Positions 1 through 64,000 of a stretch of 64,000 nucleotides of DNA are shown one piece after another. This stretch comes from a phage, in the sequence record PZ402305.1; one strand, 5' to 3'. Numbering within the stretch: position 1 is the first letter of the stretch; each line of letters starts with the position of its first letter. Made by a program: the position numbers and the translations under genes. Below the pieces are notes generated by a model. The model worked only from the letters and a program-made list of their open reading frames with translations. It was not told where the DNA came from and ran no database searches.

Positions 1-1310
1 TCGGTGTAGCTGGTAAAGGACCATATGGTTACGGAATCCCTGATGATCAATATTGCAAGAATATTACAATTCGTAACGTTTTTGCAAAACGTTGTCGTCA
101 GATTGTCCACGTAGAAGTTGGTCGTAATATCTCTATCGAAAACATTCATGGCGATCCAGACCAGACCGTATCTGTTGGGACAGGTTTGGCAACTGGCGCA
201 GTTGTAATGTATGGAAGTAAAGATTTTACGATTGACGGTGTTTACGGAGAGCCTAAAACAGACGGTAGCACACTTGCAAGTAATATCCGTATGATTTATT
301 TGGAGTGGGGAACTAACGCAGTTCTGGACGAAGAGGGTAATCCGGTAGTTCCGGCACAGGGTAGACCTTCAAACCCATGCTTTAACTATTCTGTTCGTAA
401 CATTCACACCAAAACTGGGCGTGTTTTTGCGGGAGTTTCCGCTGGGCCAGGTTATGAAAACAGAGTTAGCTTTGAAAATATTCGTTGCGCTGCATTGCAG
501 TTGTTCGGTATAGCTTCTTGGCTTTCAATGTCTAACATCACCTGTAATATCTTCGATTGTGTTGGTCAACCTGAATCTGGTCCAGGGACATTTTATGATG
601 GATTCTTCCGTAGAGAAAAATCTGTTCTTGAAATGGTTAACGTAAACTGTTACCCAGATGGCAAGACGATGGTTACTGGTCGTCCACAGTGGAGCCGTTG
701 CCGTTACTCGGATATTCATCGTGTCAACTGTAATGTTGAAGCTAATATGTATACCAATATCGCAGGTGGTATTGGAGCTATTGTAGGGACAACGGGCAAA
801 GTTTATTACTTAGAGCCTAATCCTAGTCGAAACATTGATGGAATGCATTTCCCAACAGGGAAAGAGTTTGACAAAGGTGATATGATAGTCAAGGCGGATA
901 ATACGTTCTTCCTTGTAACAACAAGTGGGGCATATATTCCAGATATCCCAGCTTTCGGTATTCGAGCTACACAGGCAGGAGATACCTTCCTGACACAGAA
1001 CTTGACTCCTAACGGGACAGCAACAAATGCTTCTTGGTTGTATCATTACCCTCTGTCAGCAGGGACACGTATTCGTATTCCTGGTGCTGGCGTAGGTGGA
1101 GCAGATTTGGACACAGTTATTACTCGTGCACCTTATCAAGATAATGATACGTGGACTAACCCAGTTAAAATAGACATTGCAGATCCAATTGTAACGCCTA
1201 CAAGTGCTGGAGTTAGAATTAAAACCATACCTAATGATTCCAGTAATGTTTCTGTAGGTAATACTGCGGTTATTCGCCCAACGCCAGTAGTAGATGTGCC
1301 AACAACCTAA
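1..1310 (+). CDS. tail spike/fibre-like structural protein, 5' end truncated by window edge
   Basis: Reading frame is open from position 3 with no upstream stop (ORF track reports only 186..1310); repetitive short beta-strand-like rungs (NITIRNV, ISIENIH) suggest a beta-helix fold; hairpin terminator follows. Confidence 0.5.
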   Translation, partial: GVAGKGPYGYGIPDDQYCKNITIRNVFAKRCRQIVHVEVGRNISIENIHGDPDQTVSVGTGLATGAVVMYGSKDFTIDGVYGEPKTDGSTLASNIRMIYLEWGTNAVLDEEGNPVVPAQGRPSNPCFNYSVRNIHTKTGRVFAGVSAGPGYENRVSFENIRCAALQLFGIASWLSMSNITCNIFDCVGQPESGPGTFYDGFFRREKSVLEMVNVNCYPDGKTMVTGRPQWSRCRYSDIHRVNCNVEANMYTNIAGGIGAIVGTTGKVYYLEPNPSRNIDGMHFPTGKEFDKGDMIVKADNTFFLVTTSGAYIPDIPAFGIRATQAGDTFLTQNLTPNGTATNASWLYHYPLSAGTRIRIPGAGVGGADLDTVITRAPYQDNDTWTNPVKIDIADPIVTPTSAGVRIKTIPNDSSNVSVGNTAVIRPTPVVDVPTT

Positions 1311-1317
1311 TGGAATA

Positions 1318-1336
1318 GAGGGGGAATCCCCCTCTT
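1318..1336 (+). terminator. hairpin after tail spike gene
   Basis: agagggggaatccccctct perfect inverted repeat directly after stop codon. Confidence 0.5.
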
Positions 1337-1371
1337 CTTCCAATAGAATGGTCTAATGATAGGAGAGATAA

Positions 1372-3396
1372 ATGAATTTAACAAGACCTAATAGTGCGAT
1401 AGCCGATCTGGTAGAAGCTACTTATCGAAAACGTCGCAGCTTTGAGGCAGGTTTTACATTACGTAATTCCCGTGAAGTTTTGCTGTTAGCAGCAGAAGGG
1501 AATTATTACCAATGGAAAGGAACTTTTCCTAAAGTAGTTCCAGCAAACTCTACGCCAGCCACCACAGGTGGTATTTCTTCCCTTGCATGGCAAAGTGTTG
1601 GGACCGCTGATGATATAGCAATTATCAATGCCAAGTTTACGGCAATGCAGCAACAAATTGATGATCTGTCGGAAACAATACCTGAAGCTGGTAAATCGGC
1701 TTATCAGATCGCACTTGATAATGGTTTTGTTGGAACAGAAGCACAATGGCTTGCCTCTTTGAAAGGGGATACTGGTGCTCAACTCAATATTAAAGGATCA
1801 TTAGCAAGCACTAGTGAACTACCATCCACAGGTAACGTTGCAGGGGATGGTTATATCGTAGGCGATGTAATCTACGCTTGGGATGGTTCTGTTTGGAAAC
1901 TTATTTCTTCTCTTGGACCAGAAGGTAAATCAGCTTACGAGGTATGGTTGGCAGATGGTAATACAGGATCTGTTTATGATTTTCTTACCTCTATAAAAGG
2001 TGATAAAGGCGATGTTGGTCCTACAGGGCCACAGGGAGCACCTGGTGTTAACGCCAACGGTTTTGATTATCGTGGAGATTTGCCTTCTACAAGTAACTTA
2101 CCACAACCTAACTCTGAAAACGTAAGCCAAGCTTATTCTATCAGTGGTAATCTTTATGTCTCTAATGGGACAGCTTGGGTCAACATGGGTAATATTGTTG
2201 GTCCTCAAGGTCCACAAGGTGAGGCAGGTAAAGACGGTCTAGATGGAACAGATGGAGATGAAGGGAAATCTGCATATCAAAGTTGGCTGGATGCTGGTAA
2301 TGAAGGGACAGAAGTAGATTTTATTGCCTCGCTTAAAGGTCCAAAAGGAGACAAGGGTGATCAAGGAGAGCGAGGTCCACAAGGCGAATTAGGTCCACAA
2401 GGACCAGTAGGCGCAACAGGATCAGGCTTAGAGATTATCGGGGTTCTGAACAGCGAAGCTGAACTTCCTCCGACTGGAGAAGTAGGTGATGCATATAAAA
2501 TTAATAATGATTTGTATGTTTGGGTCCAAGATGCTACGGAATGGATGAATGTTGGCAGTCTCGGAGGAACATCAATTACAGCTAAAGGTCATGTTCCGAA
2601 CAGTGAAGCTCTCCCTGTTTACAATAACTATGGTGATGCTTACTTAACTGAAGACACTAGTAATCTTTACATCTATACCTACGATCAAGACACCAATTCC
2701 GCATCTTTTGTTGACATGGGAAGTATTAAAGGCGACAAAGGTGAAAAAGGGGATAAAGGAGATAAGGGTGATCCTGGAACAAACGGAACCAACGGTACTG
2801 ATGGGACCAACGGTAAGGACGGCGCACAGTGGTTTGTAGCAACAACTAATCCAGTCGCAGGAGACGGTGTTATCAATGATTACGCCTTCAATACTACCAC
2901 TGGAGCAGTGTTTAAGAAAACAGATTCTTCTACGTGGACACTTATAGGAACTCTTCCTAGTATACCAGAAGCCCCTCAAGACGGCTTGACGTATGGTCGT
3001 TCTGATGGAAACTGGATCGAAATATCAGGATCAGATCCTACGGAAGCTATAACACCAACTAGAGTTACAGCAGGTTTCATGGAACTTGAAACAACTACTG
3101 CCAACTCTGGAGCATCTTGGACTCCTTCTGGAACTTCCAATATGTATGTTGTTACAGTAACTGACGCTCTGACAGTTGGAGCATGGCCTGGTGTCACTGG
3201 CTCTACAAAACCTAAAGCGTTTTCAGCAATGATTTATTTGATTCAAGATACAACGGGACACACGGTTACACTAGATGCGTCTTATGGAGCACTAAATGAT
3301 ACAGAAATAGCAACTACTGCTAACGCAGTAACAATTTTGCAATTAACGTATCCTGGTGTGGGTGATATCGTGGACATGGTTGTTGTAACACGATAA
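1372..3396 (+). CDS. collagen-like repeat tail fibre protein
   Basis: Several G-X-Y collagen-like runs (GPQGPQGEAGKDGLDGTDG; KGDKGEKGDKGDKGDPGTNGTNGTDGTNGKDG) and three copies of a GKSAYxxWLxxGNxG..DF..S(L/I)KG phage-fibre repeat; RBS aggagag upstream; strong terminator downstream. Confidence 0.75.
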   Translation: MNLTRPNSAIADLVEATYRKRRSFEAGFTLRNSREVLLLAAEGNYYQWKGTFPKVVPANSTPATTGGISSLAWQSVGTADDIAIINAKFTAMQQQIDDLSETIPEAGKSAYQIALDNGFVGTEAQWLASLKGDTGAQLNIKGSLASTSELPSTGNVAGDGYIVGDVIYAWDGSVWKLISSLGPEGKSAYEVWLADGNTGSVYDFLTSIKGDKGDVGPTGPQGAPGVNANGFDYRGDLPSTSNLPQPNSENVSQAYSISGNLYVSNGTAWVNMGNIVGPQGPQGEAGKDGLDGTDGDEGKSAYQSWLDAGNEGTEVDFIASLKGPKGDKGDQGERGPQGELGPQGPVGATGSGLEIIGVLNSEAELPPTGEVGDAYKINNDLYVWVQDATEWMNVGSLGGTSITAKGHVPNSEALPVYNNYGDAYLTEDTSNLYIYTYDQDTNSASFVDMGSIKGDKGEKGDKGDKGDPGTNGTNGTDGTNGKDGAQWFVATTNPVAGDGVINDYAFNTTTGAVFKKTDSSTWTLIGTLPSIPEAPQDGLTYGRSDGNWIEISGSDPTEAITPTRVTAGFMELETTTANSGASWTPSGTSNMYVVTVTDALTVGAWPGVTGSTKPKAFSAMIYLIQDTTGHTVTLDASYGALNDTEIATTANAVTILQLTYPGVGDIVDMVVVTR

Positions 3397-3399
3397 CAG

Positions 3400-3424
3400 A
3401 AGCCCCGAAAGGGGCTTTCTTTTT
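3400..3424 (+). terminator. rho-independent terminator
   Basis: agccccGAAAggggct stem with GAAA loop followed by ttctttttat. Confidence 0.75.
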
Positions 3425-3437
3425 ATGGAGGGTTTAA

Positions 3438-6113
3438 ATGTTTCCAATTCCAATATTTACTATTATGACCAGCACTGGTGTTGTTCCTCTGCCAGCAGGT
3501 ATTGTTAAAAAAGTAATCACTTTAGATTACCCAGATAATGCTGGTAATTCTAACAGCAGTTTAGCAATTTTGCTTAATGATGGTAGATTGTTTACTCAAG
3601 GCGCAAACCTTTTTGGTGAGATTGCAGATGGAACTCGTAGTGCACGATTCAATAATTTCCATTTAGCTTCTACTGTAGTAGCGGATGTGTTTACCGCAGA
3701 TCGTTGTTTTGTTATTAAAACTAACAGTGGGGGATGGCAATATTCAGGATTGACAGCAGGGTTGGTAGGATCTATAGCAGCAGGTGGTACGGACGCATGT
3801 GTAACTACTTGGACCAGCTTTCCATCTGTAATAACAGGGACTATCTCTTTAGCTAATCTTAAAGAGGTTAAGGGAGGATATAACAACACTCTCTGGTTAA
3901 TGAATAGTGGTGTTCTTTATGGATCAGGTCAAAACACAGTAGGCAGTTTAGGTGCAAGTACTACTAACGAAGTTTCTACTCCTCGTCAGATAACAAGTGC
4001 AGCAGTTGCTTTTGATGCAGGTTACAACCAATGCTCTTATGTCAACAATGTGGGAACCTTGCGTGTTTGTGGAGCTAGTAAAGGTTTAGCAGGTAATAAT
4101 AACACAACAACAGCTTTTGTCAATGCTAAGATATCCGCTACTGAAACAGTGTATGTCAAAGATTACATCAATACAGTTTCCCAGACAATAGTTGTAGGAG
4201 ATACCTCCGGTGGCACGGGTACAGTAAACTACTTATATGTTAGGTCTAATACAGAAACAACCTACACTAAACTGGATACCTTTGCAGCAGGTTTCTCAAC
4301 ATGGAAGTTTCCACCAAGCCGCCACTCTTTTTTCGTTGGGATCAATAATTCCTTGTGGGCTATTGGTAAGAACTACACTGCAAACTTAGGTTTGGGGTAT
4401 GATTCTGCGAGCGGAGATCCACTCCAAGTGGGAAAACCAGTTAAACCTGAAGGAGTGGGTTCTTGGGATATAAACAAGCTCACAAGCGTTCATACGCTGA
4501 ATATGGATGTTACTAACCAATTAGGTTATCAAGGAACCTTTTTCGTTTATAATGGAGATATGTATTATTCCGGTATTTGGAAAGATGGGAAAGCCTCGTA
4601 TCTGTTCAATAGCGGTCTAAACTATAATAAATTCACACCAATAGCAAGCTCCGTGATTACGGGTGATATTCTGGCAACTGGCTTAACTACAGATTCTTTA
4701 GGAATTTGTATTGTAGGTGGAACTAAACAGTTGACACATTCTGTTAGCCCAGAAGGAGGTAAACTTTTCAATATTAAATACACTTCTTCTGCCCCTGCAA
4801 ACATGACAATATCATCTACTGGTTTAATGACTTTCCATGCAGAAGGTGGTTTTGATGCAGGTATGACAGCCTTAAACGCCGAAGGAACAACTTTATCAGA
4901 TACCTCTGGAGGATATGCTTCAACATTGAGTGTTTACACCCCTAGCTTATCTGCGATGGATGTAGGAACAACACAAACAATGGTAGCAGAAATAACGCCA
5001 ACAGGAGCAGCAAGCTTACCTGGTATGGTTGTTGAGTATTTCTCTAATGACCCTACGGTAGCAACAGTTGACCCTGTTACAGGCGTTATTACAGCGGTTG
5101 CTGATGGAGGTTGTCGTATCGGTTGTAGAGCAACTTATCAAGGTGTGGTAACTGCCGAAGATAGTTCTTATCTCACAGTGAATGCTGTGGTGATTGTGAT
5201 GGATTATGATTTGACGCAAGAAACTATTCCGGCGGATGTAAAGGTCAACAGGAGTAACCGTTATGCCAGGGCTTCTGGAGATATCCTTGTACCTACAGAG
5301 AGTTCTGCTCCCGTAGCACCTTTAGAATATGTTGGTACAACTCCACAAGGTAGACGTGTTGTAGCAGCCAACCGTACACATATCTTTATCAACAATAACT
5401 TGACAACAGCTTCCCCGTGGTTGAAGACGAACTTGACAGTCACAGCATCAACAATCAACTCTCCGGTTGGAACTACGGCTAACACTTACAAGTTAACACC
5501 TTCTACAACTTCAGGACAACATATTTTATCAGCAGTGAATACAGCTTCTGATATTACAGCAGGTAAGCACTGGGCGGCATCCGTATTCTTGAAGCCAGAT
5601 GGGATCACTAAAGTGAAACTCAAATTGACTTCAGGAGATGAGATTAACGAAGGGACTTATGATCTTGTAGCTGGAACATTTACAGGTGCAGATGCAAACA
5701 TAATCGATATGGGGAATGGTTGGTATCGTGTAATTCTACACAAAGTGACAGTTGCCAAACAAGCATCTATAACCTATGAGATTATAGCTTTGAATGCAAG
5801 TGGATCAGACACTTTCGCAGGAGATGGTACGGCAGGTCTTATTGCTTGGGTTCCACAGCTTGAGATGGGTGATATGACAAATCCAGTTTGGGCGGGGACA
5901 CCATTTGTTTGTTCTTATGCACGAGACACTACCAGTGCTGTTACCTTCACTATTCCTAAGAATGGACATACTGGCGTGGACATTTACCACACTGATGGTA
6001 CTGTGCAACGAGAGGTCTTCACTGGTACAGCTACAACTTGGATGTTGACGTTCACCGCCGCAAGTGCGGATTGGGGATCGAAGTTCATTACAGGTTTGAA
6101 ATATTACGACTAA
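3438..6113 (+). CDS. large tail/fibre-associated structural protein with bacterial Ig-like segment
   Basis: 891 aa Thr/Ser/Gly-rich protein; segment VAEITPTGAAS...VATVDPVTGVITAVADGG resembles Big_2 Ig-like domains; RBS ggaggg; bidirectional terminator downstream. Confidence 0.55.
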   Translation: MFPIPIFTIMTSTGVVPLPAGIVKKVITLDYPDNAGNSNSSLAILLNDGRLFTQGANLFGEIADGTRSARFNNFHLASTVVADVFTADRCFVIKTNSGGWQYSGLTAGLVGSIAAGGTDACVTTWTSFPSVITGTISLANLKEVKGGYNNTLWLMNSGVLYGSGQNTVGSLGASTTNEVSTPRQITSAAVAFDAGYNQCSYVNNVGTLRVCGASKGLAGNNNTTTAFVNAKISATETVYVKDYINTVSQTIVVGDTSGGTGTVNYLYVRSNTETTYTKLDTFAAGFSTWKFPPSRHSFFVGINNSLWAIGKNYTANLGLGYDSASGDPLQVGKPVKPEGVGSWDINKLTSVHTLNMDVTNQLGYQGTFFVYNGDMYYSGIWKDGKASYLFNSGLNYNKFTPIASSVITGDILATGLTTDSLGICIVGGTKQLTHSVSPEGGKLFNIKYTSSAPANMTISSTGLMTFHAEGGFDAGMTALNAEGTTLSDTSGGYASTLSVYTPSLSAMDVGTTQTMVAEITPTGAASLPGMVVEYFSNDPTVATVDPVTGVITAVADGGCRIGCRATYQGVVTAEDSSYLTVNAVVIVMDYDLTQETIPADVKVNRSNRYARASGDILVPTESSAPVAPLEYVGTTPQGRRVVAANRTHIFINNNLTTASPWLKTNLTVTASTINSPVGTTANTYKLTPSTTSGQHILSAVNTASDITAGKHWAASVFLKPDGITKVKLKLTSGDEINEGTYDLVAGTFTGADANIIDMGNGWYRVILHKVTVAKQASITYEIIALNASGSDTFAGDGTAGLIAWVPQLEMGDMTNPVWAGTPFVCSYARDTTSAVTFTIPKNGHTGVDIYHTDGTVQREVFTGTATTWMLTFTAASADWGSKFITGLKYYD

Positions 6114-6139
6114 TAAAAAAGGGAACCCGCAAAGGTTCC
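6111..6139. terminator. bidirectional terminator between convergent blocks
   Basis: gggaacccgcaaaggttccc hairpin flanked by A-run upstream and T-run downstream; sits between + gene ending 6113 and - gene ending 6177. Confidence 0.7.
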
Positions 6140-6176
6140 CTTTTCTTTTATAAAAACTCTTTATAAATCAATAAGA

Positions 6177-7064
6177 TCAGAATGGAATATCATCGTCGAA
6201 GTCCATTGGAGGTTCTTCTTGATTACTTGGAGTTGGTTCTGGTTGTGGTTCAGGTTTCTTAACTTCTTTCTTCTCTTCTTTCTTAGGCTGTTCTGCGGAA
6301 CCACGAATGGCAGCAGCAACTTTATCAGACAGAGCCAGAACTTTACGAGCAGAATCAATCAGATCTTCTACAGAGACAGTCTTAATGGTATGGTCTTTAC
6401 AAGCATTGAGAATAGCGTGACCAACAGATGCCCCAAGATCATAATCATTAATATCAACGCCACGAGATTCAGCAATTTCAGATTTCAGCGTGACAGTTGC
6501 AGATTGAACAACCCCAGCGATATCGAAAGCATCGCCTTTAACACCATTACGAATCAGTTCCAGTGCACCATTTACTGCGTGACCAGTTTCCAGACCTACA
6601 GTATCACGTTTTTTATAGGACTGCTTAGGAGCAGCATCGTTGGAACCTTTATTGCCAGAAGATTTGTTAGACTTCTGAACACCATCGGTAGACAATACTG
6701 TAATACGAGATTTTTTAGTATTGTAGTAAGTTTTACCGCCTTTATTGTCAACGCGATCAATATCAATACTTACTTCTACACCTTTTTCAATAGTGATCCA
6801 ATTATCACCTTCTTTGACTTGCAGGTTTTCATAACCTTCTTTCAGTTCAATGTCACCAAGAGAAATCCAAACACCTTTCTCATCTGGTTTAGCACCTTTC
6901 TCTTTCAGAACAAGAGAAGCTCGGTGAGTTGAAACAATCGTTTTTCCTTCCCAATGGAAAGTTTTAGGTTCAGCGAATTTATCCAGTTTAACGTAGTCTA
7001 CGATACCAGTTGCATAAGTTACGGTTTTGCCTTTACGATCAGTTTCAGTATTAATTACGGACAT
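6177..7064 (-). CDS. ssb: single-stranded DNA-binding protein
   Basis: C-terminus ...PPMDFDDDIPF matches the canonical SSB acidic tail (DDDIPF); Lys/Glu/Pro-rich linker before tail; RBS gaggag. Confidence 0.65.
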   Translation of the reverse strand: MSVINTETDRKGKTVTYATGIVDYVKLDKFAEPKTFHWEGKTIVSTHRASLVLKEKGAKPDEKGVWISLGDIELKEGYENLQVKEGDNWITIEKGVEVSIDIDRVDNKGGKTYYNTKKSRITVLSTDGVQKSNKSSGNKGSNDAAPKQSYKKRDTVGLETGHAVNGALELIRNGVKGDAFDIAGVVQSATVTLKSEIAESRGVDINDYDLGASVGHAILNACKDHTIKTVSVEDLIDSARKVLALSDKVAAAIRGSAEQPKKEEKKEVKKPEPQPEPTPSNQEEPPMDFDDDIPF

Positions 7065-7080
7065 TATTATCTCCTCTACA

Positions 7081-7473
7081 TTACATTAATTTTGCACAGA
7101 AAGAGCGGAGTCTTTCCATATCATCTTGCTCTAACAGGTATTTACCTTTACCTATTCCAACTCCAATTTCACCATTAGGAAAATGAACTATTTGCACTGG
7201 GAAACCTCCGAGTTTAATTGTGGCAGCTTTGCCTTCTTCGTCTATAACGTTTCGGATTGTATCTTGTAGTGAAATGAATTCTTTGTTTGTAACAGTGGTT
7301 TCAATTATTTCAGATGTTTCGACACGAGCAGTTAGCTTCTTGTTTCCACCTTGAATAACCAAAATTTGAAAATAAAAAGAGTTGTCAAGACCTACAACAT
7401 TTTTCTCAACTAGTGTCAAACTGGTATAGTTTCCATAAACAGTTTCAACAGCTATCTTAGAACGTTCAGTCAT
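7081..7473 (-). CDS. hypothetical protein
   Basis: 130 aa ORF co-oriented in replication block. Confidence 0.5.
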   Translation of the reverse strand: MTERSKIAVETVYGNYTSLTLVEKNVVGLDNSFYFQILVIQGGNKKLTARVETSEIIETTVTNKEFISLQDTIRNVIDEEGKAATIKLGGFPVQIVHFPNGEIGVGIGKGKYLLEQDDMERLRSFCAKLM

Positions 7474-7518
7474 TGAATGCTATCCTATCATAAAATGTTT
7501 AATATTGTCAAGCTTTAA

Positions 7519-8112
7519 TTACCAAGGAATATCATCTTCTTCCAATCTGGTATCTACTTGAGGTGGACGTGGAACCTTAACCTCTTTCACAAAACGAAGA
7601 TATGGGAAACGTGTAGCAATTTTAATAACATGTTTGGCATCTTCTCTAACATCTTTGTGCAAGAAGCAGATCCCTGTTTCCAAGGTTGTTTCAAAATCTT
7701 TAGAATAATAACAGTCCTTCCCATCAAATGCAGCCTGGCAGATGGACAGATCGAACTCATTTAGAAAGGTTGTCATTACGCTTGGTTCCATAATCATAAG
7801 GTTGCAAAGCTGACCATCACGTTCAAACTCAAAAACGTGTTTAAGACCAGTAACACCTTCATAATTGTCAGAAGCCTCTTTGTTTCCTAGTTTACGAATA
7901 TTGGTTCCCATTAAAGCAGATGCAATTAATCCTTGTATTTGTTCTTCAGTCCGATGTGCAGGAAGGGATGTATAGAAATCCAGATCACGTCCAGCAATAT
8001 CAAGAATACGCCAATCACGAACAGCACCGCCAGCCAAGACAGAATTAGGATCAGCGATCTTTAGTATGGTAAGAATTTCTTTGGCAATATTGATTTGTTT
8101 TGATTTAGTCAT
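7519..8112 (-). CDS. Pol-beta-superfamily nucleotidyltransferase-like protein (CCA-adding/poly(A) polymerase head-domain motif) with SSB-like acidic tail
   Basis: GGAVRDWRILDIAGRDLDF matches the GGxVRD...DxD motif of class II tRNA nucleotidyltransferase/PAP head domains; C-terminus ...LEEDDIPW resembles SSB tail. Confidence 0.5.
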   Translation of the reverse strand: MTKSKQINIAKEILTILKIADPNSVLAGGAVRDWRILDIAGRDLDFYTSLPAHRTEEQIQGLIASALMGTNIRKLGNKEASDNYEGVTGLKHVFEFERDGQLCNLMIMEPSVMTTFLNEFDLSICQAAFDGKDCYYSKDFETTLETGICFLHKDVREDAKHVIKIATRFPYLRFVKEVKVPRPPQVDTRLEEDDIPW

Positions 8113-8323
8113 TGATACGCTCCACAGTTACTTTTACAACATCGTCCATATTAATCTCATCCCCCAAGACCTCAATAACACCTTCCTCATAAAGTCGAGC
8201 GCATTCTTCCCACACTTCAGCTTCCGTCATTCCACCTGCAATCTTATTTGCAAGACCTTTAATAACATCTTCATTTTGTTCATCAACAAGAATTGAAACA
8301 TTAAAGCTCACTAATTTACGCAT
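8105..8323 (-). CDS. hypothetical protein
   Basis: 72 aa acidic ORF, start overlaps upstream gene end. Confidence 0.45.
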   Translation of the reverse strand: MRKLVSFNVSILVDEQNEDVIKGLANKIAGGMTEAEVWEECARLYEEGVIEVLGDEINMDDVVKVTVERIND

Positions 8324-8500
8324 TGTTTTCTCCTTATACTTCTAAACGGAAAGTTTCTTTAGATACAAAATCGTATCCACCTTTTTCAAGCCAGTCATTG
8401 TAAACCTCATCGGCTTGAGACTCTATCATAAAATACCGAGTGGTAACTTCGTCTCCGACAATACGCACAATTTTATAGCAAATCATGATACCATTTCCCA

Positions 8501-8692
8501 TTAATCTTCCTCCAGATCAATTTCATTATAACAATGTATGCAGAAACCATCATTGTGCATATGTTGTTCATAAGACATATCTTTACCACAAGACCAACAA
8601 CGGATATCCCCATCGTCCCATTCACGTTCTTCTTCACCTTCAAATTCATCTGGTAGGTAAGGCATACCAAGACAATCTAAATCGTAACTCAT
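8501..8692 (-). CDS. hypothetical small Cys-rich (zinc-ribbon-like) protein
   Basis: ORF track 8501..8797 overlaps DNA polymerase; internal ATG at 8692 has RBS aggagaag and avoids overlap; CWSCG...CIHC motifs. Confidence 0.45.
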   Translation of the reverse strand: MSYDLDCLGMPYLPDEFEGEEEREWDDGDIRCWSCGKDMSYEQHMHNDGFCIHCYNEIDLEED

Positions 8693-8741
8693 ATCTTCTC
8701 CTATAAAGGGGCAGAAGCCCCTTATAAAACAATACGTTAGA

Positions 8742-11339
8742 TCAGTGACAACTGGCCCAGGAATTCCCCACATCATATCCAGCAGTAAGCTGAACATTAA
8801 GATTGTAAAATTCTCCAGCCTTAGTAACAGCTAAGGCAGCAAGTTCACCTGCCCGACTATAGGCTGTAAACCATCCACCTTTGGGAGATTCATGAATGTT
8901 AGCCCAAATTTGTCCCGTCTCTTTTTCCTTATTATGCTTCCATTCTTCAACTTTAGCAAGGCATTCTTTATCAATTTTCTTTTGTTCTTCAGGATCGTCT
9001 ACTTTCTTCCAACCTAATGATTCAGGTGAAAACCATTTAAATTCTACAAGGTTACGAGAAACTTCAAGCTGGGCTTCATCGTGATATGCAATCATTTGTT
9101 GCACGAAGTCTTTATTCTTCCAGTCATCTTTAAAGAAGTCAACACTTAGTCCTTCTTCTTCGATCATGTCGTCATAAATAACCATTGCACGTTTAGCACA
9201 GATAACCCCACCACTTTGGAACAGAGAGTTAAGAATCGCGTGAGCAGAACGAGTAGGAACCTTACGACCGTCAATACCCAAAACATATTGTTTACCAGTC
9301 TTAACCCAGAAATCGTTTAAACGTTCTTTAAGACGCGCCAATGGGAATGCAGCTTCCCAGAAAGCATCAAACACTAATTGACCTGTAAACTTATCGCTAC
9401 CAATTGTTTTAGCAACCTTGTCGGCTTGTGCACCATAGGTAATACCATACTTAACAGCTTTAGCAGGACTACGTTCAAATTTACGTCCAATAGTTTCAGT
9501 GATACGTTTTGCCATCATTGTGTGAACATCGTTAGGTTTCTCTAACAACAGAGCGTTACAATATTCGTGTGGCTCCGGCTCGTACCGCCAACAGTAGTGT
9601 GATTCAATTTTTGCTTCCAAAGAGTCGAAGTCGTAGCCGATCTGGAAGTATTTAGGAACCTCTACACCAAACAAGTTACGCATCTCCCATCCAAACAAAG
9701 ATGTGACACGAGGAATATTAGCTACAGATCTATGCTTCATACGAGAGGTTGCAGCATCACATGTAGCGGCTGGGGTAGGAATACGCCCATCCGCCCTTAC
9801 TGCGGCTAAGAAACCTTTATCGTATTCTTGATCTTCTTCATCTTCTTCCCAATCAGCACCGCCACCTAAAATAGAGTTCCTACGATGCTTATACGTTAAG
9901 TATTCTACAATCTGTGTAGCATAAGGAAACTTCTCACCCAAAGCTTGCAGGTTAGGACAAATTTCTTTTTCCTGACCTTTGGTAAAACATGGGTTAGTCA
10001 ATACTTTAAGACCGCGACCTTTACCTTTTGCTATACGCTCTTGAATCTTCCTTTCCAGGGTTTCCGGTGTGCACTCCAGATGATCACAACGATCCTGACA
10101 AAAATTAGAAGATAGAGTTTGCTCAACGTAAGCTCGAATACCTTTCTGAAGTTCTTCCTCGCTCTTTTTAATCTTGGTGCCAGATTTAAGAGTCAAGTCT
10201 TTATCTTTATATTCAGACGGTACCCAACCTAATCCTACAAGCCAGTTTTTAATATGGGTTGTATCGTTCAATGTTGCAGGAATGTTAGGATCACATAGAG
10301 GTTCATCTGCTGCAACTGGCAGTTTCCACTCTTTCCCCAACATAACTAACCACCAATCGCCATCCCTCTCTTCCAAATGACCATCATGTTTCTTAGCAAA
10401 ATTGATCATATGGTTAGTTGGCTCTAAGTTCTTTTTAATTTGCAACTTAGGTGGAATAAAAGCCTTAAGATAACCTTTTGTTGCTGGTTTAGGTGGCAAA
10501 ATAGGCTCAACGAGTAAACGAAGACGCTCCATTTCTGCATCCAAAAAAGCAAGGTTCTCTTCTGCTTGTTTCATGTTAAAAGCAAACCCACGGTGCTCCT
10601 GGCGTGTAATAATGTCTGCTACACGTTGTTCAAGTTCAAATGGACCTTCCCATTTATCATAATCACCCCATTCTTCCATAAGGTAATTATATACGCTCGT
10701 ATTGGCTTTGTTGTCATAGATACAGTAATAAAGCATATCAGCAGCAAAAGTCTTAAATCGATCTTCTTCTGGAATCTCTTTACGGAAATCTATTTTTACA
10801 TCACCACCTGCCTTTCGAGAAAGTGCTGCCAAACTATGTCCTGATTTGCCCTCAATCTTTCGATCTGGGTTTAACACTTTACTCAAAATCAAGGAGTCAA
10901 TAAGTTTTACCTTATTTTTGCCCCACGTATTATATTTAACACTGTAATCTAATCCATAAAACAGTTTTGTAGCCAACCAGTCGTAGTTGATACCGTTGTG
11001 AGCCACAGCCATTTCAACCAGATATTCAGGCTTGTCTTTAAAATAACCTTCATGATTAATAAAATCTGGGAAATCTTTTAGTTGAAAATGTGTGTAATCT
11101 TGCGCCACATACTCTTTAAGAACATATGTGTATTTACCATCTGACTCTTCATAAGGACGCCCATCAAAGATGTATTTAGGGCCATCGTGGAAAGCTACTA
11201 TTTCTCCTGTTTCATGGTTCTCTAAGACAATACAGTGCATTTGAAATGTGTCTTTGAGACGATAAGGACTAGCTAAATAATCAATAGTGTCATTATTCAA
11301 CAATCCGTTTGCTTCAATATCCCATGTAAACTTACTCAC
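8742..11339 (-). CDS. DNA polymerase, family A (Pol I / T7 gp5-like) with 3'-5' exonuclease domain
   Basis: Exo I motif DIEANGL near N-terminus; motif A DFDSLEAKIESH; motif B RSPAKAVKYGITYG (R..AK...YG..YG). Confidence 0.9.
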   Translation of the reverse strand: MSKFTWDIEANGLLNNDTIDYLASPYRLKDTFQMHCIVLENHETGEIVAFHDGPKYIFDGRPYEESDGKYTYVLKEYVAQDYTHFQLKDFPDFINHEGYFKDKPEYLVEMAVAHNGINYDWLATKLFYGLDYSVKYNTWGKNKVKLIDSLILSKVLNPDRKIEGKSGHSLAALSRKAGGDVKIDFRKEIPEEDRFKTFAADMLYYCIYDNKANTSVYNYLMEEWGDYDKWEGPFELEQRVADIITRQEHRGFAFNMKQAEENLAFLDAEMERLRLLVEPILPPKPATKGYLKAFIPPKLQIKKNLEPTNHMINFAKKHDGHLEERDGDWWLVMLGKEWKLPVAADEPLCDPNIPATLNDTTHIKNWLVGLGWVPSEYKDKDLTLKSGTKIKKSEEELQKGIRAYVEQTLSSNFCQDRCDHLECTPETLERKIQERIAKGKGRGLKVLTNPCFTKGQEKEICPNLQALGEKFPYATQIVEYLTYKHRRNSILGGGADWEEDEEDQEYDKGFLAAVRADGRIPTPAATCDAATSRMKHRSVANIPRVTSLFGWEMRNLFGVEVPKYFQIGYDFDSLEAKIESHYCWRYEPEPHEYCNALLLEKPNDVHTMMAKRITETIGRKFERSPAKAVKYGITYGAQADKVAKTIGSDKFTGQLVFDAFWEAAFPLARLKERLNDFWVKTGKQYVLGIDGRKVPTRSAHAILNSLFQSGGVICAKRAMVIYDDMIEEEGLSVDFFKDDWKNKDFVQQMIAYHDEAQLEVSRNLVEFKWFSPESLGWKKVDDPEEQKKIDKECLAKVEEWKHNKEKETGQIWANIHESPKGGWFTAYSRAGELAALAVTKAGEFYNLNVQLTAGYDVGNSWASCH

Positions 11340-12133
11340 TATTCCTCCTTTCTAATGTTCTCCAGAACCCACTGAAGTTCTTTTAAACTTAAACTTCTTA
11401 CTCCCGCAGTTTTACTAGCTTCAGCTTTAAGTAACGGGTAAGCCTCAATGATACGTGTTTTAAGATCAGAAGTCAAGGCTTTTAAAAAGTAGGTAGAGGC
11501 TTCAGATAAAGAATCCTCTTCTGATAACACTTTACCTGCACTTGCTCCCGCTCTCCTAACGGCTATGTCGTAGTCTTTACTGTTGCCTAATACGAATAGT
11601 CGATTTTCTCCTAAAACAACGGGAGAACGCTTCTCGTTGCGTTTAATCCATATCTGGAATACACAAGGAACATCCCAAGGTTCTCCATGAAGAATAAAAG
11701 ATCCTTTTGGACATTCTTCTTCGTAAAGAAGATGCATGTGGGGATTTAGTTTGTGTGCAAAAAAGATTTTTTGAAATGTGCGAGGCAAGATAAAACAAAT
11801 ACCACCTTCGTTATCCAGCATTTCAGCACAATGGTTAAAGAATTTAATGGCAAGACTAGCATTTTTTCCAAACGGAGGATTACCGACAAAAGCAGTTACA
11901 CTGCCAACAGACTCAACAGATTGAGCTAAAAAATCTGCCTCAATACAATCTTCAAACTTAGGGTCAATATCAAAAGAAGTTATGTTTTTAAAACAAGAAG
12001 AGAAAGCTCCTTCTCCCGCAGATGGTTCTACGTAGTTAGCTTCCTCTCCAAAAATTTCTTTGATCTTATCACATAAGAACCCCGCATAAGCGGGGTTAGT
12101 GTAATATTGATCAAGTGTGTTCAACTTGCTCAA
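11339..12133 (-). CDS. DNA N6-adenine (or N4-cytosine) methyltransferase
   Basis: Motif I EPSAGEGAF followed by motif IV VGNPPFGK (NPPF); 264 aa. Confidence 0.65.
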   Translation of the reverse strand: MSKLNTLDQYYTNPAYAGFLCDKIKEIFGEEANYVEPSAGEGAFSSCFKNITSFDIDPKFEDCIEADFLAQSVESVGSVTAFVGNPPFGKNASLAIKFFNHCAEMLDNEGGICFILPRTFQKIFFAHKLNPHMHLLYEEECPKGSFILHGEPWDVPCVFQIWIKRNEKRSPVVLGENRLFVLGNSKDYDIAVRRAGASAGKVLSEEDSLSEASTYFLKALTSDLKTRIIEAYPLLKAEASKTAGVRSLSLKELQWVLENIRKEE

Positions 12134-12142
12134 TAGTCCTCC

Positions 12143-12574
12143 TTAGTTGTTAGCGAACTCAATAGTGAGGTCAACTTTACCATCGTCAGAAATAACCATG
12201 TTTTTGGTATTTTTAAAGATGATATCTACTTTACCTTCACTTACACGACAGAATGCAACACCATCTGCAACTTTATCGATATAATATTTGTAAGAAAGAA
12301 TACCCACTTTACTACGACCAGCACCTTTTGTGAAAGAAGGGCTTACATCGAAACGGAAACCTTTAGAAGAAACAACACGGTAAGAACGTCCAGTTGGAAG
12401 ATGTTCAATAACAGAGACATTGTTCTCAACAACTTTTACAGCAAACTCTTCAGGATGATCCTCAACAATCATATGTGGGATGGCAAATGCCAACGCTTGT
12501 TTGTGTTTAATAACACCAGCACCCAGAGCACCAGCAGCTTTAACTTTTGCATTCAGATCGATTGTCATACGCAT
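12143..12574 (-). CDS. hypothetical protein
   Basis: 143 aa ORF with own sigma70-like promoter (rc TTGACA-17-TATACT at 12608-12636) and RBS gaggag. Confidence 0.55.
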   Translation of the reverse strand: MRMTIDLNAKVKAAGALGAGVIKHKQALAFAIPHMIVEDHPEEFAVKVVENNVSVIEHLPTGRSYRVVSSKGFRFDVSPSFTKGAGRSKVGILSYKYYIDKVADGVAFCRVSEGKVDIIFKNTKNMVISDDGKVDLTIEFANN

Positions 12575-12607
12575 TTTTACTTCTCCTCTTGTTTGGTTGA
12601 TGAGACA

Positions 12608-12636
12608 AGTATAAGTCCCTTCCGTAAAGTTGTCAA
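12608..12636 (-). promoter_or_regulatory. sigma70-like promoter for 12143..12574
   Basis: Minus strand reads TTGACA-17 nt-TATACT; preceded by cUUCGg hairpin terminator (12655-12666) after primase-helicase stop. Confidence 0.55.
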
Positions 12637-12666
12637 CAGGTATTTTTAATAAAAGGGCCGAAGCCC

Positions 12667-14445
12667 TTAATAGTTGCTATCCGTAGGCAAATTAGCAGGA
12701 TTGTTGAAATACTGCTCTTTGTCATGCAGAGTTGCAGTTCTAATGTCATAGTAAAACTGCCCTGCCGGACCAGTTTCCGAGAACTCACGGTTTTTTAGGA
12801 TAAAGCAATGAGTCGTATTGCGTTCTACAGGGTCTTCAGCGGCTTTATCTCGTTCCAAAGCCAAGGTAATACCAGCACCTTTAGCCAAGAAACTACTACC
12901 CATTGCATCGTCCTCTGTTAAGTGTTCATTGCCACCATTAGCCGACTTCTTAACGTGTGAGATGACGATAATGGTTATAGCATACTCTTTCATGATGCGC
13001 TTCAACCATGTTGCTAACTCTTCCTGGGCTTGAACATCCATACCAGAAAGCAAATCAGAATAAGGGTCGATAACAAGAATTGTTACTCCAAAATAGATGA
13101 TCATCTCCAAAACTTTTTCTTTGATAGACTCCACATCTGCTCCACGATCATCACACACATAAAAACGTGGTGATCCATCTTCTCTTTCGTAAAAATCTAG
13201 GATTTTTTCTTTATTCTCTTCCAAGATTTGAAATTTCTCTTCCGGTGTTTTCCTGTGTAGAGGAATATGCAGGAACGAGGACAACAGGTTACGAGAATAT
13301 TTCTTATAAGTTGCTTCCAAGGACAGAATACCTAGGGTATGTTCTGGGTGTGCAACAATAATATGTTTGGTGATCTCATTCACCATCAAAGTTTTACCGA
13401 TACTGGTCTTTGCCAGGATGACTGTAATCTCTTCCTCTACTAAACCACCACCCAGCATATTTGCAGCAACACGCATAAAAGGAGGCAAGGTAATCATCTT
13501 GGATTCCAAGCATTCTAATGCAGCTTCATACAAGACATTAGAAGCATAAACACCTGCTGGGGTGTATAGACGAGCACTCCAAAAAGCTTTTACGAAATCT
13601 TTTGCACGACCTTCTTCCAGATACTGATTGGCATCCTTAAGATCCATCTGCATACGGTAGACTTTGTTACGAGGCAGCACCTTAACAATATTTTCAAATG
13701 CCTCATTACCTGCTTTGTCATTATCCATGCAAACAATAATCTTCTTAAATTTTTCAAAGAAAGGATATTGTGCCTGAACTTGTTTATACATACTGGTTTC
13801 ACCAGTTGTGCCACTAACTACTGCTGGAAGTTCATATTTGTTGTCCAAGTTTTCAGACAGCATTTGATAAGCTGCCAGAGCATCGTGTTCACCACCTGTA
13901 ATTACCACAGTATGAGAACGGTCTGCAAAACGAATTTGTCCAAAAAGATCTACATCTTTACCTACTTGACCAATAGGTTTGCTGAAATCTTTAGGATGAA
14001 TACGACGCTTAAAACCAACCAACTCTTTACCGATAGTAGTTGGATATAAACAACTTTCTACTACCATCTGATCCCCTTCCTGACGGTATTCATAACGAAC
14101 ACCATAGAAAGATGAAACTTTTTCTTTAATGCCTCGATAACCACGTGGGTTGGTTGATGTTTCTTGAACAATTTTACGATGAATCTGTTTATTAAATTCC
14201 GAACCCACAATCTCCTCCTCTTCTTCTAAAACTTCACCATTTTCTCGTAACCATTCTACGCTAGGAATAGTGTATTCACACGCAAAGCACTTAGCACCCT
14301 TATGCTCTCCATTAGAATCTAATCCATAAACCATCAGGTTATTACGAGAGCGATCCTTGCCATTTTTCATGCAGCGCGGACAACCTGTATGCCCTTCCTT
14401 GCTAAGATCAACATCAAATCCATATTTAGTTATAATGTGCGACAC
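12667..14445 (-). CDS. bifunctional DNA primase/helicase (T7 gp4-like)
   Basis: N-terminal CxxC...CxxC zinc-binding segment (CPRCMKNG...CFACEY); C-terminal Walker A AKTSIGKT and Walker B-like VLVIDPYSDL. Confidence 0.75.
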   Translation of the reverse strand: MSHIITKYGFDVDLSKEGHTGCPRCMKNGKDRSRNNLMVYGLDSNGEHKGAKCFACEYTIPSVEWLRENGEVLEEEEEIVGSEFNKQIHRKIVQETSTNPRGYRGIKEKVSSFYGVRYEYRQEGDQMVVESCLYPTTIGKELVGFKRRIHPKDFSKPIGQVGKDVDLFGQIRFADRSHTVVITGGEHDALAAYQMLSENLDNKYELPAVVSGTTGETSMYKQVQAQYPFFEKFKKIIVCMDNDKAGNEAFENIVKVLPRNKVYRMQMDLKDANQYLEEGRAKDFVKAFWSARLYTPAGVYASNVLYEAALECLESKMITLPPFMRVAANMLGGGLVEEEITVILAKTSIGKTLMVNEITKHIIVAHPEHTLGILSLEATYKKYSRNLLSSFLHIPLHRKTPEEKFQILEENKEKILDFYEREDGSPRFYVCDDRGADVESIKEKVLEMIIYFGVTILVIDPYSDLLSGMDVQAQEELATWLKRIMKEYAITIIVISHVKKSANGGNEHLTEDDAMGSSFLAKGAGITLALERDKAAEDPVERNTTHCFILKNREFSETGPAGQFYYDIRTATLHDKEQYFNNPANLPTDSNY

Positions 14446-14457
14446 TTTGTTCTCCTG

Positions 14458-14736
14458 TTAAAATGGTTCGTTAGTCTCCATCATATATTCTGCTTCTAGT
14501 TCTTCCATGTGCTTTCTAAATTGGAAAGCAATTTCTGCTACAGTTACATTTAAATCTTTTTCAAAAACTTCTGTAGAGCCTTCATAAAAACGAATACCGT
14601 CAATTAAAAGCCCTCCGTGGTAATCCCAATCACTTTCACGAGAAAGCGGGTTAGGCTCTTCATAATAGTAATCCACCTCCACGACTAAGGCTTTCCCGTT
14701 ACGAGTGGTGTATTCAAAATCAAAAGTGTTAATCAT
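14458..14736 (-). CDS. hypothetical protein
   Basis: 92 aa ORF tightly packed between primase-helicase and glycosyltransferase. Confidence 0.45.
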   Translation of the reverse strand: MINTFDFEYTTRNGKALVVEVDYYYEEPNPLSRESDWDYHGGLLIDGIRFYEGSTEVFEKDLNVTVAEIAFQFRKHMEELEAEYMMETNEPF

Positions 14737-15680
14737 TATAGCTCCTCAAATAAAAGTCTACGACGCTCATTCAACACATCAATGTGATAATGAGTCCTGA
14801 CATACTTAGCTAATGCTAATCCTTTCTCCATGCAAACATCGGGAGCACTTAATAAGTATTCCGTAATATCTTTCCACTCGGAAGGTGTTTCAGCAAAGAA
14901 TAACAAATCTTTAAACTCTTGTGTATGATAATTCTCACGAGGAGAACAGATCAAAGGTAAACCCTTAGCACCTGCCTCAAGAATTTTAAGATTGCTTTTT
15001 GCATTATTAAACACGTTATCAAGCAATGGCGCAAGACTGATTTGATGACCATCGTAAGATTCCATGTAGTTGGCATATGGTCTTACACCTTCATAAACAC
15101 AAGTTGGTGCTACATTTTCTCTGATCACAGACCATTCACGACTACTTAAAACTTCAGAATCCCTACGAAAACCACATATTGTAAGATCTTTACCAAAATC
15201 GGGCAAGATAGCCAAATCTTGTTTATGTGTTTCACTTCCAGCCCAGACTAATGGAGTTTTGGAGTAGCGATCACGGGTCAACACAAATTGACCTTCATCG
15301 TAAGGAAGACCATTAGGGATTATGTGCACATTATCATTGTATTGTGAAAGTTCAACTTGCAAAGCAGGTGTCGTAGTTGTAACAAGATCGCTGTGCTCTA
15401 AAAACCATTTTAAATGTTCACGAATACCTGATTCAAAAATACCTTCTAACATGTGTCCTTTTGGAATAACTAAAGAGTCATCCAAATCCATAACCATTTT
15501 AAAGCCTAGGTTTTTAAGGGCTAAAAAGCCCTCTTTACCTTTTGTTGGCACTCCGTTAAAAACGAAAACGTTGTGTTTAGGTTGTGAAGAGAACTGCCTT
15601 GAGTAAGGCAGCACTACCCTATGGAAATCGCAGACACTATAATTGATTCCGTTACGATTGTCAAGAATTATTTGTCCCAT
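14736..15680 (-). CDS. glycosyltransferase (GT-B fold, GT4-like), paralog 1
   Basis: C-terminal KILEAGAKGLPLICS resembles GT1/GT4 nucleotide-sugar binding motif; paralogous to 15688..16635 (shared CD(F/Y)HR(V/I)V(L/I)P and KSNLKILEAGAKG). Confidence 0.5.
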   Translation of the reverse strand: MGQIILDNRNGINYSVCDFHRVVLPYSRQFSSQPKHNVFVFNGVPTKGKEGFLALKNLGFKMVMDLDDSLVIPKGHMLEGIFESGIREHLKWFLEHSDLVTTTTPALQVELSQYNDNVHIIPNGLPYDEGQFVLTRDRYSKTPLVWAGSETHKQDLAILPDFGKDLTICGFRRDSEVLSSREWSVIRENVAPTCVYEGVRPYANYMESYDGHQISLAPLLDNVFNNAKSNLKILEAGAKGLPLICSPRENYHTQEFKDLLFFAETPSEWKDITEYLLSAPDVCMEKGLALAKYVRTHYHIDVLNERRRLLFEEL

Positions 15681-15687
15681 ACTTCAC

Positions 15688-16635
15688 CTACAAACTTTCA
15701 ATAACCTGGCGTCGCAACTCGTTTGCATCTGCCAGATTATAATGTGTTCGAACATGTTCAGCCAAGAACAAGCCACGATCTTCCCGATAGTTTGGATTGC
15801 GAAGAAGCTTAACAATTTCGTAATGCCATTCTGCTTTATTCTCTGCGTAAGCAACAGCGCGAGCATCTACAGGGTTAAAATAAGGTAATACCTTAGAACA
15901 AACAATTGGAATACCTTTTGCTCCAGCTTCCAGGATTTTGAGATTACTTTTACAATTATTAAAATCATTATCTACCAAAGGAGCTATAGCAATAGCATGA
16001 CTTTCGTAAACACTCATGTAATTATCTAAATCTTTTACAGCGGCTTTATATTTGGCATTTGGTAAATTTCTGCGAATCTTAATCCACTCTTGTCCCGTGA
16101 TGCTTTGTGATGCTTCATATCCCGCAATAGTAAGAAGTTCATCATCGAAAGTATTAGAGACTAGTCGTAAGTCTGGTTCGTGACTAGCACCGCCAGCCCA
16201 TACAACAGGGGTACCGGATGAACGATCATTTGACAAAGTGAATTGTCCGCTATCAAAAGGAAGTGCATTTCGGATCACAACAACATTCCTATTTAAGTGA
16301 CGGATCTTATATGCCAAATATTCCGTAGTCACAATAACCACATCAGCAAGCTTAACCATAGCTACAATAGCATGAGTGTTTGACTCGTATAGACTTGCTA
16401 AATAATGTTCTGGATTAAGTTGGTAAAAATCATCTAAGTCTACAACAACCTTAACACCTTGACGTTTCAAAGATAAAACGTATTCTGCACCTTTAGAGTG
16501 GATACGGTTAAACACAACAACATCTTTCTTAGGTTGAATATTATTGTTGTTAAATGGTATAACAATACGATGATAGTCACAACCGCTGTGAGGTTTTGCA
16601 TCAATTTTTAGTTTAGACCATTTTTTATTTGACAT
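15688..16635 (-). CDS. glycosyltransferase (GT-B fold, GT4-like), paralog 2
   Basis: KILEAGAKGIPIVCS motif; tandem paralog of 14736..15680. Confidence 0.5.
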   Translation of the reverse strand: MSNKKWSKLKIDAKPHSGCDYHRIVIPFNNNNIQPKKDVVVFNRIHSKGAEYVLSLKRQGVKVVVDLDDFYQLNPEHYLASLYESNTHAIVAMVKLADVVIVTTEYLAYKIRHLNRNVVVIRNALPFDSGQFTLSNDRSSGTPVVWAGGASHEPDLRLVSNTFDDELLTIAGYEASQSITGQEWIKIRRNLPNAKYKAAVKDLDNYMSVYESHAIAIAPLVDNDFNNCKSNLKILEAGAKGIPIVCSKVLPYFNPVDARAVAYAENKAEWHYEIVKLLRNPNYREDRGLFLAEHVRTHYNLADANELRRQVIESL

Positions 16636-17308
16636 GTGCTAGTGCCTCCTCATAGGAAATTCGGATTTTCCCATTTTTAATATCCTCTAAAGATGCTTTA
16701 TATTCTTCCCAGTTAATCCCAATAGCAGCCTCTTTCTCTTCTTTTGTCAGGTTAGCAAAAGGCATAGGATTGTTTCCAAAAACATCGTCTGGGTGGATAT
16801 AAGCCATGATACGAAGTGGACAAGGTGTTGCCTGAATACCATGATTCAAACCAGCAGCTTGCAAACGGTGTCCCCATTCAGCATCTTCAAAACCATAACC
16901 GTGAGTGTAAGGACGGAAATAACCCATCTTCTCAACAACGGCACGAGAATACATTGCAAATTGACACATTGCAAGTTCCCAGAGAATAACTTCTCCTTTG
17001 CTTCCAACAACTTTATCTTTGAAATACTCCGGCATACCAAAGAAATCCCATCCTCCAGAGACAGCTTGATCTACAAAGTATGTTTCCCATCCCTCCATGA
17101 CTGGGTAGCAATCATCGTCAAAAATAAACCAATAATCATAACCTTCTTCATAAAACTGGTGCATAAGTTCATTCCTGGCATAAGCTACACCTTTACGATC
17201 TGGATCGTTGAATACTCGAAAATCTGCACGTGGATCTGTTACAAGGTAGTCTTTAAGTGGACGGACACCTACAGTGATAACACCCACTCCGATTTTAATA
17301 TTTTCCAT
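16625..17308 (-). CDS. glycosyltransferase, GT-A fold (DxD)
   Basis: FIFDDDCYP DxD-type motif and YGFEDAEW segment typical of GT2-like enzymes. Confidence 0.45.
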   Translation of the reverse strand: MENIKIGVGVITVGVRPLKDYLVTDPRADFRVFNDPDRKGVAYARNELMHQFYEEGYDYWFIFDDDCYPVMEGWETYFVDQAVSGGWDFFGMPEYFKDKVVGSKGEVILWELAMCQFAMYSRAVVEKMGYFRPYTHGYGFEDAEWGHRLQAAGLNHGIQATPCPLRIMAYIHPDDVFGNNPMPFANLTKEEKEAAIGINWEEYKASLEDIKNGKIRISYEEALAHVK

Positions 17309-17316
17309 TTTCTCTC

Positions 17317-17880
17317 CTAAATAGTTTTACTGTGATCATGACAGTGTAATAAATGATGTATAGACCGTTGAGGATTTGTTTGACCTAATCTGTAAATGTG
17401 AAACAGATACATTCCCCGCATCAATCCTAACCTCTTTCCTTTTTCATGTAAAGTGCGAGAGAAAATTAAGTCGAATTGGATAGATTTTTCTTCGAAAGGA
17501 ATTTCATTCCACAATGATTTTCTAAAAAGCAAAAAGAAACCTGCCAGAGGTGTTCCGAAAGGAACTTCTTCAACACTTACTTTATGATATTCTCTTGCAA
17601 TCTTAGCATATTCTATATGGTTTAGAATATCGGGATCATCGTTAATTTGGTTAGAGAAAAGCTGATAACCACTACCTAACCTGTTACAAGTTGCACCTAT
17701 TACATCAAAAGGCGGGTTTGACATAACAAGCTCTTCAAGCATAGAGGGTTGATCAGGTAGGAGGAACATTGTATCGGTATCTCTTAAACACACCCAACTA
17801 TCATCTGGAAGAACGGCAATGGCTTCATTGATAGCCTTGCCGATATTTCCTGTCAGATAGGGAGTAATATAATAAATCAT
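17317..17880 (-). CDS. putative GT-A-like glycosyltransferase
   Basis: N-terminal YITPY...NEAIAVLPDDSWVCLRDTDTMF resembles GT-A Rossmann start with DxD (DTD). Confidence 0.35.
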   Translation of the reverse strand: MIYYITPYLTGNIGKAINEAIAVLPDDSWVCLRDTDTMFLLPDQPSMLEELVMSNPPFDVIGATCNRLGSGYQLFSNQINDDPDILNHIEYAKIAREYHKVSVEEVPFGTPLAGFFLLFRKSLWNEIPFEEKSIQFDLIFSRTLHEKGKRLGLMRGMYLFHIYRLGQTNPQRSIHHLLHCHDHSKTI

Positions 17881-17896
17881 TCTCCCCTCCGTTATA

Positions 17897-18088
17897 TTAA
17901 CTGTCAGCTACAATCCCACGTTTAATCATTTCTTGTTGGATCTGAATCACACGATCTCGTGCTTCCATATATTCTTTAAAAGATTCTTGGAGATGGTCAC
18001 GGGCTACGTCCCGTAGTTTAATCAGTTTGTCGTTTGTCACTTCTTGAAGACAGATCTCGCCAGTTTCATTGGTCCCAAGCGTTTTCAT
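17897..18088 (-). CDS. hypothetical protein
   Basis: 63 aa ORF in operon context. Confidence 0.4.
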   Translation of the reverse strand: MKTLGTNETGEICLQEVTNDKLIKLRDVARDHLQESFKEYMEARDRVIQIQQEMIKRGIVADS

Positions 18089-18344
18089 TTACAACCTCCT
18101 TAATAGCTACTGCACAGTTCTTACAAATACATTGACCTTTGTTCTTAGAAATTTCAATGTAAGGTTCATTTTCGTTTTCTCCGCGTCGTGAGTCATATAT
18201 TACTGTATTGAAGCAGACAACGCAAATGTTTTTAATAACGACATATTTTTGCACTTTCTGTTTAGTGCGAAAATTGACTTCAATGACTTCTCCCATCAAT
18301 GAATCTCCCCTAAAATGTTGTTTTGAGACATTACTGCGGAGCAT
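18066..18344 (-). CDS. hypothetical protein
   Basis: 92 aa ORF, Cys pairs (CVVCF...CICKNC). Confidence 0.4.
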   Translation of the reverse strand: MLRSNVSKQHFRGDSLMGEVIEVNFRTKQKVQKYVVIKNICVVCFNTVIYDSRRGENENEPYIEISKNKGQCICKNCAVAIKEVVNENAWDQ

Positions 18345-18580
18345 TCTACAGCATCATGAGTCCTTGCAAAACGCTCCCACAACACAGCATCTACTTTAAG
18401 AACCATACAAGGATAAATACTGTCGTTGATCATGTCAATGCTATATTTATCTACATCCTTTTCATCTTCCATAAACAAAGTAGCGTATGCTTCTAAATGC
18501 TTACGGGTGTAGTATACATCCTCTTCAGTAAGACCGACAACCAGGTAACTTGCTACAACAACAGTATTATCTTCTTGCAT
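18296..18580 (-). CDS. hypothetical protein
   Basis: ORF track 18296..18643; internal ATG at 18580 has RBS aaagggga and avoids overlap with upstream gene. Confidence 0.4.
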   Translation of the reverse strand: MQEDNTVVVASYLVVGLTEEDVYYTRKHLEAYATLFMEDEKDVDKYSIDMINDSIYPCMVLKVDAVLWERFARTHDAVECSAVMSQNNILGEIH

Positions 18581-18581
18581 T

Positions 18582-19103
18582 TTAACTCCCCTTTGGTAGA
18601 TAGAAACCATGCACTTTATCTCGATAAACAAGACGCATATCACGTTCCCAGTGTGTCCTTATATTCCGTTTCTTGAAGTATAGAGCACCTTTAGTAACAT
18701 CTAAAACAGACCGCAATTCAGGAAAATGTTTCTCTAAATAAAGTAAACGCTCCGCTATTGCTTTTGCTTCCTGCCACTTATCTTTCTCTGTTACGTTAAA
18801 AGTTTTCGCATATGAGAATTGCCCTTTCTGGAACAAGACTTCTCTGACTGTGTTAGGGAAGTAGGTATCATTTCTTCTGTTGATTACCACATTCCCAACG
18901 GCATTCATTCCTTTTTTACCCAGACCGCGACCTTCTGCGTAAATTGCACAAGCTAATAGAATTTTATCATTATATTGCTTTGTACATTTGTGAACTACTT
19001 TAGCGGTTTTTACGTTTGCAGCTTCGGCTTTCGCCACAACAGGTGTAAATGTAAAAGCAGTTAAGGATAGTAACGCAACTGTTACAAAGTTTTTTATCAG
19101 CAA
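18582..19103 (-). CDS. secreted cell wall hydrolase, SleB/CwlJ-like
   Basis: N-terminal signal peptide (LLSLTAFTFTPVVAKA); AIYAEGRG...VINRR...F.KGQFSY pattern of SleB-type hydrolases; RBS aaggagg; own promoter. Confidence 0.6.
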   Translation of the reverse strand: MLIKNFVTVALLSLTAFTFTPVVAKAEAANVKTAKVVHKCTKQYNDKILLACAIYAEGRGLGKKGMNAVGNVVINRRNDTYFPNTVREVLFQKGQFSYAKTFNVTEKDKWQEAKAIAERLLYLEKHFPELRSVLDVTKGALYFKKRNIRTHWERDMRLVYRDKVHGFYLPKGS

Positions 19104-19135
19104 ATTTTGCCTCCTTTTTAAGTTAACGAATTTCT

Positions 19136-19164
19136 AGTATAACACGATAGAGGCTTTATTGCAA
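19136..19164 (-). promoter_or_regulatory. sigma70-like promoter for SleB-like gene
   Basis: Minus strand TTGCAA-17 nt-TATACT. Confidence 0.5.
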
Positions 19165-19184
19165 GAGGGGGATTTCTCCCCCTC
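19165..19184 (-). terminator. hairpin after terD
   Basis: gagggggatttctccccctc perfect stem directly downstream (minus sense) of terD stop; no clear T-run. Confidence 0.4.
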
Positions 19185-19202
19185 AAAATCATTTGTTAAT
19201 TA

Positions 19203-19805
19203 TTATGGACATTCATACCATTCTTTTTTACCACCGAAGGCCATCACCACATCACAAATATCCAGACCAGCTTTGCCTACACCATATGCTTTCAGCTTCC
19301 ATTCCCCATCTTCACGAACCAAGGAAGCCACGTGGCAGATTGTGTTGCCAGCTACTTCAGGAGCCAGGAAGTCAAAATCCAGAATTTCCACATTGCGCTC
19401 GGAGTCGAAGATTTTAAGCATACCTTCAGAAGCATGACCAAAACGTTTCAGACCTGTATCATCATCAATGGTCAGAACAAAGGCAATCTCTTGTGCATCA
19501 GGAGAGATTTTAGCCAGAGTAATATCAATCTGCTCCATGCTGCCAGTTCCATCACGAACATCGTCACCAGCGAAGGTAGAACGTTCAGGATCAAACTTGT
19601 TAGCATAGCAAACCAGATGACGTGCAGACAGCATTTCAGGATTGCCAGCGGCATTGTGACGACAAACCAGTGCACTTACATCCAGATCCAGTTTAGAATC
19701 AGATTTCCAAGAGAATTCCAGGCGCAGTTCTTTCAGAGCCGGAGCAACCTTCTTCAGGGAAATTTTTTCGCTAGAGCCTTTTTTCAGGGAAATTTTATCA
19801 GTCAT
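19203..19805 (-). CDS. terD: TerD-family protein
   Basis: N-terminal ISLKK...ISLKK start and C-terminal EDGEWKLKAYGVGKAGLDICDVVMAFGG resemble the TerD domain (compare E. coli TerD ...NGEWKFRAVGQGYAGGL...); ~200 aa. Confidence 0.8.
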   Translation of the reverse strand: MTDKISLKKGSSEKISLKKVAPALKELRLEFSWKSDSKLDLDVSALVCRHNAAGNPEMLSARHLVCYANKFDPERSTFAGDDVRDGTGSMEQIDITLAKISPDAQEIAFVLTIDDDTGLKRFGHASEGMLKIFDSERNVEILDFDFLAPEVAGNTICHVASLVREDGEWKLKAYGVGKAGLDICDVVMAFGGKKEWYECP

Positions 19806-19820
19806 CTTTTGTCTCCTCTA

Positions 19821-20090
19821 TTATTTAAGTGTAATACCAGTTACAGTCAATTCTACTTCCAAAAGCTTAGATGTGTTTTGGATTGATACTAATTGTGCAT
19901 GATGGTTTAGTTCTACAGCAGAATAATCATTTTCCCCATCATCTACTTTTAAATAAACAATAATTTCACTAAGGTCTAAACCATTTTCGTCAAATGCATT
20001 TTCATAGACGAAAGTATCTCCTACATCCAAATCTTTAATAGTAAGGCATCGTTTATTTACTTTTTGCTCATCAATTTCGAAGTTTAACAC
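19821..20090 (-). CDS. hypothetical protein, paralog of 21112..21390
   Basis: Shares DLDVG(D/A)TF...GLD...V(E/D)L(T/E)VT(G/N)ITLK with the ORF upstream of the vWA gene. Confidence 0.5.
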   Translation of the reverse strand: MLNFEIDEQKVNKRCLTIKDLDVGDTFVYENAFDENGLDLSEIIVYLKVDDGENDYSAVELNHHAQLVSIQNTSKLLEVELTVTGITLK

Positions 20091-20319
20091 TTCTTCCTCC
20101 TAATGTTATCTCCGGTTTGTATATACGAAGAATTATAGCATTTTCATTTTCTTTGTCAACCCATTCTTCATAATCAGGCCATACATGAATCTCTACTCTA
20201 CTTACAATATCTTCCATTCGCACAGTCCCAATGAAATACTCTTTGAGACTGCGCATAATGAAAGCTTCTCTCTCACGCCAATAATTTTCTATGACTTGAG
20301 AGGCAAGCTCGTCGATCAT
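20071..20319 (-). CDS. hypothetical protein
   Basis: 82 aa ORF, overlaps neighbours by few nt. Confidence 0.45.
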   Translation of the reverse strand: MIDELASQVIENYWREREAFIMRSLKEYFIGTVRMEDIVSRVEIHVWPDYEEWVDKENENAIILRIYKPEITLGGRSVKLRN

Positions 20320-21110
20320 TTTTTAGCACCTACTTTAACAACCCACTCTCCGAACTCTTCAGATAAGAGTTTGTCATAAAGCTCTGAATCTGTCAAGTCT
20401 AAATCTTTAATGCCAATAAAACCAACATTATCATAAGCATTTGCCAGTTCTTTCAGGAAGCCAAACTTCTCATTACCAACGCCAACCATGAACCAATAAA
20501 TAGGTTTATTCTTATTCTCTTCGATAAGACGACGAACAGCACTAGGATCACCATTCTCACCATCAGTCTGGAAGAATACAACACCAGGGGTAACGTCAGA
20601 ACCTGGTTCAGATACAGCTACAACTTTTTCACGCTCTACAGACACTGTTTCAGTTTTACCAAGCAGACGATTAAAGAAGCCTTTCTTTGGAGCCTCCTCT
20701 TGTACCACTTGTTTAGTGGTAATATATTTAGTAACAGTGCCAAAATACTCATCGTAGATATCCGCCATTACAGGGGCGTAATTTGTTCCACCTCCGATAC
20801 GAACATTACGCATACATTTACCAACATAGTCATCGTAAACATCTGCTGTTGCTGGAGTAAGCTCTTGGGAACTCGTATTGAAGGCCCACATATCAATTTG
20901 TTGATTATCGTCGAACAGCATACCAAAAGGAAGCAGTTTACCTACAAAATCACTCACTACCCCACTAGAATATAGACCATGCATACTACCAGAAATATCT
21001 AGAGCACATGCTACACGAAGAACAATCTTACCTTCATTCAGGTTCTTATTCTTTTTCAGAGAGAAAGCAAGGTTTTCTTGACGTTTTTTCAGGCTGATTT
21101 TCTCGGACAT
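20316..21110 (-). CDS. vWA-domain protein with TerD-like N-terminus (TerY/TerF-like)
   Basis: N-terminal EKISLKK like TerD start; MIDAS motif ALDISGSMHG (DxSxS); sits in Ter-like module. Confidence 0.65.
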   Translation of the reverse strand: MSEKISLKKRQENLAFSLKKNKNLNEGKIVLRVACALDISGSMHGLYSSGVVSDFVGKLLPFGMLFDDNQQIDMWAFNTSSQELTPATADVYDDYVGKCMRNVRIGGGTNYAPVMADIYDEYFGTVTKYITTKQVVQEEAPKKGFFNRLLGKTETVSVEREKVVAVSEPGSDVTPGVVFFQTDGENGDPSAVRRLIEENKNKPIYWFMVGVGNEKFGFLKELANAYDNVGFIGIKDLDLTDSELYDKLLSEEFGEWVVKVGAKK

Positions 21111-21111
21111 A

Positions 21112-21390
21112 TTATTTCTCCTTCTTAAGTGTAATATTGGTAACTTCTAAATCTACTTCCACCATATTTGTATCTGGTGGGATGCAATGAGTATAGCCTC
21201 GTTGTGCTAGTGATCCATTAATACAGATCGCACTGTTTGTGGAATTTTTAATGAACACCAAGTTACGGTAGGTATCCAACCCTGCGTCTTCATAGGCATC
21301 ATAATACATGAATGTGGCCCCTACGTCAAGATCTTCGAAAGCAATAGGTAAATCCTGACTTTTTTCTTCTTGAATATTGAATCTAAACAC
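21112..21390 (-). CDS. hypothetical protein, paralog of 19821..20090
   Basis: ORF track 21112..21456 overlaps upstream gene; GTG at 21388-21390 with AGGAGG RBS gives length matching paralog. Confidence 0.4.
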   Translation of the reverse strand: MFRFNIQEEKSQDLPIAFEDLDVGATFMYYDAYEDAGLDTYRNLVFIKNSTNSAICINGSLAQRGYTHCIPPDTNMVEVDLEVTNITLKKEK

Positions 21391-21946
21391 GCATACCTCC
21401 TCTACCAATTTTGAAGCCCAAATCGTAAGCTTCCTTAGTGATCTTTTGTAACTCACTTATAGGAAGTGTTACAAGAGGATCATCTTCTTCAATTTCCATC
21501 TTGTCATCTTCTGTTTCAATGAGAGTATTATGCACTTTGTGATAAGGGTTGTCAACACGTTTAAACTTATTCTTTTCTGTGCTGAAAAAACAATCTGGAT
21601 CTTCTTCACCATCACCCCAACCTTGGTTAGGATCTCCGTCAGATTGTTCTGTAGGGATTTCACCTGTAAAGTACTCTTCCAGCACCATAGCGATACCGTC
21701 CCTTGGATTTGAGGAATGCATCAAATCACAAACCTTACTCCAATCCATAGCCCATTCGAACCGTTCACGAACGCCGTTTTCATCCTCCTTTCCAGAGAAA
21801 ACACAACCATAACTATCATAGTTGCCATACATCTCTTCAATAACAACACCGTCCTTCAAAAGAAAGAGATAACAAGGCGATCCGTCGAAAGAAGTAGAAA
21901 GGGCAGCTTTGCCCGATTCTTTGCACAAAAAGCTAAAACAACCCAT
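21383..21946 (-). CDS. hypothetical acidic protein
   Basis: 187 aa ORF. Confidence 0.5.
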   Translation of the reverse strand: MGCFSFLCKESGKAALSTSFDGSPCYLFLLKDGVVIEEMYGNYDSYGCVFSGKEDENGVRERFEWAMDWSKVCDLMHSSNPRDGIAMVLEEYFTGEIPTEQSDGDPNQGWGDGEEDPDCFFSTEKNKFKRVDNPYHKVHNTLIETEDDKMEIEEDDPLVTLPISELQKITKEAYDLGFKIGRGGMRV

Positions 21947-22149
21947 TACAAACCCTCCTTCAGATTATCAAGAGCTACAGTGGTTTCACAAAAGTCTCCA
22001 TAAGTTTTATGATGTTCCAGAAAAGCTTCGGGTCCACCCCAGTCATTATCTTGTGTATTCCAGCCATCAATAAAAGCATCTTCAATGATTGTGATCAGTT
22101 CTTGTCGGGTTAACTGGATAATATTAGGATCGTTATCGTAGTTAAACAT
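21946..22149 (-). CDS. hypothetical protein
   Basis: 67 aa ORF. Confidence 0.4.
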   Translation of the reverse strand: MFNYDNDPNIIQLTRQELITIIEDAFIDGWNTQDNDWGGPEAFLEHHKTYGDFCETTVALDNLKEGL

Positions 22150-22314
22150 CCTCTTCCTCCTCTAAAATATGGAACCCGTAATTACAATAGTCCTGAAAGG
22201 TTTCGTGCGCAAGATCTTCTATATCCTCTTGAGACATATCATCTTCAATTTCGATATCCACAACCTCATTGCATCCACACCAAGCAGTTTCAATATTCAC
22301 TCGTAATATTTTCA

Positions 22315-22509
22315 TTACTCCTCCTCATTGAAGTCAATATCTGCAAGGAGTTCGAATTTACGGAAGTTACGACAACCTTCATAAATATAACAATCACGAC
22401 AAACTGCTAGAACACTTGGGGGATATATGCCTCCCATCGGTGCGAATCGTTTTTCGTCATCATAACGGACACCAATGTCTTCATCAATTATATAGATACG
22501 GATTCTCAT
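22315..22509 (-). CDS. hypothetical protein
   Basis: 64 aa ORF, stop overlaps TelA-like start. Confidence 0.4.
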   Translation of the reverse strand: MRIRIYIIDEDIGVRYDDEKRFAPMGGIYPPSVLAVCRDCYIYEGCRNFRKFELLADIDFNEEE

Positions 22510-23618
22510 TTACCAAGCCCTCGTTTCACAGCAGCTACCATCCCGTCTTCCAGAGATTGAACTTCATTAATATAATCAACACGAGCAGCACGGGCTTCCG
22601 TATTGATGCGGTTAGTTTCTTCCAGCATCTTAACCAAGTTTTCCTGATCGTGACGCAGAGTTTCAATATCCAACACTTGACGGTTAGCCAGTGCTGCTGC
22701 TTCGATCTGATTCTGTGTGGCAAGATCGCTACCCAGTTTAATTGCCAGGTTAAATTCATCAAGAACGTTATTCTGCGTCTCTGCTGCTTTCATTTGACGT
22801 AAGCTCTCGATATACATTGAGAAGTTAGCAGAGTAAGCAGGAATAACATTATTTACTATGTTACGCGCAGATCGCATTAAGCTTGCAGAAACTTTTTGCA
22901 TACCTTGTACACGCGGTCCCATTTGGACACACAGTAGGCGCAATGCTTTTAAATCTGCAATACGAATCTCCAGAAGATCCAAAGTATCTCGGATCACTTG
23001 TCGCTGTTCTACTGCATCTTCTGGAAGAGCAGCCAAAGCTTGTTCTTCTTTTTCATAGGTTGCTGTTAGAAGCTGCATATCTCGGTTCAAACTTGCAGCA
23101 TATTGTCCAATAGCTTGATGTAGCTTTTCAAGATATACCAAGGAATCTTCTTCTTTGCGAATATCCATTTGAAGGTTCTTTACCAACTCTTCAATACGGT
23201 TATTAACATTATCAAACTCCCCAAACAGGTCTTCTTTCATACCCATAACTTTTTTAATGAGTTTAGTAATACCCTTGCTTTGTTTAATAGAGTTTGGATC
23301 AAGTTGTTTTGCCTGTTTAATCAAAGCTGTGAGTCGTTCACTCATCTGATCGCCTTGATTACTACGTTGATGTTTTAATACCTCGGCATTCAAGGAACGC
23401 AAGGTTGTTCCTGCCTCTGCCCCAATCTCTTCGATCTCTTGTCGGGTCATAGAAGGCAAAACTGGAACTTCTTGCGGTGCCGCTGGTGCATAAACAGGAC
23501 TGGCATCTAACACGCTTGGAGCGAATACAGATTTACTTGCATCTGTTGTTGCAGCAAATACGCTCATTTCAGGCTTCTTCTGACCACCAGTAGCTGCTTT
23601 TAAAAATGGACTTGTCAT
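22506..23618 (-). CDS. telA: TelA-like (toxic anion resistance) protein
   Basis: 370 aa, long predicted coiled-coil/helical protein of TelA-like size in neighbourhood of terC and terD; assignment by context and composition, no diagnostic motif verified. Confidence 0.45.
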   Translation of the reverse strand: MTSPFLKAATGGQKKPEMSVFAATTDASKSVFAPSVLDASPVYAPAAPQEVPVLPSMTRQEIEEIGAEAGTTLRSLNAEVLKHQRSNQGDQMSERLTALIKQAKQLDPNSIKQSKGITKLIKKVMGMKEDLFGEFDNVNNRIEELVKNLQMDIRKEEDSLVYLEKLHQAIGQYAASLNRDMQLLTATYEKEEQALAALPEDAVEQRQVIRDTLDLLEIRIADLKALRLLCVQMGPRVQGMQKVSASLMRSARNIVNNVIPAYSANFSMYIESLRQMKAAETQNNVLDEFNLAIKLGSDLATQNQIEAAALANRQVLDIETLRHDQENLVKMLEETNRINTEARAARVDYINEVQSLEDGMVAAVKRGLGK

Positions 23619-24205
23619 TCTTCATTCTCCTCTTCTGCATCTCTTATATATGGTGAAACACCGTACTCTTTAGCTACTTTAACCCAATCGTCCCATTTAT
23701 ACAACCATAATTTTCCTTCGGTCCCTTCTTTATCTGATTTCAACCACATATTAGGTTGCTTACCTGGGTACATGCGATTAGGTTTACGATTATAACCTCT
23801 AACACATCTTGTCGCAAACCTATCTACCAGAACAAGAACATATTTATACTCGTGGTTCAACGGCTCTTTGGAAGTGGCTTTAGGATTAGCCCCTAATTCT
23901 GCTGCCAGTTTTTGCCAATGAGCACCGTGCCTACTAAACTTACCCATACAACCATCAATAGCATGAGCAATTTCGTGCTTCATTGTATCCACGATCATAT
24001 CTCTTGTGGAGTTCTTATGCAAGTGCCAATTTACAACAACAATTTTATCTCGGTAGTTGCACCAACCGAAAGAGTTATTCACTTTGTTTCTAACACAAGC
24101 TTTATATCCTGCTTCACGTAACATGTTGTAGTAAACAGGAAAATCTTCTTTTATTTCCTGCATCACTTCCCACCACAAGAGTTGCAAGTCTCTCTCGGTA
24201 TGCAT
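23615..24205 (-). CDS. SprT-like zinc metalloprotease
   Basis: HEIAHAID...HGAHW (HExxH plus downstream His) as in SprT/WLM metalloproteases. Confidence 0.5.
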   Translation of the reverse strand: MHTERDLQLLWWEVMQEIKEDFPVYYNMLREAGYKACVRNKVNNSFGWCNYRDKIVVVNWHLHKNSTRDMIVDTMKHEIAHAIDGCMGKFSRHGAHWQKLAAELGANPKATSKEPLNHEYKYVLVLVDRFATRCVRGYNRKPNRMYPGKQPNMWLKSDKEGTEGKLWLYKWDDWVKVAKEYGVSPYIRDAEEENEE

Positions 24206-24208
24206 AAC

Positions 24209-24802
24209 TTACACCTTAAAAGTGAAATGCGTGGTCGTGGCTTCAAAATCAGGACCAGATAAACGTGCACTGAAATCTGAAATATTTGTAATTAAAAAGC
24301 TTTTATGCATACCTAACACAGCCACGCTTTCAATATCTTCTACTAACATTTCAATCATGTTAGAAACATGGCTGAACGTAGAGTTTTGTTTTTTGATGGT
24401 GTAGAAAGAAAGATTCCCACCTGCTGTATAAGATACCTCTTCAAAATCTTTAATCGTATATTGTGTGCCATCAGTAAAGAAAATGGTAGCTTTATTCGTA
24501 GCACGTTTCTTGTTTTTTGGTCCTTTTTTACGTTTACTGCGAGTAGGCAAACCGTTTGGGAACACCATAGCTACAAATTCTTCAGCAGAAACCTCCTTAC
24601 CGAAATCATAACCATAAGAGACAGCATCTATAAACTCGTCATCTTCATTTTTAAAATAATGGAAATAGGGCCAATTTGAAAGATTATCAAGCATCTTATG
24701 CTCGTCCACAGCAGAGAATGTATCCCTCAAAGCGCGTGTGATTTGCAAAGCATTAGGCAACCTTTTAACACCTACGATGGAAGTACGAATAGAAATTGTC
24801 AT
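24209..24802 (-). CDS. hypothetical protein
   Basis: 197 aa ORF. Confidence 0.5.
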   Translation of the reverse strand: MTISIRTSIVGVKRLPNALQITRALRDTFSAVDEHKMLDNLSNWPYFHYFKNEDDEFIDAVSYGYDFGKEVSAEEFVAMVFPNGLPTRSKRKKGPKNKKRATNKATIFFTDGTQYTIKDFEEVSYTAGGNLSFYTIKKQNSTFSHVSNMIEMLVEDIESVAVLGMHKSFLITNISDFSARLSGPDFEATTTHFTFKV

Positions 24803-24816
24803 TGTTTTTCTCCTTA

Positions 24817-25254
24817 TTAACGTCGCTTGCTACGAGATGAACTCTTTTTACTTAAAGGGCTATTGTAAGATTTACGAGTTGTATAGCTACTATTTGTTTT
24901 AAAAGTTTGTCTCGGCTTTTCATAAGTTTTTATCTCTGGCTTAGGCTTACCATAAAAATTAGTTTTCGGTTTAGGTGTGTTATAATGTTTATTAATAATC
25001 GTTCTGTTATCGTTATAATCCCCGCTGCTACGATTACTACCGCCACTCATCATATGCCCTAACAACATACCTGTAGCAAACTCACCAACACCGCTACTAC
25101 TAGAACCGCCACCATTGTTGATAATAGTTGTATCTCCGTCAGATCCTTGTTGAGCGTATTGTTGAGGAGGTTGTTGGTATTGTGCAGGATTTGTTTCATC
25201 CTCGCAAGCTGTTAAAAAGATACAGCCAATTAAAATCAGGGCTAGTTTTTTCAT
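24817..25254 (-). CDS. lipoprotein with Gly/Ser-rich low-complexity region
   Basis: ORF track start 25329; internal ATG at 25254 gives MKKLALILIGCIFLTAC (signal peptide plus lipobox LTAC). Confidence 0.5.
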   Translation of the reverse strand: MKKLALILIGCIFLTACEDETNPAQYQQPPQQYAQQGSDGDTTIINNGGGSSSSGVGEFATGMLLGHMMSGGSNRSSGDYNDNRTIINKHYNTPKPKTNFYGKPKPEIKTYEKPRQTFKTNSSYTTRKSYNSPLSKKSSSRSKRR

Positions 25255-25437
25255 ATTTGCTTTCCTCATTTTGACTATTAATACATCTGTGTTTGAAATC
25301 TCCAGAGAAGCAATAAAGTTGCTCTCCATCTCGGTATAAACTCACTTTACTGCCGTTGATTACGCTTGTCAATACAAAAATTACAACAAACAACCCTATT
25401 GCAAAACAAATATTTTCAAACACAATCAACAAGTATT

Positions 25438-25788
25438 TCATTTTAAAAATACCTCATCATCAGTTTCATTATCCCAGAAGAACAAATCCCAACCATTCGG
25501 ATCATTCCATTTGGCTGCTGGAGAAGTCCATATTTGTTCGATATCAATATTCAAAACTTCACCGTTTCGTTTTGAAACAGCTTTAGTTAATTCCCAACGA
25601 GATACAGGCTCTACTTCCCCTGAACCACTCCCACAACAAGCTACCACGTTAGGAGGCAAATTAATTGGATCTTTGGTCACGATCATAACGCTTACCCCAG
25701 GGTAAACTTTTGAAAGATAATCTAAAACGTAATCCACATCACCAGATAAATCCCAAACAAGTTCTTGAATTTCATCAAAATTATTCAT
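25438..25788 (-). CDS. hypothetical protein
   Basis: 116 aa ORF; preceded (minus sense) by terC terminator hairpin 25807-25824 (cUUCGg loop). Confidence 0.45.
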   Translation of the reverse strand: MNNFDEIQELVWDLSGDVDYVLDYLSKVYPGVSVMIVTKDPINLPPNVVACCGSGSGEVEPVSRWELTKAVSKRNGEVLNIDIEQIWTSPAAKWNDPNGWDLFFWDNETDDEVFLK

Positions 25789-25830
25789 AAGTCTCTCCTA
25801 TAAAATAGCCTCCCGAAGGAGGCTCATCTA

Positions 25831-26805
25831 TTAAACAGCAGCTTCTTCTTTTTCAGGGAAGATAAAGCTTGCAATAACACCAAGAGCTAATGTGCCTAGA
25901 ACAATCATCAGACTTACGTTAGGGGAAATATCATGCGGGAGGAATGACCACTTGGCATGAAGTGTTTCACCGAACGGGTGATACATAAGTTTAGCACCGA
26001 CAAATACCAGAACCACAGCAACAGCTTTCTCTAAGTGAACCAGATATTTCACAGCCACACTTAACACAAAGAAAAGTGCACGTAAACCAAGAACAGCCAT
26101 CAGCATTGCAGAATAAACTAGCAGAGGTTCTTGTGTCACACCGATCACAGCCGGAACTGAATCAAAAGAGAAGACAATATCTGTAAGCTCAATAACAAAC
26201 ACACAAAGAAGAGCAGGAGTTGCATATTTAATACCATTCTTAATGGTGATGAACTTTTCACCATCCAGTGCATTGTGCACAGGCAGAACTTTACCTACTA
26301 AACGAACAGCCCAATGCTTAGAGTAATCAATATCCTCTTCTTCGTCACCACCTTTGATGATAGCCACGGCAGACCAAGCTACAATCAAACCGAACAACAC
26401 TTGGACCGACCAATGAAGGTTAAACAAAGCGGTCCCTGCTGCAACAAAAATACCTCGGAAGACAATGGCTCCTGCAATTCCCCAAAGTAAAATCTTATGT
26501 TGGAGATGTGTGCTCTTAATTCCAAAGCTTGCAAAAATTGCCATGAACACCATCAGGTTATCTACAGAAAGACTCTTTTCCAACACATAGCCACTTAGGA
26601 AAAGCGCGGCAAACTCTTTACCATGTTCTACCCAAATGAATGCGTAATATCCTAAAGCTAAAGCAATCCAAAAAACAGACCAAAGCAAAGCAGATTTAAT
26701 TCCAATTTCTTTATTCTCTTTATGACCAAAGAAATCAATACCAATAGACAATGCTAAAATACCAACTAAAACAACTACATCAATAATGGGGAAACCAAGT
26801 TGCAT
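25831..26805 (-). CDS. terC: TerC-family integral membrane protein
   Basis: 324 aa multi-pass membrane protein; YVLEKSLSVDNLMVF segment typical of TerC/Alx family. Confidence 0.75.
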   Translation of the reverse strand: MQLGFPIIDVVVLVGILALSIGIDFFGHKENKEIGIKSALLWSVFWIALALGYYAFIWVEHGKEFAALFLSGYVLEKSLSVDNLMVFMAIFASFGIKSTHLQHKILLWGIAGAIVFRGIFVAAGTALFNLHWSVQVLFGLIVAWSAVAIIKGGDEEEDIDYSKHWAVRLVGKVLPVHNALDGEKFITIKNGIKYATPALLCVFVIELTDIVFSFDSVPAVIGVTQEPLLVYSAMLMAVLGLRALFFVLSVAVKYLVHLEKAVAVVLVFVGAKLMYHPFGETLHAKWSFLPHDISPNVSLMIVLGTLALGVIASFIFPEKEEAAV

Positions 26806-26824
26806 TATTTTCTCCTTTCTCTTT

Positions 26825-26883
26825 GCGGGGAACCACTCCCCGCCTCATGTGATACATCTTACTCTATTCTAAAACTTTGTCAA
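26825..26883 (-). promoter_or_regulatory. early-type promoter with 5' stem-loop driving terC
   Basis: Minus strand reads TTGACA-16 nt-TAAGAT-gtatcacat-GAGGCGGGGAGTGGTTCCCCGC stem-loop, then RBS and terC ATG; same architecture as the 48.8-59.2 kb early promoters. Confidence 0.65.
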
Positions 26884-26886
26884 CAC

Positions 26887-27108
26887 TTATTTTGAAGAAC
26901 TTGAGGAAAAGATCCCACGTAGTACAGCCATGATAAATGCCACACACACCACAGTCCAGAAGGTGACAGGAACAGTGATATCTGTGTGACCCATCATTTC
27001 AACAACGTAGTTATAAGCCAGCAGCAGAAGCCATGCTGGAATCATACTAATCAGAAAAGCAATAACAAACACAATAATCACTGCAAGAATACCTGCTAAA
27101 ACGTCCAT
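26887..27108 (-). CDS. small membrane protein (2 TM)
   Basis: 73 aa, two hydrophobic helices. Confidence 0.45.
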   Translation of the reverse strand: MDVLAGILAVIIVFVIAFLISMIPAWLLLLAYNYVVEMMGHTDITVPVTFWTVVCVAFIMAVLRGIFSSSSSK

Positions 27109-27121
27109 AATATTTCTCCTC

Positions 27122-27595
27122 TTAAAGTTTATAAATAGTCACATCGTGACCTGTTTTTACTAAAGTTTCTTCAATCATCACTTCAATGATAGCCCAATTA
27201 CCTCCTGCCAACCCTGCTCCAATCATAGGTAAGCCGATCTTACATTTTTGGTCACGGAGAAGCAAATCGTTAGCCATAGCTATTAGTGCATCGTAAAGTG
27301 CATCATAGTCCAACTGACGACCTTTAGCATTGTATCCGTAACGGTATTGCCCGTATAGATTATATACCAAAGGGTCTGATTGTTCGTCTGGCACCCCTAA
27401 ACTAAAACAACCTAGTTTACTTTGATCACCAGCCATTGTGTCTAAGTCTGCTGCATATGCGTAAGGAAATGCTTGTTTGATTTGTGGGGCAATACCTGCC
27501 CCCATATTACACATACAGTTGCAACAATGAGCAATAACAGTTACTTCACCTGCTTTAGCGGCATCAATAAGATTACCTGTTTTCATTTTAAGCAT
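27122..27595 (-). CDS. macro-domain-like protein (ADP-ribose binding/processing)
   Basis: Start moved to ATG at 27595 (RBS taaggag, avoids overlap); GNLIDAAKAG.VTVIAHCCNC...GAGIA aligns with macro motif GDIT...VIVNAAN...GGGV.GAI; C-terminal IGLPMIGAGLAGGNW like macro P-loop. Confidence 0.5.
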   Translation of the reverse strand: MLKMKTGNLIDAAKAGEVTVIAHCCNCMCNMGAGIAPQIKQAFPYAYAADLDTMAGDQSKLGCFSLGVPDEQSDPLVYNLYGQYRYGYNAKGRQLDYDALYDALIAMANDLLLRDQKCKIGLPMIGAGLAGGNWAIIEVMIEETLVKTGHDVTIYKL

Positions 27596-27608
27596 TTTTA
27601 GCTCCTTA

Positions 27609-28436
27609 TTACAGAATGTGTTGTTTTGTGTAACGATCCAAGAATTCAAAGTTTTCAGCATACTTTGAAATTCGGTTGTAACCTTCTCCCAAGCATCCAA
27701 AGAAAAGTTGCTCTACATAGTAATGTGGCAATTGGCTAAGAATGATTTTGAAGTCTTCATGATTTTGGCCCATAAGATACTTAATAGGACGAACAAGACA
27801 CTGTGCATCACGTTCTTCATTAATCATTTTAACAAACGCTTCTGGTGTATTAATGTAGTTAAAATTCAGTTTAGCTTCGGTATCTGCTTGATTACCTTCA
27901 TATTTTGCAAAATACAGGAAGTAAACATCATTTTTAACTTGATTTTCATTAAGGATCTCAATCAGTTTGTCTTCATGCGTTCCAGTGATATTTACATCAT
28001 CAATGAATACAAGCTTCTTATCACCCCAGAATTCTTTGTTACAGTAGAATGTATCCCCATCAATAAGTTTCTTACGACTAGCTTTATCCAAGAAACCATA
28101 ATCGTTGATATAGCTAACTTTACGATGAATAATGTCCAGTTCTGCTGAACGACCTTGATCATATTGTGCTTGCAACATATTAAAGTAATTAATAAAATGA
28201 TCTGTCATCATTGTTGCAGCATTATGCACATGGTTGTAAGGAGAAGGAATGATAACAAATTGTTCCCCAATATGTTTCATTGCCACTTGAGCAAAAAACT
28301 GAAGTGCCAATTCTTTACCCATACGACGCGCAGCTTGGTTACTACCAAATTTCAATTTTGAATAATCTTGGATATCAAAAGTAGCAGTTTCCAGGTCATC
28401 AAATTTATTTGCAAAAATTTGAGTTTGATTACGCAT
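27609..28436 (-). CDS. phosphoribosyltransferase (type I PRTase fold)
   Basis: KLVFIDDVNITGTHE matches PRPP-binding motif (hhhhDD..TGGT). Confidence 0.55.
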   Translation of the reverse strand: MRNQTQIFANKFDDLETATFDIQDYSKLKFGSNQAARRMGKELALQFFAQVAMKHIGEQFVIIPSPYNHVHNAATMMTDHFINYFNMLQAQYDQGRSAELDIIHRKVSYINDYGFLDKASRKKLIDGDTFYCNKEFWGDKKLVFIDDVNITGTHEDKLIEILNENQVKNDVYFLYFAKYEGNQADTEAKLNFNYINTPEAFVKMINEERDAQCLVRPIKYLMGQNHEDFKIILSQLPHYYVEQLFFGCLGEGYNRISKYAENFEFLDRYTKQHIL

Positions 28437-29085
28437 TTACAATTTCTCCTCTTTTAAGTTTCTCTAGTAAGTCGTTAGGGTTCTTAATATGACAGAAGTT
28501 AAACCCTAAGTCAACACATTTTCCATCATATTCTTCACTATCGCCTACGTGCAACACTTCGTGCCCTAACAGAGGGATCGGAGAATACGTGAGCGTGCGA
28601 GCAAAGAATCGCGGATCTGGTTTACAAAGTAAAGCTTCATCCGAGAAATGGGTGAACTCAAAACAATTCCAACTATCAAACTTACAAGCACGACGCAGAA
28701 TATCCCCTGATATGAAGTTGGTATTGCTCTTAATACTCAAATCATAACGCCCAGAAAGATACAGCAAGTACATCGGCAGATCTACGGCTACGTGTGGTGG
28801 AAACTTAAGAAACCACTGTTCACACTCGAAACGAAGCTTTGCAGACTTCCAAGGCGTTATCCCAAGTTCAGAACCAAGTCTTTCCCAGGCGTATGCTGCA
28901 CACTCGGCTTTGCCTTGAAGTGCTGCATTATCCAGTTCCTTTTTGATCTTTTTATAAGCTGCTCTTGCTTCAACTTCCGTAATATCTCCATATTTTGCGA
29001 TAGTCCAGGCTCGCATGTCTGCGTAATTGGAGTTTGCTGTGATCAGTGTGTTCCATACATCAAAAGAGATATGTTTAATAGTCAT
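28429..29085 (-). CDS. HAD-superfamily-like hydrolase
   Basis: N-terminal ISFDVWNTL (HAD motif I-like, variant) and C-terminal VGDSEEYDG (motif IV-like). Confidence 0.4.
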   Translation of the reverse strand: MTIKHISFDVWNTLITANSNYADMRAWTIAKYGDITEVEARAAYKKIKKELDNAALQGKAECAAYAWERLGSELGITPWKSAKLRFECEQWFLKFPPHVAVDLPMYLLYLSGRYDLSIKSNTNFISGDILRRACKFDSWNCFEFTHFSDEALLCKPDPRFFARTLTYSPIPLLGHEVLHVGDSEEYDGKCVDLGFNFCHIKNPNDLLEKLKRGEIVNA

Positions 29086-29086
29086 A

Positions 29087-29692
29087 TTAAGCCCACCATG
29101 CGTCTAAGTTAAGATTACTGTCCACTACCACTTGTTCTATGTGGTAGCCTTTTATCTGTATCCCACTGTTCAAGAGCATATCATACGCTTCATTGAAACG
29201 CAACTTATCTTCTGCGGAATATAAGCGAGCATTATAAAATCGGTAATCAATTTCTTCAGCATTAGAAGAAATACGGAAGAAGTTTGTTTCTACTTCGGGA
29301 TCACTTGCTGAAGTCTTAATGTGAACTTCTCCATAATTTTCTTTACTTAGATCCATGAAAAGAACACAGGCAACATGTTTAAACATTCGTTCCAGTTTGT
29401 AACGAACAACATTGAAACCTGCATTCTCAAGTTTTTCTACACACTGCAACATTAAAGTAGTGTCGAGATCGCTTTGATACTTTGTTAACATACGATCACG
29501 TTGAGACTTTGTATCCCGATGTAAATCAATTGTTGTGCATTTGGCACCAATAATCTTAGCTGCTTTCATCAACTCTTCAGAACTAACGTTAGATAAAGTA
29601 AGATGAAAATGGGCTTTCCACACTTTTTTAGCAGGGACACCAAAAGATTTATCCCCACTATTCGGCATGTTGACTACTACACTATGTTGCAT
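29087..29692 (-). CDS. hypothetical protein
   Basis: 201 aa ORF adjacent to HAD/PRTase genes. Confidence 0.5.
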   Translation of the reverse strand: MQHSVVVNMPNSGDKSFGVPAKKVWKAHFHLTLSNVSSEELMKAAKIIGAKCTTIDLHRDTKSQRDRMLTKYQSDLDTTLMLQCVEKLENAGFNVVRYKLERMFKHVACVLFMDLSKENYGEVHIKTSASDPEVETNFFRISSNAEEIDYRFYNARLYSAEDKLRFNEAYDMLLNSGIQIKGYHIEQVVVDSNLNLDAWWA

Positions 29693-29707
29693 TACTTATC
29701 TCCTCAC

Positions 29708-29932
29708 TTAAAATGGAAGTCTTTGAAGTTCATCTCCTCCGATATCAAGTAATTTAGCAACATCTCGATCAGAAAGCAACTCTTTTCTTTGTAAAATATC
29801 CACAAGGGTTGCAAGAATGTCCTTAACGTCCCGATCACTGTTCTTCAAAAGTTCTCCTGCCGTCCCTACTCTATCTCCTACAGCAAAATATGTAACCATG
29901 AAACCTCCTAAGTTAATCTGATTGCCAACCAC
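29708..29932 (-). CDS. hypothetical protein
   Basis: 74 aa ORF. Confidence 0.4.
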   Translation of the reverse strand: MVGNQINLGGFMVTYFAVGDRVGTAGELLKNSDRDVKDILATLVDILQRKELLSDRDVAKLLDIGGDELQRLPF

Positions 29933-30383
29933 TTGCCGTTTTGGTCCATAATCTTTGATTATCTGACCCTCTGAAAGGTTTTGTAGTTGGATTGTTTATT
30001 TCATACTTTCCGTCTACAATAATGTCAACAAGATTTTTAATATACAAAGGCACTTCCTCAAAAGTATATCCTGTATACACCATTATATCTTTGCTTGACC
30101 CATAAACATCTCTAACCTTTTCTATAAGGTTTTTAACATTGTAAATATTCTGCGGATCTAATGGCTCTCCTCCTAAAATTGTTAAACCTTTTACAAACGG
30201 TCTTGACAAATCTTTTAAAACTTGCTCTACATTTTCGTGAGTAAACGGTTTCCCATAAGAATAAGACCAGGCTTTTTGGTTAAAACAGCCACGACAACCG
30301 TGGCTACAACCACTAACCCAGAGTGAGCACCTAACTCCCTCGCCATTAATAAGATCTACAGGTTCATATCCTGCAAAATTCAA
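29913..30383 (-). CDS. nrdG: anaerobic ribonucleotide reductase activating protein (radical SAM)
   Basis: CSHGCRGCFN (CxxxCxxC radical-SAM cluster motif) near N-terminus; 156 aa; directly downstream of nrdD. Confidence 0.8.
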   Translation of the reverse strand: MNFAGYEPVDLINGEGVRCSLWVSGCSHGCRGCFNQKAWSYSYGKPFTHENVEQVLKDLSRPFVKGLTILGGEPLDPQNIYNVKNLIEKVRDVYGSSKDIMVYTGYTFEEVPLYIKNLVDIIVDGKYEINNPTTKPFRGSDNQRLWTKTASGWQSD

Positions 30384-32194
30384 AGATGTTTCTCCCTTTG
30401 CAAAACTTCCTGCATTTTACCTTTGTTGTAAGGGCGTGAATTAGGGGCAGAAAGATACCCTGACACACGTCTAACTACAGAAATAGTTTCTTCTTCATGG
30501 TTGCCACAATCAGGACACTCAAACCCTTTAGCCGTTGCCTTAAATTCTCCATGAAAACCACACTTAAAGCATTGATCCACGGGCTGATTAATACCAAAAT
30601 AGTGAATATGTTCATAAGCGTAGTCTACTAAAGTCTCCAAAGCTTCTAAGTTATTCTTTAAGTTTGGTGTTTCGACATAACTTATGTTACCACCATTACT
30701 AATCTGTGCAAAACCTGCTTCATAATCCCATTTTTCAAAAGGATTTGTTACCAGCCATACAGGTTGATGAAAAGAGTTAGTAAGATAGTCTCTTTCTACC
30801 AAACCTGGGTATTTTTCATTTAAAGCTGTTGCAAACTTATAGCACAAGGATTCTGCTGGAGTTCCATAGAGACTAAACGCCAGCTTAGATCGTTCTTTAA
30901 ACACAGCACACACATCTTTCATATGTTGCAGAATGCTTTTACCAAGTTCCTTTTTATCTTTTTCTTCTGGATAAAGGATTTCCAAAGCTTCGGCAAGACC
31001 TACATAACCAATACTAATAGAAGCATAACCACCTTCAAACAAAACACCAATTTCATCATTGGCATTTAAACGCGCTAAAGCCCCTTCCATGAAAAGAATA
31101 GGGTTTTCAGATGCTTTGGTATGTCTGATACGGTTTACACGTAGCATGTGAGCATCATAGGCTATCTCCATATGTTTATTAAGAAGATCGGTGAAAGATT
31201 CTCCTTTACTTCTCGCTTCCGCAGCGATCAGAGGTAAGTTGATAGAAACTACTCCAAGGTTGAATCGTCCATCGTATTTTTCTCCTTGTTCGGTGGCATA
31301 GTACGACAAAAAGGAACGACAACCCATACTCGTAACAGTACCATCTGCTGATCCCGTAACTTCTTTGTTCAAAGGAACAGAAATAAAATCTGGATAAATA
31401 CGATCAGCACAACATGCCAAAGCTTGTTGCTTAAGATCATAGTTAGGATCACTAGGTTTCATGTTAACACCTTCTTGTAAAAAGAAAATAACTTTAGGGA
31501 ATACAGGCGTTACATGATCTTTGCCTAGACCGTTACTATGCACTTTAAGATAGTTGGCTGTGATCATTCTGCCAAAAACAGAGGTATCCAGACCCATACT
31601 GATTGTAATAAAAGGAGATTGTCCATTAACACTCATTAAAGTATTAACCTGATACAAGAGAGTTTGCATAGCATCGTATACATCTTGTTCGGTCATTTCT
31701 AGGGCTTCTTTCCTTGCATAACAACCGTAGCGACGTTTGGTTATCTCCATGTTTTTAAGGAAACTAGCTTCAACATAAGGACTAAGACCTTTATCAATGT
31801 GCGCACACGTCTGACCTCCATACTGACTGGAGGCAACAGCTTGGATGATTTGAGTTAGCACTGTGGTAGCTACTCCAATAGATTTTGGTTTTTCTATCTG
31901 TGCAGCACCGATCTTAAAACCATTTTCTAACATATCTTGATAATTAACAAGACAACAGTTTGTAAGAGGAGAGAGCAGATAATCCAAGTCGTGAATATGT
32001 CCAAAACCTTCTGTATGCCATTCTGACAAGCTTTTTGGCAGTATCTGTGTCATTGCCATGTGTTTGCTTAAAATCCCCGCCAAGAGATCCCTGTGCGTGT
32101 TAACGAGGTGGGAAGGTTTGTTTGCATTCTCTCTAGTGTATGTTTCTGAAGTGCGATCTAAAAAAGAAAAAACATCTTGGTACAAATCTTTCAT
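30380..32194 (-). CDS. nrdD: anaerobic ribonucleoside-triphosphate reductase (class III)
   Basis: 604 aa; C-terminal zinc ribbon CFKCG...CPDCG and glycyl-radical motif RRVSGYL. Confidence 0.85.
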   Translation of the reverse strand: MKDLYQDVFSFLDRTSETYTRENANKPSHLVNTHRDLLAGILSKHMAMTQILPKSLSEWHTEGFGHIHDLDYLLSPLTNCCLVNYQDMLENGFKIGAAQIEKPKSIGVATTVLTQIIQAVASSQYGGQTCAHIDKGLSPYVEASFLKNMEITKRRYGCYARKEALEMTEQDVYDAMQTLLYQVNTLMSVNGQSPFITISMGLDTSVFGRMITANYLKVHSNGLGKDHVTPVFPKVIFFLQEGVNMKPSDPNYDLKQQALACCADRIYPDFISVPLNKEVTGSADGTVTSMGCRSFLSYYATEQGEKYDGRFNLGVVSINLPLIAAEARSKGESFTDLLNKHMEIAYDAHMLRVNRIRHTKASENPILFMEGALARLNANDEIGVLFEGGYASISIGYVGLAEALEILYPEEKDKKELGKSILQHMKDVCAVFKERSKLAFSLYGTPAESLCYKFATALNEKYPGLVERDYLTNSFHQPVWLVTNPFEKWDYEAGFAQISNGGNISYVETPNLKNNLEALETLVDYAYEHIHYFGINQPVDQCFKCGFHGEFKATAKGFECPDCGNHEEETISVVRRVSGYLSAPNSRPYNKGKMQEVLQREKHL

Positions 32195-32294
32195 TATTAA
32201 TCCTTATTTTGTGAGTAGAACTATTATTCTACCTCTTCTAACCGAAAAAAGCTTTGAGGAAAATCAAAAAAGGCGCAAAGTGCGCCTTTAAGTT

Positions 32295-33683
32295 TTATCG
32301 TTTGGAGAGGAATTGTCTTCCCATGATCTTACCGTTCTTTACAGCGGTCCCATCGTGTCCATTATAATCCCAAGTTCCATCAATGTTACGCAAGAAGCTA
32401 TCACGAACAGTGTAGGCTTTACCGTTCTCTACTTTACTTTCTTCAACAATGATTGCCATAACAAGCTTATTTTCAATTTCGGTAGTAACCGATTCTTTAA
32501 TACCCTCTGTAACTTCACGATCATATTGGATATAAACTCGCTCCTCGGTCACTTGCACGTCTACCACATTTTTAAATGTGTATGTCTGCTGTGTAGTGTA
32601 AAGGACACGAACAACACTCTTCTTACCTACTGGCGGCTTCTTACGAGGCTTACGGTAACGTGGTTTAGGGTTGTTAGTTGGAAGCCAACCAACAATATCC
32701 CGATCATATCCAACATGACCCCAAGTGAAATGCGTAGCCGATCCACTATCCGTAGTTCCGTCACGAAAGAGAACTTCTACGTGACCACCACAAGGGCGGT
32801 GTCCACCATTATTATAGTTGTATTTTGCCGTGCGCGGGAGAATGAAGTATTCTTTAATCGCCCACTCTTCCAGATTGTCGATATTCCAAGTGAATACTGT
32901 TCCCTTAGCAACATCTGTTTGACCATTGTTGAAGCGAACCTGCACGAAATCTTCTGAAGGCATAACACCTGTGTTCGGCAGATATTCAAATGCAGTATCT
33001 TCCGCTACAAACTGTTCTTCCTCTTGCTCCTCAATACTTGGCACAGGCGCAGCTTCATCGTATTTCGCAGCAAACATATTTTTAAATTCTTGGGCCGTGA
33101 CTTCTACAAGGCCGCGATCACCAGTAGCAGCAGAGTGTGGGCGTGGTAAATCCCCAACTTCAATATGCATTGCATCTAAACCTGCTTGACGATCAAAGAA
33201 GATAACCTTGCGGAATTGTTTATCTTTATATTGTGGTAGTTCATACATACTTGGGTCGATTGTCTTTAAACGTTCAGCATCTTCTGGCTTCCAGAAGCTT
33301 TTACCTGTTGCAAATCTAAAGTCTACCAGTAGTTTAACAACATCTCCTAATGATAAACTATCTGCATCTACGAAAACGTCTTCGATTCCCAATAACCCTG
33401 ATTTCTTAAGAATCAGATCTAACATGTAACCTCCTGTGGTTTGTTCTGCGTCTGGATAACGATCAACACTGGTGCTGGTTACACCGTTTATTTCACCAGT
33501 GGAGGCATTGTAGGAAATATATGGGAAGGTCATATCGTTCATTGCAAAATCACCTGAACAGGTTGGATCATCTTCTCCCTCCCAGCCATACACCTTCACA
33601 ATACCTTCACACAATTTGTCATACACACCAGCGCGACGTGCTGCTTCAGCAACTTCCTGTTTACGGGCAAATTTATTAATCAT
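32295..33683 (-). CDS. hypothetical protein
   Basis: ORF track 32295..33713; ATG at 33683 has perfect AGGAGG RBS and overlaps upstream stop (ATGATTAA). Confidence 0.5.
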   Translation of the reverse strand: MINKFARKQEVAEAARRAGVYDKLCEGIVKVYGWEGEDDPTCSGDFAMNDMTFPYISYNASTGEINGVTSTSVDRYPDAEQTTGGYMLDLILKKSGLLGIEDVFVDADSLSLGDVVKLLVDFRFATGKSFWKPEDAERLKTIDPSMYELPQYKDKQFRKVIFFDRQAGLDAMHIEVGDLPRPHSAATGDRGLVEVTAQEFKNMFAAKYDEAAPVPSIEEQEEEQFVAEDTAFEYLPNTGVMPSEDFVQVRFNNGQTDVAKGTVFTWNIDNLEEWAIKEYFILPRTAKYNYNNGGHRPCGGHVEVLFRDGTTDSGSATHFTWGHVGYDRDIVGWLPTNNPKPRYRKPRKKPPVGKKSVVRVLYTTQQTYTFKNVVDVQVTEERVYIQYDREVTEGIKESVTTEIENKLVMAIIVEESKVENGKAYTVRDSFLRNIDGTWDYNGHDGTAVKNGKIMGRQFLSKR

Positions 33684-34233
33684 GATTCCTCCTGTTAATT
33701 GCCATAGATGCACGAGGTTCGGCTATGGCTGTTGCATAAATATATGGATGACCTTGTGGGGACAATCTTGTTCCGAATGACCCTAATTCTAAACCATTCA
33801 TGTCTTCCACGTCAAGCCCTATTTCTGTTTCTACAATTCTTGTTTGGACTTTGTAGTAGGTCCAGAAGAAGTATCGCATTTCTTCGGCATACTCTTTCAC
33901 TTCACCAAAGCTGGGATAGAACTCAATCAACTCCAGTTTCAAGAAGATGTTGAAGTGAGAATCATCCAACACTTCCTCTGTGCGGTAACATGGTGTCAGG
34001 GCCATGTAGGGATGACCAGCGATAAACTCGTAGCCATCCTTTTCCATTTGCAAGAATGATTGCTCGGCACTGGCAACATAAAACTTCCCATTAGGATGCC
34101 CCAAAGGAGCATCTTCTTTGCCAGGTGGCAGTGTGAATGCCAAAATATCTGCATCCACTAAATAAGGAACATCTAACATTTCAGCAAAGCGTCCATAACT
34201 CTGGATGGCTTCGGCAATCACACCTGTGTTCAT
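33676..34233 (-). CDS. hypothetical protein
   Basis: 185 aa ORF; no confident family. Confidence 0.5.
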   Translation of the reverse strand: MNTGVIAEAIQSYGRFAEMLDVPYLVDADILAFTLPPGKEDAPLGHPNGKFYVASAEQSFLQMEKDGYEFIAGHPYMALTPCYRTEEVLDDSHFNIFLKLELIEFYPSFGEVKEYAEEMRYFFWTYYKVQTRIVETEIGLDVEDMNGLELGSFGTRLSPQGHPYIYATAIAEPRASMAINRRNHD

Positions 34234-34481
34234 GACCTTCCTCCTGTGCGAAACGCACGTTTAGTAATGTTTGACATAATGATCAAATCTTGTAAAGTCA
34301 TATCTGGGAACTGTTGTTCTAAAACTCCCTCGACAGCACCTATAATATCTGACAATTCAACAAGTTGCATTATTTTGCAATCCTGCTCAACAGCATCAAA
34401 AAGTTCTTCTACTTCCTCTTTAATCTTTTCTATGCTGCCATAAGGTTGTTTCTTAATGTCTGTTATGTGATACCCCGCCAT
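34230..34481 (-). CDS. hypothetical protein
   Basis: 83 aa ORF. Confidence 0.4.
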   Translation of the reverse strand: MAGYHITDIKKQPYGSIEKIKEEVEELFDAVEQDCKIMQLVELSDIIGAVEGVLEQQFPDMTLQDLIIMSNITKRAFRTGGRS

Positions 34482-36074
34482 TTAACGATCCTCTCTGATT
34501 TGATTAATCTTACGAGCAAGGGCAGCTATAAGCTTATCTTCTTCGGATACAGGAGCCGTGCTCTTACCTAAACGATGCATGTCTAAAATCTCTTGAACAG
34601 TCCGGTTCCATTGCAGACATTTAATACAACGTGTATGTGCAACATACAGAAGATTTCGTTCTGATTCTTCAAGACCTACCCACTCACCCTTCTTATCATA
34701 ATTGGAAGGGAAGTCATTTGCAACAATAACCTGATCCCACTCCAAACCTTTTGATTTGTGGGCTGTAGTTAAAGTAACTTTAGCCGTTGGAGAGTTACGG
34801 TGCATACGTAAAGTATATGCAATATTATTAGCTTTACCAGAAACAACAATGTTTAAAAGTCGTTTTGCATCAGGATCTGATTCTGCACACTCTACAAATT
34901 CTTCCCAAGAAGTGTAAGGGAGAACTGTCTCATGCTTAACTTTGTCCAAATCACCTCTACGTAAAGCATTAACACTATCAACCATAGAAATGAAATCTTT
35001 GGTATCTACGTTAATAATAATCTCTTCTCCGTTAGCGATTCGGTCCATAGCTTCGAGCAACAGAGTCAAATTCTTACGGAAAATAATGGTGTAAGGTTTA
35101 CTATAATCTACCACATCAGAATGAAAACTTCCAGTGACAGTATCATAACCTTTGCCTACCAGCGGATGCTTCAGAGGTGAACGATCAGAAAGGATCGCAT
35201 TAGCAATTTCCGCAACTTTAGGACCAAAGCGAAAACAAGCTGTCAGAGGCAACTCAACCCCATATGTAGCCGTTTGCTTCATCATGTTCTGGCTTCCACG
35301 GAACTGATAAATACTCTGAAATTCATCACCCACAACAACAATACGTTTAGCCGATTTAGCATTGCGAAGGATAGACAGGAATGCAGGGTTAACATCCTGG
35401 AATTCATCTCCAAAAATAATATCGTATCCTAAGTCTTCTTTGCTCAATTCAAAGAGTTTCACATAGGTGTCATGAGTCATAATGGTTTCTGATTTAGGAT
35501 CAATACGCTCACGCCAAAGTTGCTTTGCATATTTAACAACTTCGTTAATAAGTTTTTGTTCGTTGATGTTCTTACGTTTAAGATCTGACATATGCACTTT
35601 AGGAAAATGTTTATGTCCAATATGTTCATCGTCAGAAAACTCGTATTTAGCTAGAGTTTGTTTTACCATTAACCCGATCATTGCACGAGTCAGTAGCACT
35701 TTACCATTCTTATCGATCAAGTTTTGAATCTTGAATTTCTTGGCAATCTCACTACCAGTTCCAGCTACGTTAACATATTGACCTTCTGGACGAGATAATT
35801 TGTGTCGAAGGTTTTGTGGAAGACGCTGGTAACAGATTGAATGTAGCGTTCGGCACATAACGTTAGGCGGCATTTTACGTCGAGCTTCCTCTGCCATACT
35901 TTTGTTAAATGCCAAATATAGAATACTATCATTTGTGCCATTAGCCAACATATACAGTGTTGACGTTTTACCTGATCCAGATTTAGCTTGAATTGTAACG
36001 AAACGATTTTCTTTATACCCGCTTTCAATAGCGTATTGTTCATCAGTAGGTGTAAAACTCAATTGTGTAGACAC
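34482..36074 (-). CDS. SF1 DNA helicase, UvrD/Rep-like
   Basis: Walker A AKSGSGKTS; motif VVVGDEFQSIYQFRGS (UvrD motif III GDxxQxIYxFRGA). Confidence 0.75.
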   Translation of the reverse strand: MSTQLSFTPTDEQYAIESGYKENRFVTIQAKSGSGKTSTLYMLANGTNDSILYLAFNKSMAEEARRKMPPNVMCRTLHSICYQRLPQNLRHKLSRPEGQYVNVAGTGSEIAKKFKIQNLIDKNGKVLLTRAMIGLMVKQTLAKYEFSDDEHIGHKHFPKVHMSDLKRKNINEQKLINEVVKYAKQLWRERIDPKSETIMTHDTYVKLFELSKEDLGYDIIFGDEFQDVNPAFLSILRNAKSAKRIVVVGDEFQSIYQFRGSQNMMKQTATYGVELPLTACFRFGPKVAEIANAILSDRSPLKHPLVGKGYDTVTGSFHSDVVDYSKPYTIIFRKNLTLLLEAMDRIANGEEIIINVDTKDFISMVDSVNALRRGDLDKVKHETVLPYTSWEEFVECAESDPDAKRLLNIVVSGKANNIAYTLRMHRNSPTAKVTLTTAHKSKGLEWDQVIVANDFPSNYDKKGEWVGLEESERNLLYVAHTRCIKCLQWNRTVQEILDMHRLGKSTAPVSEEDKLIAALARKINQIREDR

Positions 36075-36088
36075 GTATTTCTCCTCTC

Positions 36089-36604
36089 TTAATAAAAACT
36101 CTTGACAATCCTCATCATTTCCTTAGCTCTGCTGGCGTAAGGTTCTTTTAGATTAGGTGGCAAATGTGCATTAATGTACCCCATTTGTTTTTCCCATGTC
36201 CACTTATCTTTAAATCTTGGCATGGTGTCTCCTGCTAAACTGTTTTCTTTTCGTGTTTGAATAATCCAATTACATGGAAAATGCACACCACCTTTACGGA
36301 AGGGAATATAATGTCCCAATGTGAATGCCTTATTGTTCTTTAAACGTCCAGCTAAATTAAGATTAACAATAAGACTACGAAACACGTAGTATTGATAAAG
36401 ATTGTCAACAGTATATACAGAGTAGTATGCTCTAAGTGCATTATCTCGACTAAGATTACCAACATCCAAACTACACCAGTTTAAATTACTTGGATCATAG
36501 TTGTGATTATCAATCCATTCTTCTCTTTCCTCAAATTCTGCATTAACAGCAGATTGCCCTGCTGTAGATACAAAAAGAGAATTTGCATCAAAGAACATAC
36601 TCAC
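36089..36604 (-). CDS. hypothetical protein
   Basis: 171 aa ORF. Confidence 0.5.
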   Translation of the reverse strand: MSMFFDANSLFVSTAGQSAVNAEFEEREEWIDNHNYDPSNLNWCSLDVGNLSRDNALRAYYSVYTVDNLYQYYVFRSLIVNLNLAGRLKNNKAFTLGHYIPFRKGGVHFPCNWIIQTRKENSLAGDTMPRFKDKWTWEKQMGYINAHLPPNLKEPYASRAKEMMRIVKSFY

Positions 36605-36612
36605 TCCCTCCT

Positions 36613-36966
36613 TTAGTTTACATCGTTTAAAGCATTACCAATCTTTAAGATAATAACATCGTTAAGAGCTTCTTCTCCATTAAGGCCAGAGAAAGCAGGA
36701 GTAACGAAAGTTACCATGTAATAATGGTCTTCTTGTAGGATTGCGATAACGCCGTCTAGTTTAACATCTCCTGTGAAACGAAAAACTTTCAACTTTTGTT
36801 CTAAAGGAAGATCTCCTTCAACATTTAAAACCATATCTCCGACACCAAACTTTTCTGCCCCGATGTAGATGTAAGCTTGGTCCTCTTTTTTATGATAATA
36901 CAGTGTTGCTTGTTTGTCTTGTAGTGTTGTGATACCAAACACATCCACATCAATAATATTTTTCAA
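36613..36966 (-). CDS. hypothetical protein (probable TTG start)
   Basis: ORF track 36613..37023 overlaps upstream gene by 61 nt; TTG at 36966 preceded by GGGAGGAG RBS removes overlap. Confidence 0.35.
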   Translation of the reverse strand: MKNIIDVDVFGITTLQDKQATLYYHKKEDQAYIYIGAEKFGVGDMVLNVEGDLPLEQKLKVFRFTGDVKLDGVIAILQEDHYYMVTFVTPAFSGLNGEEALNDVIILKIGNALNDVN

Positions 36967-37331
36967 AAATTCTCCTCCCAAATCCAATAATTGTCTACAT
37001 AAGTAGGATGCCTTTTGTCCCACTCTTTTCTAGCCCAAGCTACGGCTGCTACCAATACATCTCCATGACAAGGTTGAGGTGAGCAGAAGCAAACTAAATC
37101 TTTCCCTTCTAACTCTAATAAATCTTCAAGAGTGATCTTACCACAACGAATTTGCTCCCACAACCACTCTTTATACCTTTGTATAGTTGATCCTCGTGGT
37201 TCATCATCTTTTAACTTAAAAGGGTTTGCAAACTTGGAGGCTTTTAGCCCCATGTGTGGCATTGCTCTACCAATATAAACAGCACCTTCTGGGATTGTTT
37301 TGCCTAAATGGTAAAAGTTTAATACCTTCAT
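36963..37331 (-). CDS. DUF4326-like protein
   Basis: 122 aa; CFCSPQPCHGDVL segment resembles DUF4326 family common in phages. Confidence 0.4.
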   Translation of the reverse strand: MKVLNFYHLGKTIPEGAVYIGRAMPHMGLKASKFANPFKLKDDEPRGSTIQRYKEWLWEQIRCGKITLEDLLELEGKDLVCFCSPQPCHGDVLVAAVAWARKEWDKRHPTYVDNYWIWEENF

Positions 37332-37332
37332 A

Positions 37333-37695
37333 TTAACCTAAACACATACGTGCGATCAGACCCTGGATGAGCTTATCTGCTTCTTCACGATCATAGTCGG
37401 TATCTTCTATACCACCATCTTCGTCACGATAAACTTTACCTTCCAGGTACCCAGCATCGATCAAACCAATAATCAAATCGAACTGCCAGCAAGAGTTACC
37501 GAAAGGGCGTTTTCCACTGAAACTATCTTCTTCTTCCCAAAGCGTAGAGAGCAGTCGTCTGAAATATTCACGTACAGTAACAGTGCCAAGATCATCGTCT
37601 TCAAAAACAACATCTAAAGCATCTGGTTCAGCTTTCTCTACAACAGGCACATAACGTTGACCATTAATAACAACATCTACGATTGTTTCTCTCAT
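37333..37695 (-). CDS. hypothetical protein
   Basis: 120 aa acidic ORF. Confidence 0.5.
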   Translation of the reverse strand: MRETIVDVVINGQRYVPVVEKAEPDALDVVFEDDDLGTVTVREYFRRLLSTLWEEEDSFSGKRPFGNSCWQFDLIIGLIDAGYLEGKVYRDEDGGIEDTDYDREEADKLIQGLIARMCLG

Positions 37696-38054
37696 TTTTC
37701 CTCCTTTTTGTATTCAATGAACATATCTGCATAGTAAGCTTTACGTTCTTCAAATTTAGCAGGGTTTACCACAATGAACAACACCTTTCTGTTGTCTTGT
37801 GGTTCTTTGACTGTAATATATAAATCTTTTGTGCAATAGAAACCTGTGGCTTTGTAAGCGTCACCCCAATTATCCACTCCACGATCTATACGATCAAACT
37901 TACAGTTATACTTTTTATCATCCACCTGGTAGACAGCTTCACCACCATACCAAGTGAAGAATTGGCTACCTTCCACCCCAATCTTGAAACCATCACGGGC
38001 GGCTGTAGCATTGGTGGCAATCATCAACATCAGGACACAAAGTAGCCTTTTCAT
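37692..38054 (-). CDS. secreted hypothetical protein
   Basis: Signal peptide MKRLLCVLMLMIATNATAA. Confidence 0.5.
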   Translation of the reverse strand: MKRLLCVLMLMIATNATAARDGFKIGVEGSQFFTWYGGEAVYQVDDKKYNCKFDRIDRGVDNWGDAYKATGFYCTKDLYITVKEPQDNRKVLFIVVNPAKFEERKAYYADMFIEYKKEEK

Positions 38055-38360
38055 TTAGAATTCCTCTTCAGTCTTCTGTCGGTTTTTGAAGAATACTACG
38101 TCATATACCTCTCCGTAACCATCATTTACACAGAACATAATAAAACGATCATCTTCTGCTGTTGGTGCGCGATGTTCAAGTTCAAAACTTTCAATAAAAC
38201 CGCGTGAATTTACGTAGTAGATTTCATCCTCACCAGAGAACATCCAATCCCTGTCTATCAGATGGAAAGCTAAACTCACAGGCGACAACTCATCCTTCAC
38301 AGAATCATTGTACAGCATGTGGGCTGCAACTGCCAAACTTAAAGTCGTATTGTGCCGCAT
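38055..38360 (-). CDS. hypothetical protein, tandem paralog A
   Basis: Shares LSLAV..H..Y...VKD...P...F....G......E.YF....G......Y..ELE(H/Y)RAP..EDD..IM(F/Y).VN(D/N)G.GE...VVF with 38360..38671. Confidence 0.5.
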   Translation of the reverse strand: MRHNTTLSLAVAAHMLYNDSVKDELSPVSLAFHLIDRDWMFSGEDEIYYVNSRGFIESFELEHRAPTAEDDRFIMFCVNDGYGEVYDVVFFKNRQKTEEEF

Positions 38361-38671
38361 TACATTTCCTCGTCGGACTTCAAGGCTTTAGAGAATACTA
38401 CATTAAACGTTTCACCGCAACCATTATTAACATAATACATGATGTAATTATCATCTTCGTCTACAGGCGCACGATACTCCAATTCATAACTATACAAATT
38501 AGAATTACTTGTGCAACCTTGTGGATACCAAAAGTAAAGTTCACCACAAGATTCTACCCACTTAAGACCGGTCCGATCTTCAAATACTAATGTAGATGGA
38601 TTTTCTGAATCTTTTACAGCTTCTTCGTAATACTGGTGCACCGTAACTGCTAATGATAATGTACTCATCAC
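38360..38671 (-). CDS. hypothetical protein, tandem paralog B
   Basis: Paralog of 38055..38360. Confidence 0.5.
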   Translation of the reverse strand: MMSTLSLAVTVHQYYEEAVKDSENPSTLVFEDRTGLKWVESCGELYFWYPQGCTSNSNLYSYELEYRAPVDEDDNYIMYYVNNGCGETFNVVFSKALKSDEEM

Positions 38672-38884
38672 GCCTCCAAATAGTGTTTACAAATGACAAA
38701 ACGCCATGTTTGTTTGTAATAGTCTCTTTTTTCAAGAGCCTCTTTGTAAGAGGGTATACGTTGCGACAGAAGCATCCATTCACAATCTGCACCCATTCTT
38801 CCATAAAGCGCGTAACGGATGTTACTTTGTTTATCTCCCATAAACGCCTCCTTAATCTTGTTTACAAGTATACCCTCTAATTAG

Positions 38885-39082
38885 TTACACTTTTTCCCAA
38901 GTACCAAAAGCACAGGAAGGGTAGATTCCAACTTGAGGGTTTCCGTTATCATCTTTGAAAGTAAAACTGTTGTTGTCTTTATCAAGAACTGTAGAATAAA
39001 TCTTACCAACAGTAACGCAGTTGGAAGCTTGACCCAGTTCAGTGAGAGTAAGACATTTCATTTTCTGTTTCTTTGTAGCCAT
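38885..39082 (-). CDS. hypothetical protein
   Basis: 65 aa ORF. Confidence 0.35.
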   Translation of the reverse strand: MATKKQKMKCLTLTELGQASNCVTVGKIYSTVLDKDNNSFTFKDDNGNPQVGIYPSCAFGTWEKV

Positions 39083-39164
39083 TTATAAAATCTCCTTAGT
39101 AAGTGAATCTTTATTCTACACAAAGAGCTTTGCACATGTCAAGTAACTCTTTGTCAGATTAGTC

Positions 39165-39434
39165 TTAATGATTAGTGATGTTGATGACAATCTTAGTTTC
39201 AACCTTAGCCCAACAGTAATCTGCTTCATTAAAACGACTAGTCACAATGTATTCTCCTGCACGAGAACCTGTTAAGCACACTGCACCTGTATCTGTAGCT
39301 AAGTAGTAGTCCCGTTCTTGTTCACTTACTTCTGAATCGTAGTAGTAGAAAACAGACATAGGTTCAATTTCAGATAAACGGTATAACTTTGGAACAGGGG
39401 ATTTCTCGATAAACTCAACAGAAGTTTTACTCAT
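39165..39434 (-). CDS. hypothetical protein
   Basis: 89 aa ORF. Confidence 0.45.
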   Translation of the reverse strand: MSKTSVEFIEKSPVPKLYRLSEIEPMSVFYYYDSEVSEQERDYYLATDTGAVCLTGSRAGEYIVTSRFNEADYCWAKVETKIVINITNH

Positions 39435-39667
39435 TTGTTTTCTCCTAGATCTAAACTAATTAAGAAGTCACGAAGGATGATCATTTGTTCTGTAGACAAT
39501 GATAATACACCTTCTCCATAAATATCACCAGACCATTCAGCAGTTAGATCTAGCGTACCAGTACCAGGAAACCAATCAATAGTGATCTGATTACCATTAG
39601 AGTCAGGTAGTATTTCACTGACTAACATAACACACTCTCCTATTATTGTTCTTGATCTTACGATCAT
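39431..39667 (-). CDS. hypothetical protein
   Basis: 78 aa ORF, 4-nt overlap with downstream gene. Confidence 0.45.
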   Translation of the reverse strand: MIVRSRTIIGECVMLVSEILPDSNGNQITIDWFPGTGTLDLTAEWSGDIYGEGVLSLSTEQMIILRDFLISLDLGENK

Positions 39668-39797
39668 CTACCGATAAGAACAAGTACTTAAATCTCTGTT
39701 CTTCGAACATCTAACGATAGAGATTAATCTATTACATAATCTATACTCGCTATCGCTCGACCCTTCGGGGTTAGGGTAGCATATTTTTTGAAAAAAG

Positions 39798-40121
39798 TCA
39801 ACACTTATTTTTGGTAAGTAGATAAATCAATTGTTCACCTGCCTCTGGTGCATATAGTGCTTTAGTATCGAAGTCAAAGAAGTGAGTGACCCCTGTTACT
39901 TTGGATGCCTGAATAGATAATCGTGCAAGCTTAAGCAGATTATCCATTTCCGCAATCTTTGCACGAAACACTGCACGTGTAGCGTCAAAAGCTGCATGTG
40001 GCATGTATTTACGATTTAGACTACTACGTTTAAATTTACGATAATCTGCAATGATCCTGTTACGTTCTTTGTTCAAGTGCTTTACCAGTGCAGTATATAC
40101 GTGTGGTTCTTTGTTAGCCAT
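39798..40121 (-). CDS. hypothetical basic protein
   Basis: ORF track start 40154; ATG at 40121 with RBS gaggag overlaps upstream stop as ATGGCTAA. Confidence 0.45.
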   Translation of the reverse strand: MANKEPHVYTALVKHLNKERNRIIADYRKFKRSSLNRKYMPHAAFDATRAVFRAKIAEMDNLLKLARLSIQASKVTGVTHFFDFDTKALYAPEAGEQLIYLLTKNKC

Positions 40122-40326
40122 TGTTAATCTCCTCTTCATATGTTGGTAGTGCATGGTATGCGATCACAGGTGCCAAGTCAAAATAAAAATGACCATTGAT
40201 AACAGCTATCGTGCCATTGCGTGTTTTGTTAACTTCACAGAATCCCTTCTTGCCGTTTGCCATGATTACAAGCCACTCTCCGATAGGAACATCCTCGGTA
40301 CCAGATACTTTAATCCATCCACTCAC
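40114..40326 (-). CDS. hypothetical protein
   Basis: 70 aa ORF. Confidence 0.4.
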   Translation of the reverse strand: MSGWIKVSGTEDVPIGEWLVIMANGKKGFCEVNKTRNGTIAVINGHFYFDLAPVIAYHALPTYEEEINNG

Positions 40327-40583
40327 TTTACTTCCCCTTTGTAATCGGACACTACACCAGGTCTTACTTTTGCCTTAAGATGTTTCAACTCTGCCATAGG
40401 AGTTGCCACTTGTATAAGGTTAATAATTTCAACCTCGTAGATAGTATACTCATAACCCGCATACTTCCCGATGGAATGCAGGTATTTGATAGCATGTTCA
40501 GGTGAATCTGCTTCAACATACCCCAAATCTTTTGTAGTGCGGCCTTCACAGTCGCCTTCTGTAGTTACGTGATAAAGTGTCAT
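40323..40583 (-). CDS. hypothetical protein
   Basis: 86 aa ORF. Confidence 0.45.
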   Translation of the reverse strand: MTLYHVTTEGDCEGRTTKDLGYVEADSPEHAIKYLHSIGKYAGYEYTIYEVEIINLIQVATPMAELKHLKAKVRPGVVSDYKGEVK

Positions 40584-40725
40584 AAAACCTCCTCATAGTA
40601 AGGTAAAGCCTTGATCAGTTGTTCTGAAGTGCCATTTTGCACCCACGTAACACCCTTGTCAAGAGAAACATACCCTTTCTTATTGATAAATTTACGGAGA
40701 CAACCAGTGAACTTGTTTTTGTAGA

Positions 40726-41169
40726 TCATTTCTTCTTTCCTTTCTTTAATTTGTTGTGACCTTTACCCTTATAAAGCTTGTGATTACGAGCAGACGGGTT
40801 ATTTAGGTTCTCCAGTCGGCTAACAGGTGTATTCCAAAGGTTTCCTGCTACAAAAGATGCTGCCACAAGTTCTTCCAGGTATACAAAATCCAAAGCAGGT
40901 ATCTTTGTTTCCCTCATCTCGCGTTCTACATTAGACAACACGCCTTCTTCCTTACTGTCTTCTTTTTCAATTACAGACCAACCCTCTTCCTGCCAAGCTT
41001 CCCCTCTGAACCAAGTTTCCATGTTATAACCTTGTTCGTCGAGAATAACACCATCTCGCATCTCAAACCATTCGCCACCACAAAAATGGCGGTGCTCAAC
41101 ACGTCTACCTTCCTTCATTGCTTCTTTAGCTTCGGGCCAAGTCAGTTTGATGTTTTGGATGTTTTGCAT
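40726..41169 (-). CDS. hypothetical protein
   Basis: 147 aa ORF, first gene of minus block after divergent region. Confidence 0.5.
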   Translation of the reverse strand: MQNIQNIKLTWPEAKEAMKEGRRVEHRHFCGGEWFEMRDGVILDEQGYNMETWFRGEAWQEEGWSVIEKEDSKEEGVLSNVEREMRETKIPALDFVYLEELVAASFVAGNLWNTPVSRLENLNNPSARNHKLYKGKGHNKLKKGKKK

Positions 41170-41283
41170 TTGTTTTCTCCTTTTGTTTGGTAGGAGTTGA
41201 TCTTAACAAGATTAAAAAGTATGTCAATACTTGATCTGAAATTATTTTCAGGTATCATGTATGAACATTAACAAGAGAGGTAG
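41170..41283. promoter_or_regulatory. divergent promoter region between minus and plus gene blocks
   Basis: AT-rich 114 bp intergenic with TTGATC and TTGAAA/TATCAT-like hexamers on both strands. Confidence 0.4.
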
Positions 41284-41577
41284 ATGATGAACATTACTTT
41301 AGCAACTAAGAATATTTCTGAAACAATTAACGGTTTTGGTGTGATTGTAGCCTTGCACGGTAACAATGAGAAATGGTTGGCTTCTTTTGAAGAGGATCGT
41401 CAGCACAACATCATTTTAGACGCTCCTATAAAAGTTATGCATATTGTTGGTGAAAGCAAAGTGCTCACTTCCTCCCGTTCAAAGGAACAAATTACAAACG
41501 AATTAGTAAAACTGCTTGACAATGTTCTTAACATGTTTGATAATGCACCCATCGACACAAAACGTGTCTTAATGTGA
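41284..41577 (+). CDS. hypothetical protein
   Basis: 97 aa ORF with RBS gagagg. Confidence 0.5.
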   Translation: MMNITLATKNISETINGFGVIVALHGNNEKWLASFEEDRQHNIILDAPIKVMHIVGESKVLTSSRSKEQITNELVKLLDNVLNMFDNAPIDTKRVLM

Positions 41578-41590
41578 AAGGAGAAATACA

Positions 41591-42082
41591 ATGGCTTACC
41601 CTGACTACATCGACGAACGTGCTACTGGCTTCTTCCGTAACTTCTTAGTCGGTCGTTCTCACGGAGATGATGGTTCCAGTTATAAAACAAGCTGGGATAG
41701 TCAATGTGGCGCTAAGGCTACCAAAACTTTGAAAATGCCGGGTCGTCCGTTGTGCGCGTATTGTGGTAATGAAGCCTTAGCTCTTCAACCTGGTATTGAA
41801 CATGGTGATTATACTATTAAAGGTTACACTTGTGTCTGCAAAGGTGCAATGGACGAGGCGGATTGGGTAAAAGAAAAAGCAGAGATGGAGGAACGTCATA
41901 AACGAGAAGTTTATGAAATGGAAAAACGTATGCCTGTTCCAGATTTGCAAGTTAAGAAAAATATTGTTGCGAAAATGATGGAAAAAGTCCAGAAAGCAGA
42001 GACGGAAGAAGACCTAAACCGTGCACTGGAAAACTTGCGTAATTTTAAAGAAGAAAAAGAGTTGCGCGAGATTATGTGGTAA
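41591..42082 (+). CDS. hypothetical protein
   Basis: 163 aa ORF, RBS aaggag. Confidence 0.5.
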   Translation: MAYPDYIDERATGFFRNFLVGRSHGDDGSSYKTSWDSQCGAKATKTLKMPGRPLCAYCGNEALALQPGIEHGDYTIKGYTCVCKGAMDEADWVKEKAEMEERHKREVYEMEKRMPVPDLQVKKNIVAKMMEKVQKAETEEDLNRALENLRNFKEEKELREIMW

Positions 42083-42119
42083 GGTATACTATTTCCATCA
42101 ATTAAGAGAGGAGAACCAA

Positions 42120-42407
42120 ATGTATTATTCACAAGATGAAGTAGCAAACATTAAACTGGCAGTGGGCGATCTTATTGTGTCACCTAACTACTATTGGGAT
42201 AACACAGATTTGGTTGAAGTAGTAACCTATGTTGGAGTTGAAGGTATTGTGCTCTACACACTAGGTGGAGGTGTTGTTGGGGAAATGGAACGTTATACGA
42301 CAACGAAGAAACTGGTAAGCTCTTATCACATGTTTTTACACCAAGGTTCGGAAGAGTATACAGCTTTCTTGTTGAAATTAGATGCAGATCGGGAGAAGGC
42401 ACGATGA
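42120..42407 (+). CDS. hypothetical protein
   Basis: ORF track start 42021; ATG at 42120 has RBS agagaggag. Confidence 0.45.
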   Translation: MYYSQDEVANIKLAVGDLIVSPNYYWDNTDLVEVVTYVGVEGIVLYTLGGGVVGEMERYTTTKKLVSSYHMFLHQGSEEYTAFLLKLDADREKAR

Positions 42408-42760
42408 AAATTGTACACGATGAAATTCAAATAGAAGAAAGTGACCTGATGGATTTGGATGCAGCTTTGGGGAAGGTAATCTATGCAGGAATTAAAGCCT
42501 TCCGTGAGAAGGCAAACAATAGCACGTTTGTCATGATCCCCACTAAACTGATGCGTGTTTTGTATCCAAATAGAAGTGCGCCGTATACAGATGAAGAAGA
42601 GGAGACAGGTAGAAGAGAGTGGTTAAATATTTTAGAAAAGATGGAGAATGCTTTTATTGATAGTGGTAATCCAGAAATCGTGTATGCTGAAGATCAAAGG
42701 AAGGCACGATTAGAGGGCCGTCTTTTATTCGCTAGTTATTTTGATAATCTTTGGAGCTAA
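42404..42760 (+). CDS. hypothetical protein
   Basis: 118 aa ORF. Confidence 0.5.
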   Translation: MKIVHDEIQIEESDLMDLDAALGKVIYAGIKAFREKANNSTFVMIPTKLMRVLYPNRSAPYTDEEEETGRREWLNILEKMENAFIDSGNPEIVYAEDQRKARLEGRLLFASYFDNLWS

Positions 42761-42939
42761 ATATGTCTGAATTCTTCACAATGGCTTTCTTAGGGATCTA
42801 TCTGATTATTAGTGCTGTTGGCTTAATCATGTCTCTAATAGAGGAAATGGGAATTAAGTGGAATTGTGTATTCGGTACAGCTCTTATGCTCACTCCAGTT
42901 TGGATTTACATTTGCAAATCGGTTGAACTAATTGGTTAA
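42751..42939 (+). CDS. small membrane protein
   Basis: 62 aa, two hydrophobic segments. Confidence 0.4.
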   Translation: MELNMSEFFTMAFLGIYLIISAVGLIMSLIEEMGIKWNCVFGTALMLTPVWIYICKSVELIG

Positions 42940-42949
42940 TGGAGGTAAT

Positions 42950-43288
42950 ATGTTTAGTAAAGAAATGAGAGAGGTAATCGCTACTCTGGTAGTTGATCAT
43001 GGTGTTGAAGTTGAGCGTCACGTTTGGAAAGATGAGCCTCCTTTCTTTGATTTGGCATCACGGGCTAAAAGTCACATGTATCTCCTTGAAGATGATAAGG
43101 ATTTTATTCTGCGTATGCGTTATGATCGAGAGTTTAGAATTCCTCTTGACACAGATCCTGATGATGTAGTATTGTGGTTGGCAGAGCATTTCGCATTTAA
43201 CGCTCTACATGGAAGAAGTTTTGGTAATGAACGTTGGGATACCATTTGTCGTAAACATAATATTGAACCAGAATACGGGAGTATGTAA
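42950..43288 (+). CDS. hypothetical protein
   Basis: ATG at 42950 with RBS ggagg. Confidence 0.5.
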   Translation: MFSKEMREVIATLVVDHGVEVERHVWKDEPPFFDLASRAKSHMYLLEDDKDFILRMRYDREFRIPLDTDPDDVVLWLAEHFAFNALHGRSFGNERWDTICRKHNIEPEYGSM

Positions 43289-43539
43289 TGTTAAGCGTTA
43301 AGCCTAAGATGATCAGTGAAGACCAGAAAGATTTCATTTACAAGTGTGGACGAATCTGGAGAGAGTATACCAAGGGTAACGAGGTCGTGGTGGTTACTGA
43401 ACACCAGATTGAAATCTCTGATCTTTTCGGTGATTATTTGCAAGTGATCAAATTAGGCATTGACAGAGGTTTGGTGCAGGTGTTAACATTATCCCAAGTT
43501 GAAGCAGAACACTTAGACAAAATCATTGTCGAATTCTAA
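43288..43539 (+). CDS. hypothetical protein
   Basis: 83 aa ORF. Confidence 0.45.
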   Translation: MLSVKPKMISEDQKDFIYKCGRIWREYTKGNEVVVVTEHQIEISDLFGDYLQVIKLGIDRGLVQVLTLSQVEAEHLDKIIVEF

Positions 43540-43552
43540 GAGGAGAAAGAAT

Positions 43553-43717
43553 ATGATCTCTTTAGAATCAATAGCTTTTAAGAAGGGGTATACCGCAGGG
43601 TTCAAGTTTGGTATGTTTAATAAAGTAAATCCATATTGTCCAAAGACACACAAAAAGGAATTCGAAGAATGGGAAGATGGATTTTCTAAAGGCTACCAGG
43701 CAAAGGGTTGGTTGTAA
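43553..43717 (+). CDS. hypothetical protein
   Basis: ATG at 43553 with RBS aagaggag. Confidence 0.4.
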   Translation: MISLESIAFKKGYTAGFKFGMFNKVNPYCPKTHKKEFEEWEDGFSKGYQAKGWL

Positions 43718-43726
43718 GGAGAGAAT

Positions 43727-43891
43727 ATGATTTTAAACTTCATCATCAACTTGTGTTTGACATTGGGACTACTTTGTGCAATAGTATCCCCTCTGGTTGG
43801 TGAATATTGTTCTGAACTGGCGATGTTTATAGTTCTTGGTGCGGCTATTGCTAATATGTTTGTCGCTGCGATTTGTATGTTGTGGGAATAG
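43727..43891 (+). CDS. small membrane protein (54 aa, below ORF-track cutoff)
   Basis: RBS taaggagag 6 nt before ATG; two hydrophobic helices (MILNFIINLCLTLGLLCAIVSPLV...FIVLGAAIANMFVAAICMLW). Confidence 0.4.
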   Translation: MILNFIINLCLTLGLLCAIVSPLVGEYCSELAMFIVLGAAIANMFVAAICMLWE

Positions 43892-43902
43892 GAGGGAAGT
43901 TT

Positions 43903-44259
43903 ATGAAAAAATTAATCTTAGCCACATTGCTGGCTACCGTAAGCTTCACCACTTACGCTCAAAAATTTGTAGCAGTTAAAACAGATATTGGTAAAGATGT
44001 TGTGATCACAGGCAACAAGTTTTACTATACACCTGGAAATGGTGTTCTAGAAGAGTGTAAAGATGTTGAGGCATATACAGGAAAAGAAGATAACACGGAA
44101 CGTCCTTTTTATTCGATTATAGCCACTTGCAAAAATGAAATAGTAGCTATTAAACAGTATAAAGATGCCCCTGGAGGAGAATACTTATTAGTCAAGAATA
44201 TTAAGAGTGAAAAAACTGCAAAGTTTACAGTAATTATTTTAAAAGGAGAAACGTTCTAA
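43903..44259 (+). CDS. secreted hypothetical protein
   Basis: ATG at 43903 after RBS taggaggg; signal peptide MKKLILATLLATVSFTTYAQ. Confidence 0.5.
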   Translation: MKKLILATLLATVSFTTYAQKFVAVKTDIGKDVVITGNKFYYTPGNGVLEECKDVEAYTGKEDNTERPFYSIIATCKNEIVAIKQYKDAPGGEYLLVKNIKSEKTAKFTVIILKGETF

Positions 44260-45398
44260 TGAAATACACTATTTTTGGAGATGTGGCTGTTGTAAATAAG
44301 GAATATGGTGTTGAAGCTAATAAACTTCCTGCTGGAGTTTGGGTTGTCAACTGCGATCCGCACGGTAACTACTCTTTAGTGCGTGGCGAAAGTTTCTCTC
44401 TTCCGAACACTCTTTATGGGGAAACTAAAGACCGCGCCGCACATGTTATTAAAACATTTGCTCGTCGTAGTAAAGAAGGTAAAAATACTGGGGTGTTACT
44501 GACAGGCACAAAAGGCAGTGGTAAGACGATGTTAGCTAAACTAATTAGCATGTCCCTAATGTCCACAGAAGGTTTAGGTATTCCAACCATTTTGGTTACA
44601 CAGCCTTACACAGATGCTGGCTTCTTAGAATTTATGAGTAAAATTACAGATCGTGCTGTTGTTTTATTTGACGAATTTGATAAAGTGTACGCTAAGAAAG
44701 AAGATCAGGAAGCACTGTTGACCTTGTTGGATGGAACAGGAAGTGGGAATAAACTTTACATCCTAACTAAAAATAGTGGTTATATCTCGGAATATTTTGT
44801 AAACCGTCCTAGTCGTATCTATTACAGTTTCAATTACGATAAACTGTCTAGTGAAACTATGTTAGATTACTTGGATAAGAACTTGGTAAATAAAAAACAC
44901 GTAGATAACTTCCAACGTTTATGGGATGTTAGCACAGAGTTGTCTTTCGATGTTATTCAAGGTATTGTAGAAGAATTGAATTTCTATCCAAAAATGACTT
45001 TTAAAGAATGTCTTGAAATGATGGGTATTTCTTTAGGCAACGATGCTAAATGGAATGTGGCTTCTATCGTAGCTAATGGCAAAACGCTGAAGGTGAATTG
45101 GATCAATAACTGGCACGACTTCACCCCTACTAAGTTTTTGTCGGGTGCTTGTTCCCTGAACATCTATCTACAAAGTTTGAAAGATGATGAAGTGGAAGCA
45201 ATGGAAACCAACAGTTATGTTATCCTGGATGAAGATGGTGATCCACATATTGATCTATGTGCAACGGCTGATGGTCTAACTTGTGATCTGATTGAAGGTG
45301 GTAAGATTCTGGTTATGAGCACTACACCAGGAAACACTCTGCGAGTGGTGCTGGAGCCTGTAACACAACGTTCCACTACCCTGGGTAGCGTATTCTGA
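44259..45398 (+). CDS. AAA-family ATPase
   Basis: Walker A GTKGSGKT and Walker B VVLFDEFD. Confidence 0.6.
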   Translation: MKYTIFGDVAVVNKEYGVEANKLPAGVWVVNCDPHGNYSLVRGESFSLPNTLYGETKDRAAHVIKTFARRSKEGKNTGVLLTGTKGSGKTMLAKLISMSLMSTEGLGIPTILVTQPYTDAGFLEFMSKITDRAVVLFDEFDKVYAKKEDQEALLTLLDGTGSGNKLYILTKNSGYISEYFVNRPSRIYYSFNYDKLSSETMLDYLDKNLVNKKHVDNFQRLWDVSTELSFDVIQGIVEELNFYPKMTFKECLEMMGISLGNDAKWNVASIVANGKTLKVNWINNWHDFTPTKFLSGACSLNIYLQSLKDDEVEAMETNSYVILDEDGDPHIDLCATADGLTCDLIEGGKILVMSTTPGNTLRVVLEPVTQRSTTLGSVF

Positions 45399-45414
45399 TA
45401 CAGTACAAATAGCT

Positions 45415-45438
45415 AAACCCGCTTCGGCGGGTTTTGTT
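45415..45438 (+). terminator. rho-independent terminator
   Basis: aaacccgcUUCGgcgggtttt stem-loop with T-run after ATPase gene. Confidence 0.7.
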
Positions 45439-45467
45439 ATATTGATTTCAGTTTAACAGGGAGATAA

Positions 45468-46466
45468 TTGTTAGATATGCCAGTAAAGAAGAGTATTGAA
45501 CAATATATTGAAGAGTGTCAACCTATTGCTGCTGCTAAAGGGATTGAGATTATTGGAATTGTTGAGCCGTTTACAGGACAACACACGAAAATGATCAATC
45601 GTTGTCAGTATGCTCATGAATGGAACACTACAACATTTAAAAACTTTAAAACTGGTCGTGCTGGTTGTCCTGTCTGTGCAATTGGGAAAGGATTTGGGAA
45701 AGGAGGTAAGACAGACGATCAGCACATAAAAGATTTCATTAACACAGGAAAGTTTAAACCTGGTACCATTTTCACCAATACAGGCAAACGTAAAGGGAGT
45801 CATATTCTCTGGATGGTTGAATGTCCTGTTTGTTCTCATGATGAATACGTACAAGCAGGAGTGTGTGATGGTAAATTTTACATTGCAGGGAACGATCTTA
45901 AAAAAGGGATTATCCCTTGTCGTTGTACTAGAGTTTACCGTTATACAAAAGATCAGATCACTTACAAGGTGAGAAAAGGTTTAGAAAGTAAAGGATATAT
46001 CTGGATAGAGTGGATTAGTAAACCTTCCTCAACAGGAGAGTTTAAATATGGATGTAAGGATCACGGGGAGCAAATAGGGAATGCTGACCACTTATTACAT
46101 AAGGGGCGTGGTTGTCCGAAGTGTAAAGGGCATACACAACAACAGGCATACATCAACTATATCTACGATGAACAAAATCTTCTCTGTGCTTTGAAGTTTG
46201 GTATTGCCAATAGTAGTGATCGCCGTATCAAAGAACAAAATAGTCATAATGTGTTTACTATGAAACAGAGCCAAGTGTGGCACTTCCCTACTGTGAAGCA
46301 ATGCAAAGATGCAGAAAAGCGTTGTAAGCGTGTCCTTCACACGGAAGCAGTGAGCAAATATTCTATGCCAGATGGCTACACAGAAACAGTAGAGTTATCT
46401 TGCATGGCCTCAATACAAAACATTTATAAACTTTATGGTGGAACATTACAGGAGGAAACATGTTAG
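45468..46466 (+). CDS. Cys-rich (multi zinc-ribbon) hypothetical protein
   Basis: Repeated CxxC pairs (CPVCA, CPVCS, CPKCKGH); start either TTG 45468 or ATG 45477. Confidence 0.5.
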   Translation: MLDMPVKKSIEQYIEECQPIAAAKGIEIIGIVEPFTGQHTKMINRCQYAHEWNTTTFKNFKTGRAGCPVCAIGKGFGKGGKTDDQHIKDFINTGKFKPGTIFTNTGKRKGSHILWMVECPVCSHDEYVQAGVCDGKFYIAGNDLKKGIIPCRCTRVYRYTKDQITYKVRKGLESKGYIWIEWISKPSSTGEFKYGCKDHGEQIGNADHLLHKGRGCPKCKGHTQQQAYINYIYDEQNLLCALKFGIANSSDRRIKEQNSHNVFTMKQSQVWHFPTVKQCKDAEKRCKRVLHTEAVSKYSMPDGYTETVELSCMASIQNIYKLYGGTLQEETC

Positions 46467-46825
46467 TTGACGTTCAAATTATGCGCAACGAAAGAATGGA
46501 CTTCTTTGAAGCAGTAGAGAAACATCTGATCAGATGGGACTATGAATTTGTTCCTGCTGGATGTGGACCAGTAGAGCATTTAGCGGAAGACGACGATGTA
46601 TACATGATCATTCGTCAAGTGTACCAGACAGACCAGTGTGAAGAAACTCCCGAACTAATTTTGTTTGAGTGCAAAGATCTTGCAAAATATTTTGACTATG
46701 GCGGAAAAGAGGGTCATAATCTCTCCAGATACAATAAACGCCTACTTATCTTAGACTACATGCGGAACAACAAACACAAACTAATCGACGCAGACGCAGT
46801 TTATGGCTACTGGTGGATGGATTAA
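46460..46825 (+). CDS. hypothetical protein
   Basis: 121 aa ORF. Confidence 0.45.
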   Translation: MLVDVQIMRNERMDFFEAVEKHLIRWDYEFVPAGCGPVEHLAEDDDVYMIIRQVYQTDQCEETPELILFECKDLAKYFDYGGKEGHNLSRYNKRLLILDYMRNNKHKLIDADAVYGYWWMD

Positions 46826-46838
46826 CAAAGGAGAAACT

Positions 46839-47018
46839 ATGGCACGTTTAGCAGATCATGAAATCTTTAAACCTATTCTGAACCACTATGATGAACTTAA
46901 AGCAGTGTTGGATTGTTATAAAGAGGATGAAGAACGCTTGGAAGTCAATCTTAAGATAGTTCTGATGAAAGCTTTTCAAGACGGGCAAGCTAAAGTCTTA
47001 GAAGGTATGAAAAAATGA
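46839..47018 (+). CDS. hypothetical protein
   Basis: ATG at 46839 after RBS aaaggagaa. Confidence 0.4.
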   Translation: MARLADHEIFKPILNHYDELKAVLDCYKEDEERLEVNLKIVLMKAFQDGQAKVLEGMKK

Positions 47019-47557
47019 GAATAACTGACGAATATGTATTCTTCTTTTCACATAAAGATGTTTTTAGTAATTGGTATATTGCACCCTTTACAGAAACCGA
47101 ACCAGGTTACAATCAGACATTTAATTGTGTCGAACAATACATGATGTGGCGTAAAGCTTTGCTTTTTAATGACCACAACACTGCACAGGCTATTCTGACT
47201 CATAGTTTGATACGGAAAGATGAGAAGATCCAAGCTTATTACAAACGTATGGGTAGGGCAGTGTCGGATTTTGATAACAACGTATGGGAAGAGAACCGTG
47301 AGCGTATTGTTATGCGAGGTTTATGCTTGAAATATGTACAGAATCCAGATTTGTATGCAGACTTACACCTTTACCAATACAAAACGTTTGTTGAAGCAAG
47401 CCCCTACGATAAGGTTTACGGAATTGGAATGGGGATGTATGAACCAGGGGTGCTAAACCCTGCCACCTGGAAAGGGCAGAATCTTTTAGGCAAATATCAT
47501 AACAAACTGATCGAAATACTTTTCCCAGACAAAATACCGCAAAGACGATATTTGTGA
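47015..47557 (+). CDS. NADAR-family protein (YbiA-like)
   Basis: FFFSHKDVFSNWY...FNCVEQYMMWRKA and C-terminal EASPYDKVYGIGMG align with E. coli YbiA pattern (FYS...FSNF...EHYFQAQKF ... E.T.ND.YWGDG). Confidence 0.65.
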   Translation: MRITDEYVFFFSHKDVFSNWYIAPFTETEPGYNQTFNCVEQYMMWRKALLFNDHNTAQAILTHSLIRKDEKIQAYYKRMGRAVSDFDNNVWEENRERIVMRGLCLKYVQNPDLYADLHLYQYKTFVEASPYDKVYGIGMGMYEPGVLNPATWKGQNLLGKYHNKLIEILFPDKIPQRRYL

Positions 47558-47613
47558 TATTTTAACTTTTTTCATTTTTAGAACAAAGGTGTCACTTTGT
47601 AGCACAGAAATAA

Positions 47614-47652
47614 GGCTCCTACAACACTGTAGAGAGCCTATTATTTTGTCCT
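47614..47652 (+). terminator. imperfect hairpin with T-rich tail after NADAR gene
   Basis: ggctcctacaacactgtagagagcc followed by tattattttgtc. Confidence 0.4.
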
Positions 47653-47800
47653 ATACAAACACTTATCTTTTTCAGTTTGCATCATTAGGATTCGATCTAG
47701 GTGGGTTCCTGAAGGTCTGCCAATAAGATTAAAGGTTATCTCAAATTACCCCTACTTGTTATCTCAAAAATTCCTCAAATTATTTAAACTTTTTAAGAAT

Positions 47801-47986
47801 TTACAAAAGTGAAAGTTGAAAACCAAAATTTAAAGTTTAGGAAAATTATCTTAAAATGTTAGATACAAAACAAAACTCAAAAGTCAAGGAAAATTTTAAA
47901 AATTTTGCGCGCCCACAGTATTTAAAGTTTTTTTGCTTTTACAAAAATGAAAGTACAAAAGCAAAATTTAAAGTTTACAAAAATTT
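47801..47986. repeat. two ~47 bp direct repeats (iteron-like) in AT-rich non-coding region
   Basis: ttacaaaagtgaaagttgaaaaccaaaatttaaagtttaggaaaatt (47801-47847) vs ttttacaaaaatgaaagtacaaaagcaaaatttaaagtttacaaaaattt (47939-47986). Confidence 0.6.
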
Positions 47987-48024
47987 ATGCAGATGGGAAT
48001 GAGAAGAGTTCTCATATGGAAATG

Positions 48025-48046
48025 CAAATGATAATGATTCGCATTT
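48025..48046. promoter_or_regulatory. Fur-box-like near-palindrome A
   Basis: caAATGATAATGATTCGCATTt; resembles GATAATGATAATCATTATC. Confidence 0.35.
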
Positions 48047-48083
48047 AGGTTTATAAATGAGATTGATTCTTATTCGATAAGGT

Positions 48084-48104
48084 AAATGATAATCATTCTC
48101 ATTT
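48084..48104. promoter_or_regulatory. Fur-box-like near-palindrome B
   Basis: AAATGATAATCATTCTCATTT; one mismatch to core TGATAATCATTATC; 21-bp quasi-palindrome. Confidence 0.4.
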
Positions 48105-48362
48105 AGAGAATGACGCGCAGGGGCGGTGTTTGTCTCGCGTTCCCGTGTCCCCTCGCCATGTAATAAGAATAACAGATCCAGCCAGGAAAGCAAGCGATTA
48201 TTTCATCTTTACATTTCTTTACAAATATATAGCGCCCAGCCTACCGGCGATCAACCTTCCAACCAGTGCCCCTGGTATGTTAGCCCCGCCTTTACGCCGT
48301 GGGGTGGCGCTTCCTCTTCTGTATGTAAAACAGTATAAGCCCGATCCCTGGGCTTGTCAAGA

Positions 48363-48629
48363 TTATTTTTTGTTTTCTTGCCAGGATAGGACACCTAACC
48401 AAAAATACATATCGCCCCGCGCCCCTGGCGGGATCTTGCTTTCCCCGCCGCCACTGCAAGCCCATAGATAACCATTTGCGAACGTATCAAAATGATCTAT
48501 CTCTTCCACCTTATGATCGCCCAGGTTGAGAACGGTTTCAACCTTTAAGCCCGTTGCGCTTGCTACCTGGTGCACCGTGCCGCCTTGCCAGCCCAATGAG
48601 TGCATAAGGTGTAATGTAGTAGTTGTCAT
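48363..48629 (-). CDS. hypothetical protein in GC-rich island
   Basis: 88 aa ORF with RBS-like aaagggcg upstream; distinct GC-rich codon usage; followed on minus strand by TTGACA-17-TATACT promoter at ~48318-48346. Confidence 0.3.
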   Translation of the reverse strand: MTTTTLHLMHSLGWQGGTVHQVASATGLKVETVLNLGDHKVEEIDHFDTFANGYLWACSGGGESKIPPGARGDMYFWLGVLSWQENKK

Positions 48630-48737
48630 GGTATCGCCCTTTCTTTGTTGTGCGCCCTGGTTGGCGCGGTAGAAAGATGATAGCCCTTTCCTTTATATAT
48701 AGCAAGCAAAAAGAAAATAAAAAGATTGAAAAAGTGG

Positions 48738-48797
48738 TTGACGTTCGCCAGGTGGCGGCATAATATTTACCACGTAGGGCGGCAATGGTGCCGCTCA
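48738..48797 (+). promoter_or_regulatory. early promoter P1 + 5' stem-loop
   Basis: TTGACG-17-TAATAT-ttac-CACGTAGGGCGGCAATGGTGCCGCTCA; stem GCGGCA/TGCCGC. Confidence 0.7.
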
Positions 48798-48815
48798 CTA
48801 TTTGGAGTTAAGATC

Positions 48816-49013
48816 ATGGCAACATTGCACATTGTGGCGAAAGCTGGACAAATCAACGTAATAGTAAACGGTTTTACTGAGTTCAGTCATCCCCAGGATG
48901 ATCATGAAACGGTTTTATCTTTCATTGATTCACTGTTAGAAATGGGAGTAATTACAGAAGATCAGCATACTGCAAAATGCAAGCGCGTTAAGCAGATTGC
49001 AGGAATAGAATAA
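48816..49013 (+). CDS. early small protein (65 aa)
   Basis: ORF track start 48726 lies upstream of promoter P1; ATG at 48816 follows RBS ggag. Confidence 0.55.
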   Translation: MATLHIVAKAGQINVIVNGFTEFSHPQDDHETVLSFIDSLLEMGVITEDQHTAKCKRVKQIAGIE

Positions 49014-49018
49014 AAGTC

Positions 49019-49076
49019 TTGACAACAAGCCACAACCTGATAAGATGTATCACATAGGGGCGACAAGCGCCCCGCC
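49019..49076 (+). promoter_or_regulatory. early promoter P2 + 5' stem-loop
   Basis: TTGACA-16-TAAGAT-gtat-CACATAGGGGCGACAAGCGCCCCGCC. Confidence 0.7.
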
Positions 49077-49097
49077 TAACAGAAGAGAGAAATCATC

Positions 49098-49370
49098 ATG
49101 GCATCATATAGCGCAACAATGATCGTAACTGGCACCACTGGTAAACCGATGAGCGGTGGCGGATCTTTCGCTAATATCAATATTGACGGGCGTTTATCCC
49201 TGGACGCAGCGATTGCCATTGCACGGGAAACATTTAAGAAAGAATGTAATTTCAACAAGCAAGATTATCTCGGTTTCGCTATTGAAAAAACCGCGCGCTT
49301 TGTTGATTATAAAAGCCCGAAAATGGTTGATACTACACTAAAAGCGCAAGATGTAGCGTTTTTGCTTTAA
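49098..49370 (+). CDS. early small protein (90 aa)
   Basis: RBS agaagagag; follows P2. Confidence 0.6.
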   Translation: MASYSATMIVTGTTGKPMSGGGSFANINIDGRLSLDAAIAIARETFKKECNFNKQDYLGFAIEKTARFVDYKSPKMVDTTLKAQDVAFLL

Positions 49371-49373
49371 GGC

Positions 49374-49429
49374 TTGACATTAACGAATAATTTGTTAATA
49401 TGTTACATAAAGCGGGAATAGTTCCCGCT
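49374..49429 (+). promoter_or_regulatory. early promoter P3 + 5' stem-loop
   Basis: TTGACA-17-TAATAT-gtt-ACATAAAGCGGGAATAGTTCCCGCT. Confidence 0.7.
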
Positions 49430-49446
49430 ATTTGTAAGGTGGTAGA

Positions 49447-49704
49447 ATGTTTTACATCAAATTAAAAGGTCACGTGATCGCGTTCAAAGATAACGCTTTT
49501 TACAGATTAGCAAAATATGCGTTAATACATCCCCACTATGTTTATATAAGGGGGCGTGACGAAATAAATATTTTTGATCAAACAACATGCGAAAACATCG
49601 AGATCCGCAAGGTTGGCGTACGTGATTATCGTACATCTTTCTACCCTTGCAAGGATTCAGCAAGTCTTTTTAAGGTATGTCAATTGTTGAAAAAAGGTGG
49701 TTAA
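49447..49704 (+). CDS. early small protein (85 aa)
   Basis: RBS aaggtgg; follows P3. Confidence 0.6.
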   Translation: MFYIKLKGHVIAFKDNAFYRLAKYALIHPHYVYIRGRDEINIFDQTTCENIEIRKVGVRDYRTSFYPCKDSASLFKVCQLLKKGG

Positions 49705-49705
49705 T

Positions 49706-50263
49706 ATGGGCCGCGAATATGTGATCCAGTCTTGGGTAAAACATGAAGCAGATGATCCGCGCATCATTCCCGATCATCTTATCGATGAATCCACGGGATA
49801 TAGCGGTGAGCAAATAGGTAGCAGATTAGCACGTAGTAACGGCAACGTAAAAGCGCGTTATGTGCGCCCTGGCTGGCTGGCAAATGGTAACGCTGATTTA
49901 TCCAGTGCGGAAGATGCGAGCGACGGCGCGAAAGATAATCCTTTGTACAAAGTTGATCCGGCTTTTCGTGTCCTGGATGAATACCCCAGCAAGATAGCGG
50001 CGCTCGATCAGGCCCTGGAAAGTAAGCGCATCACCTGGACCGCTTACAACATGGCAAAAAACGTACTTGATGGTAAATTGATTCAAGCTGAAAGAAAATT
50101 AGCCAAAATTGCAGCCATAGCCCAGGAGGAAGACGAGGAGACAACGGAAGAGGAAGAGTACGAAGAGATCCCGCCGTTGTTGTGCGTTGATGCTTTTCCT
50201 GATTATCAGCCGACAGAGGAAGAAAAAAGGATCGCACTAGAAAACTTTGAAAATAGTCTTTGA
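49706..50263 (+). CDS. early acidic protein (185 aa)
   Basis: ATG at 49706 after RBS aaaaggtgg (ORF track GTG 49697); C-terminal third strongly acidic (EEDEETTEEEEYEE). Confidence 0.55.
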   Translation: MGREYVIQSWVKHEADDPRIIPDHLIDESTGYSGEQIGSRLARSNGNVKARYVRPGWLANGNADLSSAEDASDGAKDNPLYKVDPAFRVLDEYPSKIAALDQALESKRITWTAYNMAKNVLDGKLIQAERKLAKIAAIAQEEDEETTEEEEYEEIPPLLCVDAFPDYQPTEEEKRIALENFENSL

Positions 50264-50319
50264 CATATCGCCGCCACTGGCATAATATTTACCACGTAGG
50301 GCGGCAATGGTGCCGCTCA
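50259..50319 (+). promoter_or_regulatory. early promoter P4 + 5' stem-loop
   Basis: TTGACA overlapping preceding stop; CATAAT -10; stem-loop identical to P1. Confidence 0.7.
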
Positions 50320-50345
50320 TAGTGAAATTATGCAAGAGGCTTACA

Positions 50346-50441
50346 ATGATTAATAAAGAAAATAGCTTGACGGTTGGAACGATTAACGCTATCATTTTCG
50401 CCGTTCCATTTTGGGTTGTATTAGCGGCTATTATTTTCTAA
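50346..50441 (+). CDS. early hydrophobic micro-protein (31 aa)
   Basis: Not in ORF track (<60 aa); ATG after agagg; MINKENSLTVGTINAIIFAVPFWVVLAAIIF is a single TM helix; sits between P4 and P5. Confidence 0.35.
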   Translation: MINKENSLTVGTINAIIFAVPFWVVLAAIIF

Positions 50442-50451
50442 AAAAATATTC

Positions 50452-50512
50452 TTGACAACGTTTTTTAATCTGATAAGATGTATCACATAGGGCGGCGGAA
50501 TACTTCCCCGCC
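50452..50512 (+). promoter_or_regulatory. early promoter P5 + 5' stem-loop
   Basis: TTGACA-16-TAAGAT-gtat-CACATAGGGCGGCGGAATACTTCCCCGCC. Confidence 0.7.
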
Positions 50513-50533
50513 AAAACAAAAAAGGGTAACACA

Positions 50534-50896
50534 ATGAGCAAGCAAATCAATACTATCATGTTTAATCTGGTATCTTTCCGCGATGATATGAAAAATTTAC
50601 CACGTGAAACGGTTGATATTCATGTTTCAGCTTATCGCGCCCTTATTGATATGTTACCGCTAAAACGTGATCAACATGCCGCTAATATGATGCTTAATGC
50701 TATGCTTAAAAAGATGATTCAAACGGATCTTACTCTGGCGTATGAGTATCAAGGGCGCTTATATGCTACTTACAACAAAGCGGTACCTGGTCTGGGAAGT
50801 ACCGAAGAGTTGCACGGCTTAAACCTGGATCAAAACACTTGGGATAGTATGCGCCGCGTTATGGTATGGGCCGAAAGCGGTAAAATTTACGAATAA
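50534..50896 (+). CDS. early small protein (120 aa)
   Basis: RBS aaaggg; follows P5. Confidence 0.6.
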   Translation: MSKQINTIMFNLVSFRDDMKNLPRETVDIHVSAYRALIDMLPLKRDQHAANMMLNAMLKKMIQTDLTLAYEYQGRLYATYNKAVPGLGSTEELHGLNLDQNTWDSMRRVMVWAESGKIYE

Positions 50897-50902
50897 AAAC
50901 GG

Positions 50903-50959
50903 TTGACACTGTTTAAAATTCTGGTATAGTTTATCACGTAGGGCGGCAATGGTGCCGCC
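50903..50959 (+). promoter_or_regulatory. early promoter P6 + 5' stem-loop
   Basis: TTGACA-17-TATAGT-ttat-CACGTAGGGCGGCAATGGTGCCGCC. Confidence 0.7.
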
Positions 50960-50979
50960 AATAATAAAAGGTTAACATC

Positions 50980-51159
50980 ATGGCTATCATTGCAAAAACT
51001 GAGATTATAGGTTTAGATTCGATCCTCCTGGCTTATGAGGAAACTTTAAAAATGTATGTAGTGACCTATGGTGATTATGTGCGTGAATACGAATACATTG
51101 ATCTTGCTTTCGAATGTTACATTCGCCAGGTCAATAAAGCCTATAACGATTATCGTTAA
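50980..51159 (+). CDS. early small protein (59 aa)
   Basis: Not in ORF track; RBS aaaagg; ATG at 50980 follows P6. Confidence 0.45.
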   Translation: MAIIAKTEIIGLDSILLAYEETLKMYVVTYGDYVREYEYIDLAFECYIRQVNKAYNDYR

Positions 51160-51178
51160 AAGTTTTAGTCTTATACTA

Positions 51179-51230
51179 TTGACAATGAGTGATAGTATAA
51201 GCATAATAACTTTTATCGGGAATACTTCCC
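51179..51230 (+). promoter_or_regulatory. early promoter P7 + 5' stem-loop
   Basis: TTGACA-...-CATAAT-...-CGGGAATACTTCCC. Confidence 0.6.
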
Positions 51231-51256
51231 ACTAACCAAAAAGAGAGAGTGACACC

Positions 51257-51622
51257 ATGGCTATTAATATCAATGTTTCCGTTTATGCTACCCTGGCTGA
51301 CACGGCTAAAATTGAATTATCCAGCATTGAGGCGGTGCATATTAGCGCCCGTCGCTGGTTTCAACAGTCCTACGGTAACACATATTTTTCTTTAATAGTT
51401 GACGTTGAGATCGGCGGTAAACTGATCGAGGTGGTTAACGTTCCGTTTCAATATGGCTATGGTGATCATTTTGATACCGTCGCCCTGGAAGAATTTAGCA
51501 AGGTTATCAACCTTGAGGGCAAGGAATTTTCACGCGGCGCGTATCTTTCCCGTTTTTGCCGTGACAATGGGATCACTGTATACAGTCATGCAAGCGATGT
51601 AAAACGTAAAAAAGATTTATAA
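51257..51622 (+). CDS. early small protein (121 aa)
   Basis: RBS aagagagag; follows P7. Confidence 0.6.
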   Translation: MAININVSVYATLADTAKIELSSIEAVHISARRWFQQSYGNTYFSLIVDVEIGGKLIEVVNVPFQYGYGDHFDTVALEEFSKVINLEGKEFSRGAYLSRFCRDNGITVYSHASDVKRKKDL

Positions 51623-51627
51623 AAGTA

Positions 51628-51690
51628 TTGACAGCACGAATAAAAAGAGTAAACTGTATTACATAGAGAGCGGGAACACTTCCCGCCTCA
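51628..51690 (+). promoter_or_regulatory. early promoter P8 + 5' stem-loop
   Basis: TTGACA-16-TAAACT-gtatt-ACATAGAGAGCGGGAACACTTCCCGCCTCA. Confidence 0.7.
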
Positions 51691-51710
51691 CTGAAAAAGA
51701 GAGAAAAATC

Positions 51711-51950
51711 ATGGCTAAATCTAAAATGTACAACGGTCACAAAAACAAAACTCATTGGAATGTAAGCCTTTGGATTAATAACGATGAATCATTATATCGG
51801 TTGGCGAAAGAATTTATCGCCGCTAATACTAATCGTAATGATGCTGCGCGGGATATGATGCTTTTTCTGGAACAAACTGGACAAGATAAAACGCCAGACG
51901 GTTTCAAATATAGCACTACTGCGATCCGCGCCGCGATGGTTGGAATGTAA
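51711..51950 (+). CDS. early small protein (79 aa)
   Basis: RBS aaagagag; follows P8. Confidence 0.6.
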   Translation: MAKSKMYNGHKNKTHWNVSLWINNDESLYRLAKEFIAANTNRNDAARDMMLFLEQTGQDKTPDGFKYSTTAIRAAMVGM

Positions 51951-51959
51951 TAAAAACAG

Positions 51960-52019
51960 TTGACAACGTTTAAAATTAGTGTAAGATGTATCACATAGGG
52001 CGGGAAGTGGTTTCCCGCC
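51960..52019 (+). promoter_or_regulatory. early promoter P9 + 5' stem-loop
   Basis: TTGACA-16-TAAGAT-gtat-CACATAGGGCGGGAAGTGGTTTCCCGCC. Confidence 0.7.
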
Positions 52020-52041
52020 AACAACAGAGAGATTAAAGATT

Positions 52042-52269
52042 ATGGCTATCAATATTGTTCGCGTATCCGGCACCGTTGGCACTTCCCAGGTTATTGCAGT
52101 TGTAACAAACAAAAAGATTAATGATGTATGTGAGATCTTGAATAAGTGGGCTATTGCTAATTTTGGGGAATATGCAAGCGTCGAGTACATCGAATCCTAC
52201 CAGGTGCCAACCATCAGCCTAACCGATCTCAACGTTGATCGCCTGTTATGCCTGGATGAATTAATCTGA
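52042..52269 (+). CDS. early small protein (75 aa)
   Basis: RBS agagag; follows P9. Confidence 0.6.
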   Translation: MAINIVRVSGTVGTSQVIAVVTNKKINDVCEILNKWAIANFGEYASVEYIESYQVPTISLTDLNVDRLLCLDELI

Positions 52270-52278
52270 AAAAGATTG

Positions 52279-52337
52279 TTGACACGGGAAAGAAAAAGAG
52301 TAAACTATATTACGTAGGGCGGCAATGGTGCCGCTCA
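52279..52337 (+). promoter_or_regulatory. early promoter P10 + 5' stem-loop
   Basis: TTGACA-16-TAAACT-atat-TACGTAGGGCGGCAATGGTGCCGCTCA. Confidence 0.7.
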
Positions 52338-52359
52338 CAACAGAAGAGAGATTATCACG

Positions 52360-52572
52360 ATGGCTAATATCCGCACACTGTTAAAAAATGCAAAACAAGT
52401 TTTATTTTCTGATCACAATCATTTTAATAAAGATATTACAGGCGTGAAGAATATCAAAGATGTAAAAAGTGTTATGGGTATATATTGCAATGTTAAACGT
52501 GTTGGAACGTTCGGTGACAAGGTATTGTATCAATCAGGTGATTACAATTTTACTTTGACGATTATTTCATAA
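52360..52572 (+). CDS. early small protein (70 aa)
   Basis: RBS agaagagag; follows P10. Confidence 0.6.
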   Translation: MANIRTLLKNAKQVLFSDHNHFNKDITGVKNIKDVKSVMGIYCNVKRVGTFGDKVLYQSGDYNFTLTIIS

Positions 52573-52577
52573 AACGC

Positions 52578-52638
52578 TTGCAATACTGCAAAAATAAAGT
52601 AAACTGTATTACATCAAGGCGGGGAATGGTCCACCGCC
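52578..52638 (+). promoter_or_regulatory. early promoter P11 + 5' stem-loop
   Basis: TTGCAA-...-TAAACT-gtatt-ACATCAAGGCGGGGAATGGTCCACCGCC. Confidence 0.65.
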
Positions 52639-52662
52639 TAACAAAGAGAAGAGGAAAACATC

Positions 52663-52830
52663 ATGATTACTTTTACTACCCGTGAAGCCGCTCGCAACGT
52701 TGCACGTAAAGTTAACGCCGCCAACCTGGGTGCTACGCTTAAAGCCCCTGTAAAAGATGAATCAGGCAAATGGATCTTCCCTGGTCTGCGTCATGCTGAC
52801 AAGTTAGGTACTTTAAGCCTTAAAAAATAA
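52663..52830 (+). CDS. early small basic protein (55 aa)
   Basis: Not in ORF track; RBS agaggaaaa; follows P11. Confidence 0.45.
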   Translation: MITFTTREAARNVARKVNAANLGATLKAPVKDESGKWIFPGLRHADKLGTLSLKK

Positions 52831-52833
52831 TCG

Positions 52834-52871
52834 TTGACTTTTCGTTATAGCGCCTTATAATGGGCGCTATA
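52834..52871 (+). promoter_or_regulatory. early promoter P12 with -10 embedded in palindrome
   Basis: TTGACT then TATAGCGCC-TTATAAT-GGGCGCTATA perfect inverted repeat enclosing the TATAAT hexamer. Confidence 0.55.
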
Positions 52872-52908
52872 GAGAAGAGAAACCAATCACCAGAAAGAGA
52901 GAAAGAAA

Positions 52909-53127
52909 ATGGCAATCCGTAAAATTAAAGTTGTTTGCATTGAATCAACTGGTGGCGCGTTTGTAGTTGGTCAGAAGTATAATGCGGTTTTAATGGGCGT
53001 GGATTGGAAGGTTAAAGGTCTTGACGGTTACGAATACGGCACTACTCGCGGCTTGCGTGGTCGAATCGGATACGTGAGCTTTGACAACAAAGAAAAATTT
53101 GTTTTCGATACTGTTATGAGTAAATAG
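52909..53127 (+). CDS. early small protein (72 aa)
   Basis: RBS agagagaaag; follows P12. Confidence 0.6.
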   Translation: MAIRKIKVVCIESTGGAFVVGQKYNAVLMGVDWKVKGLDGYEYGTTRGLRGRIGYVSFDNKEKFVFDTVMSK

Positions 53128-53200
53128 CACGAATTGCTAAAAACTAATCTGCGAATTGCTGTAATATCAACTAATCGAAACACATAAAGAGAAAAACATC

Positions 53201-53422
53201 ATGATCACTTTCGCTATTGTCACCGTTGTCGCTGGTCAAGTTTACGTAAATGAGACATTTACTACAGAAGACAAAGCAGCAGGAGATATAACCGCCGTTT
53301 ACAACGAGTGCAAGGCAGTAGAAAGGATGTTAGCGCCTTGTATGCTAATGAGTGAACGCCAGGACGGGATAACAGTGTTTAGCAACATTGAAACAGGGTA
53401 CCAAATGGTAGTAACAAAATAA
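53201..53422 (+). CDS. early small protein (73 aa)
   Basis: RBS aaagagaaa; upstream promoter less clear (TTGCTA / TGTAATAT), no stem-loop. Confidence 0.55.
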   Translation: MITFAIVTVVAGQVYVNETFTTEDKAAGDITAVYNECKAVERMLAPCMLMSERQDGITVFSNIETGYQMVVTK

Positions 53423-53425
53423 AAC

Positions 53426-53483
53426 TTGACACAGATTTAATTTTCAGTAAACTGTTACACATAGGGCGGGAATAGTTCCCGCT
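53426..53483 (+). promoter_or_regulatory. early promoter P13 + 5' stem-loop
   Basis: TTGACA-...-TAAACT-gtta-CACATAGGGCGGGAATAGTTCCCGCT. Confidence 0.7.
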
Positions 53484-53500
53484 AAAAAGAGAGAAAGACC

Positions 53501-53854
53501 ATGAAAGCACAAAATGCAATTAAAGAGTACATCCTTGCCGCTATCGATTTTAATGATTATGGTATTACAACCGAAAAAGAGAAGATCGCGGAATTGATGC
53601 GCCGTTTTAATTCCGAGTACTGGTACCCTGATAATCAATCACGTTTTAATTATAGTATTGTTAAAGCACTTGCATCATGGTTACAAGGTTTGCCATCAGA
53701 CATTAATATCGCTTTCGAATATTGGGAAATTGATCGTTTGTTAACATCCTGGGGATACATTAAAGAGAATAGCAGCGATGATAAAATCCAACGAGAAAGG
53801 GAAAATTATTGGCTTTATATTGCAGGCGTGATCCTTGCTTGCTCTTATGAATGA
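53501..53854 (+). CDS. early small protein (117 aa)
   Basis: RBS aagagagaaag; follows P13. Confidence 0.6.
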   Translation: MKAQNAIKEYILAAIDFNDYGITTEKEKIAELMRRFNSEYWYPDNQSRFNYSIVKALASWLQGLPSDINIAFEYWEIDRLLTSWGYIKENSSDDKIQRERENYWLYIAGVILACSYE

Positions 53855-53860
53855 TAAACC

Positions 53861-53917
53861 TTGACAATTTTACAAAACAGCTTAAATTAATAATATAGCG
53901 GCAATGGTGCCGCTCAT
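53861..53917 (+). promoter_or_regulatory. early promoter P14 + 5' stem-loop
   Basis: TTGACA-16-TTAAAT-taatat-AGCGGCAATGGTGCCGCTCA. Confidence 0.65.
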
Positions 53918-53933
53918 ATAAAGAGGAAACAAA

Positions 53934-54080
53934 ATGAATACATCTAATCGCGCAGAAAAAATTCAATCTCCCAAGATCCGCAAGGCCTGGAACGAGGAAG
54001 TGATCCGCAAAGGCGACAAGCGTAATAAAACAAAGCGCGGGAAGAGTGACAAATATAATTGGATGGATTTAGAGGATTAA
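53934..54080 (+). CDS. early small basic protein (48 aa)
   Basis: Not in ORF track; RBS aagaggaaa; Lys/Arg-rich; followed by strong terminator. Confidence 0.4.
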   Translation: MNTSNRAEKIQSPKIRKAWNEEVIRKGDKRNKTKRGKSDKYNWMDLED

Positions 54081-54086
54081 CATAAC

Positions 54087-54114
54087 AAGGGCGCACCAAG
54101 CGCCCTTTCTTTTT
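54087..54114 (+). terminator. rho-independent terminator (copy 1)
   Basis: aaGGGCGCaccaaGCGCCCtttcttttt; identical core to terminator at 59172-59200. Confidence 0.8.
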
Positions 54115-54135
54115 ACATGTAGAGGATAAACAAAA

Positions 54136-54321
54136 ATGACTTTAAACGAGCTTAAAACAGCCTACAACGCAACGTTAAAAATAGCCGTGCGTTACCGTGA
54201 CGAATACGGTTTTATTGCGCAGGGCGTGATCCTGGGCTTTTCTGACGATGGTTTGATTTATGTTGATGCACATCACAACAAGGTTAAACCGGAAAACGTT
54301 ATCAGTATAAAATATCTTTAA
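54136..54321 (+). CDS. early small protein (61 aa)
   Basis: RBS agaggataaa. Confidence 0.5.
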   Translation: MTLNELKTAYNATLKIAVRYRDEYGFIAQGVILGFSDDGLIYVDAHHNKVKPENVISIKYL

Positions 54322-54327
54322 AAGTGG

Positions 54328-54388
54328 TTGACACCATAACCGGACCTGTTAAACTGTATTACATCAGGCGGGGGAATAGTTCCCCACC
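54328..54388 (+). promoter_or_regulatory. early promoter P15 + 5' stem-loop
   Basis: TTGACA-...-TAAACT-gtatt-ACATCAGGCGGGGGAATAGTTCCCCACC. Confidence 0.65.
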
Positions 54389-54407
54389 ATACAAAAAGGT
54401 AAATATT

Positions 54408-54614
54408 ATGATCACCGCAAAACAAGAAAAAATCATTATCGACGTTGCAGCCGTTGCCGCTATTGCTATTATTGGATCTTATTATGATACCCGTTTCCCG
54501 TCGGCTATGCATGAGGTCGCCGCCGTTGCATCAGTTGGCGTACTGTTTTACGTTGGTAAACGCTATTTATCACCAATGATTAACAAGCTGACACCGTGGA
54601 AAAATAAAGGTTGA
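54408..54614 (+). CDS. early small membrane protein (68 aa)
   Basis: ORF track start 54324 is upstream of promoter; ATG at 54408 after aaaaagg; hydrophobic helix VAAVAAIAIIGSYY. Confidence 0.5.
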   Translation: MITAKQEKIIIDVAAVAAIAIIGSYYDTRFPSAMHEVAAVASVGVLFYVGKRYLSPMINKLTPWKNKG

Positions 54615-54668
54615 TCCTGTTTTATATTGTGTTATAGTTATCGTGTAGGGCGGCAATGGTGCCGCGCC
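54611..54668 (+). promoter_or_regulatory. early promoter P16 + 5' stem-loop
   Basis: TTGATC-...-TATAGT-tatc-GTGTAGGGCGGCAATGGTGCCGCGCC. Confidence 0.6.
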
Positions 54669-54685
54669 CCTTTGAGGATGCAATC

Positions 54686-54970
54686 ATGAGTAAAGCTAAC
54701 ACCGTGCTAATGTTTTCCCTGATTAATGATCCCGCTTACTTGTCCAACATGACGCAGGAGGGTAACACATTAACGGCAACATTCACCAATAAGCTTGACC
54801 GAGTGATCATCATCTCACTGAAAACAGTTAGTAAAGGCTTTTACTCGTTAGCTTATCATTGGATCACTGATACCGATGAGACAAGCCAGGACTATAGCGC
54901 CCCTTTCCCTGAATCAATGGCACGGGAGATCATCGCCGCCGTTGTAAATGATGGTTTGTTTACTGCATAA
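54686..54970 (+). CDS. early small protein (94 aa)
   Basis: ORF track start 54656 overlaps stem-loop; ATG at 54686 after gaggatg. Confidence 0.5.
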   Translation: MSKANTVLMFSLINDPAYLSNMTQEGNTLTATFTNKLDRVIIISLKTVSKGFYSLAYHWITDTDETSQDYSAPFPESMAREIIAAVVNDGLFTA

Positions 54971-54985
54971 AAATTTAGAAAAGGC

Positions 54986-55042
54986 TTGCAATAATTTTGA
55001 GATAGTGTATATTTAATTCATAGGGCGGCGGGAATAGTTCCC
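54986..55042 (+). promoter_or_regulatory. early promoter P17 + 5' stem-loop
   Basis: TTGCAA-...-TATATT-taat-TCATAGGGCGGCGGGAATAGTTCCC. Confidence 0.6.
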
Positions 55043-55065
55043 AAAGCAAACGAGAGGATTACACG

Positions 55066-55185
55066 ATGAGCAAGTACACAGTAGAATACACGGTAGAGAA
55101 TCCGGCAGTATCCGAAGGTAAAAAGATGACATTTGCCATCAGTATAATCGCTTTCGTTGTCACTATCTTATCAATCATCTTATAA
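55066..55185 (+). CDS. early hydrophobic micro-protein (39 aa)
   Basis: Not in ORF track; RBS gagagg; C-terminal TM helix FAISIIAFVVTILSIIL. Confidence 0.35.
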   Translation: MSKYTVEYTVENPAVSEGKKMTFAISIIAFVVTILSIIL

Positions 55186-55195
55186 GGTGCACACC

Positions 55196-55357
55196 ATGAA
55201 AATAACAGACATTATCAAAGAGATCGCCCTTGCCGCTGGCGTTGAAGTCGAGGAAGTGATCGCGCTCAATCTTACAGAAAACGATCTGCGCAACTATGAA
55301 GCGGAAAGCGTGAAAGCAAGCGGCGCGGTCCTGGTATATGATCCGGCTAACAAGTAA
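55196..55357 (+). CDS. early small protein (53 aa)
   Basis: ORF track start 55157; ATG at 55196 after taaggtg. Confidence 0.45.
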   Translation: MKITDIIKEIALAAGVEVEEVIALNLTENDLRNYEAESVKASGAVLVYDPANK

Positions 55358-55366
55358 GGGGATAAC

Positions 55367-55477
55367 ATGAATCCGAAAGATATGCAAGCATGGAAAGGGT
55401 ACGACGATCTAAGCGCCTTGCGCAATAAGTCAAGCCGTAACCTTAGACGGTTGGAAGCAAAGAAAAAGAAAAAATAG
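55367..55477 (+). CDS. early small basic protein (36 aa)
   Basis: Not in ORF track; RBS aagggga; ends in KKKKK. Confidence 0.3.
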   Translation: MNPKDMQAWKGYDDLSALRNKSSRNLRRLEAKKKKK

Positions 55478-55478
55478 T

Positions 55479-55537
55479 TTGACAAGTCCGCGTAGTCTGA
55501 TAATATGTATCTTGTAGGGCGGCAATGGTGCCGCTCA
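55479..55537 (+). promoter_or_regulatory. early promoter P18 + 5' stem-loop
   Basis: TTGACA-17-TAATAT-gtat-CTTGTAGGGCGGCAATGGTGCCGCTCA. Confidence 0.7.
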
Positions 55538-55555
55538 CAAGAAGAGAGAAAAATC

Positions 55556-55840
55556 ATGAAAATTACAAAAAGCCTAACTAATTATGCAGCACGTCGCGGA
55601 TTATGTTTAACCGTTGAAAACTTAGGGAAAGAAGACTTTTTGTGTTTTTGGGAGCTTGAAAATGATTGCGAGTGGATGTTTTCTTATTCTATCTGCGAAG
55701 ATCAAAACGGTTGTTTGTTAACCTGGCGCGGTAATATCTATTTACCGGAAGAAATCAAAGAGGAACTACCAGGCACGATCATGACTGAGAAACAGCTTAA
55801 GGAAGTGATCAATTTTGTAGGGCAAAACATTAAAAAATAA
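55556..55840 (+). CDS. early small protein (94 aa)
   Basis: ORF track start 55505 is inside promoter; ATG at 55556 after agaagagagaaaa. Confidence 0.55.
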   Translation: MKITKSLTNYAARRGLCLTVENLGKEDFLCFWELENDCEWMFSYSICEDQNGCLLTWRGNIYLPEEIKEELPGTIMTEKQLKEVINFVGQNIKK

Positions 55841-55841
55841 T

Positions 55842-55907
55842 TTGACAGTAGGCAAACAACGTAGTAAAGTTTATTACATAGAGCGGCGGAATGGTCCACC
55901 GCTCACA
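55842..55907 (+). promoter_or_regulatory. early promoter P19 + 5' stem-loop
   Basis: TTGACA-...-TAAAGT-ttatt-ACATAGAGCGGCGGAATGGTCCACCGCTCA. Confidence 0.65.
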
Positions 55908-55925
55908 ACAGAAGAGAAACAAATC

Positions 55926-56096
55926 ATGATCCCGACTATGTTTTATGTATCGCGCAAAGGTCACAATATTTTTTGGTCTGAAGATTTAAATGAAGCTATG
56001 ACGTTTGCCCGTAATCGTGTTGCTATCGGTGGCGTTAACATCACCGTAACCGATGAAAATGGCATTGAATACTATAACGGCGACGATGAAGAATAA
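55926..56096 (+). CDS. early small protein (56 aa)
   Basis: ORF track start 55842 overlaps promoter; ATG at 55926 after agaagagaaac. Confidence 0.5.
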   Translation: MIPTMFYVSRKGHNIFWSEDLNEAMTFARNRVAIGGVNITVTDENGIEYYNGDDEE

Positions 56097-56101
56097 TTAA
56101 T

Positions 56102-56128
56102 GAGGCGGGGGGAGTATTCCCCGCCGTC
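56102..56128 (+). promoter_or_regulatory. promoter-less GC stem-loop (terminator/processing-site candidate)
   Basis: GAGGCGGGGGGAGTATTCCCCGCCGTC hairpin of the same type as the 5' stem-loops but without upstream TTGACA. Confidence 0.4.
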
Positions 56129-56174
56129 AATATGGCGGGGCAATAAGGCAACGCCCATTAATGAGGGTAAAATC

Positions 56175-56279
56175 ATGTTAGAGAAAATTTTCACGGTTGC
56201 AGTGGTTGGCCTGGCGTTATCGGTTGGAGTGGTTGCAACTATGGCTAACATGATCCTATCTTCCCACGGTATCGGTTAA
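56175..56279 (+). CDS. early hydrophobic micro-protein (34 aa)
   Basis: Not in ORF track; RBS gagggtaaa; MLEKIFTVAVVGLALSVGVVATMANMIL is a TM helix. Confidence 0.35.
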   Translation: MLEKIFTVAVVGLALSVGVVATMANMILSSHGIG

Positions 56280-56289
56280 GGTGAAACAA

Positions 56290-56505
56290 ATGATCACGAA
56301 CAAAACAGGCAAAACGGAATTTTTACGCGGCTTACAAGTTGGTAAGCCTGAGATCTGGCATTGCACGAAGTCCGCGCATAATGAAATGAAAGATTTCACC
56401 GCTACTTTACAACGTGTTAAAATATCTATTACACAGAAAAAAGCCTTGTTAGTAGTAGAAAACGAGATCCCACAAACTATTATTATTGTCGAGCGTACAG
56501 CATGA
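56290..56505 (+). CDS. early small protein (71 aa)
   Basis: ATG at 56290 after taaggtg (ORF track GTG 56281). Confidence 0.5.
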   Translation: MITNKTGKTEFLRGLQVGKPEIWHCTKSAHNEMKDFTATLQRVKISITQKKALLVVENEIPQTIIIVERTA

Positions 56506-56888
56506 AAACAGAAATCATTATTGAAATCATCAACGGCTATAAAGAAGCTTTTATTTTTGCTGAATCAGCAAGGGATCATGAAGGTAATTTTATTGATAAC
56601 TTAGACGATTATGATTTTTCTCCTAGCGCGGACGAACGGATCGCCCAGGATGTAACAGCCTTTATTAATGCTAATCTTGCCGCTATCTCTGAGGCAATGA
56701 GCGACGGCGCAACAGCCAACCAGATCGGGAATGATTTACATTTTACCCGTAACAGTCACGGCGTAGGCTTTTGGGATCGCCCTGAAATATACACCACTAA
56801 CACGGCGAACCGCCTAACCAATGCAGCTAAGTTTATGCCGAACGTGTCGGCTTACATTGGTGAAGATAATTTGATTTATATTGAATAA
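56502..56888 (+). CDS. early protein (128 aa)
   Basis: 4-nt overlap with upstream gene. Confidence 0.55.
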   Translation: MKTEIIIEIINGYKEAFIFAESARDHEGNFIDNLDDYDFSPSADERIAQDVTAFINANLAAISEAMSDGATANQIGNDLHFTRNSHGVGFWDRPEIYTTNTANRLTNAAKFMPNVSAYIGEDNLIYIE

Positions 56889-56894
56889 AAAGTA

Positions 56895-56953
56895 TTGACA
56901 CAGATCGCCAGTGTGCTAATATTTACCACGTAGGGCGGCAATGGTGCCGCTCC
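56895..56953 (+). promoter_or_regulatory. early promoter P20 + 5' stem-loop
   Basis: TTGACA-17-TAATAT-ttac-CACGTAGGGCGGCAATGGTGCCGCTCC. Confidence 0.7.
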
Positions 56954-56971
56954 CCGAAAAAGGTAAACATT

Positions 56972-57163
56972 ATGGAAACCATCTCCTACCTGGAATCGAA
57001 TAACATGTTTTTTGCGCCCGTTGATGAAATCATCGAAGCATTAAACAACGAGGAAGGGATCAAAGGTTTATCTTATAGCCAACTTTTAGGAATGGTTGCA
57101 GCAAATGAAGAGCTTGCTTACTATGTTGAAAATTTTGATGAAGCTGTAATCTTTACAAAATAA
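56972..57163 (+). CDS. early small acidic protein (63 aa)
   Basis: RBS aaaaagg; follows P20. Confidence 0.55.
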   Translation: METISYLESNNMFFAPVDEIIEALNNEEGIKGLSYSQLLGMVAANEELAYYVENFDEAVIFTK

Positions 57164-57166
57164 TCC

Positions 57167-57223
57167 TTGATCTAATCTCTTAGATAACTTATATTTAATG
57201 CGTAGGGCGGCAATGGTGCCGCC
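57167..57223 (+). promoter_or_regulatory. early promoter P21 + 5' stem-loop
   Basis: TTGATC-...-TATATT-taa-TGCGTAGGGCGGCAATGGTGCCGCC. Confidence 0.6.
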
Positions 57224-57241
57224 GATAATGAGGAAAGTAAA

Positions 57242-57541
57242 ATGGAAACTATCGCTATTGTTACCGTAGAAAAACTGGTTGTTGGTGATGTATTCGCGTT
57301 AATGGTGCCTAACAGCAGCAAACTGGGCGCTTATGAAGTAATGGATCATAAAAATGAATCATTTGGCGACGGTTGCACAATGGCGGTAAAATCTTTAAAG
57401 GATGGAATCATCCGCCAGGCTAACTGGCACAAAGGGAATCAAGTCGGTTTAATATCAGCTAATTTCTTGCCAGAAGAGCAAACGTTAGACCAACTATCAG
57501 GCGGTAAGACGTTAGCCGAGCTACTGGAAACAGCGATCTAA
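57242..57541 (+). CDS. early small protein (99 aa)
   Basis: RBS gaggaaag; follows P21. Confidence 0.6.
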   Translation: METIAIVTVEKLVVGDVFALMVPNSSKLGAYEVMDHKNESFGDGCTMAVKSLKDGIIRQANWHKGNQVGLISANFLPEEQTLDQLSGGKTLAELLETAI

Positions 57542-57549
57542 TCAACAAA

Positions 57550-57565
57550 GGGGCGGCAACGCCCC
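57550..57565 (+). promoter_or_regulatory. promoter-less GC stem-loop
   Basis: GGGGCGgcaaCGCCCC perfect hairpin between genes, no T-run. Confidence 0.4.
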
Positions 57566-57585
57566 ACATCAGAAAGGAAAAGATT

Positions 57586-57822
57586 ATGAGTATTGCAACA
57601 GTATTAAACGCCGTTAAAACCGCTGAATCATCCGGCTTGCATGTTGAGCTTATAGATCAACCAGGTGGCGATCTCCTTGTCCAGGTTTACCCGCCGAAAG
57701 TAGGGGATGATCATTATTGGTGCTATTCTGATACGTTCGAACAAGTAGACACGAAAGCGATCACGGCTTTTATTTTAAAAGCTATTGAAGAAAATAACTT
57801 TCATTATAACATCAATCAATAA
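57586..57822 (+). CDS. early small protein (78 aa)
   Basis: RBS aaaggaaaag. Confidence 0.55.
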   Translation: MSIATVLNAVKTAESSGLHVELIDQPGGDLLVQVYPPKVGDDHYWCYSDTFEQVDTKAITAFILKAIEENNFHYNINQ

Positions 57823-57879
57823 ACTTTAAGCAGGGGGCGGTAACGCCCTATTAAACGCAATAGGAAGAGGATAGAAAGC

Positions 57880-58170
57880 ATGAAAAAGATGATCGCAGTA
57901 GTTGCCCTGGTTGTTGGTATTAACGCGCCTGTAATGGCTAATGATTTGCCTGAATCCATCGCGTTAACCGATATCAACGCGGTAAACCGGATCGGCGTTA
58001 ATTATCGCCTATGCCTTGCCGCTAAAACTTTCCAGGACGGCACGACAGAATACCACGGATTCGAGGGTGTCCGGTGCGGTGAGCTTGCACGCGACCTTAA
58101 GGAAGATCCAGACCTTGAGGCCATACCGATGACCGTAAACGGTAAAGCTTACGTAAACCGCCAACAATGA
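57880..58170 (+). CDS. early secreted small protein (96 aa)
   Basis: Signal peptide MKKMIAVVALVVGINAPVMA; RBS aggaagagg. Confidence 0.55.
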   Translation: MKKMIAVVALVVGINAPVMANDLPESIALTDINAVNRIGVNYRLCLAAKTFQDGTTEYHGFEGVRCGELARDLKEDPDLEAIPMTVNGKAYVNRQQ

Positions 58171-58181
58171 GAAAGGTAATC

Positions 58182-58409
58182 ATGACAATGGGGATCATAG
58201 TAGCAACGCTGGCGCTGATCCCCTTCCTGGTTGAATATGTGCTGATTAGTGTTGTCCTGGTAGTCAGTGACTTATTGGAAACGGTTGGCACCTGGGAGCA
58301 GGGGAAGATAATCACCGGACGACCCCGCTATATATTGATAGCTAACATCTATCAAACAACAAAACATCAAAGAGATAAACTATCAAATCTTTACAATCCT
58401 ACCTATTGA
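58182..58409 (+). CDS. early small membrane protein (75 aa)
   Basis: ATG at 58182 after gagaaagg (ORF track 58167); two hydrophobic helices. Confidence 0.45.
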   Translation: MTMGIIVATLALIPFLVEYVLISVVLVVSDLLETVGTWEQGKIITGRPRYILIANIYQTTKHQRDKLSNLYNPTY

Positions 58410-58464
58410 CACCGGATCACGCTTACATTATCATTTATCACGTAGGGCGGGAATGTTTCCCGCC
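58406..58464 (+). promoter_or_regulatory. early promoter P22 + 5' stem-loop
   Basis: TTGACA-...-CATTAT-...-CACGTAGGGCGGGAATGTTTCCCGCC. Confidence 0.65.
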
Positions 58465-58482
58465 TGATTTAGGAGTCATATC

Positions 58483-58716
58483 ATGATCGAACAAATTAAA
58501 AGCACTAAACCAAATGTTAACGGTAATGTTTCTCACTTTATCGGGGATAATGAAAGAGGTACACCGTACGCCGCCGTAACCGTTCAACCGAACGGGGATT
58601 ATTGGTTTACCGTGTACGGATCTTACTCTTTTGGACGTTCGGCACATGATAAGATCTTGCAAGTGGTTAAGCCTACTGGGAAGAATATCACAGCAGAAAA
58701 ATTTTATAAAAAATAA
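58483..58716 (+). CDS. early small protein (77 aa)
   Basis: RBS taggag; follows P22. Confidence 0.6.
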   Translation: MIEQIKSTKPNVNGNVSHFIGDNERGTPYAAVTVQPNGDYWFTVYGSYSFGRSAHDKILQVVKPTGKNITAEKFYKK

Positions 58717-58727
58717 CTTGCTTTATA

Positions 58728-58777
58728 GCTCCTGTTAACTTATAGTTATTGCGTAGGGCGAGCAATACAGCAAGCCC
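58728..58777 (+). promoter_or_regulatory. early promoter P23 + variant 5' stem-loop
   Basis: TTGCTT-...-TATAGT-tatt-GCGTAGGGCGAGCAATACAGCAAGCCC. Confidence 0.5.
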
Positions 58778-58794
58778 ACAAAGAGGAAAAGAAG

Positions 58795-59163
58795 ATGAGC
58801 AAATCAGCAATTAAAGCACTTGAAAAAGCACAAGAAGTGATCGCAACGTCAACCACTGGCGCAAAGGTTAATCTCGTTGGTTATCTGACAGATGAAACTA
58901 TCCGTAAAAATTGGCGTAATGCTGATTTACTGGCTTGCTTATTGATTAATAGTGTCGCTAATGCTTTCCAGTGTGAAACAGCCGAGAGCCTGGAGGAAAA
59001 CTTGTTTGATAATATGGATCAAGCCATTGAAACCTATATACAATCAAACATGGATAGCTGGAACAGTAAAACATGGCCCGACAATTTACGCGATACAACT
59101 GATCAACTGATCCGCCTTGCCTTGATGGTTGAACGCGATAACGTTCACAACCGCACAAAGTAA
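58795..59163 (+). CDS. early protein (122 aa)
   Basis: RBS aagaggaaaag; last gene of block. Confidence 0.6.
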   Translation: MSKSAIKALEKAQEVIATSTTGAKVNLVGYLTDETIRKNWRNADLLACLLINSVANAFQCETAESLEENLFDNMDQAIETYIQSNMDSWNSKTWPDNLRDTTDQLIRLALMVERDNVHNRTK

Positions 59164-59171
59164 GATTATAC

Positions 59172-59200
59172 AAGGGGCGCACCAAGCGCCCTTTCTTTTT
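59172..59200 (+). terminator. rho-independent terminator (copy 2)
   Basis: aaGGGGCGCaccaaGCGCCCtttcttttt; same core as 54087-54114. Confidence 0.8.
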
Positions 59201-60273
59201 GCCCGAATAATGTTGATAGATTCCGCCTATGGAAAACCGACACAGAACAAAACTGAATAAATAGCGGTATCGAGCTAATCAACCATTAAACGAATAACCA
59301 TACCTCCCAGGGTAACAGGCTGTTAGAGAGCCATTTAGAGCGGTTAAAATCGATCAACAACCAACAAAAAACCATCAAAAACACCCTTTTACCTCCTTTC
59401 TAGTGCAATGATAACCATTATCATCTATCCATGTTTATCTATGCAATATAAGTGCATAACTATAATGTTGATAATAGTTCGCAACAACTAACTAACCAAC
59501 AACCTAAAACAATAAGCAAACTAATCATAATCAAAGGAATAATAGCAAGATGATTGATAACGACAAACAATCAAACCATGATGAATACTAAGCAAGATAA
59601 CGATAACACGACAAAACAACCAACTAACGAACAATAACAAACGAAACCATTAAAATAATAACTATTAGCAAAATAGTGCCTGAATGAAATCATTACAAAA
59701 CGAATCATTCACAGGATCATCATTAGCACGCTATGCCGGACACATAGCGAGCTAATAATAAGCCAACTACACCCCAACAATCATAACCATCGGTGATGGT
59801 TATTTCTTGTTACTGCGTAGCTTGCAATAATTGCAAGCGTAATACGCTTACACTTATTGCGCTGGCTTATTATTAGCATTATATGTAATTACCAAGATCA
59901 TAACATTAGCGCAATAACAATAATCATTGTGGTAATTACAAGATGAAATAATCGCTATCGCTCAAAGATCATTAGCAAGATGAATAATTGCACGTAGCAA
60001 CATGAGCGAATAGCGACAGGTTGCATAGTGTGCACATAGATGTACACGTAGTGTATAAACATACAGGAAAATAAAGGCTAATCTTTTGGGGGCGAATACT
60101 ATCGCGTAGCGATATGTTGAGCACTAAGAGAAGAGATAAACCTTAATCATGGGGGCGTAAATATCCGCAGGATTGCCAACGGCGATCCGGTAGGATGTTG
60201 AGCATCTTCTCTTAAACGTAAATAAAATCAGAAAATTCTTGATTTATTTTAGTTTTTATGTTAATAAACGTTT

Positions 60274-60295
60274 AAATAATAATCATTCTCATATG
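60274..60295. promoter_or_regulatory. Fur-box-like near-palindrome C
   Basis: AAATAATAATCATTCTCATATG; shares ATAATCATTCTCAT core with box B at 48084. Confidence 0.35.
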
Positions 60296-60452
60296 AATAA
60301 TAGTCTGCTTGTCATGAGCGGGATCAGTTGACAATGTTCCGTCATATGATGAAGTTGCCAAACCATTGATAAATAAGTGTTTGTGTGATTTATAATCAAG
60401 TGGCCCACCTTGTCGCTATGTTGGCATGAGCCTTGCATAAGTCATTGAATAC

Positions 60453-60478
60453 GAATGATAATTATTCTCATTCGCATG
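60453..60478. promoter_or_regulatory. Fur-box-like near-palindrome D
   Basis: GAATGATAATTATTCTCATTCGCATG; shares GATAAT..ATTCGCAT with box A at 48025. Confidence 0.35.
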
Positions 60479-60813
60479 ATATTTGAGAATTGTCGCTGCG
60501 TGGACCTGACGGCCCGAAAATTCGCGTTAAGCACTTCTTACGTATGCGCCATGATTTTTGCCATATGATATTGATTCTATTAGATATTCTTGCCATGATT
60601 GCCATGAAACAGGGTGTCCCGAAATAATCTCTCCCCGTAGATATTTTGGGTTACTTTTTATACAAGAGTGGGGTGTCAAAAATAATCGGTATATATGGGA
60701 TAATTGATAGGAATCCCCTATGATAATTCGATTGTAATTCCCTGAGATTGATCGTATGATGTTGGTGATTGATGATTGCCATGAAAGATGGCTAACAATG
60801 AGAGGAGATTATC

Positions 60814-61158
60814 ATGCAAGAGAGTAAAAATGTTCCGTTGAGTAGTTTACGTCTAATGAAGTTTTACAAAGCTTGGCTTGCTGGTGAGGTAGAAGGTCAC
60901 ACAACGAGTGGTTTGTGCATATGTTTGATTAAGTATGTAGAGGGAACATATCCTGATGAACTGTTACCTCGTCTACAACAGGAGATGAAATCACAGTTTA
61001 TTGGTGCAGGACTGGATTACAATTTCCCGTTTAATGAAGGTGGTTATGAGGAATACACCTTCGAACATAAAAAACATATTTGCCATAAAAACAAACATCG
61101 TATACAATGGGTGCTAGATAGAATTCAAGATTACGAAGGAGAGAAAAATGACAAATAG
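60814..61158 (+). CDS. hypothetical protein, tandem paralog 1
   Basis: RBS gagaggag; shares (F/L)YKAW(L/I)A...TTSGLC.CL..YV......R....(M/K).QF..AGLDYN.PFN...........H.N..R(I/L)QWV.DRI(Q/E)D with next gene. Confidence 0.55.
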   Translation: MQESKNVPLSSLRLMKFYKAWLAGEVEGHTTSGLCICLIKYVEGTYPDELLPRLQQEMKSQFIGAGLDYNFPFNEGGYEEYTFEHKKHICHKNKHRIQWVLDRIQDYEGEKNDK

Positions 61159-61516
61159 TATTCCGTTGAGCAGTGCAACATTGCTTCGCTTCTATAAAGC
61201 ATGGATTGCCAACTATCCTGCAATGAATCGCACAACGAGTGGCTTATGTGGTTGTCTGGTAGATTATGTAAATGATTTTGTTGGTGAGACAACCAGAGAA
61301 GAAGATAGAAGATGGCGGGATAGTTTGTTGGACCGTTTGAAATATGAAATGAGGAAACAATTTACATGTGCAGGGCTGGACTACAATCTTCCGTTCAATA
61401 CAGATTGCATGGATTACCTTTCAGAGTGTATAAACTTGGCGTGTCATACCAACACGTTACGTCTTCAATGGGTGAAAGACAGAATTGAAGATGCAAATAA
61501 TGCTTGCATTGAATAA
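61148..61516 (+). CDS. hypothetical protein, tandem paralog 2
   Basis: Paralog of 60814..61158. Confidence 0.55.
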   Translation: MTNSIPLSSATLLRFYKAWIANYPAMNRTTSGLCGCLVDYVNDFVGETTREEDRRWRDSLLDRLKYEMRKQFTCAGLDYNLPFNTDCMDYLSECINLACHTNTLRLQWVKDRIEDANNACIE

Positions 61517-61566
61517 AGATGTTTGTATAATGGATGACATAACAGATAGCCAATGAGGAGATTGAA

Positions 61567-61776
61567 ATGTCAAATATGAAAACTGTATCCTTGTATTTAG
61601 CTAACACGGATCGTGTGCACACCCTTGCTAATGCAAGTCGTGTACTCGTGCAGTTCCGAAACTTTGCACCGTCCGTTGTGACAGGCAGTGAAACGTGTGT
61701 TATCGATTTCATTAACGAATACTTCCGAGGGAATCCGGTTGGTCGTTATTTCATTAAGGGTCTGAAGGATGCATAA
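61567..61776 (+). CDS. hypothetical protein
   Basis: 69 aa ORF, RBS gaggag. Confidence 0.5.
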   Translation: MSNMKTVSLYLANTDRVHTLANASRVLVQFRNFAPSVVTGSETCVIDFINEYFRGNPVGRYFIKGLKDA

Positions 61777-61777
61777 T

Positions 61778-61999
61778 ATGAAACGCATGAAAATTCGTAT
61801 TGAGAATGATGGTGGTTATAAAGGATTGGCACATGCAAAATTTCCACTTGTGCTGGAAGCTACGGTGGAATACAGTGGGCTTGCTCATGTGCGATTCTCG
61901 AAGATGATGGAAGTGCAGGAATGGTTTTGGGACGAGATAGATGCACGAGAAGGGGAAGATTATGTTTTCTTTCCTCACGAATATGAAATTGTTTATTAA
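61778..61999 (+). CDS. hypothetical protein
   Basis: ATG at 61778 just after upstream stop (ORF track 61769 overlaps). Confidence 0.45.
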   Translation: MKRMKIRIENDGGYKGLAHAKFPLVLEATVEYSGLAHVRFSKMMEVQEWFWDEIDAREGEDYVFFPHEYEIVY

Positions 62000-62002
62000 A
62001 GG

Positions 62003-62251
62003 TTGTGTGCAATGATCACACCACAACAGAATGAAGCAGCAATGGATCTTCTTGACAGTTTGTATTTCGATAATTGGTACTCTGAATGTGAATGGATGAA
62101 TATGCAAACTCTGAAAGAGAAGACAAAAGCGTTGATTACAGTAGATCAATTTCTTACAGAGACGGAAAGAATGAATTATGATATGGCATCTCGCGCACGA
62201 CGCGTTTCCATTTTCAATAAAATGTTAGCATTATGGGGAGGTAGAAAATGA
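62003..62251 (+). CDS. hypothetical protein
   Basis: 82 aa ORF. Confidence 0.45.
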   Translation: MCAMITPQQNEAAMDLLDSLYFDNWYSECEWMNMQTLKEKTKALITVDQFLTETERMNYDMASRARRVSIFNKMLALWGGRK

Positions 62252-62709
62252 GACAACCATCTATACTGGAAGCGCATGTGCAATGTGTTGTAGATTATGT
62301 CAAAGAACACTCAAGTTTGTTGAATGTAACCTGTGCAGTGCAAAACGATGTAGGTATTGTCTGTGTGCAACATATCTTATCTGAAACTCGTTATGAAGTA
62401 TTTCGTGCCACGTTGTTTGGATGTGATCGAGTGCATGTAAACTTCCTGGACTCCAATTATCGTTATGCTTTAGAAAATATTGATGATTATCTTCCTTGCT
62501 CTCCGACAGGATATGTAATGGTAACAGCAAACGAAGTAACACCGAGCAACAGTGAACAGGAAGCTTTGTTACGGAAGAAAATACGCCAACTGCAAGTGTT
62601 GAATGAACTGAAAGAAGAGATTGAAAAAGAACTAAAAGAAGATTTTGGTATGCTTCCAAAAGACGCTTTGAAATGGTATGATGAGTTAGGAGGAGAGAAC
62701 AATGTTTAA
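62248..62709 (+). CDS. hypothetical protein
   Basis: 153 aa ORF, 4-nt overlap with upstream gene, RBS ggggagg. Confidence 0.5.
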   Translation: MRQPSILEAHVQCVVDYVKEHSSLLNVTCAVQNDVGIVCVQHILSETRYEVFRATLFGCDRVHVNFLDSNYRYALENIDDYLPCSPTGYVMVTANEVTPSNSEQEALLRKKIRQLQVLNELKEEIEKELKEDFGMLPKDALKWYDELGGENNV

Positions 62710-63160
62710 AGAAGGTCATGTCTACCGTTTCCAGGATGAGGATTATATGCGATTATATTCTACCTTTGATAACAGTATTGCTGCTATCATTGGAGAGAAT
62801 TTTTTCGAGGTGTTGAGCACTGATGCAAATGGTAATATCTTGTCAATGGTTGTGATAGGTATGAGAGATGGTATTATCACTGCTAGTGATGGGGATCGTT
62901 ACATAATCAATTCTGCTCATATAGATTATTTTGTTGACGGTGGTATTCGTGGTGGTCGTGGAAAACCACAAGAAGAACCTGTTGATACAACAAAAGAAGA
63001 GTGGTATGTTGTAATGACTGATGACACCTGTATTTCTGGATTTGAAAGTTATGAAGAAGCTTTGAAAGAGGCAGCAGAGCATAAAATGTCTAATCCTACA
63101 GAAGAGGTTGAAGTTTATAAACGTTTGGTTGTTGCTACCATCGGCGTATCTTTTGTTTAA
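62702..63160 (+). CDS. hypothetical protein
   Basis: 152 aa ORF, RBS ggaggag. Confidence 0.5.
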   Translation: MFKEGHVYRFQDEDYMRLYSTFDNSIAAIIGENFFEVLSTDANGNILSMVVIGMRDGIITASDGDRYIINSAHIDYFVDGGIRGGRGKPQEEPVDTTKEEWYVVMTDDTCISGFESYEEALKEAAEHKMSNPTEEVEVYKRLVVATIGVSFV

Positions 63161-63173
63161 AAAGGGGAATGTT

Positions 63174-63611
63174 ATGTTTAAAGTTAATGCTGTTTATTGT
63201 TTCAAAAGTAAAGCTGCCTGTGAAGCTTTCTCTATGATCTCTGATGAAAATTTCAAAATGGCAGCTTTGATTGAAGGGTCTTGTTTCCGCGTCGAGGATG
63301 TTAGTGAATCAGGGTCTGTTTGCTCATTGACTTTATTGGACAGCGGGGATATTATTGAAGCTGGACAGTATCCGTTCAGGAGTTGGGAGATATTGTTAGC
63401 TCGCGGAGAGCGTAACTTTTTTATGTGCGTGTCTGCGGGGGAAGTTGTGAAAGAAACTAAGGATGTTTCTGTTTACAATTCTGAATTTATAAGTTATAGT
63501 GAGTATCAACATCTGGAAGGCATTGTTGGTCACTTGTTATCTCTGATTGACATTGAATGTGACCTGCCTGAATCATTGAAAGAAGAGTTGAAAGCATTAG
63601 ATCTGCTGTAA
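63174..63611 (+). CDS. hypothetical protein
   Basis: ORF track start 63108 overlaps upstream gene; ATG at 63174 after aaaggggaa. Confidence 0.5.
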   Translation: MFKVNAVYCFKSKAACEAFSMISDENFKMAALIEGSCFRVEDVSESGSVCSLTLLDSGDIIEAGQYPFRSWEILLARGERNFFMCVSAGEVVKETKDVSVYNSEFISYSEYQHLEGIVGHLLSLIDIECDLPESLKEELKALDLL

Positions 63612-63638
63612 TGTTTCGCACAACGAAAGGAGAATAAG

Positions 63639-63938
63639 ATGAATCTGACCGAACAGTTACGCCGTATTGCAAAAGAAGCTTCCTTCAACTTCCCTGTTGA
63701 AGAAGTGATCGAGACATGTTTTGCTGAAGCACGAGCGGGAAACTCTTCAAGAAATTTCACGCCATCTGATTTTGGTCTGAATAATTCTCCCACCCACCCA
63801 GAGCAGATCTACAATCAGGTGAAGTGGATGGATGAAGCAGTAGCAATTCTTCGTGAGCGTGGGCTTATTGTTTATAAAGAAATGGATCTGAACGGGGCAT
63901 ACGAGTGGATCACTATTGATTGGTCCGAGGTGAAATGA
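63639..63938 (+). CDS. hypothetical protein
   Basis: 99 aa ORF, RBS aaaggagaa. Confidence 0.5.
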   Translation: MNLTEQLRRIAKEASFNFPVEEVIETCFAEARAGNSSRNFTPSDFGLNNSPTHPEQIYNQVKWMDEAVAILRERGLIVYKEMDLNGAYEWITIDWSEVK

Positions 63939-64000
63939 TGAAAGGTAACAAGATGAAAGTTAATCAAGTGCCGAGCGCATACACTTTGTGGCTTGCGCGA
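63935..64000 (+). CDS. hypothetical protein, 3' end truncated by window edge
   Basis: ATG overlapping upstream stop (ATGA); frame open to window end. Confidence 0.3.
   Translation, partial: MMKGNKMKVNQVPSAYTLWLAR

What the first reader, a model, noticed from the sequence alone, without database searches (positions are those of the whole stretch)
6177..8112. Nucleotidyltransferase-like protein carrying an SSB-like C-terminal tail
The gene next to ssb encodes a 197 aa protein with the GGAVRD...DLD head-domain motif of class II CCA-adding enzymes and poly(A) polymerases, and it ends in ...EEDDIPW. The neighbouring SSB ends in ...DFDDDIPF. In E. coli that SSB tail recruits partner proteins, so the mimic tail may target this enzyme to the same partners or compete with SSB. 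A short tRNA-nucleotidyltransferase-like enzyme could repair tRNA 3' ends damaged by host defence nucleases or tail RNAs.
Basis: partly seen in the sequence, partly recalled or inferred. Interest (0 to 1): 0.6.

Follow-up and report, generated by a model that had tools for sequence, protein, structure and literature searches.

The report
Phage nucleotidyltransferase with SSB-like tail
A small phage enzyme of the kind that adds nucleotides to nucleic-acid ends carries the short C-terminal "address tag" that bacterial single-strand DNA-binding protein uses to recruit its partners, so it is probably delivered to replicating DNA, perhaps to counter host defence, rather than used to repair tRNA.

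Summary
The window is a phAPEC8-like E. coli myophage. ORF 7519..8112(-) encodes a 197-aa protein with GGAVRD...DLD that ends in EEDDIPW. ORF 6177..7064(-) ends in EPPMDFDDDIPF, the same last 12 residues as E. coli SSB. A conserved 130-aa gene lies between them, so they are not adjacent.

The predicted fold (pLDDT 86.7) matches the head and first neck helices of class II CCA-adding enzymes and poly(A) polymerase. The tRNA-binding body and tail domains are absent, motifs B and D are not kept, and all 11 phAPEC8 tRNA genes already encode CCA. tRNA repair is therefore weakly supported.

The protein belongs to a large phage family of ~190-aa enzymes. These are homologous to the catalytic core of Gad2, the Gabija anti-defence protein whose mechanism is unknown. 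The family usually sits between primase-helicase and family-A DNA polymerase genes.

The D-I-P-W tip follows a disordered, fast-drifting linker. It is kept down to 34% identity, and similar tips recur in scattered family branches (8/147 against 11/858 background, P = 7e-4).

Best reading: a Gad2-like enzyme tethered to SSB-tail-binding sites at replicating DNA. The substrate is unknown. I rate it a new variant of a known kind, of moderate interest.

The parts
7519..8112 (-). 197-aa minimal nucleotidyltransferase (phAPEC8 gp083 equivalent). Structured core is residues 1-178, followed by a disordered C-terminal tail.
   Evidence: ORF; 99-100% identical to phAPEC8-like phages; AF2 model pLDDT 86.7, pTM 0.81; Foldseek PDB hits to class II CCA-adding enzymes and poly(A) polymerase I; phrog_10174 and phrog_1614 'nucleotidyltransferase'.
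7972..8040 (-). Motif A of the Pol-beta fold (residues 25-47): VLAGGAVRDW...RDLDFYT, with G28, G29, R32, D33, W34, D43 and D45.
   Evidence: A27, G28, G29, A30, R32, W34, D43 and D45 are invariant and D33 is 99% conserved in 117 family members. This stretch aligns to GGAVRD...D.D of human and bacterial CCA-adding enzymes, E about 0.1 by sequence alone. E95, the likely third carboxylate, is acidic in 59% of the family and N/Q in 27%.
7522..7578 (-). Disordered linker plus tip (residues 179-197, PRPPQVDTRLEEDDIPW).
   Evidence: pLDDT below 50 for residues 179-181 and 183-197. Linker sequence and length vary among homologues at 58-83% identity.
7522..7536 (-). SSB-Ct-like tip D-D-I-P-W followed by the stop codon TAA (7519-7521).
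   Evidence: Sequence. Conserved in P0001-P0010 (DDIPW; DSFPW in P0003), in P0138 (DDIPW, 34% identity) and in Tr1 (KDIPW). It shares only the 11 nt gatgatattcc with the SSB-like gene's tip, so there is no sign of recent gene conversion.
7081..7473 (-). Conserved 130-aa ORF of unknown function between the nucleotidyltransferase and the SSB-like gene.
   Evidence: phrog_16560, unknown function. Present in the same position in 12 related loci, with identity down to 29% among the nine sequences aligned in A6. No Pfam or PDB sequence match.
6177..7064 (-). 295-aa atypical SSB-like protein. OB-fold domain at residues 1-125 (6690..7064), disordered linker at 131-149, four-helix bundle at 156-253 (6306..6599), disordered tail at 261-295.
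6180..6212 (-). Tail tip PPMDFDDDIPF of the SSB-like protein, identical to the E. coli SSB C-terminus; stop codon TGA at 6177-6179.
   Evidence: phmmer alignments to PDB chains 7f2n and 1eqq; NCBIfam PRK09010 matches only residues 254-295.
6117..6144 (.). G+C-rich hairpin with T-runs on both sides. Probable bidirectional terminator that closes the leftward replication operon and the rightward tail-fibre gene.
   Evidence: Terminator-like site; sequence; annotated as a terminator in phAPEC8.
8742..11339 (-). Family-A DNA polymerase (865 aa), upstream in the same leftward gene block (context).
   Evidence: Pfam DNA_pol_A, E 6.5e-14; annotation.
12667..14445 (-). Toprim + DnaB-like primase-helicase (592 aa), T7 gp4 type (context).
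   Evidence: ORF. Pfam Toprim_2 and DnaB_C on the 592-aa product at the corresponding position in L092, a contig that carries the same nucleotidyltransferase.

Best explanation
The gene encodes a minimal, probably active Pol-beta-type nucleotidyltransferase. It consists of the head and first neck helices of the class II (CCA-adding / poly(A) polymerase) lineage.

It belongs to a large phage-specific family of ~190-aa 'GGAPRDW...DLD' enzymes. That family shares its catalytic core with the Gabija anti-defence protein Gad2 and usually sits in T7-type replication modules (primase-helicase and family-A polymerase).

In this lineage the catalytic core is followed by a flexible ~18-residue linker ending in D-I-P-W-COOH, a copy of the bacterial SSB tip. 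The proposed mechanism is that the tip plugs into a pocket that normally receives the SSB C-terminus. That pocket could be on host SSB-interacting proteins, on the phage's own polymerase, or both. T7 gp2.5 and gp4 both dock on T7 DNA polymerase in this way. Docking would concentrate the enzyme at ssDNA gaps, nicks and ends of replicating phage DNA. There it would add nucleotides to a 3'-OH of DNA or primer RNA. The biological role would be replication-linked counter-defence (Gad2-like, against systems that sense DNA ends), not tRNA CCA repair.

Shown here: the fold, the catalytic motif, the disordered tail, conservation and recurrence of the tip, the replication-module context, and homology to Gad2.

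Inferred: that the tip binds SSB-Ct pockets, the identity of the partner, the substrate, and the anti-defence role.
For: Fold: AF2 pLDDT 86.7. The best PDB matches are all class II enzymes over about 185 columns: 3aql, 1miv, 1ou5, 3h37 and 4wc2, E 1e-5 to 1e-3. Many 167-230-aa phage proteins share the fold, TMq up to 0.82.

Active site: G28, G29, R32, D43 and D45 are invariant and D33 is 99% conserved in 117 sequences.

Gad2 link:
- Many family members carry precomputed Pfam PF26128, which is named Gad2.
- hhalign of the family profile against the experimentally verified Brevibacillus Gad2 gives probability 86.8%, E 4e-6, over 143 columns (sequence from the supplement).
- A gad2 knockout makes phage SPbetaL7 sensitive to Gabija, and Gad2 is a predicted nucleotidyltransferase.
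- Its mechanism was still unknown in 2026, and Gabija is described as DNA-end sensing.

Context:
- In 50 non-redundant viral loci, 20 of the 64 large neighbours within 3.5 kb are family-A polymerases and 18 are DnaB-like helicases.
- The order PolA - small ORFs - nucleotidyltransferase - ~130 aa - SSB-like is kept down to 34% identity. Where the locus reaches far enough, a primase-helicase lies upstream of PolA.

Tail:
- It is disordered.
- The tip is invariant while the linker drifts.
- The tip survives even when the acidic run is lost, as in Tr1 (HSKPKDIPW).
- -[ILVMF]P[FWY] ends occur in 8 of 147 family representatives against 11 of 858 other ORFs of at least 150 aa from the same kind of loci, P = 7e-4.
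- For the seven bearers outside the phAPEC8 clade, the nearest relatives are tail-less, which points to repeated gain.

Precedent:
- The T7 gp2.5 tail anchors on the polymerase's basic patch, and a DTDF peptide mimicking the gp4 tail binds there too.
- In locus L081 a gp2.5-like SSB (...DEDVPF) and a DnaB-like helicase (...ADDRVPF) carry the same tip.
Against: No binding or activity was tested; everything about the partner and the substrate is inference.

The exact window protein has no precomputed Pfam hit, not even a faint one, to PF26128. It shares only about 17% identity with verified Gad2, which has GGTITS instead of GGAVRD and a ~220-aa C-terminal domain that is absent here. None of the Gad2 homologues in the held part of the published table ends in an SSB-like tip.

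The tip always ends in W here, while every SSB-like neighbour ends in F. The two tails may therefore have different targets.

Several relatives in the same synteny lack the tip: the phi92-like proteins end EEFKI, and L009 ends FMDEI. The tip is therefore dispensable for the family's core function.

The third catalytic carboxylate is not universally conserved.

A general bias towards acidic or aromatic C-termini in the family is not significant, P = 0.10 and 0.40.
Confidence: 0.45

Rival explanations
1. tRNA 3'-end repair or CCA-adding enzyme. The enzyme would rebuild CCA ends on phage or host tRNAs damaged by defence nucleases, and the tail would be an accessory feature.
For: All the best structural matches are CCA-adding enzymes and poly(A) polymerase I. 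Motif A is of the class II type. In this clade the segment REDAKHVIKIATRF resembles motif D, the nucleotide-templating EDxxR helix of class II CCA-adding enzymes; I know that motif from memory and read the match directly from the sequence. phAPEC8 carries 11 tRNA genes. One distant family member is fused to an AAA_33 P-loop kinase domain; such kinases include polynucleotide 5'-kinases (my knowledge), which hints at nucleic-acid end healing.
Against: There are no body or tail domains; the structured part ends at about residue 178. Motif B RRD is replaced by NEFD. The positions equivalent to motif D are not conserved in the family: 157 is D/W/N, 158 is E/G/S, 161 is Y/H. All 11 phage tRNA genes encode CCA, and there are no tRNA genes in the window. 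No RNA ligase or polynucleotide kinase is annotated in phAPEC8. The genomic context is DNA replication, not tRNA genes. An SSB-type tail points to DNA-metabolism partners.
Confidence: 0.15
2. Decoy or competitor. The tail's main job would be to occupy SSB-Ct pockets on host proteins (repair or recombination enzymes, or defence components that read SSB). This would titrate them away from host or phage SSB. The nucleotidyltransferase domain would act independently or mainly as a carrier.
For: The tip copies the residues that matter most in E. coli SSB-partner contacts (D, I, P and a terminal aromatic with a free carboxylate). The phage's own SSB-like protein copies the host tail exactly, so this phage already engages the host SSB interactome. 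Several defence systems are reported to sense phage SSB. Gad2 of SPbetaL7 is toxic when expressed, as is the Gad2-family nucleotidyltransferase of phage Emajogi.
Against: A decoy would not need a conserved catalytic centre, yet DxD and GG are invariant. One tail on an enzyme must compete with SSB, which in E. coli is a tetramer with four tails (my knowledge). Most family members lack the tip, and verified Gad2 homologues lack it too.
Confidence: 0.15
3. Dedicated phage-replisome subunit with no role in defence. The tip would dock only on the phage family-A polymerase or on the SSB-like protein. The enzyme would serve replication itself, for example by adding to or trimming primer or genome ends.
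For: The position between primase-helicase and PolA is conserved across very different phages. There is the T7 gp2.5/gp4 precedent and the L081 helicase/SSB pair with a shared tip. The start codon overlaps the upstream ORF within the polymerase operon.
Against: The family is patchy among related phages, and the tip is missing in close syntenic relatives. That fits an accessory gene better than a core one. The only experimental datum for the superfamily is anti-defence.
Confidence: 0.15
4. The tail resemblance has no function: a short acidic end that happens to look like SSB-Ct.
For: Only five residues are shared. W replaces the canonical F. Some syntenic relatives lack the tail. Generic acidic or aromatic ends are not enriched in the family.
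Against: The tip is invariant next to a drifting linker over 58-97% identity and is retained at 34-36% identity. It has been gained recurrently in unrelated branches, P = 7e-4. It sits at the end of a predicted disordered segment, as SSB tips do. These are the only two such ends in the 64-kb window.
Confidence: 0.07

Closest known systems
Gad2 (Gabija anti-defence 2; Pfam PF26128), Bacillus phage SPbetaL7 and Brevibacillus prophage
   Same: Homologous Pol-beta nucleotidyltransferase core: IAGG...ND(L/V)D(V/I)YF...(L/V)Q...FDF(T/S)(V/I)C...EDF. hhalign gives probability 86.8%, E 4e-6. It is phage-encoded and many family members are labelled PF26128. The enzymatic mechanism is unknown.
   Different: Gad2 is about 400 aa, with an extra ~220-aa C-terminal domain. 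It has GGTITS where this family has the invariant GGA(P/V)RDW. It has no SSB-like tip. It lies in the SPbeta anti-Gabija locus rather than a replication module. The exact window protein has no recorded PF26128 hit. Anti-Gabija activity is untested for this clade.
Class II CCA-adding enzymes and bacterial poly(A) polymerase I (Pfam PF01743 head domain)
   Same: Best structural matches, covering the head and the start of the neck. Motif A GGAVRD...DxD is present.
   Different: About half the size. No body or tail domains, no RRD motif B, and motif D is not conserved. The Pfam PolyA_pol score of 13.9 bits is below the 23-bit cut-off.
Bacterial SSB C-terminal tip (SSB-Ct, ...DDDIPF) and its interactome
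   Same: The extreme C-terminus is D-D-I-P-aromatic, preceded by acidic residues and a disordered linker. The neighbouring phage SSB-like protein carries the exact E. coli tip.
   Different: The carrier is an enzyme, not an ssDNA-binding protein. The terminal residue is Trp, not Phe, in every member of this clade. The carrier's oligomeric state is unknown, whereas E. coli SSB is a tetramer presenting four tails (my knowledge).
T7 replisome: acidic C-terminal tails of gp2.5 (SSB) and gp4 (primase-helicase), both docking on gp5 DNA polymerase
   Same: A non-SSB replication protein shares the SSB's tail to reach the same docking site. The replisome type is the same here: family-A polymerase plus a Toprim-DnaB primase-helicase. 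A direct parallel was seen in locus L081.
   Different: In T7 the tail is on the helicase, and the tip is ...DF rather than ...IP[FW]. Here the primase-helicase has no such tail, and the tail-bearing protein is a nucleotidyltransferase.

Membership tests
Class II CCA-adding enzyme / poly(A) polymerase (PF01743) | Pol-beta head fold with motif A (GGxVRD ... DxD) | tested here: met
   AF2 model plus Foldseek PDB, E 1e-5 to 1e-3, to 3aql, 1miv, 1ou5 and 3h37. G28, G29, R32, D43 and D45 are invariant; D33 is 99% conserved.
Class II CCA-adding enzyme / poly(A) polymerase (PF01743) | Pfam PolyA_pol head-domain HMM at or above the gathering score | tested here: not met
   13.9 bits against a cut-off of 23, E 0.07. 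Relatives score 12-15 bits.
Class II CCA-adding enzyme / poly(A) polymerase (PF01743) | Motif B (RRD, ribose recognition) and motif D (EDxxR, nucleotide templating). Motif definitions are from my knowledge of the family. | tested here: not met
   The motif B position reads NEFD, with a family consensus of F-P/D. In this clade the motif D region reads EDAKH, but family columns 157, 158 and 161 are D/W/N, E/G/S and Y/H. The correspondence is by sequence pattern and secondary-structure order, not by residue-level superposition.
Class II CCA-adding enzyme / poly(A) polymerase (PF01743) | Neck, body and tail domains that bind the tRNA acceptor/T arm (or RNA) | tested here: not met
   The protein is 197 aa and the structured part ends at about residue 178. 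Matches cover about 185 columns of targets 344-517 aa long (TMt 0.23-0.30).
Class II CCA-adding enzyme / poly(A) polymerase (PF01743) | CCA or poly(A) addition activity | not testable with these tools
   Needs enzyme assays.
Gad2 (PF26128) | Match to the Pfam PF26128 model | tested here: inconclusive
   The local Pfam copy lacks the model. In the precomputed tables the exact window protein has no hit. Its 60%-identical relative P0009 and more than 50 family members carry PF26128. P0138 is 'faint', P0221 is 'weak', and P0250 is unmarked.
Gad2 (PF26128) | Homology of the nucleotidyltransferase core to an experimentally verified Gad2 | tested here: met
   hhalign of family profile A3 against Brevibacillus laterosporus Gad2: probability 86.8%, E 4.2e-6, 143 columns, Gad2 residues 25-173.
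Gad2 (PF26128) | Two-domain architecture of about 400 aa (nucleotidyltransferase plus C-terminal domain) | tested here: not met
   197 aa, with nothing beyond the catalytic core except the disordered tail.
Gad2 (PF26128) | Inhibits Gabija defence | not testable with these tools
   Needs infection assays. Shown only for SPbetaL7 Gad2 and a Brevibacillus homologue.
SSB-Ct motif (bacterial SSB tip) | At the extreme C-terminus with a free carboxylate: hydrophobic - Pro - aromatic, preceded by Asp | tested here: met
   ...E-E-D-D-I-P-W followed by a stop codon. W replaces the canonical F.
SSB-Ct motif (bacterial SSB tip) | Carried on an intrinsically disordered linker | tested here: met
   pLDDT below 50 for residues 179-181 and 183-197. 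Linker length and sequence are variable.
SSB-Ct motif (bacterial SSB tip) | Evolutionary conservation of the tip, independent of the linker | tested here: met
   recurrence in the family.
SSB-Ct motif (bacterial SSB tip) | Binds the hydrophobic pocket and basic lip of SSB-interacting proteins | not testable with these tools
   No complex prediction or binding assay is available here.
Canonical bacterial SSB (for the 295-aa neighbour) | SSB OB-fold domain detectable by sequence (Pfam SSB / NCBIfam) | tested here: not met
   No Pfam SSB hit. NCBIfam PRK09010 and the PDB SSB chains match only the last 26-42 residues.
Canonical bacterial SSB (for the 295-aa neighbour) | OB fold by structure, plus a disordered linker, plus the acidic IPF tip | tested here: met

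The most novel reading that the evidence does not exclude
The SSB-tip mimic is a portable address label that phages repeatedly bolt onto Gad2-type nucleotidyltransferases, delivering them to SSB-coated gaps and DNA ends. There the enzyme would tail or cap 3' ends, or modify primers, and so blind DNA-end-sensing immunity such as Gabija. This would both reveal the unknown mechanism of Gad2-class counter-defence and define a new class of SSB-interactome hijackers: enzymes that pose as SSB rather than bind it.
Probability: 0.15. Interest if true: 0.8.

Novelty: new variant of a known kind. Interest (0 to 1): 0.5.

Why it matters
Gad2 is a proven anti-Gabija protein whose mechanism was still listed as unknown in 2026. 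This window shows a stripped-down relative that is embedded in the replication operon and carries a recognisable docking tag. That gives a concrete hypothesis about where such enzymes act: SSB-Ct-binding sites at replicating DNA.

It also gives simple experiments: a tail peptide, tail-deletion mutants, and nucleotide-addition assays on DNA ends against tRNA.

More generally, it would extend the idea of the SSB tail as a recruitment hub. So far the tail is known on SSBs and, in T7, on the helicase. Here it would sit on an accessory enzyme that imitates SSB. My two literature searches did not find this described.

If the tail proves non-functional, the gene remains an ordinary, already annotated phage nucleotidyltransferase.

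Tried and rejected
- **Direct family assignment.** Pfam, NCBIfam and PDB sequence searches gave only sub-threshold PolyA_pol and CCA hits for the nucleotidyltransferase.
- **tRNA maturation rationale.** There are no tRNA genes in the window. The 11 phAPEC8 tRNA genes lie about 42 kb away and all encode CCA. I first scanned the wrong thirds of the genome. No RNA ligase or polynucleotide kinase is annotated.
- **RlaP family** (RNA-ligase-associated Pol-beta). Considered but not tested by name; no family other than PolyA_pol reached E 0.1 in the Pfam scan.
- **General enrichment of aromatic or acidic-aromatic C-termini in the family.** Not significant: 27/147 against 14%, P = 0.10; acidic plus aromatic, P = 0.40. 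Only the specific -[ILVMF]P[FWY] tip is enriched.
- **Recent gene conversion between the two tails.** Only 11 nt are shared and the flanks are unrelated.
- **SSB-like tips on published Gad2 homologues.** None in the held part of the supplementary table.
- **Function of the 130-aa gene in between.** No Pfam or PDB match, even with a 9-sequence profile.
- **Neighbourhoods of distant family members** (P0364, P0011, P0221, P0238, P0250). These are early or nucleotide-metabolism regions full of small unknown ORFs and are not very informative.
- **Literature on non-SSB phage proteins with SSB-Ct tails, or on phAPEC8 gp083.** Nothing found.
- **The published Nature version of the Gad2 paper** is not held. 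My recollection that active-site mutants abolish Gad2 activity therefore remains unverified and is not used as evidence.
- **Promoter-like sites** are at chance level in the region.


Full report
**What the window is.** The region 5800-9000 is 99.1-99.5% identical to phAPEC8-like E. coli myophages (Phapecoctavirus, Stephanstirmvirinae). In phAPEC8 the three genes of the finding are gp083 ('nucleotidyltransferase'), gp084 (hypothetical) and gp085 (hypothetical; 'single-stranded DNA-binding protein' in some other records). They close a leftward block: primase-helicase (12667..14445), two ORFs, family-A DNA polymerase (8742..11339), three small ORFs, the nucleotidyltransferase, a 130-aa ORF, the SSB-like gene, and then a hairpin terminator at 6117-6144 facing the tail-fibre genes.

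**Check of the observation.**
- ORF 7519..8112(-) encodes 197 aa with LAGGAVRDW...RDLDFY and ends RLEEDDIPW.
- ORF 6177..7064(-) encodes 295 aa and ends PSNQEEPPMDFDDDIPF. Its last 12 residues equal those of E. coli SSB.
- No other ORF in any frame of the 64 kb ends in [DE][DE][ILV]P[FWY].
- One correction: a 130-aa ORF (7081..7473) separates the two genes.
- The DNA encoding the two tips shares only gatgatattcc and the flanks are unrelated, so the likeness is not a recent copy.

**The 'SSB'.** Outside its tail the 295-aa protein matches no SSB model or solved SSB by sequence. Its predicted structure has four parts:
- a beta domain (residues 1-125);
- a disordered linker (131-149);
- a four-helix bundle (156-253);
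- a disordered tail (261-295).

**The enzyme.**
- Sequence methods alone barely see it: Pfam PolyA_pol scores 13.9 bits against a 23-bit cut-off, and the PDB profile search gives E about 0.1, limited to motif A.
- With a 117-sequence alignment, AlphaFold2 gives a confident model: pLDDT 86.7, pTM 0.81, with residues 179-197 disordered.
- All significant PDB matches are class II nucleotidyltransferases: E. coli poly(A) polymerase I 3aql/3aqk, B. stearothermophilus CCA 1miv, human 1ou5/4x4w, T. maritima 3h37-3h3a, and the 3wf*/4wb*/4wc2 tRNA-enzyme entries. E values are 1e-5 to 1e-3 over about 185 columns. Other Pol-beta families (Pol mu, TUTases, Cid1, MenT) trail at E of 0.0075 or worse.
- The protein is only the head plus the first neck helices. 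Reading the sequence against the class II motifs (from my knowledge of that family), NEFDLSICQA occupies the place of RRDFTxNA, and REDAKHVIKIATRF the place of EDxxRxxRAxRF. Across the family these positions are not conserved, whereas A27, G28, G29, A30, R32, W34, D43 and D45 are invariant, D33, Y84, F140 and K164 are at least 98% conserved, and position 104 is Q or N in 97%.
- The candidate third carboxylate, E95, is acidic in 59% of members and N/Q in 27%.

**The family.** An exhaustive search finds 265 clusters (at 50% identity) of mostly 175-230-aa proteins. BFVD shows the same minimal fold in many phages, including LKD16, PP2, Ninurta, fHe-Yen3-01, Cd1, phiAS7 and ICP1 ORF223.

Many members carry precomputed Pfam PF26128, and the neighbour tables name it Gad2. 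What is known about Gad2:
- It is the ~400-aa Gabija anti-defence protein of phage SPbetaL7.
- Deleting it makes the phage Gabija-sensitive, and a Brevibacillus homologue restores resistance.
- AlphaFold predicts a nucleotidyltransferase.
- A 2026 review still lists its mechanism as unknown and describes Gabija as DNA-end sensing.

A profile-sequence comparison of the family with the verified Brevibacillus Gad2 (sequence from the paper's supplement) gives probability 86.8%, E 4e-6, over the nucleotidyltransferase core.

The relation is real but distant. Gad2 has GGTITS instead of GGA(P/V)RDW and an extra C-terminal domain. The exact window protein has no recorded PF26128 hit. The local Pfam copy lacks the model.

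**Context.** I collected 80 viral loci with family members and reduced them to 50 with under 70% identity.
- Of the 64 neighbours of at least 380 aa within 3.5 kb, 20 are family-A DNA polymerases and 18 are DnaB-like helicases, 12 of them with Toprim.
- The family is therefore an accessory of T7-type replication modules.
- In the rV5 / phi92 / phAPEC8 group, the order PolA - small ORFs - nucleotidyltransferase - ~130 aa - SSB-like is kept down to 34% identity. Where the locus reaches far enough, a primase-helicase lies upstream of PolA.
- The phage's 11 tRNA genes lie about 42 kb away and all encode CCA.
- No RNA ligase or kinase is annotated.

**The tail.**
- In homologues of 58-97% identity the tip is DDIPW (once DSFPW), while the linker changes in sequence and length.
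- P0138 (34% identity, same synteny) ends NFPDDIPW.
- Citrobacter phage Tr1 (36%) ends HSKPKDIPW, keeping the tip without the acidic run.
- Other syntenic relatives lack it: phi92-like EEFKI, L009 FMDEI, L013-17 PDVFNF.
- Among 147 family representatives, 8 end in [ILVMF]P[FWY]. Among other ORFs of at least 150 aa in such loci, 11 of 858 do, and many of those are gp2.5-like SSBs. This gives P = 7e-4.
- For the seven bearers outside the phAPEC8 clade, the nearest relatives are tail-less, so the tip has been gained or lost repeatedly.
- A looser bias to aromatic or acidic ends is not significant.
- The tip here is always W, while the SSB-like proteins always end in F.

**How it most likely works.** Three features together mark a short linear docking motif: a disordered linker, an invariant terminal tip, and recurrence in the family.

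The known receptors for this motif are the SSB-Ct pockets of bacterial genome-maintenance proteins (established knowledge; searches list the literature). In T7 the acidic tail of gp2.5 anchors on the polymerase's front basic patch, and PDB 6P7E holds a DTDF peptide that mimics the gp4 helicase-primase tail, used in that paper as the template for placing gp2.5's tail on the polymerase. I found the same arrangement in locus L081, where a gp2.5-like SSB (...DEDVPF) and a DnaB-like helicase (...ADDRVPF) share the tip.

I therefore propose that the nucleotidyltransferase is tethered through D-I-P-W to SSB-tail receptors at replicating phage DNA, and that it acts there on a 3'-OH end. Given the Gad2 relationship and Gabija's end sensing, a counter-defence role is the most attractive. 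The partner, the substrate and the role are all inferred.

The rivals are set out with their tests in the Rival explanations section:
- tRNA repair;
- pure decoy;
- pure replisome subunit;
- non-functional resemblance.

**Verdict.** The sequence facts are right, and the tail mimicry is supported as far as comparative data can go. The tRNA-repair reading is the weakest part. The gene is known and annotated, and its superfamily is now named after Gad2. What is new is the minimal architecture combined with an SSB-tip mimic and the replication-module association. My two literature searches did not find this described. I rate it a new variant of a known kind, of moderate interest because it offers a handle on an open mechanism.

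Noticed in passing
window 6177..6179 and downstream; loci L011 11026-11973, L088 6064-7035, L093 7049-7981: Here the SSB-like gene stops right after IPF. In many relatives, including one 99% identical (P0013), the ORF continues for 15-16 conserved residues (APIGLQYGRNFLHCF, SPLGLQYPNHSMYALYA and others). That would bury the tip's free carboxylate. The extension comes with inserted DNA downstream: a 164-aa ORF with no Pfam hit in L093 and L088, and an N6/N4 DNA methylase cassette in L011.
   Followed up: partly
window 7081..7473 (-): A 130-aa ORF is conserved between the nucleotidyltransferase and the SSB-like gene across rV5 / phi92 / phAPEC8-like phages, down to 29% identity. Invariant residues are M1, V9, L21, N31, F33, H97, G101, E102, G104, K111 and F125. 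It has no Pfam or PDB match and may be a partner of either neighbour.
   Followed up: partly
L081 3062-3904 and 6199-6750: In one viral contig a DnaB-like helicase (...ERADDRVPF) and a gp2.5-like SSB (...EDLDEDVPF) share the same SSB-type tip, paralleling T7 gp4/gp2.5.
   Followed up: partly
L032 727-1416; L038 7134-7805: Two ~225-aa proteins of phrog_862 (unknown function), about 3 kb upstream of distant nucleotidyltransferase homologues, end in ...GDDVPW and ...KDKDIPW. A Trp-ended SSB-like tip therefore occurs on another phage protein family.
   Followed up: partly
protein P0364 (locus L002 8001-8924): A 307-aa family member is fused to an N-terminal AAA_33 P-loop kinase domain; such kinases include polynucleotide kinases (my knowledge), which hints at nucleic-acid end processing.
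   Followed up: no
L093 1802-5371: In a contig that encodes the identical nucleotidyltransferase, the family-A polymerase ORF is 1189 aa instead of 865 aa. This suggests an insertion, such as an intein or mobile element, in the polymerase gene.
   Followed up: no
window 7482..7511 (-): A good sigma-70-like site (TTGACA, 18-nt spacer, TG-TAGGAT) lies in the 45-bp gap between the nucleotidyltransferase stop and the 130-aa ORF. It might drive separate expression of the 130-aa and SSB-like genes. The number of such sites in the region is at chance level.
   Followed up: no
window 38055..38387 (-): A 110-aa ORF ends in ...RQKTEEEF, the only other acidic, aromatic-ended ORF in the window.
   Followed up: no
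window 8105..8112: The nucleotidyltransferase start codon overlaps the end of the upstream 72-aa ORF by 8 nt, which suggests translational coupling within the polymerase operon.
   Followed up: no

What the first reader, a model, noticed from the sequence alone, without database searches (positions are those of the whole stretch)
11339..17880. Four glycosyltransferases and a DNA methyltransferase inside the replisome block
Two paralogous GT-B-type and two GT-A-type (DxD) glycosyltransferases sit between the primase-helicase and downstream genes, next to an NPPF-motif DNA methyltransferase and the family A polymerase. Phage glycosyltransferases placed with replication genes classically modify DNA bases, as with T4 glucosylation of hydroxymethylcytosine. 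Here this would predict a multi-sugar DNA hypermodification plus adenine methylation as anti-restriction. The alternative is glycosylation of virion proteins or host surface polysaccharide.
Basis: inference. Interest (0 to 1): 0.65.

Follow-up and report, generated by a model that had tools for sequence, protein, structure and literature searches.

The report
Mobile phage glycosyltransferase cassette, target unproven
Four sugar-transferring enzymes next to the replication genes of a phAPEC8-like E. coli phage are real, but they form a mobile gene cassette that other phages carry among their head and tail genes, and they more likely glycosylate phage particle proteins than DNA.

Summary
The window is a Phapecoctavirus (99.5% identical to Escherichia phage tuntematon). 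On the minus strand lie a 187-aa probable GT-A-like enzyme, a 227-aa GT-A, two GT-B paralogs (41% identical), a 92-aa ORF, primase-helicase, a 143-aa ORF, an NPPF methyltransferase-like protein and PolA. RefSeq already annotates the four as glycosyltransferases, and DNA rhamnosylation was already suggested in print (Olsen 2020).

The DNA-hypermodification reading is disfavoured:
- No ThyA-type hydroxymethylase or hydroxylase exists in any frame of the genome.
- No known DNA-glycosyltransferase family is matched above threshold.
- DNA of congeners is cut by HincII.
- phi92-like phages with the orthologous cassette are "exceptionally susceptible" to restriction systems.

The new result is that small GT, GT-A and GT-B, often with an RmlB-like dehydratase, form a mobile cassette. 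In temperate Pseudomonas, Enterobacter, Paraburkholderia and Chitinophaga phages it sits just upstream of terminase or inside the head/tail module. In Burkholderiaceae the GT-B pairs with an invasin-like adhesin.

My best explanation (about 0.45) is glycosylation of virion or other proteins with a 6-deoxyhexose-containing glycan. The methyltransferase is an independent gene. The folds do not discriminate between acceptors, so only experiments can settle the target.

The parts
17317..17880 (-). First gene of the cassette: a 187-aa probable GT-A-like nucleotide-sugar transferase with a 'RDTDT' DxD motif.
   Evidence: phrog_14179 at E 8.5e-113 and phrog_26101. D34 and D36 are invariant in alignment A3. 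Pfam gives only sub-threshold GT2-type hits among relatives. It has 41-45% identical homologs at the head of the cassette in prophages L008, L011 and L020 and in contig L005.
16625..17308 (-). A 227-aa GT-A (GT2-like) glycosyltransferase with a DDD motif at residues 64-66.
15688..16635 (-). A 315-aa GT-B (GT4-like) glycosyltransferase, the ancestral GT-B of the cassette.
14736..15680 (-). A 314-aa GT-B paralog, a lineage-specific duplicate.
   Evidence: It is 41% identical to the 315-aa paralog. A second copy occurs only in Stephanstirmvirinae-like loci (L006, L014, L036-L047). Prophages and L005/L048 have a single copy.
14458..14736 (-). A 92-aa acidic ORF (pI 4.2) between the cassette and the primase-helicase. 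It is probably co-transcribed but is not part of the mobile cassette.
   Evidence: phrog_4240. It overlaps the GT-B stop by 1 nt. It is conserved next to the primase-helicase in Stephanstirm-like loci only. The phi92 annotation reports a relative in PVP-SE1.
11339..12133 (-). A 264-aa methyltransferase-like protein with a YYTNP ... EPSAGEGAF ... NPPF motif order. It is an independent gene, not part of the cassette.
   Evidence: The sequence is. phrog_5172 and phrog_799 'DNA methyltransferase' at E 1e-10. No Pfam or NCBIfam hit. It is 54% identical in rV5-like phages that lack the GTs. It is absent between helicase and PolA in phi92, L005, L006 and L037-L046.

Best explanation
The four genes are a mobile phage glycosylation cassette in the order small GT-A-like enzyme, GT-A, GT-B, with the GT-B duplicated in this lineage. 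The enzymes are soluble and cytoplasmic.

Proposed mechanism:
- They use nucleotide sugars, at least one of them a dTDP-6-deoxyhexose such as dTDP-L-rhamnose. The phage's own RmlABCD genes lie outside the window. In other lineages an RmlB-like dehydratase sits inside the cassette.
- They build a short O-linked oligosaccharide step by step on proteins, most likely the phage's own virion proteins (capsid, decoration, tail tube or fibres).
- One enzyme would prime the protein acceptor and the others would extend the glycan. The duplicated GT-B would add an extra or alternative sugar.
- The likely benefit is a glycan coat that changes the surface properties of the particle, such as stability, stickiness to host glycans or debris, or recognition. 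This parallels capsid and tail-tube glycosylation in mycobacteriophages.

What is shown: the folds and motifs, the cassette structure, its mobility and contexts, the absence of a pathway that makes an acceptor base, and published restriction sensitivity. What is inferred: the protein acceptor, the donor sugars, the order of the steps and the benefit.

The NPPF methyltransferase-like gene is a separate, probably DNA-directed, enzyme.
For: 1. Cassette and mobility.
- The same gene order and families recur at 38-47% identity in unrelated temperate phages.

2. Contexts in other phages.
- Pseudomonas alliivorans prophage L011: the cassette directly follows the major capsid gene (41-nt gap) and precedes the tail terminator and tail tube genes.
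- Paraburkholderia L020: the order is capsid, portal, collagen-like protein, cassette, then a tail tube protein with Ig domains.
- Pseudomonas prophages L007, L012, L015, L016, L049-L051 and L059: the cassette is immediately upstream of TerS, TerL, portal and capsid.
- Enterobacter L008 and L054: the order is endolysin, cassette, HNH, TerS, TerL, capsid.
- Chitinophaga L027: the GT-B abuts the portal gene.
- The cassette is co-oriented with its neighbours and tightly packed, and in most loci its GC content matches the flanks.

3. Non-phage relatives.
- A conserved triad of invasin/intimin-like adhesin, a 571-aa protein and the GT-B occurs in Burkholderia and Trinickia. This suggests a protein acceptor.

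4. Sugar supply.
- An RmlB-like NDP-hexose 4,6-dehydratase lies inside the cassette in L005, L008 and L048.
- A genuine RmlB (431 bits against a 365-bit cut-off) plus RmlA, RmlC and RmlD are in the tuntematon genome.

5. Precedent.
- Che8, Corndog and Myrna glycosylate capsid and tail proteins with phage glycosyltransferases (Freeman 2023, as cited in PMC12363180 and PMC11256854).

6. Against the DNA alternative.
- No ThyA homolog.
- DNA of congeners is cut by HincII.
- phi92-like phages are sensitive to restriction-modification systems.

7. The enzymes have no transmembrane segments.
Against: - No glycoprotein has been shown in any Stephanstirmvirinae virion.
- In this lineage the cassette is packed in one unit with the primase-helicase. 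It would therefore be expressed with replication genes rather than late genes.
- RB69, DLP3 and RL38J1 place multi-GT-B DNA-glycosylation clusters in just such replication modules. Their GTs hit the same PDB entries as this GT-B (6kih, BshA, PimA, 7qsg) (PMC13326640). Fold and position therefore cannot exclude DNA.
- Late expression next to terminase would also suit a DNA modifier acting before packaging.
- Similarity to the mycobacteriophage GTs is only at the generic GT2 level: Che8 gp108 N-terminal domain E 4e-4, and no match to gp109 or gp110.
- Insertions in late operons can also be lysogenic-conversion morons.
Confidence: 0.45

Rival explanations
1. DNA hypermodification, the first reader's leading idea, published earlier by Olsen et al. 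2020. The GTs would transfer rhamnose and other sugars onto a modified base in phage DNA, protecting it from nucleases.
For: - The cassette is co-packed with primase-helicase and PolA.
- RB69 places its arabinosyl-5hoC cluster between helicase/UvsX and the DNA polymerase.
- There are weak local hits of the GT-A to TAGT and to phrog_842, the beta-glucosyl-HMC alpha-glucosyltransferase family.
- The phage encodes dTDP-rhamnose synthesis in its nucleotide-metabolism region.
Against: - No ThyA-family enzyme in six frames of the window or the whole related genome (best E 2.6). The only thymidylate synthase is ThyX. No dNMP kinase homolog. No TET/JBP enzyme is annotated or was found in the tested candidates.
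- The TAGT and phrog_842 hits cover only about 39 residues around the DxD motif and are below threshold.
- Phapecoctavirus and Justusliebigvirus DNA is cut by HincII.
- phi92-like phages with the orthologous cassette are exceptionally sensitive to type I, II and III restriction-modification systems.
- The cassette also occurs in small temperate phages that replicate with host machinery and show no base-modification genes nearby.
Confidence: 0.15
2. Modification of a host glycoconjugate. The soluble GTs would act on undecaprenyl-linked or core-linked intermediates of LPS, ECA, colanic acid or capsule. This would alter the infected or lysogenic cell surface, giving superinfection exclusion, less loss of progeny on debris, or seroconversion in lysogens.
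For: - The GT-B's best structural matches include enzymes acting on lipid-linked or LPS acceptors: PglA, WlaC, PimA, WaaG, WbnH and TarM.
- The GT-A resembles polysaccharide GT2 enzymes: GlfT2, chondroitin polymerase, TarP, TarS and RmlT.
- These phages use ECA/NGR glycan and the LPS core as receptors.
- Temperate phages often carry surface-modifying morons in late regions.
- Luteibacter L025 and Edaphocola L031 have chromosomal, non-phage contexts with a methyltransferase, GT90 and MFS genes.
Against: - There is no flippase, Gtr-type or other membrane component, and no transmembrane segments.
- The cassette is co-oriented, tightly packed and GC-matched inside late structural operons, rather than a self-contained moron.
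- Complete surface remodelling during a short lytic cycle is judged futile by the BASEL authors.
- The strictly lytic Stephanstirmvirinae keep the cassette almost universally.
Confidence: 0.2
3. Glycosylation of a small molecule or a host protein as a counter-defence or takeover function, for example inactivating a signalling nucleotide, a cofactor or a host enzyme.
For: - Structural neighbours of the GT-B include small-molecule GTs: BshA, MshA, tetrahydrobiopterin glucosyltransferase, SenB and sucrose-phosphate synthase.
- The cassette would be expressed early or middle in this phage.
Against: - Three or four different GTs acting in series, plus a dedicated deoxy-sugar supply, point to an oligosaccharide product rather than a single blocking sugar.
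- Placement among structural genes in many phages is not explained.
- No PADLOC or anti-defence evidence was sought or found.
Confidence: 0.1

Closest known systems
Actinobacteriophage virion glycosylation (Che8 gp108-110, Corndog gp38, Myrna; Freeman et al. 2023)
   Same: - Phage-encoded soluble GT-A-type glycosyltransferases in a small cluster.
- In relatives of this cassette the genes are linked to capsid and tail genes.
- The proposed product is an O-linked glycan on capsid or tail proteins.
   Different: - The GT families are different. Only generic GT2 similarity to the Che8 gp108 N-terminal domain (23% identity, E 4e-4) and none to gp109 or gp110.
- This cassette has GT-B enzymes and a deoxy-sugar supply, and no fused O-methyltransferase.
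- The hosts are Gram-negative.
- No glycoprotein has been demonstrated.
Glycosylated hydroxypyrimidine DNA hypermodification (T4 glucosyl-5hmC; RB69/DLP3 arabinosyl-5hoC; RL38J1 hexosyl-5hoC; PMC13326640)
   Same: - Several GT-B enzymes with the same structural neighbours.
- Phage-encoded nucleotide-sugar synthesis.
- Location beside helicase and polymerase genes in a large lytic myovirus.
   Different: - No ThyA-family 5-hydroxymethylase or hydroxylase and no dNMP kinase.
- DNA of congeners is restrictable.
- The sugar pathway is dTDP-rhamnose rather than UDP-glucose or UDP-arabinose.
- The cassette is shared with small temperate phages that lack any base-modification genes.
TET/JBP-associated glycosyltransferases (TAGT, PF20691)
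   Same: GT-A fold. There is a local match of 37 residues around the DxD motif.
   Different: - The score is 19.5 bits against a 27.5-bit gathering threshold.
- No TET/JBP dioxygenase was found.
- The protein annotated 'Dcm' in the related genome has no Pfam methyltransferase hit.
Adhesin-glycosyltransferase pairs of Gram-negative bacteria (AIDA-I/Aah, TibA/TibC, HMW1/HMW1C; from general knowledge)
   Same: In Burkholderia and Trinickia the GT-B homolog is in a conserved triad with an invasin/intimin-like outer-membrane adhesin. This fits cytoplasmic protein O-glycosylation.
   Different: - There is no sequence relationship to the heptosyltransferase or HMW1C families.
- Glycosylation of the adhesin is not shown.

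Membership tests
Hydroxy(methyl)pyrimidine DNA glycosylation systems (T4 / RB69 / DLP3 / RL38J1 type) | ThyA-family dNMP hydroxymethylase or 5-hydroxylase that makes the acceptor base | tested here: not met
   phmmer --max with RB69 gp48 against all six-frame ORFs of at least 50 aa in the window and the whole tuntematon genome gave a best E of 2.6. The only thymidylate synthase is ThyX.
Hydroxy(methyl)pyrimidine DNA glycosylation systems (T4 / RB69 / DLP3 / RL38J1 type) | Accessory dNMP kinase and dCTPase that replace the canonical nucleotide pool | tested here: inconclusive
   No homolog of the RB69 gp45 kinase was found (best E 0.16). A MazG-like pyrophosphohydrolase and an NT5C-like nucleotidase exist elsewhere in the genome, but their specificity is unknown.
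Hydroxy(methyl)pyrimidine DNA glycosylation systems (T4 / RB69 / DLP3 / RL38J1 type) | Virion DNA broadly resistant to restriction enzymes | tested here: not met
   From the literature only. HincII cuts all Phapecoctavirus and Justusliebigvirus isolates, and only T-even-like phages resisted (PMC10269720). phi92-like phages with the orthologous cassette are exceptionally susceptible to restriction-modification systems (PMC8594841; orthology). Not measured for this exact isolate.
Hydroxy(methyl)pyrimidine DNA glycosylation systems (T4 / RB69 / DLP3 / RL38J1 type) | Glycosylated nucleoside detectable in virion DNA | not testable with these tools
   Needs nucleoside LC-MS/MS.
TET-associated glycosyltransferase systems (TAGT, PF20691) | GT scoring above the Pfam TAGT gathering threshold, together with a TET/JBP dioxygenase and a C5-methyltransferase | tested here: not met
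   TAGT scores 19.5 bits against a 27.5-bit cut-off, over 37 residues only. No dioxygenase is annotated. The protein annotated 'Dcm' and its neighbours have no Pfam hit. Not every protein of the genome was scanned.
GT-A fold nucleotide-sugar glycosyltransferases (GT2-like) | Rossmann-like GT-A fold with a DxD metal and nucleotide-sugar binding motif | tested here: met
GT-B fold glycosyltransferases (GT4-like) | Two Rossmann domains with a C-terminal nucleotide-sugar binding signature | tested here: met
Actinobacteriophage virion glycosylation (Che8-type) | Homology to the GTs shown to be required (Che8 gp110, Corndog gp38) | tested here: not met
   hhalign of the GT-A family against Che8 gp109 and gp110 gave probability below 1%. 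There is only generic GT2 similarity to the gp108 N-terminal domain, E 4e-4.
Actinobacteriophage virion glycosylation (Che8-type) | Glycans covalently attached to capsid or tail subunits | not testable with these tools
   Needs virion glycoprotein staining and mass spectrometry.
Gtr-type or membrane-bound O-antigen seroconversion systems | GtrA flippase, GtrB bactoprenol GT and a membrane GT-C, or other integral-membrane components | tested here: not met
   No hydrophobic 19-residue window typical of a transmembrane helix was found. The maximum Kyte-Doolittle value is 1.65, in a buried core element of the GT-B model. No such genes lie in the flanks.
Gamma-class amino (N6-A/N4-C) DNA methyltransferases | SAM-binding motif I followed by the catalytic (D/N/S)PP(Y/F) motif IV, plus membership of a curated MTase family | tested here: inconclusive
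   EPSAGEGAF (residues 36-44) and NPPF (85-88) are present in that order, after YYTNP. phrog_799 'DNA methyltransferase' matches at E 1e-10. There is no Pfam or NCBIfam hit, and the best PDB hit is a weak match to the putative methyltransferase Ta1320 (E 0.25). Target base and sequence are unknown.

The most novel reading that the evidence does not exclude
The cassette glycosylates phage DNA after replication, on an acceptor that does not come from a ThyA-type hydroxymethyl- or hydroxy-pyrimidine. The acceptor could be a canonical base or a base made by an unrecognised enzyme. The modification would be sparse or sequence-specific enough to leave the DNA cuttable by HincII, EcoRI, EcoRV and others. 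That would be a new chemistry of DNA glycosylation, shared by large lytic and small temperate phages.
Probability: 0.07. Interest if true: 0.9.

Novelty: new variant of a known kind. Interest (0 to 1): 0.45.

Why it matters
Virion glycosylation by phage-encoded enzymes has been shown so far only for actinobacteriophages, where it alters antibody recognition.

If this cassette glycosylates virion proteins, it would be the first such system in phages of Gram-negative bacteria. It would be widespread: in Phapecoctavirus and Justusliebigvirus, which are frequent candidates for E. coli phage therapy, and in many Pseudomonas, Enterobacter and Burkholderiales prophages.

That would bear on three things:
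- the immunogenicity and pharmacokinetics of therapeutic phages;
- particle stability and host-glycan interactions;
- the reading of phage genomes, since 'glycosyltransferase next to the polymerase' is now often taken as a sign of DNA modification.

The analysis also gives a concrete negative. These phages very probably do not carry T4- or RB69-style hypermodified DNA.

Tried and rejected
- **Sequence and profile searches of the PDB.** Searches with all three GT families and the methyltransferase gave no meaningful hits.
- **Isoelectric point as a proxy for DNA binding.** Rejected, because the RB69 DNA arabinosyltransferase is as acidic as these GTs.
- **Specific homology to the Che8 capsid-glycosylation GTs.** Not found. 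The roughly 360 mycobacteriophage tblastn hits reflect generic GT2 similarity to the gp108-type N-terminal domain.
- **TET/JBP-TAGT pathway.** Not supported.
- **Promoter and terminator scan.** Counts are not above shuffled expectation. Only one convincing sigma-70-like site appears, in the gap 12575-12666.
- **Papers not held.** The Freeman 2023 and Schwarzer 2012 (phi92) papers could not be read. Statements about them are second-hand or from memory.
- **Phage JEP7.** A paper reporting no glycoprotein staining in ten phages, including E. coli myovirus JEP7, was found. The genus of JEP7 could not be established, so it was not used.
- **NCBIfam.** It gave nothing for the GTs or the methyltransferase.

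Full report
**Identity of the window.** The 6.5-kb region is 99.5% identical over its full length to Escherichia phage tuntematon. It is 99.3% identical to phAPEC8, the type phage of Phapecoctavirus in the Stephanstirmvirinae. The ORF layout of the window is collinear with the tuntematon record. RefSeq already labels the four genes 'glycosyltransferase' and the 264-aa gene 'putative DNA N6-adenine methyltransferase'.

**Check of the observation.** All genes lie on the minus strand. In order of transcription they are:
- 17317-17880: 187 aa
- 16625-17308: 227 aa
- 15688-16635: 315 aa
- 14736-15680: 314 aa
- 14458-14736: 92 aa
- 12667-14445: primase-helicase (Toprim plus DnaB_C)
- 12143-12574: 143 aa
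- 11339-12133: 264 aa
- 8742-11339: family A polymerase

The gaps between the four GT genes, the 92-aa ORF and the primase-helicase range from -11 to +12 nt. The only real intergenic gap (92 nt, 12575-12666) holds the best sigma-70-like match in the region.

The evidence for each enzyme is as follows:
- **The 227-aa protein.** It models confidently (pLDDT 89) as a GT-A/GT2-like fold with an invariant DDD motif.
- **The 187-aa protein.** It has an invariant D-x-D and a PHROG 'glycosyltransferase' assignment. Its only Pfam signals are sub-threshold GT2 hits among relatives, so it is a probable GT.
- **The 264-aa protein.** It carries YYTNP, EPSAGEGAF and NPPF in the order of gamma-class amino-methyltransferases, and it matches phrog_799. 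It matches no Pfam or NCBIfam model.

The methyltransferase gene is not adjacent to the GTs. One of the 'GT-A' calls is only probable.

**What was already known.** Olsen et al. 2020 noted that phapecoctaviruses and phi92-like phages encode a complete dTDP-rhamnose pathway in their DNA-metabolism region. They suggested rhamnosylation of hydroxymethylated nucleotides (PMC7552041). Maffei et al. 2021 reported that Vequintavirinae and their relatives, including the phi92-like Bas60-62, are 'exceptionally susceptible' to restriction-modification systems 'despite a putative dTDP glycosylation machinery' (PMC8594841).

**Tests of the DNA-hypermodification reading.** All characterised glycosylated-pyrimidine systems start from a ThyA-family enzyme that makes 5hm-dCMP, 5hm-dUMP or 5ho-dCMP. 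This includes the recently described arabinosyl- and hexosyl-5-hydroxycytosine systems of RB69, DLP3 and RL38J1 (PMC13326640). The results were:
- **No ThyA homolog.** I searched all six-frame ORFs of the window and of the complete tuntematon genome with the RB69 ThyA homolog, with heuristics off. The best E-value was 2.6, and the associated kinase was also absent.
- **Only ThyX.** The genome's only thymidylate synthase is ThyX. The proteins annotated 'DNA methyltransferase/Dcm' elsewhere in the genome have no Pfam methyltransferase hit, and no dioxygenase is annotated.
- **No known DNA-GT family.** The only pointer is a match of 37-39 residues around the DxD motif of the GT-A to TAGT (19.5 bits against a 27.5-bit cut-off) and to phrog_842.
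- **Restrictable DNA in vitro.** In one APEC phage collection, HincII cut the DNA of every Phapecoctavirus and Justusliebigvirus isolate. The three T-even-like phages were resistant (PMC10269720).
- **Restriction-sensitive relatives in vivo.** The BASEL phi92-like phages EmilieFrey and PaulScherrer carry orthologs of all four GTs at 66-77% identity. They belong to the restriction-sensitive group.

Complete replacement of a base by a glycosylated derivative is thus effectively excluded for this phage group. A sparse or sequence-specific modification is not excluded.

**The cassette is mobile and usually sits among morphogenesis genes.** This is the main new finding. Homolog searches gave these family sizes:
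- GT-A family: 17 clusters
- 187-aa family: 32 clusters
- GT-B family: more than 200 clusters, with many 'bacterial' members at 40-50% identity

Those bacterial members are in prophages. Across 8 loci fetched by exact protein look-up, 20 loci from representative bacterial genomes and 27 IMG/VR loci, the GT-A and GT-B genes are almost always adjacent. The 187-aa gene often precedes them, in the same order as in the window. Two kinds of context appear.

1. *Stephanstirmvirinae-like large myoviruses.* The cassette sits directly upstream of a small ORF, the primase-helicase and PolA. Thirteen of the 27 IMG/VR loci, plus L005, L006 and L014, are of this kind. A diverged lineage (L048) is similar but has a single GT-B.
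2. *Small temperate phages.* The cassette lies in or beside the virion module:
   - P. alliivorans L011: TerL, portal, MuF, major capsid protein, then the three GTs (41-nt gap after the capsid gene), then tail terminator and tail tube.
   - Paraburkholderia L020: capsid-protease, portal, a collagen-repeat protein, the three GTs, then an Ig-domain tail tube protein.
   - Pseudomonas L007, L012, L015, L016, L049-L051 and L059: holin or late genes, GT-A, GT-B, then metallopeptidase, TerS, TerL, portal, MuF and capsid.
   - Enterobacter L008 and the related L054: endolysin, small GT, dehydratase, GT-A, GT-B, HNH, TerS, TerL, capsid, portal.
   - Chitinophaga L027: the GT-B abuts the SPP1-type portal gene.
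   - L023: the GT-A/GT-B pair heads a cluster of tail genes only (sheath, tail lysozyme) next to chromosomal pepN.

None of the flanks searched contains a ThyA homolog or any other recognisable base-modification gene. The cassette's GC content matches its flanks in most loci, and it is co-oriented and tightly packed with the late genes. This argues against a recently acquired, self-transcribed moron.

Outside phages, Burkholderia dolosa and two Trinickia genomes share a conserved triad of invasin/intimin-like adhesin, a 571-aa protein and the GT-B. This resembles adhesin-glycosyltransferase pairs.

In every foreign locus the 315-aa paralog is the better match. The 314-aa gene is therefore a duplication specific to the Stephanstirmvirinae lineage.

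**Sugar supply.** In L005, L008/L009 and L048 an SDR enzyme sits inside the cassette. It is best matched by dTDP-glucose 4,6-dehydratase, at 171-180 bits. That is below the equivalog cut-off, so it is an RmlB-like NDP-hexose 4,6-dehydratase. The Phapecoctavirus genome instead carries a genuine RmlB (431 bits against a 365-bit cut-off) with RmlA, RmlC and RmlD. These lie about 70 kb away, outside the window. One congener, ESCO37, lacks rmlA and rmlB but keeps the GTs, so the host enzymes can probably substitute. A 6-deoxyhexose donor for at least one step is therefore a consistent inference.

**The methyltransferase-like gene.** It is 54% identical in about 160 rV5-like Vequintavirus genomes, which have no GT cassette. 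It is missing between helicase and PolA in phi92, L005, L006 and L037-L046, which do have the cassette. It is an independent gene. The rV5-like phages that carry it are also restriction-sensitive, so it gives no broad protection. Its target base and motif are unknown.

**Most likely mechanism.** The data best fit a soluble, multi-step glycosylation module. It would assemble a short glycan containing a 6-deoxyhexose on a protein acceptor, most plausibly the phage's own structural proteins. The functional analogy is capsid and tail-tube glycosylation in mycobacteriophages Che8, Corndog and Myrna (Freeman 2023, cited in PMC12363180 and PMC11256854). The cassette is not a member of that system, because the GT families are unrelated beyond the generic GT2 level.

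I give this reading about 0.45. The rivals are:
- host envelope glycan modification, about 0.2;
- DNA glycosylation, about 0.15;
- a small-molecule or host-protein target, about 0.1.

The main weakness is that no glycoprotein has been demonstrated. In this lineage the cassette also travels with replication genes rather than late genes.

**Novelty and interest.** The genes, their annotation and the DNA-glycosylation hypothesis are already public. What appears to be new is the recognition of a conserved three-family GT cassette, with a deoxy-sugar dehydratase, that moves between lytic myoviruses and temperate phages of Proteobacteria and Bacteroidota and is usually embedded in morphogenesis modules. 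If virion glycosylation is confirmed, it would extend a phenomenon known only from actinobacteriophages to common E. coli therapeutic phages. I rate it a new variant of a known kind, of moderate interest (0.45).

Noticed in passing
GenBank records MG065639, MG065645, MG065646, MG065650, MG065652, MG065661, MG065684, MG065689 (hits to window 11339-17880): Records labelled 'Campylobacter phage' (host C. jejuni) are 99-100% identical at protein level to E. coli Phapecoctavirus, Justusliebigvirus or Vequintavirus genes. Likewise, 'Acinetobacter phage ABPW7' (98.8% nucleotide identity over the region) and 'Pseudomonas phage PsgM04F' (80% protein identity to the 187-aa GT) carry close copies of these genes. 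These look like mislabelled hosts or contaminating coliphages.
   Followed up: no
window 8742-11339; L006 14739-18121; L039, L046; phi92 L034 11496-14810: The PolA gene is intact in the window (865 aa). In relatives it is interrupted or enlarged: an HNH-containing insert splits it in L006, tblastn matches are split in L039 and L046, and it is 1104 aa in phi92. This suggests mobile homing-endonuclease or intein insertions in the polymerase gene.
   Followed up: no
window about 19200-26800 (minus strand); L006 1201-8331: A Ter-like stress-response gene set (TerD, TelA, vWA-TerF-like, TerC, Band_7) lies just downstream of the cassette in the window and upstream of it in a diverged relative. Its role in a lytic phage is unexplained.
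   Followed up: no
L010 3025-8440; L019, L021, L022: Burkholderia dolosa and two Trinickia genomes share a conserved triad of an invasin/intimin-like outer-membrane protein, an uncharacterised 571-aa protein (no Pfam or NCBIfam hit) and a GT-B homolog. It is a candidate adhesin glycosylation system.
   Followed up: partly
L020 6392-8137: A 581-aa collagen-triple-helix repeat protein (Scl-like) is encoded between the portal gene and the GT cassette of a Paraburkholderia prophage. Collagen-like proteins are frequent glycosylation targets, so it is a candidate acceptor.
   Followed up: no
L023 9330-17453: In Pseudomonas sp. LP_7_YM the GT-A/GT-B pair lies next to chromosomal pepN, at the head of a cluster with tail sheath (DUF3383) and tail-lysozyme genes and no head genes in view. 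It may be a tailocin with its own glycosyltransferases.
   Followed up: no
window 12575-12666: The only sizeable intergenic gap in the block (92 nt, between the primase-helicase and the 143-aa ORF) contains a near-consensus sigma-70-like promoter on the minus strand (TTGACA-17-TATACT, 12636-12608). The phAPEC8 record annotates a promoter in this region.
   Followed up: no
Related genome NC_052660 (tuntematon), record 115302-116300: The ThyX homolog is long (332 aa). Only its first 174 residues match the Thy1 domain, and only weakly (E 5e-8). The C-terminal half is unassigned.
   Followed up: no
Escherichia phage ESCO37 (OM386659): One Phapecoctavirus lacks rmlA and rmlB but retains the whole GT cassette at 98.8% identity. 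The phage-encoded first steps of dTDP-rhamnose synthesis are therefore dispensable, at least on hosts that have their own.
   Followed up: partly
LR597654 (phAPEC8_ev052) annotation of the ortholog of window 11339-12133: One record annotates the methyltransferase-like protein as 'DarB-like anti-restriction'. The protein also matches positions 732-859 of a 1259-residue PHROG profile (phrog_9133). Its methyltransferase domain may therefore be related to those of large DarB-type proteins.
   Followed up: no
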